DNA of 32,000 nt, from positions 1 to 32,000 of the forward strand of contig CAYZRF010000010.1 of NCBI GenBank assembly GCA_964480775.1. The letters are read 5' to 3'. Positions within the stretch are counted from its first letter, which is position 1. The number at the start of each line of letters is the position of its first letter. The notes under the pieces were generated by a model. That model was not told where the DNA came from, made no database searches, and saw nothing but the letters and a program-made list of their open reading frames with translations. Both the position numbers and the translations under genes were made by a program. The stretch is from an uncultured Nitrososphaerota archaeon (lineage in GTDB: Archaea; Korarchaeota; Korarchaeia; Korarchaeales; Korarchaeaceae). Below, piece after piece: positions 1 to 32,000 of this stretch.

Positions 1-222
1 TGATGGGCTTGATCTGGGTGAGTTGGCAAAGAAGGCTGATGCCAGAGGAGCTGCTTATCTGATATGGGAGCTCAGATTCGCTGGGTTTAGGGAAGAGGTT
101 AAGGAATTTGTTGATGGGCTTGATCTGGGTGAGTTGGCAAAGAAGGCTGATGCCAGAGGAGCTGCTGATCTGATACGGGCGCTTAGATTGAATGAGTTTA
201 GGGAAGAGGTTAAGGAATTTGT
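1..222. repeat. Tandem direct repeat, 2 x 111 bp (1-111 and 112-222), with the start of a third degenerate unit at 223.
   Basis: Manual alignment gives 8 mismatches in 111 nt, all between unit positions 56 and 84. The flanks are identical. Confidence 0.9.
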
Positions 223-271
223 TGATGAGCTTAGAAATTGCCAAATCGAACTTCCTCGCCTTCCAAGTTAA
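2..271 (+). CDS. C-terminal fragment of a repeat protein (37-aa tandem repeats, helical-repeat-like). The 5' end lies outside the window.
   Basis: The frame is open from the window edge to TAA at 269-271. The repeat unit DGLDLGELAKKADARGAA-LI--LR---FREEVKEFV occurs twice. Confidence 0.45.
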   Translation, partial: DGLDLGELAKKADARGAAYLIWELRFAGFREEVKEFVDGLDLGELAKKADARGAADLIRALRLNEFREEVKEFVDELRNCQIELPRLPS

Positions 272-410
272 CTAGATTCATCAGATACGTACCTGAACTA
301 AATCTTCGTGAAACTGTGATTTTACGACAAGATAGACTTACAAATTTATATACTTTCGCAAACTTTTCTAATATGGCTCCCCTCACCATTGGTCTTCACC
401 AATTGACTTT

Positions 411-462
411 GGGGGGCTCAGGGGCAGGGGGGGTTGGGCTTAGTTTTCCCTGGCCCCTGCCC
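411..462 (+). other. G-rich element: four G-runs (G6, G4, G7, G3) with G-quadruplex potential, overlapping a 9-bp GC hairpin.
   Basis: The sequence ggggggctcaggggcagggggggttggg spans 411-438. GGGCAGGGG at 422-430 pairs with CCCCTGCCC at 454-462, leaving a 23-nt loop. It sits in an otherwise AT-rich non-coding stretch. Confidence 0.5.
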
Positions 463-535
463 TATCATAACCCCCATCATGATTGCTGCCTATACTTTTT
501 AAGAATTTCTGCCATACAGAAAATAGGGGTTTGGC

Positions 536-679
536 ATGTCTGAATGGGTAAGCATGAAGATCAAGAGAGATGTTTATCAGAGATTGCTTAACCTAAAGGC
601 TGATTTGAGCAAGAAAAAAGGCAGGGTTGTCGATTTCTCTGAGGCAATGGCTTATGCTCTTGAAAAAGTTGGCTATTGA
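536..679 (+). CDS. Small ribbon-helix-helix-like DNA-binding protein (47 aa; below the ORF-track cutoff).
   Basis: Hand translation: MSEWVSMKIKRDVYQRLLNLKADLSKKKGRVVDFSEAMAYALEKVGY*. It shows a beta-alpha-alpha pattern typical of CopG/Arc-like proteins. An alternative start is the ATG at 554. Confidence 0.45.
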   Translation: MSEWVSMKIKRDVYQRLLNLKADLSKKKGRVVDFSEAMAYALEKVGY

Positions 680-709
680 CAAATTGACAATAATATATTA
701 GAATATGGC

Positions 710-1705
710 TCATGACAATTTGGCAGATTTGAGCCTGTAAACCCCTGGCTTAACCCTCTCAATAAGCCCTGCTTCAATCAGCTTGTTTATTTTTCGATAA
801 ACAGATCTCTGGCTCAATTTAACAGATTTACAGATCTGTTTAATCGTTAGTTTGCCCCCATCGTTTTGGGCAATCTGGCAGAGATGTTCATAGAATGGAT
901 CCTTTTTGTAATGCTCTTCATGCCCCCAGGATGCAAAGCTTTTGCTGATTCGATCTGTCCAAAAGCTTGGCAAGGAGTTCTTGCATTTTATAATCGCAAA
1001 TCTCCTAAGGAGCCATGTAAAATAAGATTGGGTATAATATTGCAGGTATTTGCTATATTTGGCCAGCAAATACTTGAAGTAATCATCCTTCCAGGTTACG
1101 AAATACTTTGGACGTTCTGATTTTGGCAAGTTCGCAAAGAATAGCAAGGCATAATTAACAAAATCGCTAAAGGCATCATGTTCAAGGTGCATTTGCAGGG
1201 CTGCTGGCTCCTTTAGGAAGATGTAATCAGCTTGGGATCTGATCAATTTATCTATAAGGGCACCTGCCTGGGTTATGAAGATCAAGGACAGGCCTTTATG
1301 CCTGCTTATGGCAATGATGTTTGCAGCCTGAACGTTGATGTTACGCATTGCCCTGCGTGCATGAAACGTTAATTCAGCCTCATCTATTACTGCAAAGGAT
1401 CCATTTGGGATTTTAGTTATGTCTCTGGCAGTTTTGAATGGGGTATTTTCCAGGTTTGTCCATACATCCCTGGCAAAGAATCCCTTAGCAAGTTCTCCAA
1501 GCCTTAAACCTAAAGCAGTCTTTCCAGCCCCCCTTTTTCCAACGATTACAACAGTTTTAGAGCCTTCAAAGATGTCCCTAAAGAAATACATCCAATCAAA
1601 TTCATCCAGGATAAGGCCATATCTCCTTATGGCAGCTTCATCCTCAACAAGCTTAGGAGAAAAAAGCTTAGGAGAAAAAACAGGGGCAGGGATAGCCATT
1701 TTCAT
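710..1705 (-). CDS. P-loop NTPase (Zot/pI-like morphogenesis ATPase motifs) fused to a C-terminal winged helix-turn-helix.
   Basis: Walker A GKRGAGKT (nt 1517-1540). Walker B FAVIDEAE (nt 1373-1396). SRHKGLSLIFITQ resembles the Zot-family HRH-G-D--ITQ motif. The C-terminus LTIKQICKSVKLSQRSVYRKINKLIEAGLIERVKPGVYRL is wHTH-like. ATGA overlap with the upstream gene. Confidence 0.8.
   Translation of the reverse strand: MKMAIPAPVFSPKLFSPKLVEDEAAIRRYGLILDEFDWMYFFRDIFEGSKTVVIVGKRGAGKTALGLRLGELAKGFFARDVWTNLENTPFKTARDITKIPNGSFAVIDEAELTFHARRAMRNINVQAANIIAISRHKGLSLIFITQAGALIDKLIRSQADYIFLKEPAALQMHLEHDAFSDFVNYALLFFANLPKSERPKYFVTWKDDYFKYLLAKYSKYLQYYTQSYFTWLLRRFAIIKCKNSLPSFWTDRISKSFASWGHEEHYKKDPFYEHLCQIAQNDGGKLTIKQICKSVKLSQRSVYRKINKLIEAGLIERVKPGVYRLKSAKLS
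1651..1680. repeat. Perfect 15-nt tandem duplication (gcttaggagaaaaaa x2) inside the NTPase N-terminus.
   Basis: Read directly from the sequence. It encodes FSPKL-FSPKL on the minus strand. Confidence 0.9.
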
Positions 1706-1896
1706 CTACGCTTTTTCCTTGCCTGGCTTATTATCCTTGCTCCTTGCTGTCCTGGGAATTTCTGCCAGAATATCTTGCCTGCTGTCCTGCGTGCAATTTC
1801 TCTTGCTTGATCTGGGGGATAACCCTTTTTCAGGTAGAAACGATAGATCTTGTTTTCAATGTCCTTGAATCTAACGCCCTTTTTCCCAACGTCCAT
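1702..1896 (-). CDS. Small basic protein (64 aa), paralog of the adjacent 65-aa protein.
   Basis: Shared pattern I-----FY--KG--P-QA--IA---A-K-F--KF plus an Arg/Lys tail (ARKKRR). Stop/start overlaps occur on both sides. Confidence 0.6.
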   Translation of the reverse strand: MDVGKKGVRFKDIENKIYRFYLKKGYPPDQAREIARRTAGKIFWQKFPGQQGARIISQARKKRR

Positions 1897-2093
1897 TAAG
1901 ATCGCCTCTTACGCCATTTGAAAAAACGCCTTGCATTATCTGGCCCAAACTTCCTGAAAATGACCTTTGCTGCTGCCCCCTCTGCAATTTTCTCTGCCTG
2001 CTGAGGATCCATGCCCTTAGATATGTAAAACTGCTTGATGTTCTCTTTTATGGTGTTATAATAGCCCTCTGCTTTTTCAGGATCAAAGCTCAT
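1896..2093 (-). CDS. Small basic protein (65 aa), paralog of 1702..1896.
   Basis: Same motif pattern, with tail KWRKRRS. TAATG overlap with the downstream paralog and ATGA overlap with the upstream micro-ORF. Confidence 0.6.
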   Translation of the reverse strand: MSFDPEKAEGYYNTIKENIKQFYISKGMDPQQAEKIAEGAAAKVIFRKFGPDNARRFFKWRKRRS

Positions 2094-2200
2094 TTTCTTT
2101 GCCTCTTGCTCGCTTTTAGCATCTCTCTAAGCTCTTCAATTTCTCTTTTGTTTGATGCCCATGCCAGGATGATTATGATGATGACCAGGATATGCCCCAT
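2090..2200 (-). CDS. Micro-ORF, 36 aa: a single-pass TM segment plus a basic tail.
   Basis: Hand translation: MGHILVIIIIILAWASNKREIEELREMLKASKRQRK*. Its ATG overlaps the stop of the upstream gene by 1 nt, and its TGA overlaps the ATG of the downstream gene. Confidence 0.4.
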   Translation of the reverse strand: MGHILVIIIIILAWASNKREIEELREMLKASKRQRK

Positions 2201-2799
2201 CATCTTAATCTGCCCTCTTGTTCCATTTTTCTAAGGAATTCCTGGATATCAGCTTCTCCAATCCTTATTGGGCTTGGAACAGCCTTCATCTCCTCAGTTA
2301 TCTGATAGGGCACAGTAAGCCTTGTTAATCGTCTCATTAGCTCTGGCGTTTCATCAAGGACAAGAGCAAGCTTCTCTGCAAGCTGCTTATTCTCAAGCAA
2401 TCCAAGCATGTCCTGGATGTCATAAAGCAGGAAGATCCAGCCCAGAAATGAGGGTTTTGTAAGGTAAAGGACATAATTGGGGTTTGCATCAACTATCTTA
2501 AGGCCTGCTGATTCTAAGACCGTTACGGTTCCAAATGCCCTGATCAAAGGCATTGGGATCTGAATATGCACAGAATAGCTTTGCAGGAATTCACGCTTTG
2601 GAGTTAAGTTTATGCCCTCAACTTCAAGCCCTTTAAGCCCAAGCCATGCAAGATCAACGGTAATGGGCATTACTGAATCAAGCTGGAAGTTATACCATAT
2701 TCCATTGGTAAAGACTAACGAAATAGTTTGCCCTGGCCTGAAGATTGAGCGTTTTGCATCTCTTAGGGCAGCCCTGATTAACTCTTGAAGCTGCCCCAT
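2200..2799 (-). CDS. Hypothetical soluble protein. 199 aa from the ATG at 2799; the ORF track extends it to 2853.
   Basis: Long ORF. The ATG at 2799-2797 overlaps the TAA of the upstream gene by 1 nt (TAATG), the same coupling pattern used elsewhere in this operon. Confidence 0.65.
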   Translation of the reverse strand: MGQLQELIRAALRDAKRSIFRPGQTISLVFTNGIWYNFQLDSVMPITVDLAWLGLKGLEVEGINLTPKREFLQSYSVHIQIPMPLIRAFGTVTVLESAGLKIVDANPNYVLYLTKPSFLGWIFLLYDIQDMLGLLENKQLAEKLALVLDETPELMRRLTRLTVPYQITEEMKAVPSPIRIGEADIQEFLRKMEQEGRLR

Positions 2800-3743
2800 T
2801 ACCTTAGCCCTGGCATGCTCATAGGTGTCGCTTGCTTCTGTTTCCATTTCCATAGGATTATCACCAATCCCAGGATGCAGGGCACAGCAATGCCAGCAGA
2901 AATAAGCAGGATCCTCTTGCGTTTGGCAGCCTGCTGCATTGCTATAAGCTGCAACAAGGCCTGCTGTTTCTCTTGTTCGCTTGTGGAAGGATCCAATATT
3001 ACCATTAGGATGCCCATCTGTGGATTTTCTTGCATTAGCTGCATCATGACAGGGTTCTGCATCATGCTGCTGCTTGATTTCTCAAGCTTGTTGATCTTCT
3101 GCATTATTTCGTTTAGGTAATTTTCAACAATCGCATCCTCTGTCTCCCTCTTTATCAGTTCTTTGTTTGCATCAACGATTTTCTGAGCTATCTGCTGGGC
3201 TTGTTCCTTTGAAATGCCCCCAGAAGTGTCTATTTTGCTTATTTCCTGCTGGATTATCTGCGTTATCTCCTGCCTGATTTCATCTTCAATTTCCTGTTTT
3301 ATCTGATCCTTTAAGGCTGCAATATCCTGGCTGTTATCTGAAACCTGGCCTTGTTGGTTCTGATCCTGTTGTGCATTAACTGTTGATGGATCTGCAATTT
3401 TTACATCATCCGTTGTTTCCAGCCTTATGATGCAATAAGATGCCTTAATTTCCGTGAAATAGAGGGTAAAGCTTACATCTTCAATTGAGTATTGCAGAAA
3501 TGAGCCCTCATTAACTTCATAGGCATTTGCTGTTGGATAGATTTGGTTAAAGACCGCTGTCTTATTTTCTCCAGGATAAACAATAAAATCAAGGCTGCGT
3601 TTGCCATTTACTAATATAGTGTATGTCTTTTCGTATGAAATTGCATAGATCTGTTGATTTGCAACTTCTCGCAAGTTACTCGCGAGTACTTGCGAACTAA
3701 TCGCGAGAATCAAAAAAATAAAGGAGAGGGTTGTTTTTTGCAT
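2799..3743 (-). CDS. Secreted, C-terminally membrane-anchored coiled-coil protein.
   Basis: N-terminal signal peptide MQKTTLSFIFLILAISSQVLA. Beta-rich N-terminal domain. Q/E/I-rich helical region, including 3 x 24-nt periodic QEI----- units at 3241-3312. C-terminal TM segment ILLISAGIAVPCILGLVIILW. Confidence 0.75.
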   Translation of the reverse strand: MQKTTLSFIFLILAISSQVLASNLREVANQQIYAISYEKTYTILVNGKRSLDFIVYPGENKTAVFNQIYPTANAYEVNEGSFLQYSIEDVSFTLYFTEIKASYCIIRLETTDDVKIADPSTVNAQQDQNQQGQVSDNSQDIAALKDQIKQEIEDEIRQEITQIIQQEISKIDTSGGISKEQAQQIAQKIVDANKELIKRETEDAIVENYLNEIMQKINKLEKSSSSMMQNPVMMQLMQENPQMGILMVILDPSTSEQEKQQALLQLIAMQQAAKRKRILLISAGIAVPCILGLVIILWKWKQKQATPMSMPGLR

Positions 3744-3750
3744 GTTTGCA

Positions 3751-4059
3751 TCACCAAGGTATTAATTCAGCTAATGGATTTCCTAAGTTGAAGATTCCAT
3801 AGATTATTCCTAGGAGCGCGAAGAAAGTTATGAAGTAAATGATGAAGAAGTCCGTTTGATCGCGAAAGATCTTGAAATCTCCTATTATCCAGTCTAAGAA
3901 CAATGAAATAGGTATTGCTGCGACCGCTGCGATTATAAAGCTTTCAGTTAGGCCAAATTGCGATAGAACGGTCGTGCTAAATTGTATAGCGATTCCTACG
4001 ATGCTGCCAAATAAAATGACTGCGATTGTTGCTATTACCGTCTTAATTCTAGGTTTCAA
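3751..4059 (-). CDS. Small hydrophobic protein with 3 predicted TM segments (102 aa from the TTG at 4059).
   Basis: Hydrophobic segments TVIATIAVILFGSIVGIAIQF, FIIAAVAAIPISLFLDWII and FFIIYFITFFALLGIIYGIF. The TTG at 4059 overlaps the upstream stop as TTGA, and GGTGA lies 7 nt upstream. The ORF track starts at another TTG at 4092. Confidence 0.65.
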   Translation of the reverse strand: MKPRIKTVIATIAVILFGSIVGIAIQFSTTVLSQFGLTESFIIAAVAAIPISLFLDWIIGDFKIFRDQTDFFIIYFITFFALLGIIYGIFNLGNPLAELIPW

Positions 4060-6107
4060 ATCAAGCTCACCCCCCCTAATATGTACGTACAAACGATTAT
4101 TATCAAGCCAAGAGCTAGTAGGCCGCTACCTAGCTTTCTAAGTTCTTTCGTTTTTGTTAGAGATCCAAGAACCAACATAACGAATCCTAAGACTGCTAAG
4201 GCAATTCCTAGCCAATAGAAGGAGCCAGAACCCATGCCAGATTCTAGCCATGCAAGCAGCGCAGCGAAAGATGCGCCAGATTCTCCTTGAAATAGTTCTG
4301 CTTGTGTTTCATATTGTGTCGCTTTTTGTTCGTAATCTTCCGCTTTCTCTATATGACTTTCTGGTTTTCCTTGTAAGAACCAATCGAAATAACCAGAAAC
4401 ATCGGGATCGTATGCGCTCGCTGCTTTAATTCTTTCTTCAGCGCTCGCTAACCATTGATTTGCTGCCATTTCATACATCATGCGCTCGCTAGTACTGTTT
4501 GCTGCTTCGGCCTTTTCCATCGCTTCCTTTGCTTTTTGTAGATCGTACTGCGCTAATTTCAATTGGGCCATTGCTTTGGGATCATCTACGTCTGCCATCG
4601 TCTTATTTAGCAGTTCTTCCCATTTCTGCCAAAATGCGCTATTTGCTGAAGGAGTTCCTAATGTACCGTTTCCAGATGTTGTTTCTACGTTCCATTCGCT
4701 AGGATAGATGAGAATAGGATATGTCAAATAGGCATCTATGGGATCGCCAAAATGCAGCGTTATATCGCTTGCTGTTATGCTAGAAACGTCTTCAGGTATA
4801 AAGTCGCTAGAAACGTCTTTATATGATGTCGTTAACGTCACAGATTTTGATGCTGGATCAAACGATCCATCTCTGCTAGAAAATTCTATTTTCAAGCTAA
4901 CGTCCTTATTTGCTTTAATTGAAAACGTTACTGTCTTCTTTTTGCCGCCTTCAAAAGCGTTAGTCGTCTTTTGTATTATCCAAAGTTTGTAGTCACCAGA
5001 TTGAATAAACCAAGTCGCATTAGTCATTTTAGCTGTTTGTGTTTCGACGTAGATGCCGCGCCAATACGTTTTCAAATCTCCCCAAGGATCTGGATCGCAG
5101 AATCCACAGGCATGTCCAAATTCATGTAATAGCTCATCTAACATCCCAGCGTTTATTATAAAGCCATGCATGCAATATAGAGCGCCTGCGCCTGCAGGAA
5201 ATGGCGGAGTTGGTACTCCGTTCCATACTGTTAGCTCTTCCCTTTGCGGCAGCTTGTTATATAGCTGATTTGGAGTTGCGTTTTCTAGTTCTGTCCAGTT
5301 TAAGTCTGGTTCTGAGTGAACGGAATACTGAGAAATGTAACAGATGCCGCCAGATGCTTCCGCTATCGTTTTGTTAAATTCTTCGACTACGCTGCTTGGA
5401 ACTCCATAGAATACTGCAGTAAATGGTTTCTTTGGATCAATATATCCATCTCCGCATCCTTCTGCAATGTCCCATGAGCCTGCAATGTCCCCGTGCTCAA
5501 AGTATGACATTGCAATGTTATCAAGGTCCAAGTGCAACGTGAACGTAACGCTTGTAGGCTGAACCTGGACAGTTCCATAGATTGATGATGATATGTTGAT
5601 TGGTTCCTTTGGAAACGTTACGTTGAACGTTAGATGCACCTCATGGACATCCGTTAGGTTTTCCCAAAGCCAATTGATTAAGCTGAGATCAGTTTTGAAC
5701 CTAAATGTGCTTTCCTCGCCCAAGTACCAAAAACCCAAGCCGCTGAAATAATAACCTTCGATTATTGGATCCCAGGGGGCTGAATAGCTGCCTGAAGTTC
5801 CATCAGACCTTGTGTAGTCAAAAACAGGATTATCCTTGTAATAGCAATGCGGTTTTATCTCTATCCATCTGCTGTTCCCCTTAGCTGTTATTTTAGTTAC
5901 GCATCTGGCGTTAATAGTGATTTTATTACGCACATCCCATGCTGCGGCATTGCTGGGCTCTGCTGTTATGTTCCAATAAACCGTTTGCCCATCAAGTTCT
6001 GTTTCTTTTACTGTTAGTTTGACATGGCCATAGGTAAGCCCCAGAACATTAAAGGCCGCGATTCCAAGCATTAGAATTAAAAAAACGGTTATGACTGCCT
6101 TTTTCAT
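4056..6107 (-). CDS. Large secreted, membrane-anchored protein with a metzincin-type zinc-binding motif and a helical stalk.
   Basis: Signal peptide MKKAVITVFLILMLGIAAF. HEFGHACGFCD (nt 5094-5126) matches HExxHxxGxxD. About 11 N-x-S/T sequons by my count. A/E/K/Q-rich helical region of about 150 aa, then two C-terminal TM segments. AGGTGA lies 7 nt upstream of the ATG. Confidence 0.8.
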   Translation of the reverse strand: MKKAVITVFLILMLGIAAFNVLGLTYGHVKLTVKETELDGQTVYWNITAEPSNAAAWDVRNKITINARCVTKITAKGNSRWIEIKPHCYYKDNPVFDYTRSDGTSGSYSAPWDPIIEGYYFSGLGFWYLGEESTFRFKTDLSLINWLWENLTDVHEVHLTFNVTFPKEPINISSSIYGTVQVQPTSVTFTLHLDLDNIAMSYFEHGDIAGSWDIAEGCGDGYIDPKKPFTAVFYGVPSSVVEEFNKTIAEASGGICYISQYSVHSEPDLNWTELENATPNQLYNKLPQREELTVWNGVPTPPFPAGAGALYCMHGFIINAGMLDELLHEFGHACGFCDPDPWGDLKTYWRGIYVETQTAKMTNATWFIQSGDYKLWIIQKTTNAFEGGKKKTVTFSIKANKDVSLKIEFSSRDGSFDPASKSVTLTTSYKDVSSDFIPEDVSSITASDITLHFGDPIDAYLTYPILIYPSEWNVETTSGNGTLGTPSANSAFWQKWEELLNKTMADVDDPKAMAQLKLAQYDLQKAKEAMEKAEAANSTSERMMYEMAANQWLASAEERIKAASAYDPDVSGYFDWFLQGKPESHIEKAEDYEQKATQYETQAELFQGESGASFAALLAWLESGMGSGSFYWLGIALAVLGFVMLVLGSLTKTKELRKLGSGLLALGLIIIVCTYILGGVSLI

Positions 6108-6120
6108 CTTGCGATCACCT

Positions 6121-7617
6121 TTAGATATATCCTAAGAGCGCGAAGAACATGTAAAGAATCCATAGAATCACTAGAAACTTCCAAATCTGCTTAATTGCTC
6201 CTATAATGAATCCCGCGGCTGTTATCACTAGAAGTATTATGCCAATACCTATCAGCCAGCTTGGAAGGCCGCTTAGATCAGCGAGATAATCAGGAATAAG
6301 CCATAAGTACGATGTATATTTTGATATTGTGCTAGAACTGATTACAAAGACGTATCTGCTTGTTGAAGATTCTAAGTGCGTTCCATCGCCTAAGAACTTT
6401 GCAACTAATTTCTTTGCACCTGTTGTCGTATCTTCTGGAACCTCAAGGGTTTTAGTGTATTTTCCTGTGCTATCGGTCTTTACAGCATAATCAACTCCAA
6501 GCCAGGATATGACAACAGTCCTGTTTGCAAGTGCAGATCCATCGACAAGCTTCAAATAGCCCGTTATTGTAAATGATTTGCCTGGGTTCACTTCTAAGGG
6601 GGATGATGTTATTGTTATCTTTGTTTCGATTATTAAGCCTACCGTGAATGCCCTCTCCTCCAAAAGACTGCTCGATAAACCGTCTTCCTTTGCCAGCACC
6701 GTGATGTTGTAATAACCTTCATTTGCATCTGGCTGGGGTGTAAAATAGTATTCGAAAAGCCCTGTTCCGCTGTTATATACCATAGTTGCGTTTTCTACAA
6801 CGTTTGCACCCTTAGGATCCGTTATGTTAATTTTAACGCTTGTTGAGCTTGGAGATCCGCATGTTATGTTAGCTTCTATTTTAACAGTTTCCCCTATCTC
6901 TATGCTCGTAGGAGAAACGCTTATTTCGTTGATAACAGGAGCATCTGAATAAGTTATGTAGAAATAATCTACCCAGTGATAATAATTTTGATCTGAGCCG
7001 CTGCCGCTTGTATATATCTCAATTTTGTCGAAATTATGCGTTTCCGTGACAGATTTTGTTGCATCGGCATCTCCAGATATCTGAACCGTTAGGCTGTCAC
7101 CCTTCCTGGTAATGTTGCAAACAAAAAGGCCGTCTGAAGGGGCTGCTATGTTTGTTTTTGTTCCGTTCTGATCGATGGTATATTGCCCGAACCCAGATGT
7201 GGATTCATCGATATAGCCTATTCTTAGTTCATAGTTATTTTCCGTATCCTTCAGCTTAACGACCAGCATTGACCAGTAACTACTTGTTAGCTTTACTTTT
7301 CCCTTGAACTCTATTGAGAAGTCTCCTGTCAGATTTTTAACGCCTGTTTCTGTTTTGTTTAGTTCGCATTCAACGTACCCGCTGTTTGTTTGCGTAATGT
7401 TCATGCTCAAATGTGTTCCGTTCACTCCAGCAACAGAACTTGCTCCCAATGAAACAATCCAAGATGGGCCAATCTCTGTTCTGTCGAAATCATCCTTCCA
7501 TGTTCGCTTGAGAGCTAAAGTAGGCATTAGGGGGCTTACTAATACCAGGGCGATAATGCCTAAACTGACGATATACTTTTTACTCAGGGCTCTCACCCTA
7601 TGCTTATTTCTAATCAA
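6121..7617 (-). CDS. Secreted, membrane-anchored adhesin-like protein: lectin/LamG-like beta-sandwich, Ig-like domain, and CarboxypepD_reg-like domain.
   Basis: N-terminal TM/signal segment. RTWKDDFDRTEIGPSW followed by a beta-rich domain. INEISVSPTSIEIGETVKIEANITC is Ig/CARDB-like. GYLKLVDGSALANRTVVISW...VKTDSTGKYTKTLEV fits the carboxypeptidase-regulatory-like pattern. Two C-terminal TM segments and about 11 N-x-S/T sequons. The start is uncertain (TTG 7617 or GTG 7596). Confidence 0.8.
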   Translation of the reverse strand: MIRNKHRVRALSKKYIVSLGIIALVLVSPLMPTLALKRTWKDDFDRTEIGPSWIVSLGASSVAGVNGTHLSMNITQTNSGYVECELNKTETGVKNLTGDFSIEFKGKVKLTSSYWSMLVVKLKDTENNYELRIGYIDESTSGFGQYTIDQNGTKTNIAAPSDGLFVCNITRKGDSLTVQISGDADATKSVTETHNFDKIEIYTSGSGSDQNYYHWVDYFYITYSDAPVINEISVSPTSIEIGETVKIEANITCGSPSSTSVKINITDPKGANVVENATMVYNSGTGLFEYYFTPQPDANEGYYNITVLAKEDGLSSSLLEERAFTVGLIIETKITITSSPLEVNPGKSFTITGYLKLVDGSALANRTVVISWLGVDYAVKTDSTGKYTKTLEVPEDTTTGAKKLVAKFLGDGTHLESSTSRYVFVISSSTISKYTSYLWLIPDYLADLSGLPSWLIGIGIILLVITAAGFIIGAIKQIWKFLVILWILYMFFALLGYI

Positions 7618-7848
7618 TTATCTATTTAAGAACATAATTCTCCTTCATTTTTTGCATATTTAGGTGTATTATAACAACACAACAGGCAAAAGCTCTTACC
7701 TGCCTAAGTTTTGGTAAAACAAGCTTGCCCTTTTTGCTCAAGGTTTGGGTTTTGCATGTTAAAGTGTCCTGAATAAGGGGTTTGACTCTATGAAGCTTGC
7801 TCTTTTGCATGTTGTAGTTTAAAAAATCATTTTACCATGCAATAACGT
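7618..7848. promoter_or_regulatory. Control region between the surface-protein operon and the divergent wHTH gene.
   Basis: AT-rich. TATA-like tttaaaaaa at 7818-7826, 23-31 nt upstream of the ATG at 7849. TATA-like ttataata on the minus strand at 7667-7674. The 11-mer TTTTGCATGTT occurs at 7750-7760 and 7803-7813, with a 1-mismatch copy at 7650-7660. Confidence 0.45.
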
Positions 7849-8196
7849 ATGCCAAAGACATTTGGCTTAATTAAGATCCATCGTGATACCAGGATAATCG
7901 AACCTCAGGACTTTCTGGATCTCATTTTCCCAAGAAAAGCCCATTATGCCCACTACGCTGCCCAATTGTTGCCTTTAATTGCAAAGGGGCAGGTAAACAG
8001 AGATAGCTATAAATGGCTGCCAGAACAACTTGGGATCTCAAAAAGGACATACTATTATGTTCTGCAAAGGTTAATGGCTTTAGGGCTTGTTATCAAGGAA
8101 AATAACGTTTACAAATTGAGCAAGAGATTTGCTAAAAACATGCAAAGGCTTGCAGAGTTCTGGGAAGCTTGGGCAGAGAGATTGGGGGCAGAATAA
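7849..8196 (+). CDS. Winged-helix transcription regulator (115 aa).
   Basis: LGISKRTYYYVLQRLMALGLVIKENNVYKL is a typical HTH plus wing. It is the only plus-strand gene in the core of the element. A T6 tract follows at 8209-8214. Confidence 0.7.
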   Translation: MPKTFGLIKIHRDTRIIEPQDFLDLIFPRKAHYAHYAAQLLPLIAKGQVNRDSYKWLPEQLGISKRTYYYVLQRLMALGLVIKENNVYKLSKRFAKNMQRLAEFWEAWAERLGAE

Positions 8197-8208
8197 ACCC
8201 TTTCCCTC

Positions 8209-8214
8209 TTTTTT
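8209..8214 (+). terminator. Oligo-T tract downstream of the wHTH gene.
   Basis: TTTTTT lies 13 nt after the stop. Archaeal termination typically uses oligo-T. Confidence 0.3.
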
Positions 8215-8321
8215 GCAAGTTATTAAAATTCCACTTACTCGAGAGGAGTTCCTTAATAACTTCCTGGTAATGGCCAGGATATAGGCCAGGTTATGAGGAT
8301 CCAAATAAGGCAGGTAATAAT

Positions 8322-8327
8322 AAAAAA
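8322..8327 (-). terminator. Oligo-T tract (minus strand) downstream of the 11335->8333 operon.
   Basis: AAAAAA on the plus strand, just after the stop at 8333. Confidence 0.3.
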
Positions 8328-8332
8328 GAGGG

Positions 8333-8614
8333 TTAAAGCAGGCTTGTTTTAAGCTCTGCAATTGCCTTTTTTCTCAGATCCTCTTTTAATTTCCTTTTAG
8401 CCCTTGTTATGCTCTCAAAAGCTGGCATTATCTTCAAGCTGCTGATTGGGATTTTTAGGATCCATGTGAACCCATCGAATTCAACAGTAACGCAGAATTG
8501 GTTCTGGAATCTTCTTAGCACCTTAAACATTAGTTCCCAATCGTTTGCAACGTGCTCTGTTTCATAGATCTCCTTAATCATTTCTTCAAGGGTTTTGGGC
8601 ATAAACAACCCCAA
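8333..8614 (-). CDS. Hypothetical protein (93 aa; possibly starts at the ATG at 8602).
   Basis: ORF at the end of the co-directional operon. No recognisable motif. Confidence 0.5.
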   Translation of the reverse strand: MGLFMPKTLEEMIKEIYETEHVANDWELMFKVLRRFQNQFCVTVEFDGFTWILKIPISSLKIMPAFESITRAKRKLKEDLRKKAIAELKTSLL

Positions 8615-9023
8615 CCCTGCTTAAATACCTGCAAAATGCGATTACCTTAGAGCTAAGCCTTGATCTGCTTTGTCTTCCTGTTCTGCTTATGTTTAGGATG
8701 TGGTTGAGCATTTCGCAAGCTCTTGGATCTATTATTTTGTAGCTTCCAGGTTTGAAGTTGTTGAATTGCAGCAGCTTGTAGGCAAGGAAATAGGCAGGGG
8801 CACCAGGCTTGGGTATTGGATCACGCAATCGTTTGCCATTTAGGAATACATGATAAGTGAATCCGTCCTTTTTTATTTCAACTTCAAAGATTTCAGCCCT
8901 ATCAGGATCAAATGGTGCATAAAAAGGGCATAGGTAGCTGCTGCATTTATTGCCTCTGATTAGGCAGCTTCTGGATCTCCAAAGGCATGTTACGCATCCT
9001 CTAAGTTCAAGCTTCAATGTCAT
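8586..9023 (-). CDS. Cys-rich hypothetical protein (145 aa).
   Basis: N-terminal cluster C-x2-C-x6-C-x7-C-x4-C (GCVTCLWRSRSCLIRGNKCSSYLC). ATGA overlap with the upstream gene. Confidence 0.55.
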   Translation of the reverse strand: MTLKLELRGCVTCLWRSRSCLIRGNKCSSYLCPFYAPFDPDRAEIFEVEIKKDGFTYHVFLNGKRLRDPIPKPGAPAYFLAYKLLQFNNFKPGSYKIIDPRACEMLNHILNISRTGRQSRSRLSSKVIAFCRYLSRVGVVYAQNP

Positions 9024-9244
9024 ATAGAATCCCTCAATTTCCTTGCAATAACAAGAAACGGAGTTCCTCCTATCTCAAAGCATCCAAGCTCTAAGGTTTG
9101 GTTCTCAAATGGGCAATCTTCCTGGCTGCAAGTGAAGTAATAGCCCCCTTCAAGCTCTACAATGCCAGAAACGTTGATCTTTCCGCATTTATCAAAGCAA
9201 AAGTCAATGTCCTTTTTCCTTCCTATTATAAACAGTTTCTTCAA
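9020..9244 (-). CDS. Small Cys-containing, zinc-ribbon-like protein. 74 aa from the TTG at 9244; the ORF track extends it to 9370.
   Basis: CFDKCGK...CSQEDCPF. The TTG at 9244 overlaps the stop of the upstream 292-aa gene as TTGA. The longer version would overlap that gene by 130 nt. Confidence 0.45.
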   Translation of the reverse strand: MKKLFIIGRKKDIDFCFDKCGKINVSGIVELEGGYYFTCSQEDCPFENQTLELGCFEIGGTPFLVIARKLRDSI

Positions 9245-10119
9245 GATCCTGCCCCCCTCAAAGCAGAGATTATCAGCTTGTTTTGCTCCAAGATCCAACG
9301 TTGCTGCTGCAAGAATTCCCTTTGCTGATCCAAGAGCATCTGAAACTGTTTCATGAACAAGGCAAGCCATTGGGCTGTGTTGTAAACGCCAACGCCCCCA
9401 ATTAGCATGGTCATAACGCTGCCAGCATCCAAAACTGTGTTTGGCTGTATTTCTTCCCTTAGAACATTATCAGATTTCTGATAAACCCTTTTTAGTGCGT
9501 TATCAAAGGATTCAACAGTTATTGATTTAACCCCATCAAGCTGCAAGCCAAAATGATCGTTGTTCAAGTGAATCCTGCTTATCTTGATCTCGTCATCCTG
9601 GGGCTCAATTCCTAATGTATGGTAGATTTCACGCTTGAAGAGCCCAATGATAAGACTAAAACCATCATAATCAAGCCCCTGATCTGCATTGACAAAGGCA
9701 GAAACCTTGCCATGTTTTCTGCCAAACCTTATCTGCATTGTAATGTTCCCAAAAGCAAGATTTATGGTTCTGCTTAGATAGGGCTTGGTTCTGCCCTTTA
9801 TCTCGTAGATTAATATGAGATCATGAACCTTAGGCTTGATGGGCTCTGGATGCCATTGCTGCTGAGGATCCAACCCCACTCCCTGGGTTTGGATATTTGC
9901 AGCATATAGCCCCCTGGAAATTCGCTTAATGAATCCTGCCTTAGATAGTTTTTGGGCATATTTTCTTGCTGTATGATATGACAGCCTTGCTTTTTCAGAG
10001 ATCTCCTTAATGCTTAAGGGCTCTTTTGATGCTCTTAGTATTGATATGATCTTCTGCTGTCCTGGTGTAAGTGTTGATACTGGAGATGTTTGGATATATC
10101 CAATTGGAGATTTGGGCAT
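9241..10119 (-). CDS. wHTH-containing protein with an unknown C-terminal domain of about 200 aa (candidate replication or regulatory protein).
   Basis: N-terminus QQKIISILRASKEPLSIKEISEKARLSYHTARKYAQKLSKAGFIKRISRGLY is wHTH-like. The rest is unrecognised, and the C-terminus is Q-rich and helical. Confidence 0.75.
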   Translation of the reverse strand: MPKSPIGYIQTSPVSTLTPGQQKIISILRASKEPLSIKEISEKARLSYHTARKYAQKLSKAGFIKRISRGLYAANIQTQGVGLDPQQQWHPEPIKPKVHDLILIYEIKGRTKPYLSRTINLAFGNITMQIRFGRKHGKVSAFVNADQGLDYDGFSLIIGLFKREIYHTLGIEPQDDEIKISRIHLNNDHFGLQLDGVKSITVESFDNALKRVYQKSDNVLREEIQPNTVLDAGSVMTMLIGGVGVYNTAQWLALFMKQFQMLLDQQREFLQQQRWILEQNKLIISALRGAGS

Positions 10120-10434
10120 TTAGGGCTCCCTTGCCCCTGATTCAGCTTGAGCTTGGTGTATTTTCAGAACCTTAAGCCCTGCTGGGGTTATGATGTAGTA
10201 AGCCTTTTGTCCCTCTTTGAATTTCGATAAAAGCCCAAGTTTGACAAGTTTCTCTGCAATATACCTTATCCGCTCATAGTAAAGCCTGTTGTCTTTTTCA
10301 AATAGTTCTTGCTTTATCTCTGAGATCCTGGCGTTGTCTCTGGCTGCAATGCTCTCAAGAACCATGAAATAGAGTTCTCTGCCCATGAAGTTGTTGATTG
10401 TGTAAAAAAGGGTTAGGGGGTTGGGCTCTGGCAT
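10120..10434 (-). CDS. Small winged-helix regulator (PadR/MarR-like fold, 104 aa).
   Basis: ISEIKQELFEKDNRLYYERIRYIAEKLVKLGLLSKFKEGQKAYYIITPAGLKVL. Confidence 0.7.
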   Translation of the reverse strand: MPEPNPLTLFYTINNFMGRELYFMVLESIAARDNARISEIKQELFEKDNRLYYERIRYIAEKLVKLGLLSKFKEGQKAYYIITPAGLKVLKIHQAQAESGAREP

Positions 10435-10652
10435 TAGATCACCTTTTTTGGCTCTAACTCAATGTTTAGAGCATATGCAAGCTTCCTCAGAAGTTCTCTC
10501 GCTTGGTTCTTATCGAGTCTTATTGTAGCATAGTTAGAACCCACATCAAAGCATAATTCTAGTTCTCCGCTCATCTGATGATGAATTTGAATGTCGATAG
10601 ATAGCCATTGAAGCTCTAAATATACTGTATATCTTGGTAAAACGGTCATCAT
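10434..10652 (-). CDS. Hypothetical protein (72 aa).
   Basis: ORF coupled to the downstream gene by a 1-nt TAATG overlap. Confidence 0.5.
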   Translation of the reverse strand: MMTVLPRYTVYLELQWLSIDIQIHHQMSGELELCFDVGSNYATIRLDKNQARELLRKLAYALNIELEPKKVI

Positions 10653-10660
10653 TTGCCCCC

Positions 10661-11335
10661 CTACATGTAAACAGTAAGCTGTGGTGCTCTCTTTGCTCTC
10701 TTTGGCATGTAATGGTTCTTTTTGTAATCTTTTATCTGCTGAGCCGCTTTTTCTGGCTCCTTTGATTCTCCAACGCCATTGATGGGCAATTCCAGCCTTG
10801 CAACCGATCTTGTGAATGGTGCAAAAACCCTGATGGGTTCAATTGGGCAGTAATCCCCTTGCAGGAAGATCTTGGGATTTATGCCGTGCTTAAGGCAGAT
10901 CTGTTCATATTTCTCAAGACATTCCTGCAATGAGTTGGTTACAGTTGTTGATGAAGCTATTGAGTAGGAGCCGCATTTCCTGCTTACTCCTAAGCCCTCA
11001 GAACCCCCTTTTGTGTAATCCTCATGGTGAACAACATCAAGCTGGCTTAGGAATTTGTCCCTGAGCTCATCAGGCAATTGGTAGTTTACCTTATCAATCG
11101 TGAAATAGCCAAAAACAAGAGCCTCTTGCTCTGTGCAATCCTCTTTTAAGCCCTCAAAGAACGCCAAAAAGATTTTTTCGCCCCATTTCATACTTTTGGC
11201 AATCTTGATGGGGATTGCCCTGCTTACGCCATATTTCCTTGCTTCTGTCTCAAAGGTCTTCCTTGTGTAAAGCCCTTTGCCGATATAATGCAGCCATTGG
11301 CCATTTTCCTGAATAGATTCTTGCCCCTGAGCCAT
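10661..11335 (-). CDS. Hypothetical protein (224 aa), first clear gene of the 11335->8333 operon.
   Basis: Long ORF with no motif I recognise. An AT-rich putative promoter region lies upstream (11390-11500). Confidence 0.7.
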   Translation of the reverse strand: MAQGQESIQENGQWLHYIGKGLYTRKTFETEARKYGVSRAIPIKIAKSMKWGEKIFLAFFEGLKEDCTEQEALVFGYFTIDKVNYQLPDELRDKFLSQLDVVHHEDYTKGGSEGLGVSRKCGSYSIASSTTVTNSLQECLEKYEQICLKHGINPKIFLQGDYCPIEPIRVFAPFTRSVARLELPINGVGESKEPEKAAQQIKDYKKNHYMPKRAKRAPQLTVYM

Positions 11336-11664
11336 GTTTTATGCCCCCCTGAAAAAGTTTCCAAAGGCAGGGCTTGGGTTGCTGATTTTAGTTTTGCAAA
11401 GTATTCTGGCTAAAATAGTTATTTTACTGTGTTTTTTCGCCAAATCTGTGATTTCACGCCTCCTTTCATTAGTTATAATATTAGTGATTACGGCTTTTTC
11501 AGCTTGAATGGAACTTCTACGATACACGTACAATCGTAGAGCTTGCACATCTTGCCCCTGTGAGTCTTAGTTAGTGGAACGAGGAATTCTCTCCCTCTTT
11601 TCCTGTAAACCGCTGCTATAACTCTTCCTTCTACTCTATCTCCTGGGTTCCTTCCAATCAATCT

Positions 11665-11991
11665 CTACACCTCTGGTTCTACAACTCCCTTTTCCACAAG
11701 TTTCTCTAAGGCTTCGAGAACCTTGAAGTAGGGAATTCCTAGCTCTACGCAAATGTCGGAGGGATATGCTCTTCCTTTATCCTTGAGATAAGATATTATC
11801 TGCTTGTAGATTTCTTCATCACTTAGATCTACGGCCTCTATCACTTCAATCTCCTCTAATTTCTCCCGAACTGCCTCTCTTATGAACTCAGCCTCATTGT
11901 TGTAAAGCCCAGTCTTCTTAACTACTTCACTTATCCTCTCCCAGAGACCTAGCGGGATTGCTACGCTCTTGTACTTCGCCTTTGCCCTCAT
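11665..11991 (-). CDS. Ribbon-helix-helix (CopG-like) plus C-terminal winged-helix regulator.
   Basis: YKSVAIPLGLWERISEVVKKTGLYNNEAEFIREAVREKL fits RHH. The C-terminus IISYLKDKGRAYPSDICVELGIPYFKVLEALEKLVEKGVV fits wHTH. Glu/Lys-rich, host-like composition. Confidence 0.8.
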   Translation of the reverse strand: MRAKAKYKSVAIPLGLWERISEVVKKTGLYNNEAEFIREAVREKLEEIEVIEAVDLSDEEIYKQIISYLKDKGRAYPSDICVELGIPYFKVLEALEKLVEKGVVEPEV

Positions 11992-12004
11992 CTGGAATCA
12001 TATC

Positions 12005-12020
12005 TTATAACATGTTATAA
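12005..12020. promoter_or_regulatory. Perfect 16-bp palindrome TTATAACATGTTATAA overlapping the TATA region of the RHH-wHTH gene.
   Basis: Read directly from the sequence. It lies 14-29 nt upstream of the ATG at 11991, and each half-site is itself TATA-like (TTATAA). Confidence 0.5.
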
Positions 12021-12187
12021 TATTTTGCAACAAATCTATTCTTCGATAATGCTTCGACTTTCTCTATTCATCTGTTCCTACGTTAAGATAGTCAACTCTC
12101 CATTAATTGTGTGAGAAAGATGCATTACATAGCAAGCTGCCGACTTTAGTTCTCTTTAATATCATCCTTTGCTATTAATTGAAGTTA

Positions 12188-13171
12188 ATGAACTCTAAAC
12201 TCAAAGGCAATAGAAAACCAGCTTTAATTCTCTTCTTCCTATCACCCGCAATAGCTGAGTTGCTCTCTGGTTCCGCTCCTCCTGCTGAGTTCTTCAACCT
12301 ACTTGGATTTCTGCTAATAGTCTCCCTATACGGCAGCGGCTGTTTGATCATGAGGGAGCTCACAATAAGGTGGAGGAAGTCCGTTTGCACTCTTGTTTTG
12401 TTAGGATCGGCTTATGGCGTGATAGAAGAGGGTCTCATGGTGAAAAGCTTTTTTGACCCAAATTGGCTTGATCTCGGCATTCTAGGTCAGTTCGGGAGGC
12501 AGTGGGGGATTAATTGGATCTGGGCTGAGATGTTAACGATCTATCACGCGATTTTTAGCATAGCAATTCCAGTACTGCTTGTTGAGCTTGCATTTCCAGA
12601 AAGAAGAGAAGAACCTTGGATAAGTAAGAAAACATTTAAGCTCCTCTTGATACTGCTCGGAACGGTTGTCCTCATTGGCTTCCTCTTCTTGACCCCTTAC
12701 AGGCCTCCACCAGCCCAGTACTTCTCTTCAATCATTCTGACAGTAGTGCTTCTTTACATTGCCAAGAGGATGCCCGTAACTTGCGGAAGGAAGGGTGCTC
12801 AAGAACTCAAAAGGCCTGTTTTTTACTTCATCATCGGAGTCTTTTGGAGCGCTGCCTTTTTCCTCACTTTCATGGCTCTTCCCTACTTTGTCGAGGATCC
12901 GTTTACTGTTGCCCTGCTCGGAGCCCTGCTATCTTTTGGAATTGCAACCTACTTGATGAGGTTCGATTGGAAGAACTCAGATTTGCACAAGCTTTCGCTG
13001 GCTGCAGGAGCCCTTTCATTCCTAATACTTCTGGCTTTTCTGCAGGAATTGGACAAAAACAGACCAGACAATACATCTGGCATGTCTCTGGTTGCTATCT
13101 TTGCCATAATTGGGTTGGTGTTGCTGAGAAGGAGGGTAAAAAGGCTATCAGCAGAAAGAAGAGGTGTCTAA
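12188..13171 (+). CDS. Polytopic membrane protein of unknown function.
   Basis: About 8 hydrophobic segments. ATG at 12188; the ORF track starts at the TTG at 12179. Confidence 0.75.
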   Translation: MNSKLKGNRKPALILFFLSPAIAELLSGSAPPAEFFNLLGFLLIVSLYGSGCLIMRELTIRWRKSVCTLVLLGSAYGVIEEGLMVKSFFDPNWLDLGILGQFGRQWGINWIWAEMLTIYHAIFSIAIPVLLVELAFPERREEPWISKKTFKLLLILLGTVVLIGFLFLTPYRPPPAQYFSSIILTVVLLYIAKRMPVTCGRKGAQELKRPVFYFIIGVFWSAAFFLTFMALPYFVEDPFTVALLGALLSFGIATYLMRFDWKNSDLHKLSLAAGALSFLILLAFLQELDKNRPDNTSGMSLVAIFAIIGLVLLRRRVKRLSAERRGV

Positions 13172-13299
13172 ACCAAAGTTTTCATATTTTGAGTTATTCT
13201 GAAACTTTGACTCGTAGTGTATAATCTCAGTGAAGCAAGCATATACTCTATTGTTTTTCCTTTCTCATCCGTCATCCATGTAATCTAGTGAAGTTTGGG

Positions 13300-15144
13300 T
13301 TATTTCTTTCTCATCAGGTAAAGTTGTAAGACGATTGCGAACAAAGCTCCAAGGATCAAAGGTATCAGAACCAAGACTACCTTAGAAGGCTGTTGTTGAG
13401 GTTGAGGAGTTGGCGTGGGAGTTCCAGCAAGTGATGGAATTTCAAGCTCCCAGAAGAAATCGGCTTCGTTTCCAGCAGCATCTACCACCGTTGCCTTTAT
13501 GTAAAGCGGTGAACTGGTGGCGTCTAGCCGGTAGAATGGGTGGTCTTCCCTTATTATCGGCTTAAGCTTATTCCAAGTGCTGTTGTCTTCGCTGTAGAAG
13601 AACTCAATCCCTAGAGCTCCCAGTCCTTCATCTTTTAGTTCATAGAAGAGCGTCACCGTATTCACGACTATTTCAGGGAAAAGCTCAACCGTCGGTGGTT
13701 TGTCGTCTGGTTTTTGGTATACCTTTACAAGCTTGTCTTCTCCAGGTGCTAGGATCGTCTCAACAAGCATTGCAATCTTCTCGTTATTTCTGTTCATCCA
13801 AAGGATCTGAGCGTTTTCAACACTCGGTTCCTGGCCCTCATCTTTCAAGAGAATTGGTAAATGCAGTCTTAAGATATTCTCTTGCATGAAATCTTCAAGT
13901 CCATACTTCTCCTCGCTTTGACCGTACTCTACCAAGACTCCCGTGCCTTGTGAGGATCCATCGTTGCTCTGAAGGTAGGTCACGTTCAAAAGCCAGTTTG
14001 GAACGCTTTTCTCAGGTGTCTCAACGCCTTCTTTGGAGATTTTTACCAGCCTAAACCCTCCTTTTATGGGCGAGTGAGTAGTTAGAGGGGATATTGTGAG
14101 GACTGGAACCTCTGGAGGTTCTTTCACCTCATCTGTGCCGTCTTGGCCAAAGAAAACTAAGTTAACACTTCTTTCTTGGAATATCGTAGGAAGCCTCGCT
14201 TTGGCATTCGGAGAGACGTCCCAGTAGGCGTATTGGAAGAAAACAACCTTAACAGAGGCTTTATCATGGGCTGCCAAGTCCGCATCTAACCAATCTAAGC
14301 TCTCGTCCTTGACAGTTTGGGTGTCCGTGTTTATCGTCGCGAAGTGGATCCATTCCCAGTCAGTAGAGTACTCCATTGGAGCCAGGTAGCTCTCCCAGTA
14401 GTATAGGTTGTGCTCTACCGTGTCCCAATCTGCATTTCCTAAAGTCAGCATGACTGGCACTTTTAGCTCAACCAGAAGCTTATAGAAGGCCTGGAAGGTC
14501 TCCTCGTCATAGGCATTTCCTATCACGTCCCCAGTGTGTATTATGAGGTCAACTCCTAGAGCTTCAGCGCTCCTAAGAACGTCCTTGAGCGATTCAGAGA
14601 AGGCAATAAATCCAAACTGCCTTTTTATCCCGAAGTGACTCTCCCCTAAGAGGGCAACTCTCAACTCGCTCATATTCGATTTTATGACAACGCAGTTGGG
14701 TTCAGTGCGCTCTACTCCTCCTTCTCTCCAAATAAAGGACAGGTTGTAAAGTCCATCTGGTATATCTGACGGGGCCCTAAGCGATATTTCCCACGCTCCA
14801 ATTTCTTCAATGAAGGTAGTTTCGAGGACATCCAACGGGTAGTACACGTTTTGGGAGAAGAGGGATGATATCTTTGCCTCCCAAGTTACGTCTTTTTGGC
14901 CCTTGAATTCCTCTTCCTTATGCTCCACATATGCTCTGAAGCTTCCGCTGGGAGAAACAAGAACGGGAGCTCCTATCCTCGGATACAGGACTCCGTTAAC
15001 GGTTGCAGTATGGTAAGGCTGGAAAGGAAGCTGGTCATTATCTGCCAAAGCCTCGGGGTTCGTTTGAGAACCAAGGGCTGTGGTACCTGCCAGTATGATA
15101 AAAAGGAGGGCTAACACGAAGTTCTTTTTCTTCCTGAGATCCAT
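13300..15144 (-). CDS. Secreted, C-terminally anchored calcineurin-like metallophosphoesterase.
   Basis: Motifs LLGESHFG, IIHTGDVIGN and LTLGNADWD. Signal peptide from the ATG at 15144 (MDLRKKKNFVLALLFIILAG). TPTPTPQPQQQPS linker followed by a C-terminal TM segment. The ORF-track GTG at 15216 is probably too far upstream. Confidence 0.8.
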   Translation of the reverse strand: MDLRKKKNFVLALLFIILAGTTALGSQTNPEALADNDQLPFQPYHTATVNGVLYPRIGAPVLVSPSGSFRAYVEHKEEEFKGQKDVTWEAKISSLFSQNVYYPLDVLETTFIEEIGAWEISLRAPSDIPDGLYNLSFIWREGGVERTEPNCVVIKSNMSELRVALLGESHFGIKRQFGFIAFSESLKDVLRSAEALGVDLIIHTGDVIGNAYDEETFQAFYKLLVELKVPVMLTLGNADWDTVEHNLYYWESYLAPMEYSTDWEWIHFATINTDTQTVKDESLDWLDADLAAHDKASVKVVFFQYAYWDVSPNAKARLPTIFQERSVNLVFFGQDGTDEVKEPPEVPVLTISPLTTHSPIKGGFRLVKISKEGVETPEKSVPNWLLNVTYLQSNDGSSQGTGVLVEYGQSEEKYGLEDFMQENILRLHLPILLKDEGQEPSVENAQILWMNRNNEKIAMLVETILAPGEDKLVKVYQKPDDKPPTVELFPEIVVNTVTLFYELKDEGLGALGIEFFYSEDNSTWNKLKPIIREDHPFYRLDATSSPLYIKATVVDAAGNEADFFWELEIPSLAGTPTPTPQPQQQPSKVVLVLIPLILGALFAIVLQLYLMRKK

Positions 15145-15271
15145 CAGTTTTCTACCGTTCAGTCTGAACTTCGAAGCTTTATTATCTCTTCCAACAAGAA
15201 ACAAGTCGAGCGTCACAAAGATGGACTGCTAAGGTGTTACTGCTTTCGATATCTCTCATAAAAAGCTTAAA

Positions 15272-16450
15272 TCAACTGCGTCCTAGGGTAGAGCCCCTCT
15301 TGGAATCTTCTCTTAGCATCAGGGCAAACGGTATGGTGCAGACTATGAGTATTATGGAGCTAAACCAAAATAGCGACCTGAATCCAAACTTTCCGACTAT
15401 CAAACCAGCGAAAGAAGGTCCTAAGAAGCCTCCTAAAGCGAAGGCCATGTCATATGCTCCCATAAGCGAGCCCCTTGTGCTCTTGGGAGAAAGGTCTGCC
15501 AACAAAGCCATGGCTGCGGGTGCAAAAGAGCCAGCTCCCAGCCCAATCAGGGCAGAGCCTATCGTCATTGATCTGTTAGATCTTCCGAGCCCTATGAAGA
15601 ATGCTCCAATGCTGACCATTGCAAGGCCAAAGGAAGACATCCTTCCCTTTCCCACAGCTTCGGAGATCCTGCCAAATATAATGTACGATGATACGAGTAT
15701 TGCTGCAAGAATTGCAAAGGCCCAGCCAGCTTGATACTCGGTGAAGCCCAAGCCTCTCAAATAGACCGGGATGAACGAAGCTCCTATAGCCAATATCGCC
15801 GATGCCCCAACCCATACTAGCAAGAGGATGGCTGTTCTCAAGTCCCTGACGGCGCCTATGAATTCCTTCAATATGTTCTTAGCCTCCATCTTTGGAAGAT
15901 CCTCTTCTCTCAGCAAAAAGAGCACCAAAATCATGGAAATAAAAGCCATAATGCTTGAGAGAATGAAAGGGATATCCTTGCCCCACTTTCCAGATATCAT
16001 CCCGGCAAAGGCTGGTCCTAAAATGTAGGACGCCGTGACAGCAGAGTTGTAGAGTCCCATAGCTTGTCCTCTTTCTCCAACTGTAGTTCTATCTACTATC
16101 GCAGCAAGCACTGGCGATATGGTCATGGCTTCGAAGACCCCTAGCGTGGCGTGGGCAACGAACAGCATTTTTCCCGAGTTTGCGAATAAATAGAGGAGGA
16201 AAGAGAAACTTGCTCCAGCAAGTCCAACCACTATTATTGGCTTCCTTTTGAATCTATCGGATAAGAAACCAGCTGGAAAGGCTGCCAACATCTCTGCCAA
16301 GGAGTTCGATGCCACTATGAACCCTAAGGATTGGAACGAAACCCCTAGGTCTGCCAGTTTCCAGGGCAGGATCAGAGCAATCTGTCCGAAGCCTAGTCTT
16401 AGCACAAACGTTGCCAGGTAAAGTGCTAAGAGACTCTTGATCCTCTTCAA
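15272..16450 (-). CDS. Major facilitator superfamily transporter.
   Basis: About 12 TM segments. GFLSDRFKRKP matches the MFS loop 2-3 signature. Confidence 0.85.
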   Translation of the reverse strand: MKRIKSLLALYLATFVLRLGFGQIALILPWKLADLGVSFQSLGFIVASNSLAEMLAAFPAGFLSDRFKRKPIIVVGLAGASFSFLLYLFANSGKMLFVAHATLGVFEAMTISPVLAAIVDRTTVGERGQAMGLYNSAVTASYILGPAFAGMISGKWGKDIPFILSSIMAFISMILVLFLLREEDLPKMEAKNILKEFIGAVRDLRTAILLLVWVGASAILAIGASFIPVYLRGLGFTEYQAGWAFAILAAILVSSYIIFGRISEAVGKGRMSSFGLAMVSIGAFFIGLGRSNRSMTIGSALIGLGAGSFAPAAMALLADLSPKSTRGSLMGAYDMAFALGGFLGPSFAGLIVGKFGFRSLFWFSSIILIVCTIPFALMLREDSKRGSTLGRS

Positions 16451-16669
16451 CCTTCTCGATCTGCTCTGAGTTTTGATAGATAAAAATGTAAACTATAGTG
16501 ACACGATGTTGAATCCTTTGTACAGGTCAGGATACTGGGTTCTCGTCATGAATCCGACGGTTGATCCCTCATCATCCCCATACTGAATTTTCATGTCATA
16601 CCATTAAAATTTCATCATTCAGGAGCATGTTTCATTTAGTGGAATAGCTATTTTATCTCACTTCATAGC

Positions 16670-17665
16670 TCATATGGGAGCAAAGAAGAGAGGCCCTGTA
16701 CCTTCTTCCTCTTCTGCTTCGACATCCAAGTGCCGCCAGTCTGCCCTCATTTCCCCCTTACCTTTTAGCTTGGCGATATAATTGTAGGCCGAAAGGGCTG
16801 CTATTGCTCCCATAGAGGCTGCAATAACGGCTTGCTTATAGGGCACGTCTGTAACGTCGCCTGCTGCAAAAATACCGTCAACAGACGTTCTGCCAGCTTT
16901 ATCCACCTTTACCTCCCCCTTTTCATTCAGCTCAACCACTCCCCTAAGGAACTCCGTTTTCGTTACGTATCCCATCTCAACGAACAAGCCTTCTGCCCTT
17001 ACCTCCTTCTTCTCCCCGTTAACCTCTATCAAAAGGGATTCGAAGCTTTTCTCACCCTTAACCTCCAGAACCTTTGAATTAGGGAATATCTCAACGTTCG
17101 GCCGACTAGCTACGCTTTTGAAAAGGGAAGGATCTCCTCCGGGGGACTTAGATGGAAAGACCCAGTAGAGCTTGCTTGCTGTCTTGCTCAACATGTCGGC
17201 CGACTCAACTCCGTGCTCTCCAATTCCAACCAAAACTACGGTTCTACCCTTGAAAAGTGGTCCGTCGCATATAGTGCAATAAGAGATACTTTTTCCCTTC
17301 AGCCTATCCTCTCCAGGAACGCCAAGATCTCTTGGCGTCTTACCAAAGGCCAGTATCACCGCAAGAGATGAGAACTCCCTGTCGGAAGAGGTCTTCAAGC
17401 TAAACCCTTGCTCCTCTTTTTTAAGAGCAATTACCTCATCGAACAGTATATCTGCACCAAAAGATCTCGCCTGTGCCTCTATTTTTCTTACCAAGTCGAA
17501 ACCAGAGGTTTTTGGAACTCCTGGGTAGTTTTGAATCTCAGATGCCAGGAGAGCTTGTCCTCCTAGGTTCTTACCAATGACGAGCGTATCTAGGTTTTGT
17601 CTGCTGCAATAAAGGGCAGCTGATAAACCAGCTATGCCAGCACCAACCACAATAACGTCTTTCAT
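16670..17665 (-). CDS. trxB: Thioredoxin reductase-like FAD/NAD(P) oxidoreductase.
   Basis: VIVVGAGIAGLSAA (FAD-binding GxGxxG). Redox CxxC in ISYCTICDGPLF. GIFAAGDV. An acidic C-terminal extension is present. Confidence 0.85.
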   Translation of the reverse strand: MKDVIVVGAGIAGLSAALYCSRQNLDTLVIGKNLGGQALLASEIQNYPGVPKTSGFDLVRKIEAQARSFGADILFDEVIALKKEEQGFSLKTSSDREFSSLAVILAFGKTPRDLGVPGEDRLKGKSISYCTICDGPLFKGRTVVLVGIGEHGVESADMLSKTASKLYWVFPSKSPGGDPSLFKSVASRPNVEIFPNSKVLEVKGEKSFESLLIEVNGEKKEVRAEGLFVEMGYVTKTEFLRGVVELNEKGEVKVDKAGRTSVDGIFAAGDVTDVPYKQAVIAASMGAIAALSAYNYIAKLKGKGEMRADWRHLDVEAEEEEGTGPLFFAPI

Positions 17666-17711
17666 CTTTCTAAGGTTTTTTAGTCATTCCATCCAATAAA
17701 ATATTTCATTT

Positions 17712-18563
17712 TCATCCAAACAGGGCTTTTAACTGTTTTTTGGCTTTTATCGCTGCTCCTAAGGCAGTAGCGTACGATGCCATTTCTGGTACGATGGCCT
17801 TGCCTCCGAGCAGGCTTACTGTAGATGTGAGGATATCTGAGAATTCTTTGACGGTGGGAAGGCTACCTATGAAGACTATTTTATCTTCAAGCCCCTCCGC
17901 CTTCGCTGCGAAGTAGGTAACGGTTCCTATCACTTGTCCTACCATATTCAACAGACCAGCCGCAATATCCTCTAGCTCAGTGCCATCTCTTACGTTTCCG
18001 AAGTTTGAGGCGGTTGTGTCAGCAGGAAGTCTGCCGATTGGACCTCCAACGATGTCCATTATCGTGAGATCGACGTTTCTGAAGTTTCCTTTTCTTGCAA
18101 GCTCGAAGAACCCCTCTATTGAACTCCTGTTAAGTAAGAGCTTTGAAAGACCAACGAGAGTGCCTCCTCCTACCCCAGTACCCCCAAGATGCCTGGTTAT
18201 GACGCTATTCCCCTTCTTTCTAACTGAAACTATAGCAGTTCCAGTCCCTATGCTTGATACTACAGCCTCATTGAGACCCGAAAGAGCGAGTCCTCCAAGG
18301 CCTATTGCCTCTATTTCGTCTACCTTTATGGTTTTCAGTCCTAAGAAGGAGGGTCCTATTTTCCTAGATCCACCGCCAGTGCAGGATATCAAGTCTATTG
18401 AGGAGAGTTCAACTCCTAGGTCCTCTGTTATCTTACCTATTGCTCCTGCTGCGGAAACTAGAGGTCCGCTGGCTGTTACCTGCACGGATCCCCTGATCTC
18501 TCCGTTTTCTATGAGAATGGATTTAGTCATGGATCCTCCTATGTCAAGCCCGATGATTATCAT
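17712..18563 (-). CDS. ASKHA-fold kinase of the type II pantothenate kinase (Fumble)-like family.
   Basis: N-terminal IIIGLDIGGSMTK (phosphate-1 motif). GGTGVGGGTLVGLSKLLL resembles the Fumble GGTS-GGGT--GL motif. Confidence 0.65.
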   Translation of the reverse strand: MIIIGLDIGGSMTKSILIENGEIRGSVQVTASGPLVSAAGAIGKITEDLGVELSSIDLISCTGGGSRKIGPSFLGLKTIKVDEIEAIGLGGLALSGLNEAVVSSIGTGTAIVSVRKKGNSVITRHLGGTGVGGGTLVGLSKLLLNRSSIEGFFELARKGNFRNVDLTIMDIVGGPIGRLPADTTASNFGNVRDGTELEDIAAGLLNMVGQVIGTVTYFAAKAEGLEDKIVFIGSLPTVKEFSDILTSTVSLLGGKAIVPEMASYATALGAAIKAKKQLKALFG

Positions 18564-18577
18564 TTCCAGCCACTTCC

Positions 18578-19300
18578 CTATTTCCTAGACAAGTCCCTTC
18601 TTCCCAGGGCTGTCTCAACAGCGGCTATTAAAGGCGGCGTTAGGAAAAGTAGGAATGGTATCTCAGTCGCATAAGTCCAAACGAACCATATGAGAGCAGC
18701 AATTGCTGGAAGACTTCTCTCACCTGTTGGTAGGATGAAAAACTGGCTGAAAGCCCACACCCCAACCCCTATTATTGCGCTTCCTACCATCAACGAAGCT
18801 GATGAAGCTGCGAAGAAGCTTCTTAGATTTGGCCTAAATAGTGAGAGCAAAAGGGAGAGGGCCAAAGAGAAGAGGCAAACAGAGACAAAGACTGCTACTA
18901 TCATCCTATCGAGCCTTTGGGTGTAGTAAAGTGTTAAAGTCGCTAGGACAGGGATCAACTGAAGTAAATTGCTGTAGAACAGGCTCTTTTTGCCCTCCAT
19001 GCGGGAAAGAAGGCCGAGAAGATAGAAAGCTATGAAGTTCGACGGAACTCCAACGGTTATGCTTAGTAAAGCATTGCCATGGATCAACATGTCGGAGATG
19101 AATATACCTATTGCAGCACCGACCCCACCTACGAGAGGTCCGAAGAGAAAGGAAAAAAGCGCTGGAATAGCTACGGATGGCCAGAACCTCACTACTCCTA
19201 TGGCTGGAGCGAATATGCCTAAATAGGTTAGGTAACCGACAAGAGCGTAAAGTGTTGCGTTAACGGCGATGTAAGCCGCATCGTACTTCCTGTTCTTCAT
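18578..19300 (-). CDS. Polytopic membrane protein resembling an ECF-transporter S-component.
   Basis: About 6 TM segments. VRFWPSVAIPALFSFLFGPLVGGVGAAIGIFISD resembles vitamin S-components. It ends 14 nt upstream of the kinase gene. The coding call is solid; the functional call has confidence of only about 0.35. Confidence 0.7.
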   Translation of the reverse strand: MKNRKYDAAYIAVNATLYALVGYLTYLGIFAPAIGVVRFWPSVAIPALFSFLFGPLVGGVGAAIGIFISDMLIHGNALLSITVGVPSNFIAFYLLGLLSRMEGKKSLFYSNLLQLIPVLATLTLYYTQRLDRMIVAVFVSVCLFSLALSLLLSLFRPNLRSFFAASSASLMVGSAIIGVGVWAFSQFFILPTGERSLPAIAALIWFVWTYATEIPFLLFLTPPLIAAVETALGRRDLSRK

Positions 19301-19404
19301 ATAAAGTCCCGCGTCGCATAGAGAAGGTTCCTTTTATAATCTTTATTTATTTATTCATTAAATCTCTATATATTAGTCATAATCTCTATAGAAGTGATGA
19401 GGGC

Positions 19405-20421
19405 ATGATGTCCAGGAAAGTGCAGCAGGTAGGCGGTGGCTCCTTCATAGTTTCCCTGCCTAAAAGCTGGGCCGATAAAGTTGGTCTGGAGAAGGGGAGT
19501 TCTGTAAGCATGGCTGAGGGAATTGCCGACACTTTGATAATATATCCTCCAGCCAAGAAGCGTTTCCCTGAGCAAACATTAGTTTTAGATCTTAACGACC
19601 CGATAAGATCCTTGGGGGAGCTTGTAGGAAGTTATCTCAGAGGATTTGATCTGATAAAGGTGAAGAGCGACGGAAGAATTGACCCCAAGATGAGAAATGA
19701 CCTGAAATCCGTCATCGAGAAACTCCCTGGGCTGGAAATAGTAGAGGAAAGCTCTTCAGAAATATCTCTTCAATGTATATTGAATCCATCTGCAATAAAC
19801 CCGAAAAAACTGCTTGAAAGAATGTTCAAGCTCTCTAATGGAATGGTACATGACTCCATTCAATCAATCTTAAGCGCTGACAAGAAGTTAGCCCAATTAG
19901 TCATCGCAAGAGACGATGAGATGGACAGAACCTACTTCCTATTGGTTAGAAGCGTCAGAAAAGCGATGCAGGAGCCAGAGTTCGCGGTTCAATACGGGTT
20001 ACATCCAATTGATCTGTTGGATTACAGGGTGGCTGGAATGTTAGTTGAGGGCATTGGTGACAAGGCTTATGACATGGCAACTAGTTGGCTGGATATAGGC
20101 GCTCCAAAAATCGGAGAGGAAAAACATTATGTCCTTGAAGCTGCTAGGAGATTGGAAAAGTTGCAAGAAGAGACAATGATATCGTTCTTGGAGCAGAGTC
20201 CAAGGATGACCATAGACGTTAGGCAGGTTGCCTCCGAAATGAGATCTTTCCTTTCTGAATTAGAGAGAAGCTCTTTCTCAAAGCCTCTTGAAGAAGCACG
20301 ATTTCTACAACACCTTGGATCTGTAATGAGAGAGATAGCTCGTTCATGCTTAGACATCTTAGATTTGTTGGTTCCAAGCTACGGAAGCGATCCCAGAGGG
20401 CAGAGTTTGAAGCTAATATGA
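19405..20421 (+). CDS. AbrB/SpoVT-domain plus PhoU-domain regulator (archaeal phosphate uptake regulator-like).
   Basis: N-terminus VQQVGGGSFIVSLPKSWADKVGLEKGS (swapped-hairpin AbrB type). PhoU-like helices with ARDDEMDRTYFLLVR. Confidence 0.85.
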   Translation: MMSRKVQQVGGGSFIVSLPKSWADKVGLEKGSSVSMAEGIADTLIIYPPAKKRFPEQTLVLDLNDPIRSLGELVGSYLRGFDLIKVKSDGRIDPKMRNDLKSVIEKLPGLEIVEESSSEISLQCILNPSAINPKKLLERMFKLSNGMVHDSIQSILSADKKLAQLVIARDDEMDRTYFLLVRSVRKAMQEPEFAVQYGLHPIDLLDYRVAGMLVEGIGDKAYDMATSWLDIGAPKIGEEKHYVLEAARRLEKLQEETMISFLEQSPRMTIDVRQVASEMRSFLSELERSSFSKPLEEARFLQHLGSVMREIARSCLDILDLLVPSYGSDPRGQSLKLI

Positions 20422-20489
20422 GATTCTAGCCCCTATAGTAACATAATTATCCCTTGGTAGGTTAGAAGTCGTCCGAAATGGTCGCTTTC

Positions 20490-20660
20490 TTACTCCTCTT
20501 TCCCTTCTTCTATCTCAATCTCTTCCTCAGCATATACCGGTCCTTTATACCCGCATTCTGGACAAACCCATATCTCAGGAGTGAGCCATCCAGAGAACTT
20601 GCTGAGCTTTCTTAGCTTAGGGCTGCCACACACAGGACATACTTTAATTTTCTTCCTCAA
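20490..20660 (-). CDS. Small zinc-ribbon protein (56 aa, TTG start; below the ORF-track cutoff).
   Basis: Hand translation: (M)RKKIKVCPVCGSPKLRKLSKFSGWLTPEIWVCPECGYKGPVYAEEEIEIEEGKEE*. Two CxxC pairs and an acidic tail. Confidence 0.5.
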   Translation of the reverse strand: MRKKIKVCPVCGSPKLRKLSKFSGWLTPEIWVCPECGYKGPVYAEEEIEIEEGKEE

Positions 20661-20670
20661 TACATACCAC

Positions 20671-21414
20671 TTACCCTTTGAGTAACTCCTCCACCGAAAA
20701 TTGGAAGGTTTCAGGCGGATTAAATTGACACGGGCATCCCTTCCAGACCATTGTTATGACTATGGGCTTATCAGAACTCTGATTTATGGATATAAATGCT
20801 ATCTTATACTTGAACGGAAGTTTTCCCCTCTCCTGCAGTTTTATCCAACTAAGGTTTAGAGCCCTGTTTGTATGGTATTCAGACCAGTTGTGAAGATCCT
20901 TAAAGAATTCTCCCAAATTAAGCGGACGAGATTCAAAGCATTTCACTTCTTCAGAAGCCATCACTTGAATTAGCGTCTTATTTGGGAATAGGTACATCGA
21001 CAATGAAATGTCGTCCTCAATTGTGAGGTTGGCTCCTCTGTGAGTCTTTGACCTCTGCTTAAGGCATAAGGTGAGGTTGATCCTTGTGGAATTGAATTCC
21101 TCTGGAGGGATTGACTTGGCCTCCTTTAGAACCGAGTTTACCGAAGATATGAGTTCATTTAGCATACTTTCGTTCATTATCCCAAGTCTCAGCGTCTTTC
21201 CTTTCTTTGATACCAGCGCATAATAGCCTGAACCAACCTCCGTTATGTTGGCTTTAATTTCAGAATCCCTGTATCTGATGAAGTTTACGGATTCCACCAC
21301 AATGGGCTTGTTTAAGAAGTGCAATACGGCATATATGCTGATGATTGAGAGGAGAATCACAAGCATTATGAGATACACTTTCCTACTTTGCGTGCTCGTT
21401 GGCAATTGTTCCAT
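20671..21414 (-). CDS. N-terminally membrane-anchored hypothetical protein.
   Basis: TM segment VYLIMLVILLSIISIYAVL, then a soluble domain of about 200 aa with several N-x-S/T sequons. Confidence 0.7.
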   Translation of the reverse strand: MEQLPTSTQSRKVYLIMLVILLSIISIYAVLHFLNKPIVVESVNFIRYRDSEIKANITEVGSGYYALVSKKGKTLRLGIMNESMLNELISSVNSVLKEAKSIPPEEFNSTRINLTLCLKQRSKTHRGANLTIEDDISLSMYLFPNKTLIQVMASEEVKCFESRPLNLGEFFKDLHNWSEYHTNRALNLSWIKLQERGKLPFKYKIAFISINQSSDKPIVITMVWKGCPCQFNPPETFQFSVEELLKG

Positions 21415-21480
21415 ACCCTACCGATTAGTCCACCCAAAGTAGATTATATAATGTTATTTGGTGGATTATTAGCGATTTAG

Positions 21481-22014
21481 GTGTTCTCTGTGAAGAACGT
21501 GTTGATAACCGGTAGGCCAGGCGTTGGAAAGTCCACATTAGTCTCGCGATTGATAGATAGGGCCAGGACATTGGGAATGAGGGTTGGTGGGCTATCAACT
21601 CCGGAAATCAGGGTAGGTGGAAGGAGAATTGGGTTCAAGCTTGTGGACATAGCTACTGGAGAGGAAGGGATTTTGGCAAAGATAGGCATCAGAGGGCCTA
21701 TGGTCTCAAAATATGGGGTGAATCTGGAAGATTTAAGAAGTGTGGGGGTCAATGCTATTAAGAGAGCCATTGACGAGGCAGATCTGATCGTCATAGACGA
21801 GATAGGGAAGATGGAGCTTTTCTCCAATGAGTTCAAACGAGCTGTAATTATGGCTTTGGACTCAGAGAAGCCAGTCATAGCCACGGTTGGAAAATTTCTT
21901 AGAGACTCTTTCATAAAGGAAATTTTAGGAAGAAACGACATCAAACTCTTTGAAATTACAACAAGCAACAGGAATGCTGTGTTTCAGGAAATTTCCAGAA
22001 TCCTTTTTGAGTAA
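21481..22014 (+). CDS. Nucleoside-triphosphatase of the THEP1 / NTPase_1 family.
   Basis: ITGRPGVGKSTL (Walker A) and LIVIDEIGKMEL (Walker B). Size about 175 aa. GTG start at 21481 or 21490. Confidence 0.85.
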   Translation: MFSVKNVLITGRPGVGKSTLVSRLIDRARTLGMRVGGLSTPEIRVGGRRIGFKLVDIATGEEGILAKIGIRGPMVSKYGVNLEDLRSVGVNAIKRAIDEADLIVIDEIGKMELFSNEFKRAVIMALDSEKPVIATVGKFLRDSFIKEILGRNDIKLFEITTSNRNAVFQEISRILFE

Positions 22015-22106
22015 GACCTTGGTCTAGGTTTTTGGGTGTAGTCCCCCTTTTTCGAAGGTTAATTTGAGGAGCCACATCTTTATAGGAAGGATGAATTGGT
22101 ACTGAG

Positions 22107-22856
22107 ATGAGGCTGAGAGCCGTGTACATCGATGTTCACTGCCACCTTTACATGCTGCAGGATGTTCAGAAGATCCTCGATGAGGCTGAGCGGTTAGGCG
22201 TCAGGTACGTCATCACAAACTCCGAGAACCTCGAATCTTGCAATAAGAATGTTGAGCTCCTTAAAGATGAAAGGGTTTACGGGGCCTTTGGGCTTCATCC
22301 TCAGTTTTTCAATAGAAAAGCGGATTTACCAAGGATAGAGGAGTTTTTAGGTTTTGAAAAGACAGTTGCGGTTGGAGAGATAGGTCTTGACTACAAGTAC
22401 GCTAGAAATAACCGGGCAAAGGAAATACAGAAGGAAGTGTTCATAAGACAGGTCAAAACCGCCATGAAAAGGGATTTGCCCGTAATAGTACACTCTAGAT
22501 ATGCGCACAAGCCCGTTATTGAGATATTAGAGGATTTAAGTGCTGAAAAGGTTGTTTTACACTGGTTTAGTGGGTCCATGGATTTAGTAGAAAGAGCACT
22601 TAAAAACGGCTGGTTCCTGAGCTTCGGTCCCTTCTGCCTTAATCCACCATACAAAAATGTAATAGCCTTTGTTCCGCTTGAAAGAATGTTGCTGGAAACG
22701 GATTCGCCTGTTCCCTTCCAAGGGAAGTCCGTGGACCCAACTTGGGTTCCGCTTGTAGCAAGGAGGATAGCTGAGGTTAAAGGAATTAACGTAAAGGAGG
22801 TTGAGGTGCGCTCAACAGAAAATTCAAAACGACTTTTTAGGATGAATATTGAATAG
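22107..22856 (+). CDS. tatD: TatD-family metal-dependent hydrolase/DNase.
   Basis: IDVHCHL, GEIGLDY, VIVHSR, HWFSG, LETDSP. Confidence 0.9.
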   Translation: MRLRAVYIDVHCHLYMLQDVQKILDEAERLGVRYVITNSENLESCNKNVELLKDERVYGAFGLHPQFFNRKADLPRIEEFLGFEKTVAVGEIGLDYKYARNNRAKEIQKEVFIRQVKTAMKRDLPVIVHSRYAHKPVIEILEDLSAEKVVLHWFSGSMDLVERALKNGWFLSFGPFCLNPPYKNVIAFVPLERMLLETDSPVPFQGKSVDPTWVPLVARRIAEVKGINVKEVEVRSTENSKRLFRMNIE

Positions 22857-23008
22857 TATTTTACCGATTTATCGTGGATGAGGGATCCATTTTCTGATGA
22901 AAGCCCTCACACGATAACAAATAGTTACTTCTAAATCCTGAGGATCGTTAGATATGATGATTAAAATAATTAAAGAATGGGAATTCCCCTCCACTTTAGG
23001 GAGTTTAA

Positions 23009-24010
23009 TTGATAGACAGCGACCTCATTCCCTCAAAAAATGCAGAAAACATTCTGTTAGATGTGGTGGGTCTTAAGACCTACTATACAACCTTGAGGGG
23101 ATATGTTAAGGCTGTTGACAACGTAAGCCTTAGGATTAGGAGAAAGGAGGCTTTAGGATTAGTTGGGGAATCTGGGTGCGGAAAAAGCACATTTGCTTTG
23201 ACCATAATGAGATTGCTTCCCTCAAACGGAAAGGTCATGGAAGGCTCGGCCTTTTTCGATGGAGAAGACATCCTATCTATAAAGGAGGAGAAATTTAGGA
23301 AGGAATATAGATGGAAACGTTTGGCCATGGTATTTCAAGGTGCGATGAACGCTCTAAATCCGGTTTACAGAGTAGGAGACCAGATTGCGGAGGCAATACT
23401 GGAACATGAGGATGTATCAAAGGAAGAAGCGATCGAAAGGGCGAGAGAGCTACTTTCTCTTGTGGGAGTCGATCCTGACAGGGTGAAGAGCTATCCTCAC
23501 GAGTTAAGTGGAGGGATGAAGCAAAGAGTCATGATAGCCATGGCATTGGCCTGCAGACCAGAGTTCCTAATAGCTGACGAACCCACAACGGCTCTCGACG
23601 TTATAGTTCAAGCGCAGGTCTTGAAATTAATTAAGAGGCTTCAGGAACAGCTTGGGCTTACTCTAGTGCTAATAACTCATGACTTATCTGTAGTTGCCGA
23701 AATCTGCGATCATGTTGCTGTGATGTATGCAGGAAAGATTGTAGAGATGGGGGACATAGTTTCTCTTTACAAAGATCCGAAACACCCGTACACTCAAGGC
23801 CTTATAGGATCCTTCCCAAGCATTAAAGGAGAGAGAAAAGAGCTTGTATCGATTCCAGGAGCTCCACCTCCATTGCTGAACCCCCCTAGCGGATGCAGAT
23901 TTCATCCCAGATGTCCTTATGCTAAGGACATATGCAGGGAGAAGGAGCCGGAATTAACTGAGATAGGAAAAGATCACTACGCGTTTTGCCATTTGCTTAG
24001 TAAAAGGTGA
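23009..24010 (+). CDS. oppD: Peptide/nickel ABC transporter ATP-binding protein (OppD/DppD type).
   Basis: GESGCGKST (Walker A), LSGGMKQR (signature), LIADEPTTALD (Walker B). C-terminal oligopeptide-type extension with CRFHPRCPY. Confidence 0.9.
   Translation: MIDSDLIPSKNAENILLDVVGLKTYYTTLRGYVKAVDNVSLRIRRKEALGLVGESGCGKSTFALTIMRLLPSNGKVMEGSAFFDGEDILSIKEEKFRKEYRWKRLAMVFQGAMNALNPVYRVGDQIAEAILEHEDVSKEEAIERARELLSLVGVDPDRVKSYPHELSGGMKQRVMIAMALACRPEFLIADEPTTALDVIVQAQVLKLIKRLQEQLGLTLVLITHDLSVVAEICDHVAVMYAGKIVEMGDIVSLYKDPKHPYTQGLIGSFPSIKGERKELVSIPGAPPPLLNPPSGCRFHPRCPYAKDICREKEPELTEIGKDHYAFCHLLSKR
23877..23968 (+). repeat. 92-bp perfect direct repeat, copy 1 (3' end of oppD).
   Basis: Identical to 24875-24966 by manual comparison. 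Encodes NPPSGCRFHPRCPYAKDICREKEPELTEIG. Confidence 0.85.
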
Positions 24011-25002
24011 GAGTTATGGAGAATAAGGAACCATTGGTCAAGGTCATTGACCTTAAGAAGTGGTTTCCAGTTAGGAAAGGCATTGGTTTCCTTGGGAAGA
24101 GGGAATACGTCAGAGCAGTTGACGGAGTAACCTTCCACATCAACGAGGGAGAGGTTTTCGGATTAGCTGGAGAATCTGGGTGCGGAAAAACGACCACTGG
24201 AAGGACTATCCTCAGGCTAGTTGAGCCGACTAACGGAGAAGTTTACTTTGACGGTCAGAATATTTTCGAAAAGGAGGAGGAAGAACTTAGGAAGCTTAGG
24301 AAGAAGATGCAGATAATATTCCAGGATCCTTACGAGTCTCTCAGTCCAAGGATGACGATATTTGACATAATCTCTGAGCCAATAAGGGTTCACAAGCTCG
24401 TTCAGTCATATGAGGAACAGATTGAACTCGTCTCGAGGTCGCTTGAAAGGGTCGAGCTTGTTCCTCCAGAAGAGTTCTTGCATAGATACCCCCACGAGTT
24501 AAGCGGGGGACAAAGACAAAGGGTAGCCATTGCAAGAACCCTCGTCCTCAATCCGAAATTCATAGTCGCTGACGAACCTGTGTCTATGCTCGACGTATCC
24601 ATAAGAGCTGGAATTCTGAAGCTCATGCTAAAGCTTAGAGATGAGATGGGGATATCCTATCTCTTCATAACTCATGATCTGGCGACGGCTCGCCATGTCT
24701 GCGATAGACTTGCCATAATGTACTTAGGAAAAATCGTTGAGATGGGAAGCGTAGAAGATCTCGTAAAGAAGCCTATACACCCATATACTGAGGCTCTGCT
24801 GGCCGCAGTACCGGTGCCAGACCCGACGGCTGAAAGGATCAAGGTAATAATTTCTGGAGAAGTTCCAAGCTCAGTGAACCCCCCTAGCGGATGCAGATTT
24901 CATCCCAGATGTCCTTATGCTAAGGACATATGCAGGGAGAAGGAGCCGGAATTAACTGAGATAGGAGATGGGAGATCTGTTGCCTGCCATCTGAGGGTTT
25001 AG
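24007..25002 (+). CDS. oppF: Peptide/nickel ABC transporter ATP-binding protein (OppF/DppF type).
   Basis: GESGCGKTT, LSGGQRQR, IVADEPVSMLD, CRFHPRCPY. 4-nt overlap with oppD. Confidence 0.9.
   Translation: MRVMENKEPLVKVIDLKKWFPVRKGIGFLGKREYVRAVDGVTFHINEGEVFGLAGESGCGKTTTGRTILRLVEPTNGEVYFDGQNIFEKEEEELRKLRKKMQIIFQDPYESLSPRMTIFDIISEPIRVHKLVQSYEEQIELVSRSLERVELVPPEEFLHRYPHELSGGQRQRVAIARTLVLNPKFIVADEPVSMLDVSIRAGILKLMLKLRDEMGISYLFITHDLATARHVCDRLAIMYLGKIVEMGSVEDLVKKPIHPYTEALLAAVPVPDPTAERIKVIISGEVPSSVNPPSGCRFHPRCPYAKDICREKEPELTEIGDGRSVACHLRV
24875..24966 (+). repeat. 92-bp perfect direct repeat, copy 2 (3' end of oppF).
   Basis: Identical to 23877-23968. Confidence 0.85.
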
Positions 25003-25112
25003 TTTCGATGTGTTGGTCAATTGAAATTCCTAAGATTTCCAGAAAACTTGGTAGAATTCATAGAACTTTTTCATTCAACTCGCTCGTGATAAGTAGGTTT
25101 CTATGGTTCTTC

Positions 25113-25532
25113 TTACGGGTTATCTTGCACTTTTTCTCCTGAGATATCGCTTATGGTCGATTTTAGGAAATTGAGAAGCCTATTTTCCTTTAGAGTATTA
25201 ATTTTATCACTTTTTGGAGCTTCTAAGTCCAACTCCGCCATATAGTGTTTTATGGATATGCAAACCAAGACCTTTTTCTCCTCAGTCTCATTTGCACTTA
25301 TTTCAACTCCAATGCGGTTTCTCAATAAAACTGGCCCAAATAAAGTGACGATGTTCACTGCCCAGAGGGGAATCCTTTTTCCTTCTATAGCTGTGAGCGA
25401 GAAACCAGTAGGTGTGTGCTTCTCCTCGACTACATTTAAGCCTATTTTGTGTAAGGTATCTTTCAGAATCCTCTCTACAGCCGAGATTTTTACGTTTTCT
25501 AACATTAATTCGGCTGAAGACATGAACACCAC
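25113..25532 (-). CDS. Hypothetical protein (139 aa) downstream of oppC.
   Basis: ORF in an operon-like position 12 nt after oppC. No recognisable motif. Confidence 0.55.
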   Translation of the reverse strand: MVFMSSAELMLENVKISAVERILKDTLHKIGLNVVEEKHTPTGFSLTAIEGKRIPLWAVNIVTLFGPVLLRNRIGVEISANETEEKKVLVCISIKHYMAELDLEAPKSDKINTLKENRLLNFLKSTISDISGEKVQDNP

Positions 25533-25544
25533 AACTTCCAGAAC

Positions 25545-26447
25545 CTATCTTCTCCTTAGCCTTGGATTGACTATTATCTCCAAGGCCTGACCCACAAGCA
25601 TGAGACCTGTGACGAATGTCGCAATGCACAGGCCTGGAGGAATTATCCACCACCAGCAGGGCTTACCTTTGTTGGCCCACCATCCCCCTGTCGTTTGTGC
25701 GTAGTGCAACATCATGCCCCAGCTCTTGTGACTTGGATCTCCAAGACCTAAGAAGCTAAGGCTGGCCTCAGCCATCATTGCTCCAGCCGCCTGGTAAACA
25801 GCAGAAGATATCACCAGCGGAAGCACATTTGGAAGTATGTGGTTGATCATTATGTGAGGATCTGTCGCGCCTATGGCTCTCGCCGCTTCAACGAATGCCC
25901 TTTCCTTAAGGGAGAGCGTCATCGATCTGACTAATCTTGCAAGGCCTGGCCAAGACGTCAGTGTTATCGCCAATATTAGAACGTAGAACTTACCTGTTCC
26001 CAAAAGAGAGGCAAGCAAGATCATCAGAGGCAATGTCGGTAGTACCAACACTATATCACAAATCCTCATCAGTATCTCGTCTACTACTCCTCCATAATAG
26101 CCAGCAATAAGGCCGATTATCGTCCCTACGCTTACGACGCATATTGAGGCTAAAAAGCCCACCAGAAGAGAAACCCTTGAGCCATATATCAGTTCTGAGA
26201 AGATATCTTGCCCAATATCATTCGTGCCGAGAATGTGCTTTCCGCTAGGCGGTAACAAGAAATCGTCAACCCTTTTGTATGGGTTATAGGGTGCAATGAA
26301 TGGCGCGAACACCGCCATTATGACAAAAAGAGAGACGATTATTAAGCCGAGCATTCCAGCCTTGTTGTGGATGAATAGAAACATTCCTGACTTGAACTTC
26401 TCCTTCCAGATCTTGATTCTGTCCCTCCAGGCTTGTGGTAGTTTCAT
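25545..26447 (-). CDS. oppC: Peptide ABC transporter permease (OppC/DppC type).
   Basis: Polytopic protein. EAARAIGA----I---ILPN is the EAA-loop motif of binding-protein-dependent permeases. Confidence 0.9.
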   Translation of the reverse strand: MKLPQAWRDRIKIWKEKFKSGMFLFIHNKAGMLGLIIVSLFVIMAVFAPFIAPYNPYKRVDDFLLPPSGKHILGTNDIGQDIFSELIYGSRVSLLVGFLASICVVSVGTIIGLIAGYYGGVVDEILMRICDIVLVLPTLPLMILLASLLGTGKFYVLILAITLTSWPGLARLVRSMTLSLKERAFVEAARAIGATDPHIMINHILPNVLPLVISSAVYQAAGAMMAEASLSFLGLGDPSHKSWGMMLHYAQTTGGWWANKGKPCWWWIIPPGLCIATFVTGLMLVGQALEIIVNPRLRRR

Positions 26448-27415
26448 CCAACCCTCACCCTAGGATCAAGATAAGCATATAGAAGATCCGCTATCAGATT
26501 GGCGACTAAAACACAAACGGATGTTATGAAGAAGGCACCCTGAAGCAAGAAGTAATCCGAGTTTATTATGGCCTCATAGATCAGGCGTCCAGTTCCAGGA
26601 TAGGAAAAAACTGTTTCTGTCAATATGGCCCCGTTTACCATGAAGCCGAACCTAAGGGCTGTAACCGTAACCATAGGCAAAAGCGAGTTCCTAACAGCGT
26701 GTCTGAAAAGTATCTTTCTATTCGTAAGGCCTTTCGCCTTAGCTGTGGATATGAAATCTTCTCCCAGAACCTCTAATGTTGCGCTTCTCATGTATAGCAT
26801 GTACATCCCTATTTGTCTTACAACCAGCGTTGTAAGAGGTAACGCCGCATGCCAGAACAAGTCTTTTAGAAAGTCAAACGTACTGGTATGTTTAACGCCG
26901 GGCGAAAGGGCACCAAAAAGTGGGAAAATTGGAAAATAAAACGCAAAAATCAGCATCAAAACCATACCTAACCAAAAGTGTGGGGTTGATCTAACAAACA
27001 GGGCCATATTCGTGGCTATCAAATCAAACCTGGTCCCCCTCTTCCAAGCGGTGTATGCGCCCAAGAGAACTGCTCCTATTGTTGAGAGGATTATGCTTGT
27101 TGTCAGCAGAAAGAGGGTCCATGGGAGTTTTTGCTTAATTACGTCAAAGACGGGCTGTAGGTAATTTACAGAATACCCAAACTCCCCTTGAAACATTGAT
27201 TTTATGAAATTAAGATATTGAACTATGAGGGGCTTATCTAATCCCCACTTTGCCCTCAACCTTTCCACGGCTTCCCTTGGAATTCTTGGGTCTTGTTCTA
27301 TCAACTCGGCAAATGGATCTCCTGTTGCTCTGGCAAGAAAGAAGATGGCTGACATTACAAGTAGAAAAGTTACGAAGAGAGACAGCGCACGCACCGCTAT
27401 GAACGATAGCCTCAA
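26444..27415 (-). CDS. oppB: Peptide ABC transporter permease (OppB/DppB type).
   Basis: Polytopic protein. DFISTAKAKGL-----LFRHAVRNSLLP is the EAA-like loop. The C-terminus DLLYAYLDPRVR is typical of OppB. Confidence 0.9.
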   Translation of the reverse strand: MRLSFIAVRALSLFVTFLLVMSAIFFLARATGDPFAELIEQDPRIPREAVERLRAKWGLDKPLIVQYLNFIKSMFQGEFGYSVNYLQPVFDVIKQKLPWTLFLLTTSIILSTIGAVLLGAYTAWKRGTRFDLIATNMALFVRSTPHFWLGMVLMLIFAFYFPIFPLFGALSPGVKHTSTFDFLKDLFWHAALPLTTLVVRQIGMYMLYMRSATLEVLGEDFISTAKAKGLTNRKILFRHAVRNSLLPMVTVTALRFGFMVNGAILTETVFSYPGTGRLIYEAIINSDYFLLQGAFFITSVCVLVANLIADLLYAYLDPRVRVG

Positions 27416-27505
27416 ATTATGCCCACCTTCAGGGGAGACCCAGGACCTGTTTTATAAAAAAATTGATTAAAAAAGGGAAAGGGGGCCCTTGGTGGATTTC
27501 CCCAC

Positions 27506-29326
27506 TTACTTCTTTTTCATCACAGCGAATGCAAGGGCAATTACTGCTACGAGAATTGCGGCTCCTGTGACTATTGGTCCATATTGCTCCCAGAACGTTG
27601 GCGGCGGAGGAGTCGTTTCAGGTGGCTTGTAAAGTTCCTTTTCCTTCTCCTTGAGATACACATTCCACCAAGACCACTGGTTATCTACTCCGTCCTGTAT
27701 TGGGAGGACCCATCCTGCAAACTTGTCAGTTCTGTATGGGCTAACGAAGTTCCTGTGGTACAGCACGATAAATGGAACTTCCTCTGCAAGAATCTCTTGC
27801 ATCTTCTTTACGTATTCTGCCCTCTTCTCAAAGTTCAATTCTCTAGCCTGAGCCTCAGCAAGTTCATCGAAAGTTGCGTTTATGAAGCCGTAGTAGTTCG
27901 GGTTCGGAATGGCGCTTGAGTGGAACCTAAACCTCAAAATGTCTGGGCTTCCTATTCCTAGTCCAGATCCAAGTAGCCAGCTATCTATCTTGTGCGGTGA
28001 ATCTAGCGGGGCCTTTATCCTGCTCCAGAGAGTCTTCCATTCTTGGTACACTACGTGGCACTTTATTCCGCCGCCAGGAATCTCAGCAAGCCAGTCCCTT
28101 ATCATCTCAGCAGCTCTTACCCTGACGGGATCGTACGTTGGAGGTCCTATCTCGAAGTCAATTTCTTCTCCATTCGGACCCTCTCTCCATCCATCACCAT
28201 CGCTGTCTACAAATCCTAGGCGGTCCAATATTTCTGCGGCCTTCGATAGGTTGAATTCGTAGGCGTCAACTCCGCATTTCGGATCTGGGTTAAGCCAGTG
28301 GTCCCACATCTCGGTTGGCGGATACACTCCAAACCTTCCAGGTCTTCCGTAGCCGTGGAGTAGAGTTGTCACAATCTCCCTCTTGTCCACACAATGGGCC
28401 AGTGCGTGCCTGAACTCCTTGATGTTGAACGGGAACTTCTGGTTGTTGAATCCCCAGTGGTACATTGTTCCAGACTTGTATATGTGTACGCCTATGTTCG
28501 GATTCTCTAGGAGGCTTGGCACTGCCTCGACAGGCACTACCCAGGTGAACACGTCGATTTCTCCTTTTTGAAGGGCTAAGAGCATTGCATCTGGGCTTGT
28601 TATTACCGGCATCAGAAGCTCATCTATGTATGGTCTGCCCTTGAAGAAGTTCTCGTTTGCCACATACTTAGCATATTGCCCAGGTACATATTCTACGAGC
28701 TTGAATGGGCCATTTCCTACTTGCAACACCTCTATCGGAGGCTTGTACGTTAACGGGTCAAAATCTGACTGCTTAACTATCGGCTCCCAGATGTGTTTTG
28801 GCACGATGGGATAGGTCAAAACCTCTGTCACAAGATCCGGGTATGGTATGTTTAGGTGCAGCTTAATTGTGTAGTCGTCGACCACTTCAGTTCTGTTTAT
28901 GGCAGTCCAAAGGTCAGACCATCTTGGATACTGTACCTCTATGCAGTGCATGTAGGTGAAGTCAACGTCCGCTGCGGTGAAAGGAGTCCCATCGTGCCAT
29001 GTCGCATTTTTAACGAGGTGTATAGTCCAGACCATCCCATCTTCTGAGGATTCCCAGCTCTCTGCCAACCAGGGAACTGGTAAGTTGTTGGCATCTAACA
29101 TTACCAGCGGGTCATAAATTGGATCTAGGAAAACGAAGCTCCATGTAGATGCTCTCGTGAAGACGCTAAATTCCGAGGGATCTGAAGGCAATGGGTTTAC
29201 TAGAGTTCCACCGAAGAAAGCTGGTTCCCTTGGCACACCTGACTTTGGTATCTCTCCCATCTCTTGAGCTGTGGATGGTGGCATTGGAGGAAGGAACAGA
29301 AGGACTGCTATCAGAGGAACCAGCAA
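27506..29326 (-). CDS. oppA: Extracellular peptide-binding protein (SBP family 5) with an archaeal-type C-terminal TM anchor.
   Basis: Size and WHDG-PFTA-DV motif. C-terminal TTPPPP linker plus TM segment AAILVAVIALAFAV. The N-terminus is uncertain (see findings). Confidence 0.85.
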   Translation of the reverse strand: MLVPLIAVLLFLPPMPPSTAQEMGEIPKSGVPREPAFFGGTLVNPLPSDPSEFSVFTRASTWSFVFLDPIYDPLVMLDANNLPVPWLAESWESSEDGMVWTIHLVKNATWHDGTPFTAADVDFTYMHCIEVQYPRWSDLWTAINRTEVVDDYTIKLHLNIPYPDLVTEVLTYPIVPKHIWEPIVKQSDFDPLTYKPPIEVLQVGNGPFKLVEYVPGQYAKYVANENFFKGRPYIDELLMPVITSPDAMLLALQKGEIDVFTWVVPVEAVPSLLENPNIGVHIYKSGTMYHWGFNNQKFPFNIKEFRHALAHCVDKREIVTTLLHGYGRPGRFGVYPPTEMWDHWLNPDPKCGVDAYEFNLSKAAEILDRLGFVDSDGDGWREGPNGEEIDFEIGPPTYDPVRVRAAEMIRDWLAEIPGGGIKCHVVYQEWKTLWSRIKAPLDSPHKIDSWLLGSGLGIGSPDILRFRFHSSAIPNPNYYGFINATFDELAEAQARELNFEKRAEYVKKMQEILAEEVPFIVLYHRNFVSPYRTDKFAGWVLPIQDGVDNQWSWWNVYLKEKEKELYKPPETTPPPPTFWEQYGPIVTGAAILVAVIALAFAVMKKK

Positions 29327-29427
29327 TAGACTCTTTTTAGACAGGCGAACTCACCTCTGAGGGTTGGGTGAATCGTTTATCTTAAAAAAATGACTTCCGA
29401 TGGGTTAAAATTTTTGAAATGTTTCTT

Positions 29428-29817
29428 TTATCTGTTCTTAACAAGAAAAGCGAATATTTCAGAAATGACTGTGAAAAATGAAACCACAATTATGCTTCTG
29501 AGAACTTTAAGCATGTTAAAAAATTCAAATATTGAGGCGTAGCTTTTATCCAGTATTCCCAAGAGAACTGGGAGATCCAAAGTCAGGAAAACAAGAGTTG
29601 ATAGGAAGAAAAGGAAGGCTATACTCACCAACAAGCCTTTTTTTGGTCCGGTAGTCCAGCCTATGTGTATTCCTACCGCAATTGGAATTATTATAGTGAA
29701 GAATTCCGCTGGAACTCCATAAACTATTGTACTTAAATGGGCACAGTTGGCTATTACTGCCCAACATAGCGGTAGGAAAAGGAAACGGATTCCTTGTAGA
29801 AACCTCTGATATGCCAT
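29428..29817 (-). CDS. Small polytopic membrane protein.
   Basis: Four hydrophobic segments in 129 aa. Confidence 0.6.
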   Translation of the reverse strand: MAYQRFLQGIRFLFLPLCWAVIANCAHLSTIVYGVPAEFFTIIIPIAVGIHIGWTTGPKKGLLVSIAFLFFLSTLVFLTLDLPVLLGILDKSYASIFEFFNMLKVLRSIIVVSFFTVISEIFAFLVKNR

Positions 29818-29874
29818 GTAAGTTCAATGGTAATATATTTCCACTTTAAATGTTAAATGTTAGTGTGAGCATAG

Positions 29875-30339
29875 ATGGCTAAGAGCAACCTGTTCTTGAT
29901 CTTAATAACGCTTATTTCCTTGGTATTCACGATTCAGATGGCCCACACCTATGTTAAAACTTATAGAAAGATTATGCAAACGGAGATCTTGGTCTCCTTC
30001 GAGAACGTTGAGTTTGAAGATGAAACACTCTTAGTTTCACTGGTCCTCCACATAAAGGCTGGAGGAGCTGAGATCTCACCAGACAAGCTAGAGTATTACC
30101 TTTATCTTAACGATAAGTATCTTATGAAGGATTCCATTGAACAGATACCCCAACTAGATCCTTGGGAAGAGGTTTCATTCAACAGAACTCTGATGATTCC
30201 AAAGGAGAGGATGTTTACAATCAAGGAAGCAATGGAAATATCGAAATGGAATTGGCGCGTTTCAGGATCTCTGTTCACGCAAACGATATATGGAGAGACT
30301 CTGATAAGGTTCTGGTCTTCAGGCGTTTTAGCTCCTTAA
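29875..30339 (+). CDS. N-terminally anchored hypothetical protein (possibly a LEA_2/WHy-like beta-sandwich).
   Basis: TM segment LFLILITLISLVFTI followed by a beta-rich domain of about 120 aa. The family assignment is weak. Confidence 0.6.
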   Translation: MAKSNLFLILITLISLVFTIQMAHTYVKTYRKIMQTEILVSFENVEFEDETLLVSLVLHIKAGGAEISPDKLEYYLYLNDKYLMKDSIEQIPQLDPWEEVSFNRTLMIPKERMFTIKEAMEISKWNWRVSGSLFTQTIYGETLIRFWSSGVLAP

Positions 30340-30358
30340 GAACTGCCTGGCATTATCG

Positions 30359-31840
30359 TTAAGGTTTGTTTTTGGAATTTGAAAAGCCGTCTTCTAGCTC
30401 TCTAATTCTTCTTTCAATGTCATCAAGTCTAGATAAAATCTCTCTAAGCGTTTTTTGATCCACAGAAAGTTCTTTAGAGCCAAAGCTATAGATTTCGGTT
30501 AGTTCAAGGATCTTTATGGAGCTATTGGAGAGATATGGATCTTTTTTGAGGATCTCCCCTAAGTTCTCTAGGGCTTCAGGATCTCCATGATGCAGTATTA
30601 TAGTATTTGGCCTCACAGAGCGTGCATATAGTCTGAGATCGTTAGCAGCCCCGTGACCGCTGAATCCCTCTATAATATCCACTTCACACCTGATCTCAAC
30701 CTCTTCCTTGATCCAATCAAACTTCTCAGTTGGAACATGTAGTTCTACCTTCCTTTCTCCCTTTGACAGCTTTTCGCCAACGGTATCCTCTCCTTGATGG
30801 CCTACCAGTATCACCTTGTTCTCTTCACAGCTTGCTATTTCTTTTAGGTAATAAGGGGACCAGCCTCCTTCAAGCATCCCGCTTGGTGCAAGAATCACGC
30901 ACGATTCCTTGGATTTAGCAATTTTCTTCCTAAGTCTCATGTCGCTAACAGGTTCTATACCGTCTATAAAGGGGTTTGACCGAGTAAGGCACACCTCCCT
31001 TATTAAAGGATCGCTTAGGTACGAAGTAAACCTCCAATAAAACCAAGTTGCATCTTTTAGCAAGCCGTCATAGAAAACTTTGCACCCTAAGTTTGCCTTT
31101 CTGAGCATTCTCATGACTTTCTGTCCCCTTCCAACGGAAAAAGATGGAATCAATACCTTTCCTCCTTTCTTAAGCGTCTCAGTAATAGATGATATCAACC
31201 TCCTCTTGGCCTCTCTGAGGCTAGGGTGTTGAAGAGTAAGGCCGTAGGTGGACTCCAACAATAGAACGTTCGTTCCTTCTACTGGTTCTGGTGGATTGAG
31301 GTGTTCTGCTCTTCCAGGGGCCCCGAGATTTCCAGTGTAGACCACCTTCTTCCCATGCGCCTTAACTGCAATTAAGCAGCTACCTAGAATGTGTCCAGCC
31401 TCGTATAACTTGATTTCAAGGTCTCCTATCTTGAAATCCCTGTGAAGGTTGACCGTTTTAACGGAAGCAAGGGTCTTGGATATGTGTTCGTGCTGATAAA
31501 GATCCTCTATCCCTAATTCATGCCACTGCCTTAATGCCAGAGTGTATGAGTCAGGAAGCAATATGGAAGCCAAAGCCAGGGTTGGAGGCGTTGCGAAAAT
31601 TCCTTTGAAATTGCTGGACACTAAGTTCTTTGAGAATAGAAGAGGGGTCGCTCCAATGTGGTCTATGTGGGCATGAGACCATATCACTGCGTCTATGGGG
31701 GGCAAATCCTCGAAGACTGGATACTTCGTCGGTTTCGTGCTTTTTAAACCGCAATCAAGGAGAATAGAGGTTTTTTCTGTGCTTAAGAGCACACAAGACC
31801 TTCCTACTTCCTTTGCTCCCCCCAAGAATCTTAGTTCCAT
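30359..31840 (-). CDS. Metallo-beta-lactamase / beta-CASP ribonuclease (aCPSF2-like) with a C-terminal coiled-coil tail.
   Basis: MELRFLGGAKEVGRSCVLL, WSHAHIDHIG (HxHxDH), GHILGS, and C-terminal HHGD. The ATG at 31840 is preferred over the ORF-track TTG at 31909. Confidence 0.85.
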   Translation of the reverse strand: MELRFLGGAKEVGRSCVLLSTEKTSILLDCGLKSTKPTKYPVFEDLPPIDAVIWSHAHIDHIGATPLLFSKNLVSSNFKGIFATPPTLALASILLPDSYTLALRQWHELGIEDLYQHEHISKTLASVKTVNLHRDFKIGDLEIKLYEAGHILGSCLIAVKAHGKKVVYTGNLGAPGRAEHLNPPEPVEGTNVLLLESTYGLTLQHPSLREAKRRLISSITETLKKGGKVLIPSFSVGRGQKVMRMLRKANLGCKVFYDGLLKDATWFYWRFTSYLSDPLIREVCLTRSNPFIDGIEPVSDMRLRKKIAKSKESCVILAPSGMLEGGWSPYYLKEIASCEENKVILVGHQGEDTVGEKLSKGERKVELHVPTEKFDWIKEEVEIRCEVDIIEGFSGHGAANDLRLYARSVRPNTIILHHGDPEALENLGEILKKDPYLSNSSIKILELTEIYSFGSKELSVDQKTLREILSRLDDIERRIRELEDGFSNSKNKP

Positions 31841-32000
31841 ATCTTGAAGGTTGTGTTGGCATTCCAAATAATGTATACCTAAGTAAGATCTCTTATCCAA
31901 TCTATGCAAGATCCTAATGGTGGAGAAGGCTACTCAAAAAAATTCAAAAGGAGTAATGGAGTAAGAATTCCTCTTGACTATGATATTGACCATGATGACC

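Follow-up and report, generated by a model that had tools for sequence, protein, structure and literature searches.

The question raised by this locus was whether the left part of the window, by which we mean the whole 32,000-nucleotide stretch of DNA analysed, is a mobile element, where such an element ends and how it entered the chromosome. Our best explanation, to which we assign a probability of about 0.7, is that positions 314-11,454 are an intact provirus of a wyrdvirus-like, temperate virus of archaea that was inserted by a tyrosine recombinase provided in trans.

Ends of the element and the host site

The composition of all 32 kb was analysed in 250-bp bins by strand-symmetric tetranucleotide Jensen-Shannon segmentation. 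The best single split was at 11,500 with a statistic of 1751, versus 324 +/- 48 (maximum 532) in 300 bin permutations, and the 2-kb windows were all block-like up to 11 kb and all right-side-like beyond. In the annotated genes, Gln was 4.46% in the block versus 2.14% on the right side and GC3 was 0.42 versus 0.49; overall GC was 0.416 versus 0.448. The contrast is a matter of degree. The preliminary description had claimed a compositionally distinct block, which was confirmed and sharpened by the unbiased change-point, the doubled Gln and the lower GC3. Its claim on codon usage held for ATA-Ile, which is used less in the block, but AGA/AGG-heavy codons confined to the right side were an overstatement, because the AGA/AGG preference for Arg is common to both sides. 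As it had said, the right-hand genes are mostly assignable to an archaeal chromosome (THEP1 NTPase, beta-CASP nuclease, TatD, Opp ABC, MFS and TrxB-like genes); for the block proteins, matches were limited to HTH and Ig-like domains and a Zot-like ATPase. It was also right that the window has no tRNA (ARAGORN) and that the 18 element ORFs scanned contain no integrase or transposase domain. No RNA families were found in the window with Rfam.

The integrated element spans 314-11,454 (11,132 bp), so that both ends lie within the window. Each end is marked by a 9-bp core, CTGTGATTT, which occurs only twice in the 32 kb, and the tetranucleotide change-point coincides with attR. The features at the two junctions are as follows.

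1..313, no strand: left flank, outside the element; homology to L003 stops at 320; host DNA or another variable island
1-271, plus: 3' part of a gene with 37-aa repeats (111-nt tandem repeats)
307..326, minus: attL, CGTAAAA-TCACAG-TTTCACG, left arm from the element and right arm from the host; core at 314-322
323..389, minus: 5' part of the split ORF (MVRGAILEKFAKVYKFVSLSCRK...), in the provirus running into host DNA as hybrid ORF 231-389
11339..11445, minus: 3' part of the split ORF, in the provirus fused to host-derived codons as ORF 11339-11548
11438..11458, minus: attR, CGTGAAA-TCACAG-ATTTGGCG, left arm from the host and right arm from the element; core at 11446-11454
11488..11991, minus: host genes adjoining attB, a 57-aa ORF and a 108-aa wHTH/TrmB-like regulator

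The right edge had been placed at 11,550-11,660 and a direct repeat had been denied; the core copies at 314-322 and 11,446-11,454 correct both statements. The element had also been suspected to continue leftward and to include the 37-aa-repeat gene. The left end at 314 is set by the att core and by homology to L003, a circular metagenomic genome of 10.16 kb (contig of 10,250 bp with a 91-bp terminal overlap), and the repeat gene is outside it. L003 has the same genes, collinear with the element but circularly permuted, and the homology to the window is interrupted at a single point, where L003 7291 corresponds to window 320 and L003 7296 to window 11447; both core copies sit exactly at this break. 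When 323-389 is joined to 11339-11445 through the core, an intact 59-aa ORF results that is 48% identical to a 61-aa ORF at L003 7222-7407, which spans the same join point. The attL junction is crossed by L001 and L002, which continue from the element into the left flank, and attR by L058. These are Logan per-run contigs from three separate sequencing runs, and all are 100% identical to the window. No Pfam match was found in the left flank, and no excised circle in the source samples.

Reconstruction of attB gives a perfect 7-6-7 palindrome, CGTGAAA-TCACAG-TTTCACG, located between convergent genes, and attL is one mismatch away from it. The adjoining 57-aa and 108-aa proteins are 96-100% identical in six other host contigs, five without the element (L010-L014) and L058. 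Five other host contigs carry the palindrome intact and without a change (L011-L014 and L055, where it extends to 10-6-10), and the attB 22-mer is retained exactly also next to flanks with as little as about 74-86% identity. In the close host relative L010 the palindrome is missing at the locus, which argues against an essential dif. No contig joins an empty site to the window's own left flank; those with the intact palindrome run into different DNA.

The DNA left of the site differs between related hosts, with three different sequences in three host lineages, one of them a 6.7-kb island in L010. Together with attL, which as a near-perfect palindrome is reusable, this is consistent with the block being the right-hand part of a larger composite island past the left edge, for instance of tandem elements at the same att site. 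We regard this as possible but unlikely, since L003 and a further circular relative, L062 (13,038 bp, 30-nt overlap), close on themselves with exactly the gene set of 314-11,454, and 1-313 has no match in either. As judged from these comparisons of sequence, the element is an integrated copy of a small circular double-stranded DNA element.

Integration and the source of the recombinase

As the sequence shows, integration took place by conservative site-specific recombination of an attP in the small ORF that opens the early operon with the palindromic host attB, and the exchange fell within the shared AAATCACAG core. It would split the small ORF, whose 5' end, presumably with the promoter, would be cut off from the rest of the early operon. 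The attP arms are conserved between the window and L003, which could reflect coding constraint (C-R-K ... D-F/L-A-K-K-H) rather than recombinase binding.

The inverted arms and 6-nt spacer would make the att site a tyrosine-recombinase core site, the architecture being that of dif and other such sites (PMC8371274). A Xer-family tyrosine recombinase supplied in trans, by host XerA or a co-resident element, is most likely, because no recognisable recombinase is encoded by the element, L003 or L062; no copy of xerA lies inside the window. The suggestion of an unknown integration mechanism thus stood in that the enzyme is not encoded by the element, but not for the site, with its tyrosine-recombinase core architecture.

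The regulatory genes between the morphogenesis operon and attR are the following.

7849..8196, plus: divergent 115-aa wHTH regulator (PHROG 32591, transcriptional regulator, E=1.6e-8)
8333..10652, minus: distal part of the early/regulatory operon, encoding 72, 104 (wHTH), 292, about 74, 145 (Cys-rich) and 93 aa
10661..11335, minus: 224-aa protein (g224), first full gene after attR, of a large uncharacterised family

The divergent regulator is 39% identical to a 188-aa protein of L062. The 292-aa protein (g292) consists of a wHTH, a beta-rich domain and a C-terminal coiled coil, with orthologues in L003 (38%), L062 (29%) and L064 (38%). The structure predictions of g224 and g292 were too poor to speak against a novel recombinase, and in g292 the wHTH was the sole confidently modelled part.

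The element may instead integrate by a recombinase of its own that is not recognised as such, with g224 as the best candidate and g292 or the Cys-rich 145-aa protein as alternatives. The first full gene after an att site is the usual position of an integrase. The g224 family (425 cluster representatives at E<=1e-3) looks like an enzyme, with E31, R39, R119, C121, G122, Y124, G160 and Y204 invariant; R39, R119, Y124 and Y204, together with the nearly invariant R176 and H16, have the look of an active site. No match to it was obtained in Pfam, PHROG, NCBIfam or PDB, and the integrated element has g224 whereas the episomal L003 lacks it. We nevertheless consider this quite unlikely, since g224 is also found in the circular L062 (49%), co-occurs with a canonical XerA-type recombinase in L064 (43%), and none of 75 family members matched Phage_integrase or Resolvase. 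In phage L056 it carries a fused Myb-like domain and belongs to a DNA-metabolism module with PolA, UDG and ThyX, a context that points to a role in replication or DNA binding.

For the preferred supply of the enzyme in trans, the more distant L064/L065 element (Ga0180300_10000131; NCBI RLG54496.1, a Korarchaeota/Thermoproteota MAG) offers a comparison. It shares the early genes g224 and g292 and a palindrome with identical arms, CGTAAAA-TCAAAA-TTTCACG, which was reproduced by 0 of 200 shuffles and agrees with the attB of L055 at 20 of 23 positions. It differs in the spacer (TCAAAA), in the adjacent XerA-type tyrosine recombinase and in having none of the structural genes or the ATPase of the window element. 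The recombinase passes the NCBIfam cutoff for archaeal XerA (222.1 versus 220) by just 2 bits and could be the L064 element's own integrase.

Integrative mobile elements exploiting Xer (IMEX; PMC5357621), of which CTXphi of Vibrio cholerae is an example, have been documented solely from bacteria in the literature consulted. The window element resembles them in that it does not encode its integrase, in the dif-like inverted arms around a 6-nt spacer and in the variable DNA beside the site; CTXphi, too, is a virus that does not lyse its host and has a Zot ATPase. It differs in its arms of 7-10 bp versus 11 bp in dif, and attB as host dif and XerA as the enzyme are putative here, the site being missing from L010.

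Gene content and viral affiliation

The preliminary description had proposed a mobile element that lies directly against host genes and is built of modules: an operon for morphogenesis, a divergent wHTH gene and an operon rich in regulators. This architecture is supported. One operon carries the genes of two large proteins that are secreted and anchored in the membrane, a block of five genes and the gene of a Zot/pI-like extrusion ATPase with a fused winged helix; next in the layout come the divergent wHTH gene and the early operon rich in DNA-binding proteins. Overall, its observation was confirmed and its interpretation partly supported. The genes on the morphogenesis side are the following.

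536..679, plus: small ORF of 47 aa (41 aa from the second ATG), ribbon-helix-helix-like as judged by eye
710..1705, minus: morphogenesis ATPase, Zot/pI-like P-loop, no TM segment, fused to a C-terminal winged helix
1702..2093, minus: two paralogous small basic proteins (64 and 65 aa) with KRR-rich C-termini, conserved in L003 and L062
2200..2853, minus: 217-aa protein, part of the morphogenetic block (identity 71% with L003, 37% with L062)
2799..3743, minus: 314-aa Gln-rich protein with signal peptide, coiled-coil region and C-terminal membrane anchor (orthologues in L003, 60%, and L062, 26%)
3751..4092, minus: small membrane protein of 102-113 aa, three TM segments (TM scan)
4056..6107, minus: 683-aa secreted protein, sequon-rich, two TM helices at the end
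6121..7617, minus: 498-aa secreted protein with Ig-like domains, two TM helices at the end (TM scan)

The ATPase matched the Zot and HTH families of Pfam and a Zot-like PHROG. Its best viral match database-wide was the AAA+ ATPase of WyrdV1 (profile E=2.9e-13 over WyrdV1 residues 2-218), and a weaker match was obtained to His1 ORF16 (E=8.5e-6), which has the same layout of ATPase and C-terminal HTH. The 3751..4092 protein is the most conserved of the family (95-96% identical to L003, dN/dS 0.05), and no other protein is a candidate for the capsid or matrix; it did not match an HMM of the His1/WyrdV1/SSV1 capsid proteins. A candidate adhesin or spike is the 683-aa protein (86% identical to L003, 23% to L062), without similarity to the WyrdV1 adhesin. 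The 498-aa protein is 66% identical to L003 by tblastn, or 68% over the aligned columns used for dN/dS, and matched Pfam Big_3_5 and MG2, both below the cutoff. The 217-aa protein had no Pfam or PHROG match, and the two basic proteins may bind the genome. The 536..679 ORF is oriented opposite to the ATPase gene, whose end lies just past it, and to the split early operon; it was called also in L001 and L002 and is conserved in position in L003 (6921-7100, a weak VapB/RHH match) and L062 (7498-7650). Without a Pfam match of its own, it may be a lysogeny or early-operon regulator.

WyrdV1, a Lokiarchaeota virus (MZ666939), has a homologous pI/Zot-like ATPase without a TM segment and the same module order of a large secreted adhesin-like protein, five genes and the ATPase, and the window gene order agrees with the published wyrdvirus description (Medvedeva et al., bioRxiv 10.1101/2021.07.29.453957). 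Further likenesses to wyrdviruses are the small genome (10-16 kb) rich in HTH and Zn-finger genes and the plastic replication module, WyrdV1 being without a polymerase. In contrast to WyrdV1, the window element has no His1-like capsid protein, its adhesin candidate and all five block genes have no sequence similarity to those of WyrdV1, and its ATPase has an extra C-terminal wHTH. The WyrdV1 block consists mostly of small multi-TM proteins, whereas that of the window has one 3-TM protein, one anchored coiled-coil protein, the 217-aa protein (no family or TM prediction) and the two basic proteins. The window element is integrated, and no integrated wyrdvirus is described in bioRxiv 10.1101/2021.07.29.453957. 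With His1 (Halspiviridae) and SSV1 (Fuselloviridae) it shares secreted C-terminally anchored and small 3-TM proteins in the structural region, and with SSV1 an attP inside an ORF that is split by integration (PMC8371274). Here, however, the split ORF encodes the 59-aa protein and not an integrase, and an SSV-type integrase, a VP1/VP21-type capsid protein and a protein-primed polymerase are missing.

No His1-type capsid protein and no wyrdvirus gene besides the ATPase was detectable in the element. As no capsid protein was found, it is the ATPase and the module architecture that support the designation as a virus. An integrated plasmid, with the secreted proteins and the ATPase serving surface display or DNA transfer instead of virion assembly, would be in keeping with this, with the cellular homologues of the ATPase core that are widespread among archaeal genomes and with the lack of a match in IMG/VR. 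We hold it to be rather improbable, since the nearest viral ATPase is from a spindle-type Asgard virus, followed by inovirus Zot/pI proteins, the module order is parallel to that of WyrdV1 and His1, from the large anchored proteins through the small membrane proteins to the ATPase, and conjugation or partition genes were not detected in the element. That the block is a decayed remnant, as had been proposed, or the junction an assembly chimera is extremely improbable in spite of the missing integrase and excised form, as every ORF is intact and has a collinear place in the two circular relatives, purifying selection acts on the genes (dN/dS 0.05-0.32), the split ORF is exactly restorable in frame and contigs of three independent runs cross the junctions.

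Taken together, the most likely identity of the element is an archaeal virus that is non-lytic and membrane-associated, with the wyrdviruses and the His1-type spindle viruses as distant relatives. Not described for archaeal viruses, the borrowing of a Xer-type recombinase is probable here.

Boundaries of the integrated element

The composition of the window was analysed over its whole length by strand-symmetric tetranucleotide Jensen-Shannon segmentation. The best single split was found at 11,500 with a statistic of 1751, compared with a maximum of 532 in permutations of 250-bp bins (n=300). All left 2-kb windows correlated better with the block and all right ones with the remainder. The GC difference across the window was slight. 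Over the annotated genes, glutamine accounted for 4.46% in the block and 2.14% elsewhere, GC3 was 0.42 versus 0.49, and ATA was used less for isoleucine in the block. The compositional discontinuity claimed in the preliminary description is thus real, with glutamine doubled in the block and GC3 lowered. The codon contrast drawn there holds for ATA-Ile and fails for AGA/AGG-Arg, a preference common to both sides. On the right, ordinary archaeal chromosome genes were found (THEP1 NTPase, beta-CASP nuclease, TatD, Opp ABC transporter, MFS transporter, TrxB-like reductase and PhoU/AbrB regulator), and the matches of the block proteins were limited to HTH domains, Ig-like domains and a Zot-like ATPase. 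Neither a tRNA, as had been stated, nor an Rfam family was detected in the window.

Hardly any close homologues of the ATPase (710-1705) were found in a set of 5.8 billion proteins. One of 67% identity, P0002, is encoded on the JGI contig Ga0072682_128734 (L003), which is 10,250 bp long and repeats its first 91 bases at the end, and therefore represents a circular genome of about 10.16 kb. Eleven genes of the block have orthologues in L003 (38-96% identity), whose order is the same apart from a circular permutation: L003 starts with the structural module and the ATPase followed by the regulator operon, whereas on the minus strand of the window the regulator operon comes first. The homology breaks at a single point, where L003 7238-7291 corresponds to window 373-320 and L003 7296-7397 to window 11447-11346. 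Exactly at this break lies a 9-bp core (minus strand AAATCACAG, plus strand CTGTGATTT), whose only two copies in the 32 kb are at 314-322 and 11,446-11,454. With flanking bases the two copies match at 13/14 positions, and about 0.01 shared 9-mers would be expected between two 60-nt segments. The element therefore extends from 314 to 11,454 (11,132 bp) and has both ends inside the window.

When the two ends were joined through the core, an intact ORF of 59 aa was restored (MVRGAILEKF...NFFRGA), which is 48% identical to a 61-aa ORF spanning the equivalent point in L003. This places the attP site (...TCTATCTTGTCGTAAAATCACAGATTTGGCGAAAAAACAC...) within the small ORF that opens the early operon. 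A third relative, L062 (Logan SRR22214787), was reached through the 224-aa protein g224; it is 13,038 bp long and, with a terminal overlap of 30 nt, is circular too. It has nine genes in common with the element, including the full-length ATPase-wHTH (35%), g217, g65/g64, g113 and g314, and also g683, the divergent wHTH gene, g224 (49%) and g292 (29%). A circular form with an intact attP is accordingly present in the relatives L003 and L062, not for the exact element of the window.

Per-run Logan assemblies cross both junctions at 100% identity, so an assembly chimera is ruled out: L001 (SRR15988952; window 5601-198) and L002 (SRR15988953; window 2352-260) cross attL, and L058 (SRR15988951; window 11675-10108) crosses attR between the host 57-aa gene and g224. 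Towards the left, exact-protein searches gave short Logan contigs only, all lying inside the window.

Several earlier statements have to be revised. The right boundary moves to the core at 11,446-11,454, the supposed lack of a direct repeat in the window gives way to the repeated core, and a leftward continuation is not supported for the element, as both ends, marked by the core and the L003 homology break, were found. The suggestion of a decayed remnant is likewise not supported, since purifying selection was observed in all orthologue pairs of the window and L003 with unsaturated dS (dN/dS 0.05 for g113, 0.19 for g683, 0.32 for g498, 0.12 for g314 and 0.20 for g65).

The divergence between the provirus and circular L003 is mosaic. 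In the segment 3751-7617 (L003 210-4049), dS is about 0.48 for g683 and g113 (86% and 95% amino acid identity) and 0.82 for g498; all remaining orthologues have a dS above 2 or saturated, with 38-71% identity. This pattern suggests that the segment of the spike and membrane proteins was recently exchanged between the lineages by recombination.

The host site and its variable neighbourhood

The host site before insertion, attB, was reconstructed on the minus strand as GGAGG-CGTGAAA-TCACAG-TTTCACG-AAG, a perfect 7-6-7 palindrome (junction ...AATGAAAGGAGGCGTGAAATCACAGTTTCACGAAGATTTAGTTCAGG..., site motif CGTGAAATCACAGTTTCACG). In the reconstructed empty site, convergent genes flank a spacer of about 95 nt that contains the palindrome, and no RNA gene, neither a tRNA nor an Rfam RNA, overlaps the palindrome. 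Four contigs of other samples, L011-L014, match the window at 97-98% identity up to the palindrome and carry the 22-mer CGTGAAATCACAGTTTCACGAA intact beside the same host genes for proteins of 108 and 57 aa. The 22-mer is also exact in L055, a more divergent relative with about 86% identity in the flanking gene tail and about 74% in the adjoining stretch; at 74% identity, the chance of 22 consecutive matches is about 0.001. The palindrome in L055 is extended to 10-6-10 (GTTCGTGAAA-TCACAG-TTTCACGAAC). Directly beyond the palindrome the DNA differs between the window, L011-L014 and L055, and in these contigs it is unlike window 1-304. The exact palindrome in the relatives, together with the differing DNA beyond it, indicates that the host site is conserved, with variable DNA on one side.

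The 83-kb contig L010, from the metagenome that also yielded circular L003, carries host DNA 93.5% identical to that of the window. It diverges from the window 42 nt before the core, where a 6.7-kb island with an Rce1-like gene, a radical SAM gene and a PIN/AbrB pair is found, and the palindrome was not found within 20 kb of the locus.

The locus beside attB is hypervariable. The stretch from the 108-aa regulator gene to a conserved methyltransferase region has three unrelated fillings, at L010 10500-17040 (the 6.7-kb island), L055 160-1660 and L011 803-1243. In the window, positions 1-271 cover the 3' end of a gene that consists of 111-nt (37-aa) repeats in tandem. The copies are 93% identical to each other (motif ...GLDLGELAKKADARGAA.LI..LR...FREEVKEFVD), and Pfam gave no match for the gene.

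The host beta-CASP nuclease has close relatives at 77-84% identity; the nearest named ones are from Asgard archaea, namely Jordarchaeaceae (43%) and Lokiarchaeia (40%), and the next named one is at 34%. Pointing the other way, the compositionally most similar unrelated contig is L064 (tetranucleotide r=0.84 with the host side), which is binned as Korarchaeota/Thermoproteota and carries related early genes.

Viral affinity and structural genes

When the ATPase was searched permissively by tblastn against 50,697 records of phages and archaeal viruses, the best viral match was the AAA+ ATPase of Lokiarchaeota virus WyrdV1 (E=2e-3 database-wide), followed by Zot proteins of inoviruses. The WyrdV1 match appeared in the permissive run only; at E<=1e-3, tblastn against GenBank phage and archaeal viruses gave nothing, and no pleolipovirus was among the matches listed in the permissive search. 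A four-sequence profile covered residues 2-218 of the 231 of the WyrdV1 ATPase with E=2.9e-13. His1 ORF16, which like the ATPase of the element is an ATPase with a C-terminal HTH, was matched weakly by profile (E=8.5e-6). The ATPase matches Zot in Pfam and is not listed in the scan of ORFs with two or more TM-like segments.

In the published wyrdviruses, a capsid protein, an adhesin and a five-gene block are followed by a pI-like ATPase without a TM domain (Medvedeva et al., bioRxiv 10.1101/2021.07.29.453957). The element parallels this order with the 498- and 683-aa proteins, then those of 113, 314, 217, 65 and 64 aa, and then the ATPase. The five genes agree in position and number, but none of the proteins is detectably similar to the adhesin of WyrdV1 or to its b1-b5, and besides the ATPase no element protein is similar to any protein of WyrdV1, His1 or SSV1. 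Since the likeness ends at the ATPase and the gene order, the best description of the element is that of the first provirus in a new group with a distant relationship to the wyrdviruses, and not that of a wyrdvirus.

A capsid protein of the His1 type (about 80 aa, two hydrophobic segments) was searched for in all six-frame ORFs of the element and L003 with an HMM built from WyrdV1 MCP1/2, His1 VP21 and SSV1 VP1/VP3. The best E was 0.078, and BLASTP found nothing. The 113-aa protein has three TM segments and is the most conserved in the family. The coding strand encodes no other small membrane protein, and the 113-aa protein is a candidate for the capsid or matrix protein.

Further features of the structural genes were observed. 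The best HMM match, a weak one (E=0.078), was the ORF of the 683-aa orthologue in L003. The secreted 498- and 683-aa proteins (window 4056-7617) each end in an adjacent pair of TM helices, not in a single anchor, and these pairs recall the two-helix hairpin of the capsid proteins of spindle viruses. At 1702-2093, adjacent paralogous genes encode basic proteins of 64 and 65 aa with KRR-rich C-termini, conserved in all three relatives; they could be the genome-condensing proteins of the particle.

Scans of IMG/VR and JGI metagenomes with the ATPase and the 683-aa protein gave no close relatives. Thirty-five genome loci with ATPase homologues (DPANN, Hadarchaeota, Methanosarcinales and others) were rejected as relatives because only the ATPase core is common, and so was P0003, which in addition has a cellular, ribosomal-operon context. 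Cellular proteins forming a family with about 30-38% identity to the ATPase core occur widely in MAGs of Nanoarchaeota/Woesearchaeota, Hadarchaeota and Methanosarcinales (L004-L009, L015-L049), and in L004-L009 the homologue adjoins an operon of ribosomal proteins and RNA polymerase. This family may be the source of the viral ATPase, or the reverse.

Integration at a dif-like palindrome

No recombinase or transposase domain was found by Pfam in the 18 scanned ORFs of the element, a scan that remote homology could escape, and the precomputed Pfam hits gave none among the genes called on L003 or L062. The statement that no integrase is present was thus borne out at the level of domains. Inverted arms with a 6-nt spacer and a crossover core overlapping the spacer are typical of tyrosine-recombinase core sites such as dif, where the canonical arm has 11 bp (PMC8371274). 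At the att sites the core also overlaps the spacer, and the arms (7-6-7 in the host of the window, 10-6-10 in L055) are shorter than the canonical 11 bp. The attP sites of the window (CGTAAAA-TCACAGA-TTTGGCG) and of L003 (CGTAAAA-GGTGCGA-TTTTGCG) have arms like each other and like those of attB (CGTGAAA-TCACAG-TTTCACG). The likeness between the two attP sites could alternatively reflect coding constraint.

In the more distant element of contigs L064-L066, a g224 homologue and a g292 orthologue (38%) lie directly downstream of a gene for a 294-aa tyrosine recombinase, which passes the NCBIfam cutoff for archaeal XerA (NF040815, 222.1 bits against 220). In L064, at a distance of 6.7 kb downstream from the recombinase gene, lies the palindrome CGTAAAA-TCAAAA-TTTCACG. 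It differs from the 20-mer of attB at three positions, a match given by 0/200 shuffles, and agrees with the L055 attB at 20/23 positions; L065 and L055 share a source metagenome. At 143 bp past the palindrome the core of this locus is found once more, with ATTTGG (as in the right arm of the element's attP) after it; this copy was given little weight because the region is AT-rich.

Within 250 bp of L064 (9420-9670; ENA k141_213896, JGI Ga0180300_10000131) there are three att-like pieces, namely GAGGCGTAAAA, resembling the left side of attB, the palindrome CGTAAAA-TCAAAA-TTTCACG and the second AAATCAAAA core with ATTTGG. They may be scars of repeated integration near the XerA-type gene. A tRNA at this site was considered and rejected: a T-loop-like motif, GGTTCGAATCC, is present but was not called as a tRNA.

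Taken together, the att architecture, the lack of a recognisable recombinase in the element and the XerA-type gene 6.7 kb from a like palindrome in L064 make a Xer-family tyrosine recombinase acting in trans the most economical mechanism. It would act on sites of the type CGTRAAA-N6-TTTCACG, and the identity of the spacer would choose the recombination partners. This narrows the integration mechanism, previously left as unknown, to a Xer-type tyrosine recombinase working in trans on a defined palindrome, the site being observed and the enzyme one that we infer.

This enzyme may be the integrase of a co-resident element, or it may be the host XerA, acting at the chromosomal dif in the manner of an archaeal IMEX (an integrative mobile element exploiting Xer). 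Against dif stands that the palindrome is missing from L010 at the locus. No skew inversion, as sought for a replication terminus, was detectable around the site in L010, where the skew follows gene orientation.

Genomic contexts argue against g224, the gene beside attR, as the integrase. The homologues are located as follows.

Window 10661-11335: g224, beside attR
L062 9454-10347: homologue in the circular relative
L056 7680-8813: homologue in a 50-kb phage contig
L064 3889-4581: homologue in the more distant element

The protein is not favoured as the integrase because it occurs in circular L062, because in phage L056 it lies within a PolA/UDG/ThyX DNA-metabolism module, where it is fused to a Myb-like domain, and because it stands beside a tyrosine recombinase in L064-L066. 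The family is large, with at least 425 representatives (clusters at 50% identity), and is found in archaeal elements and at least one phage. Its conserved core is enzyme-like, with the motifs WLHYxG...EAxxxGVxRA...VxRxCGSY...FTR...Y and the invariant residues E31, R39, R119, C121, G122, Y124, G160 and Y204. The family profile gave no match in PDB, Pfam, PHROGs or NCBIfam. Single-sequence AlphaFold2 models were poor (pLDDT 33 for g224 and 56 for g292) and gave only wHTH matches in Foldseek.

Integration would split the 59-aa ORF. The start of the ORF, presumably with the early promoter, would be left at attL pointing out of the element, and the operon g224...g93 would stay at attR, where the host 108-aa and 57-aa genes lie upstream of it in the same orientation. 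The small gene at 536-679, which is RHH-like, has the same position in all three relatives and is a candidate regulator of this integration-linked switch.

In SSV-type (suicidal) integration, attP lies in the integrase gene, which is split; the attP of the element also lies in an ORF that is split, but this ORF has 59 aa and no recombinase features. IMEX encode no recombinase of their own, and none is recognisable in the element; IMEX/dif sites have two inverted arms and a 6-bp central region, as found at the att sites of the element. The reviews consulted describe the exploitation of Xer by integrative elements for bacteria only (PMC5357621). The most far-reaching reading, with a probability of roughly one in four, would make the element the first archaeal IMEX, a non-lytic virus with a Zot-like extrusion ATPase and no integrase, whose attP mimics a dif-like palindrome and which enters and leaves through the host XerA. 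It would be a counterpart of CTXphi in a possibly Asgard-related host, and the variable DNA would represent successive Xer-mediated captures.

A temperate archaeal virus-like element is a known kind of thing. What is new is its lineage, that a wyrdvirus-like element is integrated, and that integration at a dif-like site proceeds without a recognisable integrase. If correct, the three relatives would form a new group of small archaeal viruses, tied to the wyrdviruses and His1-type viruses only by the extrusion ATPase and with a capsid protein that is still a candidate. Such elements could then be temperate, and with attL, attR, attP and attB resolved to the base pair, excision and integration would be open to a direct test by PCR or read mapping. 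The integration at a conserved dif-like palindrome without a recognisable integrase, with relatives linked to a XerA-type recombinase, would raise the possibility that archaeal viruses exploit Xer recombination.

What the first reader, a model, noticed from the sequence alone, without database searches (positions are those of the whole stretch)
710..7617. Virion-morphogenesis-like operon: three type-I anchored surface proteins, small TM proteins, duplicated basic proteins and a Zot-like NTPase-wHTH fusion
Nine co-directional minus-strand genes are separated by 13 nt or less, or overlap by 1-4 nt. In order they are: (1) a 498-aa protein with signal peptide, lectin/LamG-like beta-sandwich, Ig-like domain, CarboxypepD_reg-like domain and 2 C-terminal TM segments; (2) a 683-aa protein with signal peptide, HEFGHACGFCD motif, a helical stalk of about 150 aa and 2 C-terminal TM segments; (3) a 102-aa 3-TM protein; (4) a 314-aa protein with signal peptide, Q/E/I coiled coil and C-terminal TM; (5) a 199-aa soluble protein; (6) a 36-aa single-TM peptide; (7, 8) two paralogous 64/65-aa basic proteins; (9) a P-loop NTPase with Zot-like motifs. 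The layout of heavily sequon-decorated spike candidates, then small membrane proteins, then a terminal NTPase recalls the conserved block of membrane-containing archaeal viruses (the pleolipovirus spike / membrane protein / NTPase block). The lectin-like plus CarboxypepD_reg-like combination recalls adhesins of Thermococcales spindle viruses of the PAV1/TPV1 type. I recognise no known capsid protein, portal, terminase or pilus/archaellum component. If viral, this would probably be an undescribed lineage. The helical stalks next to the TM anchors would also fit fusion proteins.
Basis: partly seen in the sequence, partly recalled or inferred. Interest (0 to 1): 0.85.

Follow-up and report, generated by a model that had tools for sequence, protein, structure and literature searches.

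The report
Virus-like mobile element in an archaeon
The nine-gene block is real and belongs to a mobile DNA element of about 12 kb in an archaeal (probably Asgard) chromosome; its relatives also exist as free 10-13 kb circles, it most likely builds a membrane-coated particle that carries its DNA between cells, and it links two groups so far treated as separate: the pT26-2 plasmids of hyperthermophiles and the spindle-shaped archaeal viruses.

Summary
Nine tightly packed minus-strand genes (710-7617) encode two sequon-rich, signal-peptide, C-terminally anchored surface proteins, a 3-TM protein, a coiled-coil anchored protein, a soluble protein, a 37-aa TM peptide, two paralogous basic 64/65-aa proteins, and a Zot-like NTPase fused to a wHTH.

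The block is the conserved module of a mobile element (about 320-12100) flanked on the right by cellular genes. The same gene order occurs in at least six divergent elements. Two are closed circles (10.2 and 13.0 kb). One is an integrated 14.0-kb copy with a tyrosine integrase and 18-bp att repeats.

The family is rare: 10 representatives among 1.84 billion proteins, none in IMG/VR, PLSDB or INPHARED.

The NTPase is homologous to the ATPases of the spindle-shaped viruses His1 (same ATPase-HTH architecture) and WyrdV1. The 683-aa and 314-aa proteins are remote homologues of pT26-2 core proteins t26-6p (PDB 2WB7, top hit by sequence profile and by fold) and t26-13p.

No His1-like capsid protein and no pleolipovirus or PAV1 homologue was found.

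Best reading: an undescribed integrative virus-like element that makes an enveloped or vesicle-like transfer particle. It is a new variant of a known kind. Virion formation is inferred, not shown.

The parts
320..12100 (-). Approximate extent of the integrated mobile element (about 11.8 kb). The left limit is where similarity to circular relative L002 stops. The right limit lies somewhere in 11992-12178.
   Evidence: The blastn and local alignment to L002 end at window 320. Cellular genes start at 12179. GC is 41.6% inside vs 44.9% outside. No significant att repeat was found.
231..389 (-). Small ORF that spans the left junction. Its first 23 codons or so are homologous to the L002 61-aa ORF; the rest reads into flanking DNA.
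   Evidence: Translation comparison; alignment.
536..679 (+). 47-aa small basic protein convergent with the NTPase gene; probable regulator. It is conserved next to the NTPase or integrase in relatives.
   Evidence: phmmer hits in L001 (1.9e-11) and L002 (9.6e-9). No Pfam hit.
710..1705 (-). P-loop NTPase (Zot/pI-like core, no TM segment) fused to a C-terminal winged helix-turn-helix. Probable DNA-loading or morphogenesis motor.
   Evidence: Pfam Zot 25.6 bits plus wHTH families. PDB profile hits 2r2a (3.3e-6) and STIV B204 (1.9e-4). His1 ORF16 at 4.5e-9 (96.5% hhalign) and WyrdV1 ATPase at 3.1e-8 (95.7%).
1702..1896 (-). 64-aa basic helical protein (pI 11.1), paralogue of the next gene. Candidate DNA-condensing or nucleoprotein.
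   Evidence: The family is present in 1-2 copies in L001, L002, L055 and L062.
1896..2093 (-). 65-aa basic helical protein (pI 10.0), paralogue of the 64-aa protein.
2090..2203 (-). 37-aa peptide with an N-terminal TM segment and a basic amphipathic tail.
   Evidence: Positional equivalents of 45-52 aa in L001, L002 and L055.
2200..2853 (-). 217-aa soluble acidic protein, conserved in all complete modules; function unknown.
   Evidence: Alignment A7. No Pfam, PHROG, NCBIfam or PDB match.
2799..3743 (-). 314-aa protein: signal-like N-terminus, small N-terminal domain, Q/E-rich coiled coil, C-terminal TM. Remote homologue of pT26-2 core protein t26-13p.
   Evidence: hhalign 91.5%. The t13 HMM picks this family out of 7060 ORFs at 7.7e-6. 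Shuffle control.
3751..4059 (-). 102-aa protein with three TM segments (113 aa from an upstream TTG), conserved. In L060 it is fused to the coiled-coil protein.
   Evidence: Not related to His1-like capsid proteins.
4056..6107 (-). 683-aa sequon-rich surface protein: signal peptide, beta-rich ectodomain with invariant HExxHxxGxCDP and EGCGDGY motifs, beta-sandwich, helical stalk, 2 C-terminal TM segments. Remote homologue of pT26-2 t26-6p.
   Evidence: Alignments A1 and A6. PDB profile hit 2wb7 at 3.8e-5. AF2 model with Foldseek top hit 2wb7_A at 2.8e-7. HMM vs t26-6p at 5.2e-10. Shuffle control.
6121..7617 (-). 498-aa (probably 491-aa) sequon-rich surface protein: signal peptide, highly variable N-terminal half, conserved Ig-like/CarboxypepD_reg-like domain, 2 C-terminal TM segments. 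Candidate receptor-binding protein.
7618..7848 (.). Divergent control region between the operon and the wHTH gene, with three copies of ACnnnAA(C/T)ATGCAAAA. Candidate operator or iteron sites.
7849..8196 (+). 115-aa wHTH protein (AF_0843-like), transcribed divergently from the module. Conserved at the same place in L001 and L060. Probable regulator of the module.
   Evidence: PHROG 32591 'transcriptional regulator' at 1.6e-8. Orthologues at 2.1e-62 (L001), 2e-35 (L060) and 6.4e-20 (L055). PF27297 marks.
8333..11991 (-). Variable regulation/replication region: 93, 145, 116, 292 (wHTH plus unknown domain), 104 (wHTH), 72, 224, 69 and 108 (RHH+wHTH) aa. No recognisable replicase or integrase.
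   Evidence: The 292-, 145-, 104-, 93- and 224-aa proteins have orthologues in L002, L055 and L001.

Best explanation
Window 320-12100 is an integrated copy of a small (10-14 kb) archaeal integrative element of an undescribed family. The host is probably an Asgard archaeon. The nine-gene operon is the element's conserved dissemination (morphogenesis) module.

Proposed mechanism (inferred):
- The two glycosylated, C-terminally anchored surface proteins are inserted into the host membrane. The 498-aa protein, with its hypervariable N-terminal half, acts as receptor binder. The 683-aa protein, with an invariant HExxHxxGxxD zinc-site motif and a helical stalk, acts in entry: surface-layer cleavage and/or membrane fusion.
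- The 3-TM protein, the coiled-coil anchored protein and the 37-aa TM peptide organise the membrane patch.
- The two small basic proteins coat or condense the circular DNA.
- The soluble NTPase-wHTH recognises the element's DNA and drives its loading into a bud.
- A membrane-derived particle (pleomorphic virion or infectious vesicle) is released without lysis.

Shown: mobility of the element, conservation of the module, and the homologies listed below. Inferred: particle formation and the role of each protein.
For: 1. The element is mobile.
- The same gene order is found in L002, which has a 91-bp terminal overlap and so is a 10.16-kb circle.
- It is also found in L055, which has a 55-bp overlap and so is a 13.0-kb circle.
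- L001 is integrated in a 144-kb contig. It carries a tyrosine integrase (Phage_integrase, 135.8 bits) and 18-bp direct repeats 14,007 bp apart.
- The order also holds in L060, L062 and partial contigs.

2. The right flank of the window copy is cellular.

3. The NTPase is homologous to the ATPases of bona fide or predicted spindle-shaped viruses.
- His1 ORF16 scores E = 4.5e-9 with hhalign 96.5%, and has a C-terminal HTH at the equivalent position.
- WyrdV1 scores 3.1e-8 and 95.7%; tblastn gives 26% identity.
- The NTPase also matches Zot/pI and STIV B204.
- As in wyrdviruses, it closes a block that begins with adhesin-like genes and it lacks a TM domain (bioRxiv 10.1101/2021.07.29.453957).

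4. The surface proteins behave like virion or vesicle envelope proteins. They have a signal peptide, C-terminal anchors, 2.5-fold sequon enrichment, and a hypervariable N-terminal half on a conserved anchor domain.

5. The 683-aa and 314-aa families are remote homologues of pT26-2 core proteins t26-6p and t26-13p, in the same relative order. Badel et al. 2019 proposed that this core mediates DNA or protein transfer, possibly by vesicles (PMC6972569).

6. There are no conjugation genes (VirB4, relaxase, coupling protein) and no tailed or icosahedral hallmark genes.
Against: - No capsid protein of any known kind was found. No His1-like MCP exists in any member, and PHROGs gives nothing for eight of the nine proteins.
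- The closest relatives of the surface proteins belong to a family classed as plasmids, for which no particle has been seen.
- IMG/VR holds no member of the family.
- The window copy and the circular L002 lack an integrase, and no significant att repeat flanks the window copy. How it integrated is unexplained, and it could be immobile.
- Structure models are of medium confidence (pLDDT 62-65). TM-scores to 2WB7 are low (0.16-0.20).
- The NTPase model matches only generic P-loop ATPases in BFVD.
- Host assignment rests on one protein whose nearest named homologues are only 40-43% identical.
Confidence: 0.55

Rival explanations
1. It is an integrative plasmid of the pT26-2 type. On this reading the module is a membrane-embedded, contact-dependent DNA/protein transfer or cell-fusion apparatus, not a particle. 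The surface proteins bring two cells together. The NTPase-wHTH pumps or pilots plasmid DNA across the junction.
For: - The only detectable homologues of the surface proteins are the pT26-2 core proteins t26-6p and t26-13p.
- Badel et al. [quoted passage not shown]
- No capsid protein was found.
- Weak Foldseek resemblance of the 683-aa model to class II fusion glycoproteins would fit a fusogen equally well.
Against: - The NTPase is of the His1/wyrdvirus/pI type. It is not the larger HerA/VirB4-like t26-14p; only the P-loop aligns (39-51% hhalign).
- Only 2 of the 7 pT26-2 core genes are detectably shared.
- Small basic DNA-binding candidates next to the NTPase fit packaged DNA better than a conduit.
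- The elements are half the size of pT26-2 plasmids.
Confidence: 0.27
2. It is a decayed or domesticated remnant. The window copy has lost its integrase and mobility, and the host keeps the module for its own benefit, for example surface adhesion or exclusion of related elements.
For: - There is no integrase and no clear att repeats in the window copy.
- Badel et al. 2019 report conserved pT26-2 core genes in integrated copies that have lost replication genes.
Against: - All nine genes are intact and tightly coupled.
- The closest relative, L002 (86% identity for the 683-aa protein), is a closed circle that also lacks an integrase, so absence of an integrase is not a sign of decay.
- The regulatory and replication region is also retained.
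Confidence: 0.12
3. It is an ordinary cellular cell-surface, S-layer, pilus or adhesion operon of the host, vertically inherited.
For: The Ig-like and CarboxypepD_reg-like domains, signal peptides and glycosylation sequons are also typical of archaeal surface proteins.
Against: - The same block sits on two closed circles of 10-13 kb, and on an integrase-bearing island bounded by att repeats.
- The 683-aa family has only 10 representatives among 1.84 billion proteins.
- It is flanked by small wHTH/RHH genes typical of mobile elements.
- No pilin, archaellin, secretion ATPase or S-layer family was detected.
Confidence: 0.02

Closest known systems
[quoted passage not shown] 2010; Badel et al. 2019), including the TKV1-type integrated elements; t26-6p structure PDB 2WB7
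   Same: - Integrative and episomal circular archaeal elements.
- A conserved, co-directional block of mostly membrane proteins plus one ATPase.
- First gene (t26-5p): signal peptide, CarboxypepD_reg-like domain, C-terminal anchor.
- Second gene (t26-6p): about 700 aa with a helical stalk and 2 C-terminal TM segments. It is homologous to the 683-aa family.
- t26-13p (signal peptide, coiled coil, C-terminal TM) is homologous to the 314-aa family.
- Same relative gene order.
- Function of the block is unknown in both.
   Different: - Only 2 of the 7 core genes are detectable here.
- t26-6p lacks the HExxH motif and has 2 extra N-terminal TM segments.
- The ATPase is a different kind: 433-aa t26-14p against a 331-aa Zot-like NTPase-wHTH.
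- Elements here are 10-14 kb against 17-38 kb.
- The hosts are mesophilic-sediment archaea (probably Asgard), whereas the family was reported as restricted to two hyperthermophilic and methanogenic orders.
- The small basic paralogues and the 217-aa protein have no pT26-2 counterpart.
Spindle-shaped archaeal viruses with a pI-like ATPase: His1 (Halspiviridae) and the wyrdviruses of Lokiarchaeia
   Same: - Homologous ATPase, without a TM domain, placed at the end of a block that starts with adhesin genes.
- His1 ORF16 has the same ATPase plus C-terminal HTH architecture.
- Genome size is 14-16 kb.
- The hosts include Asgard archaea.
   Different: - The defining His1-like capsid protein of about 80 aa with two hydrophobic helices is absent.
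- No other gene is shared.
- His1 is linear with a protein-primed polymerase.
Pleolipoviridae (HRPV-1 block of VP3, VP4 and VP8)
   Same: - The layout is shared: an anchored spike glycoprotein, small multi-TM proteins and a terminal P-loop NTPase.
- Both have a 7-17 kb circular genome that can integrate.
- Both would use non-lytic budding of a vesicle-like virion.
   Different: There is no detectable homology. VP8 reaches 21.8% hhalign probability, and VP3 and VP4 give nothing. No PHROG hit was found.
Tubulavirales (inoviruses) and the 'archaeal inoviruses' of Roux et al. 2019; also the IME1 elements of Dehalococcoides (bioRxiv 10.64898/2026.09.15.751708)
   Same: - Zot/pI-type ATPase domain.
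- A short single-TM peptide and a 3-TM small protein next to anchored adsorption-like proteins.
- A small integrative genome with chronic-release logic.
   Different: - The NTPase has no TM segment or periplasmic domain and carries a wHTH.
- There is no rolling-circle Rep, no ssDNA-binding protein and no secretin.
- The short peptide is not shown to be a coat protein.

Membership tests
pT26-2 plasmid family | t26-6p-like core protein | tested here: met
   The profile of 12 family members hits 2wb7 at E = 3.8e-5. Foldseek's top PDB hit is 2wb7_A at 2.8e-7. The HMM scores 5.2e-10 against t26-6p. The real score of 34.3 bits compares with a maximum of 14.4 in 1000 local shuffles. The homology is remote: it is mainly in the stalk, and TM-scores are 0.16-0.20.
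pT26-2 plasmid family | t26-13p-like core protein | tested here: met
   The t13 HMM selects the 314-aa family from 7060 ORFs at 7.7e-6. hhalign gives 91.5%. Shuffle controls give 24.3 against a maximum of 11.8 bits, and 13.0 against 9.9. The match is weak and partly in coiled coil.
pT26-2 plasmid family | t26-14p ATPase (433 aa, HerA/VirB4/B204-like) | tested here: not met
   Only the P-loop aligns: hhalign 39-51% over 35 columns, HMM E = 0.58. The NTPase here belongs to the Zot/His1 ORF16 group.
pT26-2 plasmid family | Remaining core genes t26-5p, 7p, 11p and 15p | tested here: not met
   No HMM or hhalign signal was found in either direction. The only shared feature with t26-5p is architecture: signal peptide, CarboxypepD_reg-like domain and anchor.
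pT26-2 plasmid family | Host restricted to Thermococcales or Methanococcales; size 17-38 kb | tested here: not met
   Elements are 10.2-14.0 kb. The nearest named homologues of a host protein are Jordarchaeaceae and Lokiarchaeia.
Spindle-shaped viruses (Halspiviridae, wyrdviruses) | His1/SSV1-like major capsid protein (about 80 aa, two hydrophobic helices) | tested here: not met
   hhalign of the 3-TM family against WyrdV1 MCPs gives 0.3%. An MCP HMM built from WyrdV1 and His1 VP21 finds nothing in any element.
Spindle-shaped viruses (Halspiviridae, wyrdviruses) | pI-like AAA+ ATPase without TM domain at the end of the morphogenetic module | tested here: met
   His1 ORF16 scores 4.5e-9 and 96.5%. 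WyrdV1 scores 3.1e-8 and 95.7%. tblastn gives 2e-3. No TM segment is predicted.
Pleolipoviridae | VP4-like spike and VP3-like membrane protein | tested here: not met
   hhalign probabilities are 0.6% or lower. No PHROG hit was found.
Pleolipoviridae | VP8-like NTPase | tested here: inconclusive
   hhalign gives 21.8% over 81 columns around the P-loop.
Tubulavirales (inoviruses) | pI: Zot ATPase domain followed by a TM segment | tested here: not met
   The Zot domain is present, but there is no TM segment and the C-terminus is a wHTH.
Tubulavirales (inoviruses) | Short (30-90 aa) single-TM major coat protein | tested here: inconclusive
   A 37-aa TM peptide with a basic tail is present and positionally conserved. 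Its role cannot be tested here.
Zinc metallopeptidases of the HExxHxxGxxD (snapalysin-like metzincin) type | Extended zinc-binding motif plus a conserved Met-turn and a recognisable peptidase fold | tested here: inconclusive
   The motif is invariant in 12 sequences. No peptidase Pfam family is hit by any member. A downstream Met is not conserved. No peptidase appears among the top Foldseek hits.

The most novel reading that the evidence does not exclude
These elements are a new family of non-lytic enveloped viruses of Asgard (or neighbouring) archaea, with a virion built without any known capsid protein. The DNA would be condensed by the two 65-aa basic proteins inside a membrane studded with two glycoprotein spikes. 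One spike would be a zinc-dependent entry protein or fusogen. Because two of the spike and membrane proteins are homologous to pT26-2 core proteins, the long-unexplained pT26-2/TKV1 'plasmid' core of Thermococcales and Methanococcales would then also be a virion or infectious-vesicle module. That would join those plasmids and the spindle-shaped viruses in one ancient assemblage spanning Euryarchaeota and Asgard archaea.
Probability: 0.3. Interest if true: 0.8.

Novelty: new variant of a known kind. Interest (0 to 1): 0.65.

Why it matters
- Few mobile elements of Asgard archaea are known, and none of this type has been described.
- The function of the pT26-2/TKV1 core module has been open since 2010. 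A compact, distant relative in which that module is joined to a virus-type (His1/wyrdvirus) ATPase gives a testable hypothesis: particle-mediated transfer. It also gives a minimal gene set of nine genes to test it with.
- If the 683-aa protein is an entry protease or fusogen, it would be a new class of archaeal envelope protein.
- The family is invisible to current virus-detection resources (no IMG/VR, PHROGs or geNomad-type markers except Zot). It therefore marks a blind spot in archaeal virome surveys.

Tried and rejected
- Pfam, PHROGs and NCBIfam scans of all module proteins gave signal only for the NTPase/wHTH and weak Ig-like domains.
- His1-like capsid homology of the 3-TM protein was rejected.
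- Homology to pleolipovirus VP3, VP4 and VP8 and to PAV1 ORF676, ORF678 and ORF121 was rejected or inconclusive.
- Scans for the 683-aa family found nothing in IMG/VR or JGI metagenomes. tblastn against PLSDB and INPHARED gave no match.
- The GTDB scan with the NTPase profile found 50 loci in DPANN, Hadesarchaea and Methanosarcinales. These are shorter homologues (30-37% identity, no wHTH) in heterogeneous neighbourhoods, not the same module.
- Foldseek of the NTPase model against BFVD returned only generic P-loop ATPases.
- The search for att repeats around the window copy found nothing significant. The best candidate is TACGACAAGATAGAC (323-337) against TACGTTAAGATAGTC (12080-12094), 12 of 15 matches, which is compatible with chance.
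- No tRNA or Rfam family lies in the window.
- Exact-protein look-ups to recover the parent contig, the left flank or an empty site failed.
- The sample accessions were not found in the literature.
- The recently cultivated Lokiarchaeon provirus FylV1 is an unrelated double-jelly-roll virus.

Full report
**The observation**

The nine minus-strand ORFs are present exactly where stated. Successive genes are separated by 13 and 7 nt, or overlap by 1-4 nt.

Two starts need a comment. The fifth gene most likely uses the upstream ATG. That makes it 217 aa with a 55-nt overlap, because all six orthologues keep that N-terminus. The first gene probably starts at the GTG at 7596, by comparison with its closest orthologue.

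Simple hydropathy analysis reproduces the described topologies:
- The 498- and 683-aa proteins have an N-terminal signal-like segment and two C-terminal TM segments.
- The 102/113-aa protein has three TM segments.
- The 314-aa protein has a signal-like segment and one C-terminal TM.
- The 37-aa peptide has one TM and a basic tail.
- The 64/65-aa proteins have pI 10-11 and no hydrophobic segment.

Both large proteins carry 11 N-X-S/T sequons against 4.1-4.5 in composition-preserving shuffles (p about 0.001). Their relatives carry 7-15, while the cytoplasmic proteins carry 0-3.

The two small basic proteins are paralogues (1.7e-7). The NTPase passes Pfam's threshold for Zot and has a C-terminal winged helix. 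The domain calls for the 498-aa protein (Ig-like, CarboxypepD_reg-like) are only weakly supported. The LamG-like call is not verified.

**Genomic context**

Upstream of the operon lies a divergently transcribed wHTH gene (7849-8196). Beyond it is a 3.7-kb run of small genes rich in wHTH and RHH domains.

From 12179 onward the genes are plainly cellular: a Metallophos protein, an MFS transporter, thioredoxin reductase, pantothenate kinase, THEP1 NTPase, TatD, an Opp ABC transporter and a beta-CASP RNase. GC is 41.6% in 320-12100 and 44.9% beyond. There is no tRNA and no Rfam match.

The nearest named homologues of the beta-CASP protein are from Jordarchaeaceae and Lokiarchaeia, at 40-43% identity. 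Unnamed metagenomic proteins reach 77-84%. An Asgard host is therefore likely but not established.

**Relatives and mobility**

The 683-aa protein has only four word-based homologues. It has ten cluster representatives in an exhaustive profile search of 1.84 billion proteins.

Their contigs all carry the same module in the same order: an adhesin-like protein of about 460 aa, the HExxH protein of about 700 aa, a 3-TM protein of about 103 aa, a coiled-coil anchored protein of about 315 aa, a soluble protein of about 220 aa, a TM peptide of about 45 aa, one or two basic proteins of about 70 aa, and the Zot-like NTPase of about 320 aa.

| Locus | Size and form | Evidence |
|---|---|---|
| L002 | 10,250 bp with a 91-bp terminal overlap; closed circle | |
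| L055 | 13,063 bp with a 55-bp overlap; closed circle | |
| L001 | integrated in a 144-kb contig; tyrosine integrase (135.8 bits) after the NTPase; 18-bp direct repeats (AGCGCTCAGCGTGAGCTG) 14,007 bp apart | |

In the window, DNA and protein similarity to L002 stops at position 320, inside a small ORF whose first 23 codons are shared. This marks the left junction.

Neither the window copy nor L002 has an integrase, and I found no significant att repeat. How this copy entered the chromosome is unexplained.

The family is absent from IMG/VR. It has no tblastn match in PLSDB or INPHARED.

**The NTPase**

A profile of the family hits two solved structures: the N-terminal domain of Neisseria Zot (2r2a, 3.3e-6) and the STIV B204 packaging ATPase (1.9e-4). 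Its only tblastn match among 50,697 phage and virus records is the 'AAA+ ATPase related to morphogenesis (pI) proteins' of Lokiarchaeota virus WyrdV1.

I searched a profile of the six close orthologues against the ORFs of reference genomes:

| Reference protein | HMM E-value | hhalign probability |
|---|---|---|
| His1 ORF16 | 4.5e-9 | 96.5% |
| WyrdV1 ATPase | 3.1e-8 | 95.7% |
| HRPV-1 VP8 | not significant | 21.8% |
| pT26-2 t26-14p | 0.58 | 39-51% (P-loop only) |

His1 ORF16 is annotated with a helix-turn-helix at its C-terminus, at the same place as the wHTH here. The ATPase-HTH fusion is therefore shared with a real virus.

As Medvedeva et al. describe for wyrdviruses, this ATPase lacks the TM domain of inovirus pI and closes a morphogenetic block that begins with the adhesin.

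The AF2 model (pLDDT 62) matched only generic P-loop ATPases in BFVD.

Shorter homologues (30-37% identity, no wHTH) are common in DPANN, Hadesarchaea and Methanosarcinales MAGs, but in unrelated neighbourhoods.

**The surface proteins**

Twelve members of the 683-aa family share several invariant features:
- the motifs EGCGDGY and HExxHxxGxCDP;
- a conserved sequon (TNxTW);
- an alanine-rich helical stalk before the two TM segments.

From memory, the HExxHxxGxxD pattern is the extended zinc-binding motif of snapalysin-type metzincins. However, no peptidase family is detected in any member, and a Met-turn is not conserved. Protease activity is therefore a hypothesis.

The family profile hits one PDB entry significantly: 2WB7, protein t26-6p of the Thermococcus plasmid pT26-2 (3.8e-5, stalk region).

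Independently, an AF2 model (pLDDT 64.9; confident for about 220-350, 365-470 and 490-605) has 2wb7_A as its top Foldseek hit among 350,542 chains. That hit scores E = 2.8e-7 at probability 1.0, but global TM-scores are only 0.16-0.20.

The hits that follow are complement-type MG/Ig domains. After those come alphavirus E1 and bunyavirus glycoproteins at lower probability, in both PDB and BFVD. This is a weak hint of an elongated beta-rich envelope-protein shape, nothing more.

With the pT26-2 and pGE2 sequences in hand, I tested the link in both directions:
- The 683-family HMM scores t26-6p at 5.2e-10.
- The t26-6p HMM finds only 683-family members among 7060 ORFs.
- The t26-13p HMM picks out the 314-aa family at 7.7e-6. 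hhalign gives 91.5%.
- In all four tests the real score exceeds every one of 1000 locally shuffled sequences.

The 498-aa family has a hypervariable N-terminal half on a conserved Ig-like/CarboxypepD_reg-like domain plus anchor. This is the pattern expected of a receptor-binding protein. t26-5p has the same architecture, but no detectable sequence similarity.

**What it is not**

- No His1-like capsid protein exists in any element.
- PHROGs gives no hit for eight of the nine proteins.
- Pleolipovirus VP3 and VP4, the PAV1 adhesins and PAV1 ORF121 show no homology.
- There are no conjugation, tailed-virus or icosahedral-virus hallmarks.
- Membership of the pT26-2 family fails: only 2 of 7 core genes are shared, and the ATPase, size range and hosts differ.
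- Membership of the spindle-shaped viruses fails for lack of the capsid protein.

**Interpretation**

The firm conclusion is that this is the dissemination module of a previously undescribed family of small integrative archaeal elements. The module is chimeric in its affinities. Its ATPase comes from the His1/wyrdvirus lineage. Two of its membrane and surface proteins come from the pT26-2 lineage.

The most likely function (0.55) is assembly and non-lytic release of a membrane-derived DNA-containing particle, either a pleomorphic virion or an infectious vesicle. The roles are assigned by inference:
- the hypervariable 498-aa protein as receptor binder;
- the 683-aa HExxH protein as entry protein;
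- the small TM proteins as membrane organisers;
- the basic 64/65-aa pair as DNA condensers;
- the NTPase-wHTH as the DNA-recognising motor.

The main rival (0.27) is the hypothesis of Badel et al. for pT26-2: a contact-dependent transfer or fusion apparatus without a particle. A domesticated remnant (0.12) and a cellular locus (0.02) are less likely.

The suggested pleolipovirus and PAV1/TPV1 links are layout analogies only. The real detectable relatives are His1/wyrdvirus (ATPase) and pT26-2 (surface proteins).

**Novelty and interest**

I rate this a new variant of a known kind: an archaeal integrative element with a membrane-protein/ATPase module. The interest is moderate to high for three reasons:
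- It extends the pT26-2-type core beyond Thermococcales and Methanococcales, where the family was thought to be confined.
- It ties that core to a viral ATPase.
- It reveals an element family, probably of Asgard archaea, that current virus catalogues miss.

Virion formation remains unproven.

Noticed in passing
window 1-222 (ORF to 271, + strand): Two 111-bp tandem copies (93% identical) encode a repeated 37-aa unit (ELAKKADARGAA...FREEVKEFVD). The ORF runs off the left edge of the window and has no Pfam match. Two independent Logan contigs with the identical element end inside this repeat, at 198 and 260, so assemblies break here. It is unclear whether it is host or element DNA.
   Followed up: partly
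window 7650-7818: Three direct copies of a 16-nt motif lie in the divergent control region between the wHTH gene and the operon. On the minus strand it reads ACnnnAA(C/T)ATGCAAAA. Two copies are followed by AAAAG(A/G)GCAAGCTT. These are candidate operator or iteron sites.
   Followed up: partly
window 23877-23968 and 24875-24966: A perfect 92-nt direct repeat forms the 3' ends of the two adjacent oligopeptide ABC ATPase genes (oppD and oppF-like). Both proteins therefore end with an identical segment of about 30 aa ([30 protein letters not shown]). This looks like recent gene conversion between paralogues.
   Followed up: no
L001 3468-3485 and 17475-17492: An 18-bp direct repeat, AGCGCTCAGCGTGAGCTG, bounds the related 14.0-kb integrated element. 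Its tyrosine integrase, preceded by a DnaJ-type zinc-finger protein, lies at the right end. No tRNA gene is at the site.
   Followed up: yes
L060 6335-8065: In one relative the 3-TM protein and the coiled-coil anchored protein are fused into a single 576-aa product. This suggests the two act together. That element shows no small basic genes in the gene calls.
   Followed up: partly
L055 9214-9345: The second copy of the small basic protein is truncated to 43 aa in this circular element. L002 and L062 have a single copy. The duplication is therefore not essential.
   Followed up: partly
P0009 (Aenigmarchaeota homologue of the NTPase; also L049): One distant homologue of the NTPase is interrupted by an intein (PF14890) right after the ...ITQ motif.
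   Followed up: no
L005-L054 (GTDB MAG loci): A shorter NTPase of the same family is widespread in DPANN, Hadesarchaea and Methanosarcinales MAGs, in varied neighbourhoods. It is about 225-280 aa, with the motifs GKRGxGKTA, DEA, SRHKG..ITQ and LPxFWxxxIS, and it has no wHTH. Its role there is unknown.
   Followed up: partly
window 320-12100 and L002: Neither the integrated window copy nor its closest circular relative encodes any recognisable integrase, whereas L001 does. The integration route is unexplained. It could involve an integrase supplied in trans, or recombination.
   Followed up: partly
L060 10885-11445 and pGE2 (L067) 6625-7467: An emp24/GP25L-like protein is encoded both in one member of this family (weak Pfam mark) and in the pT26-2-family plasmid pGE2. 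This is a further possible link between the two groups.
   Followed up: no
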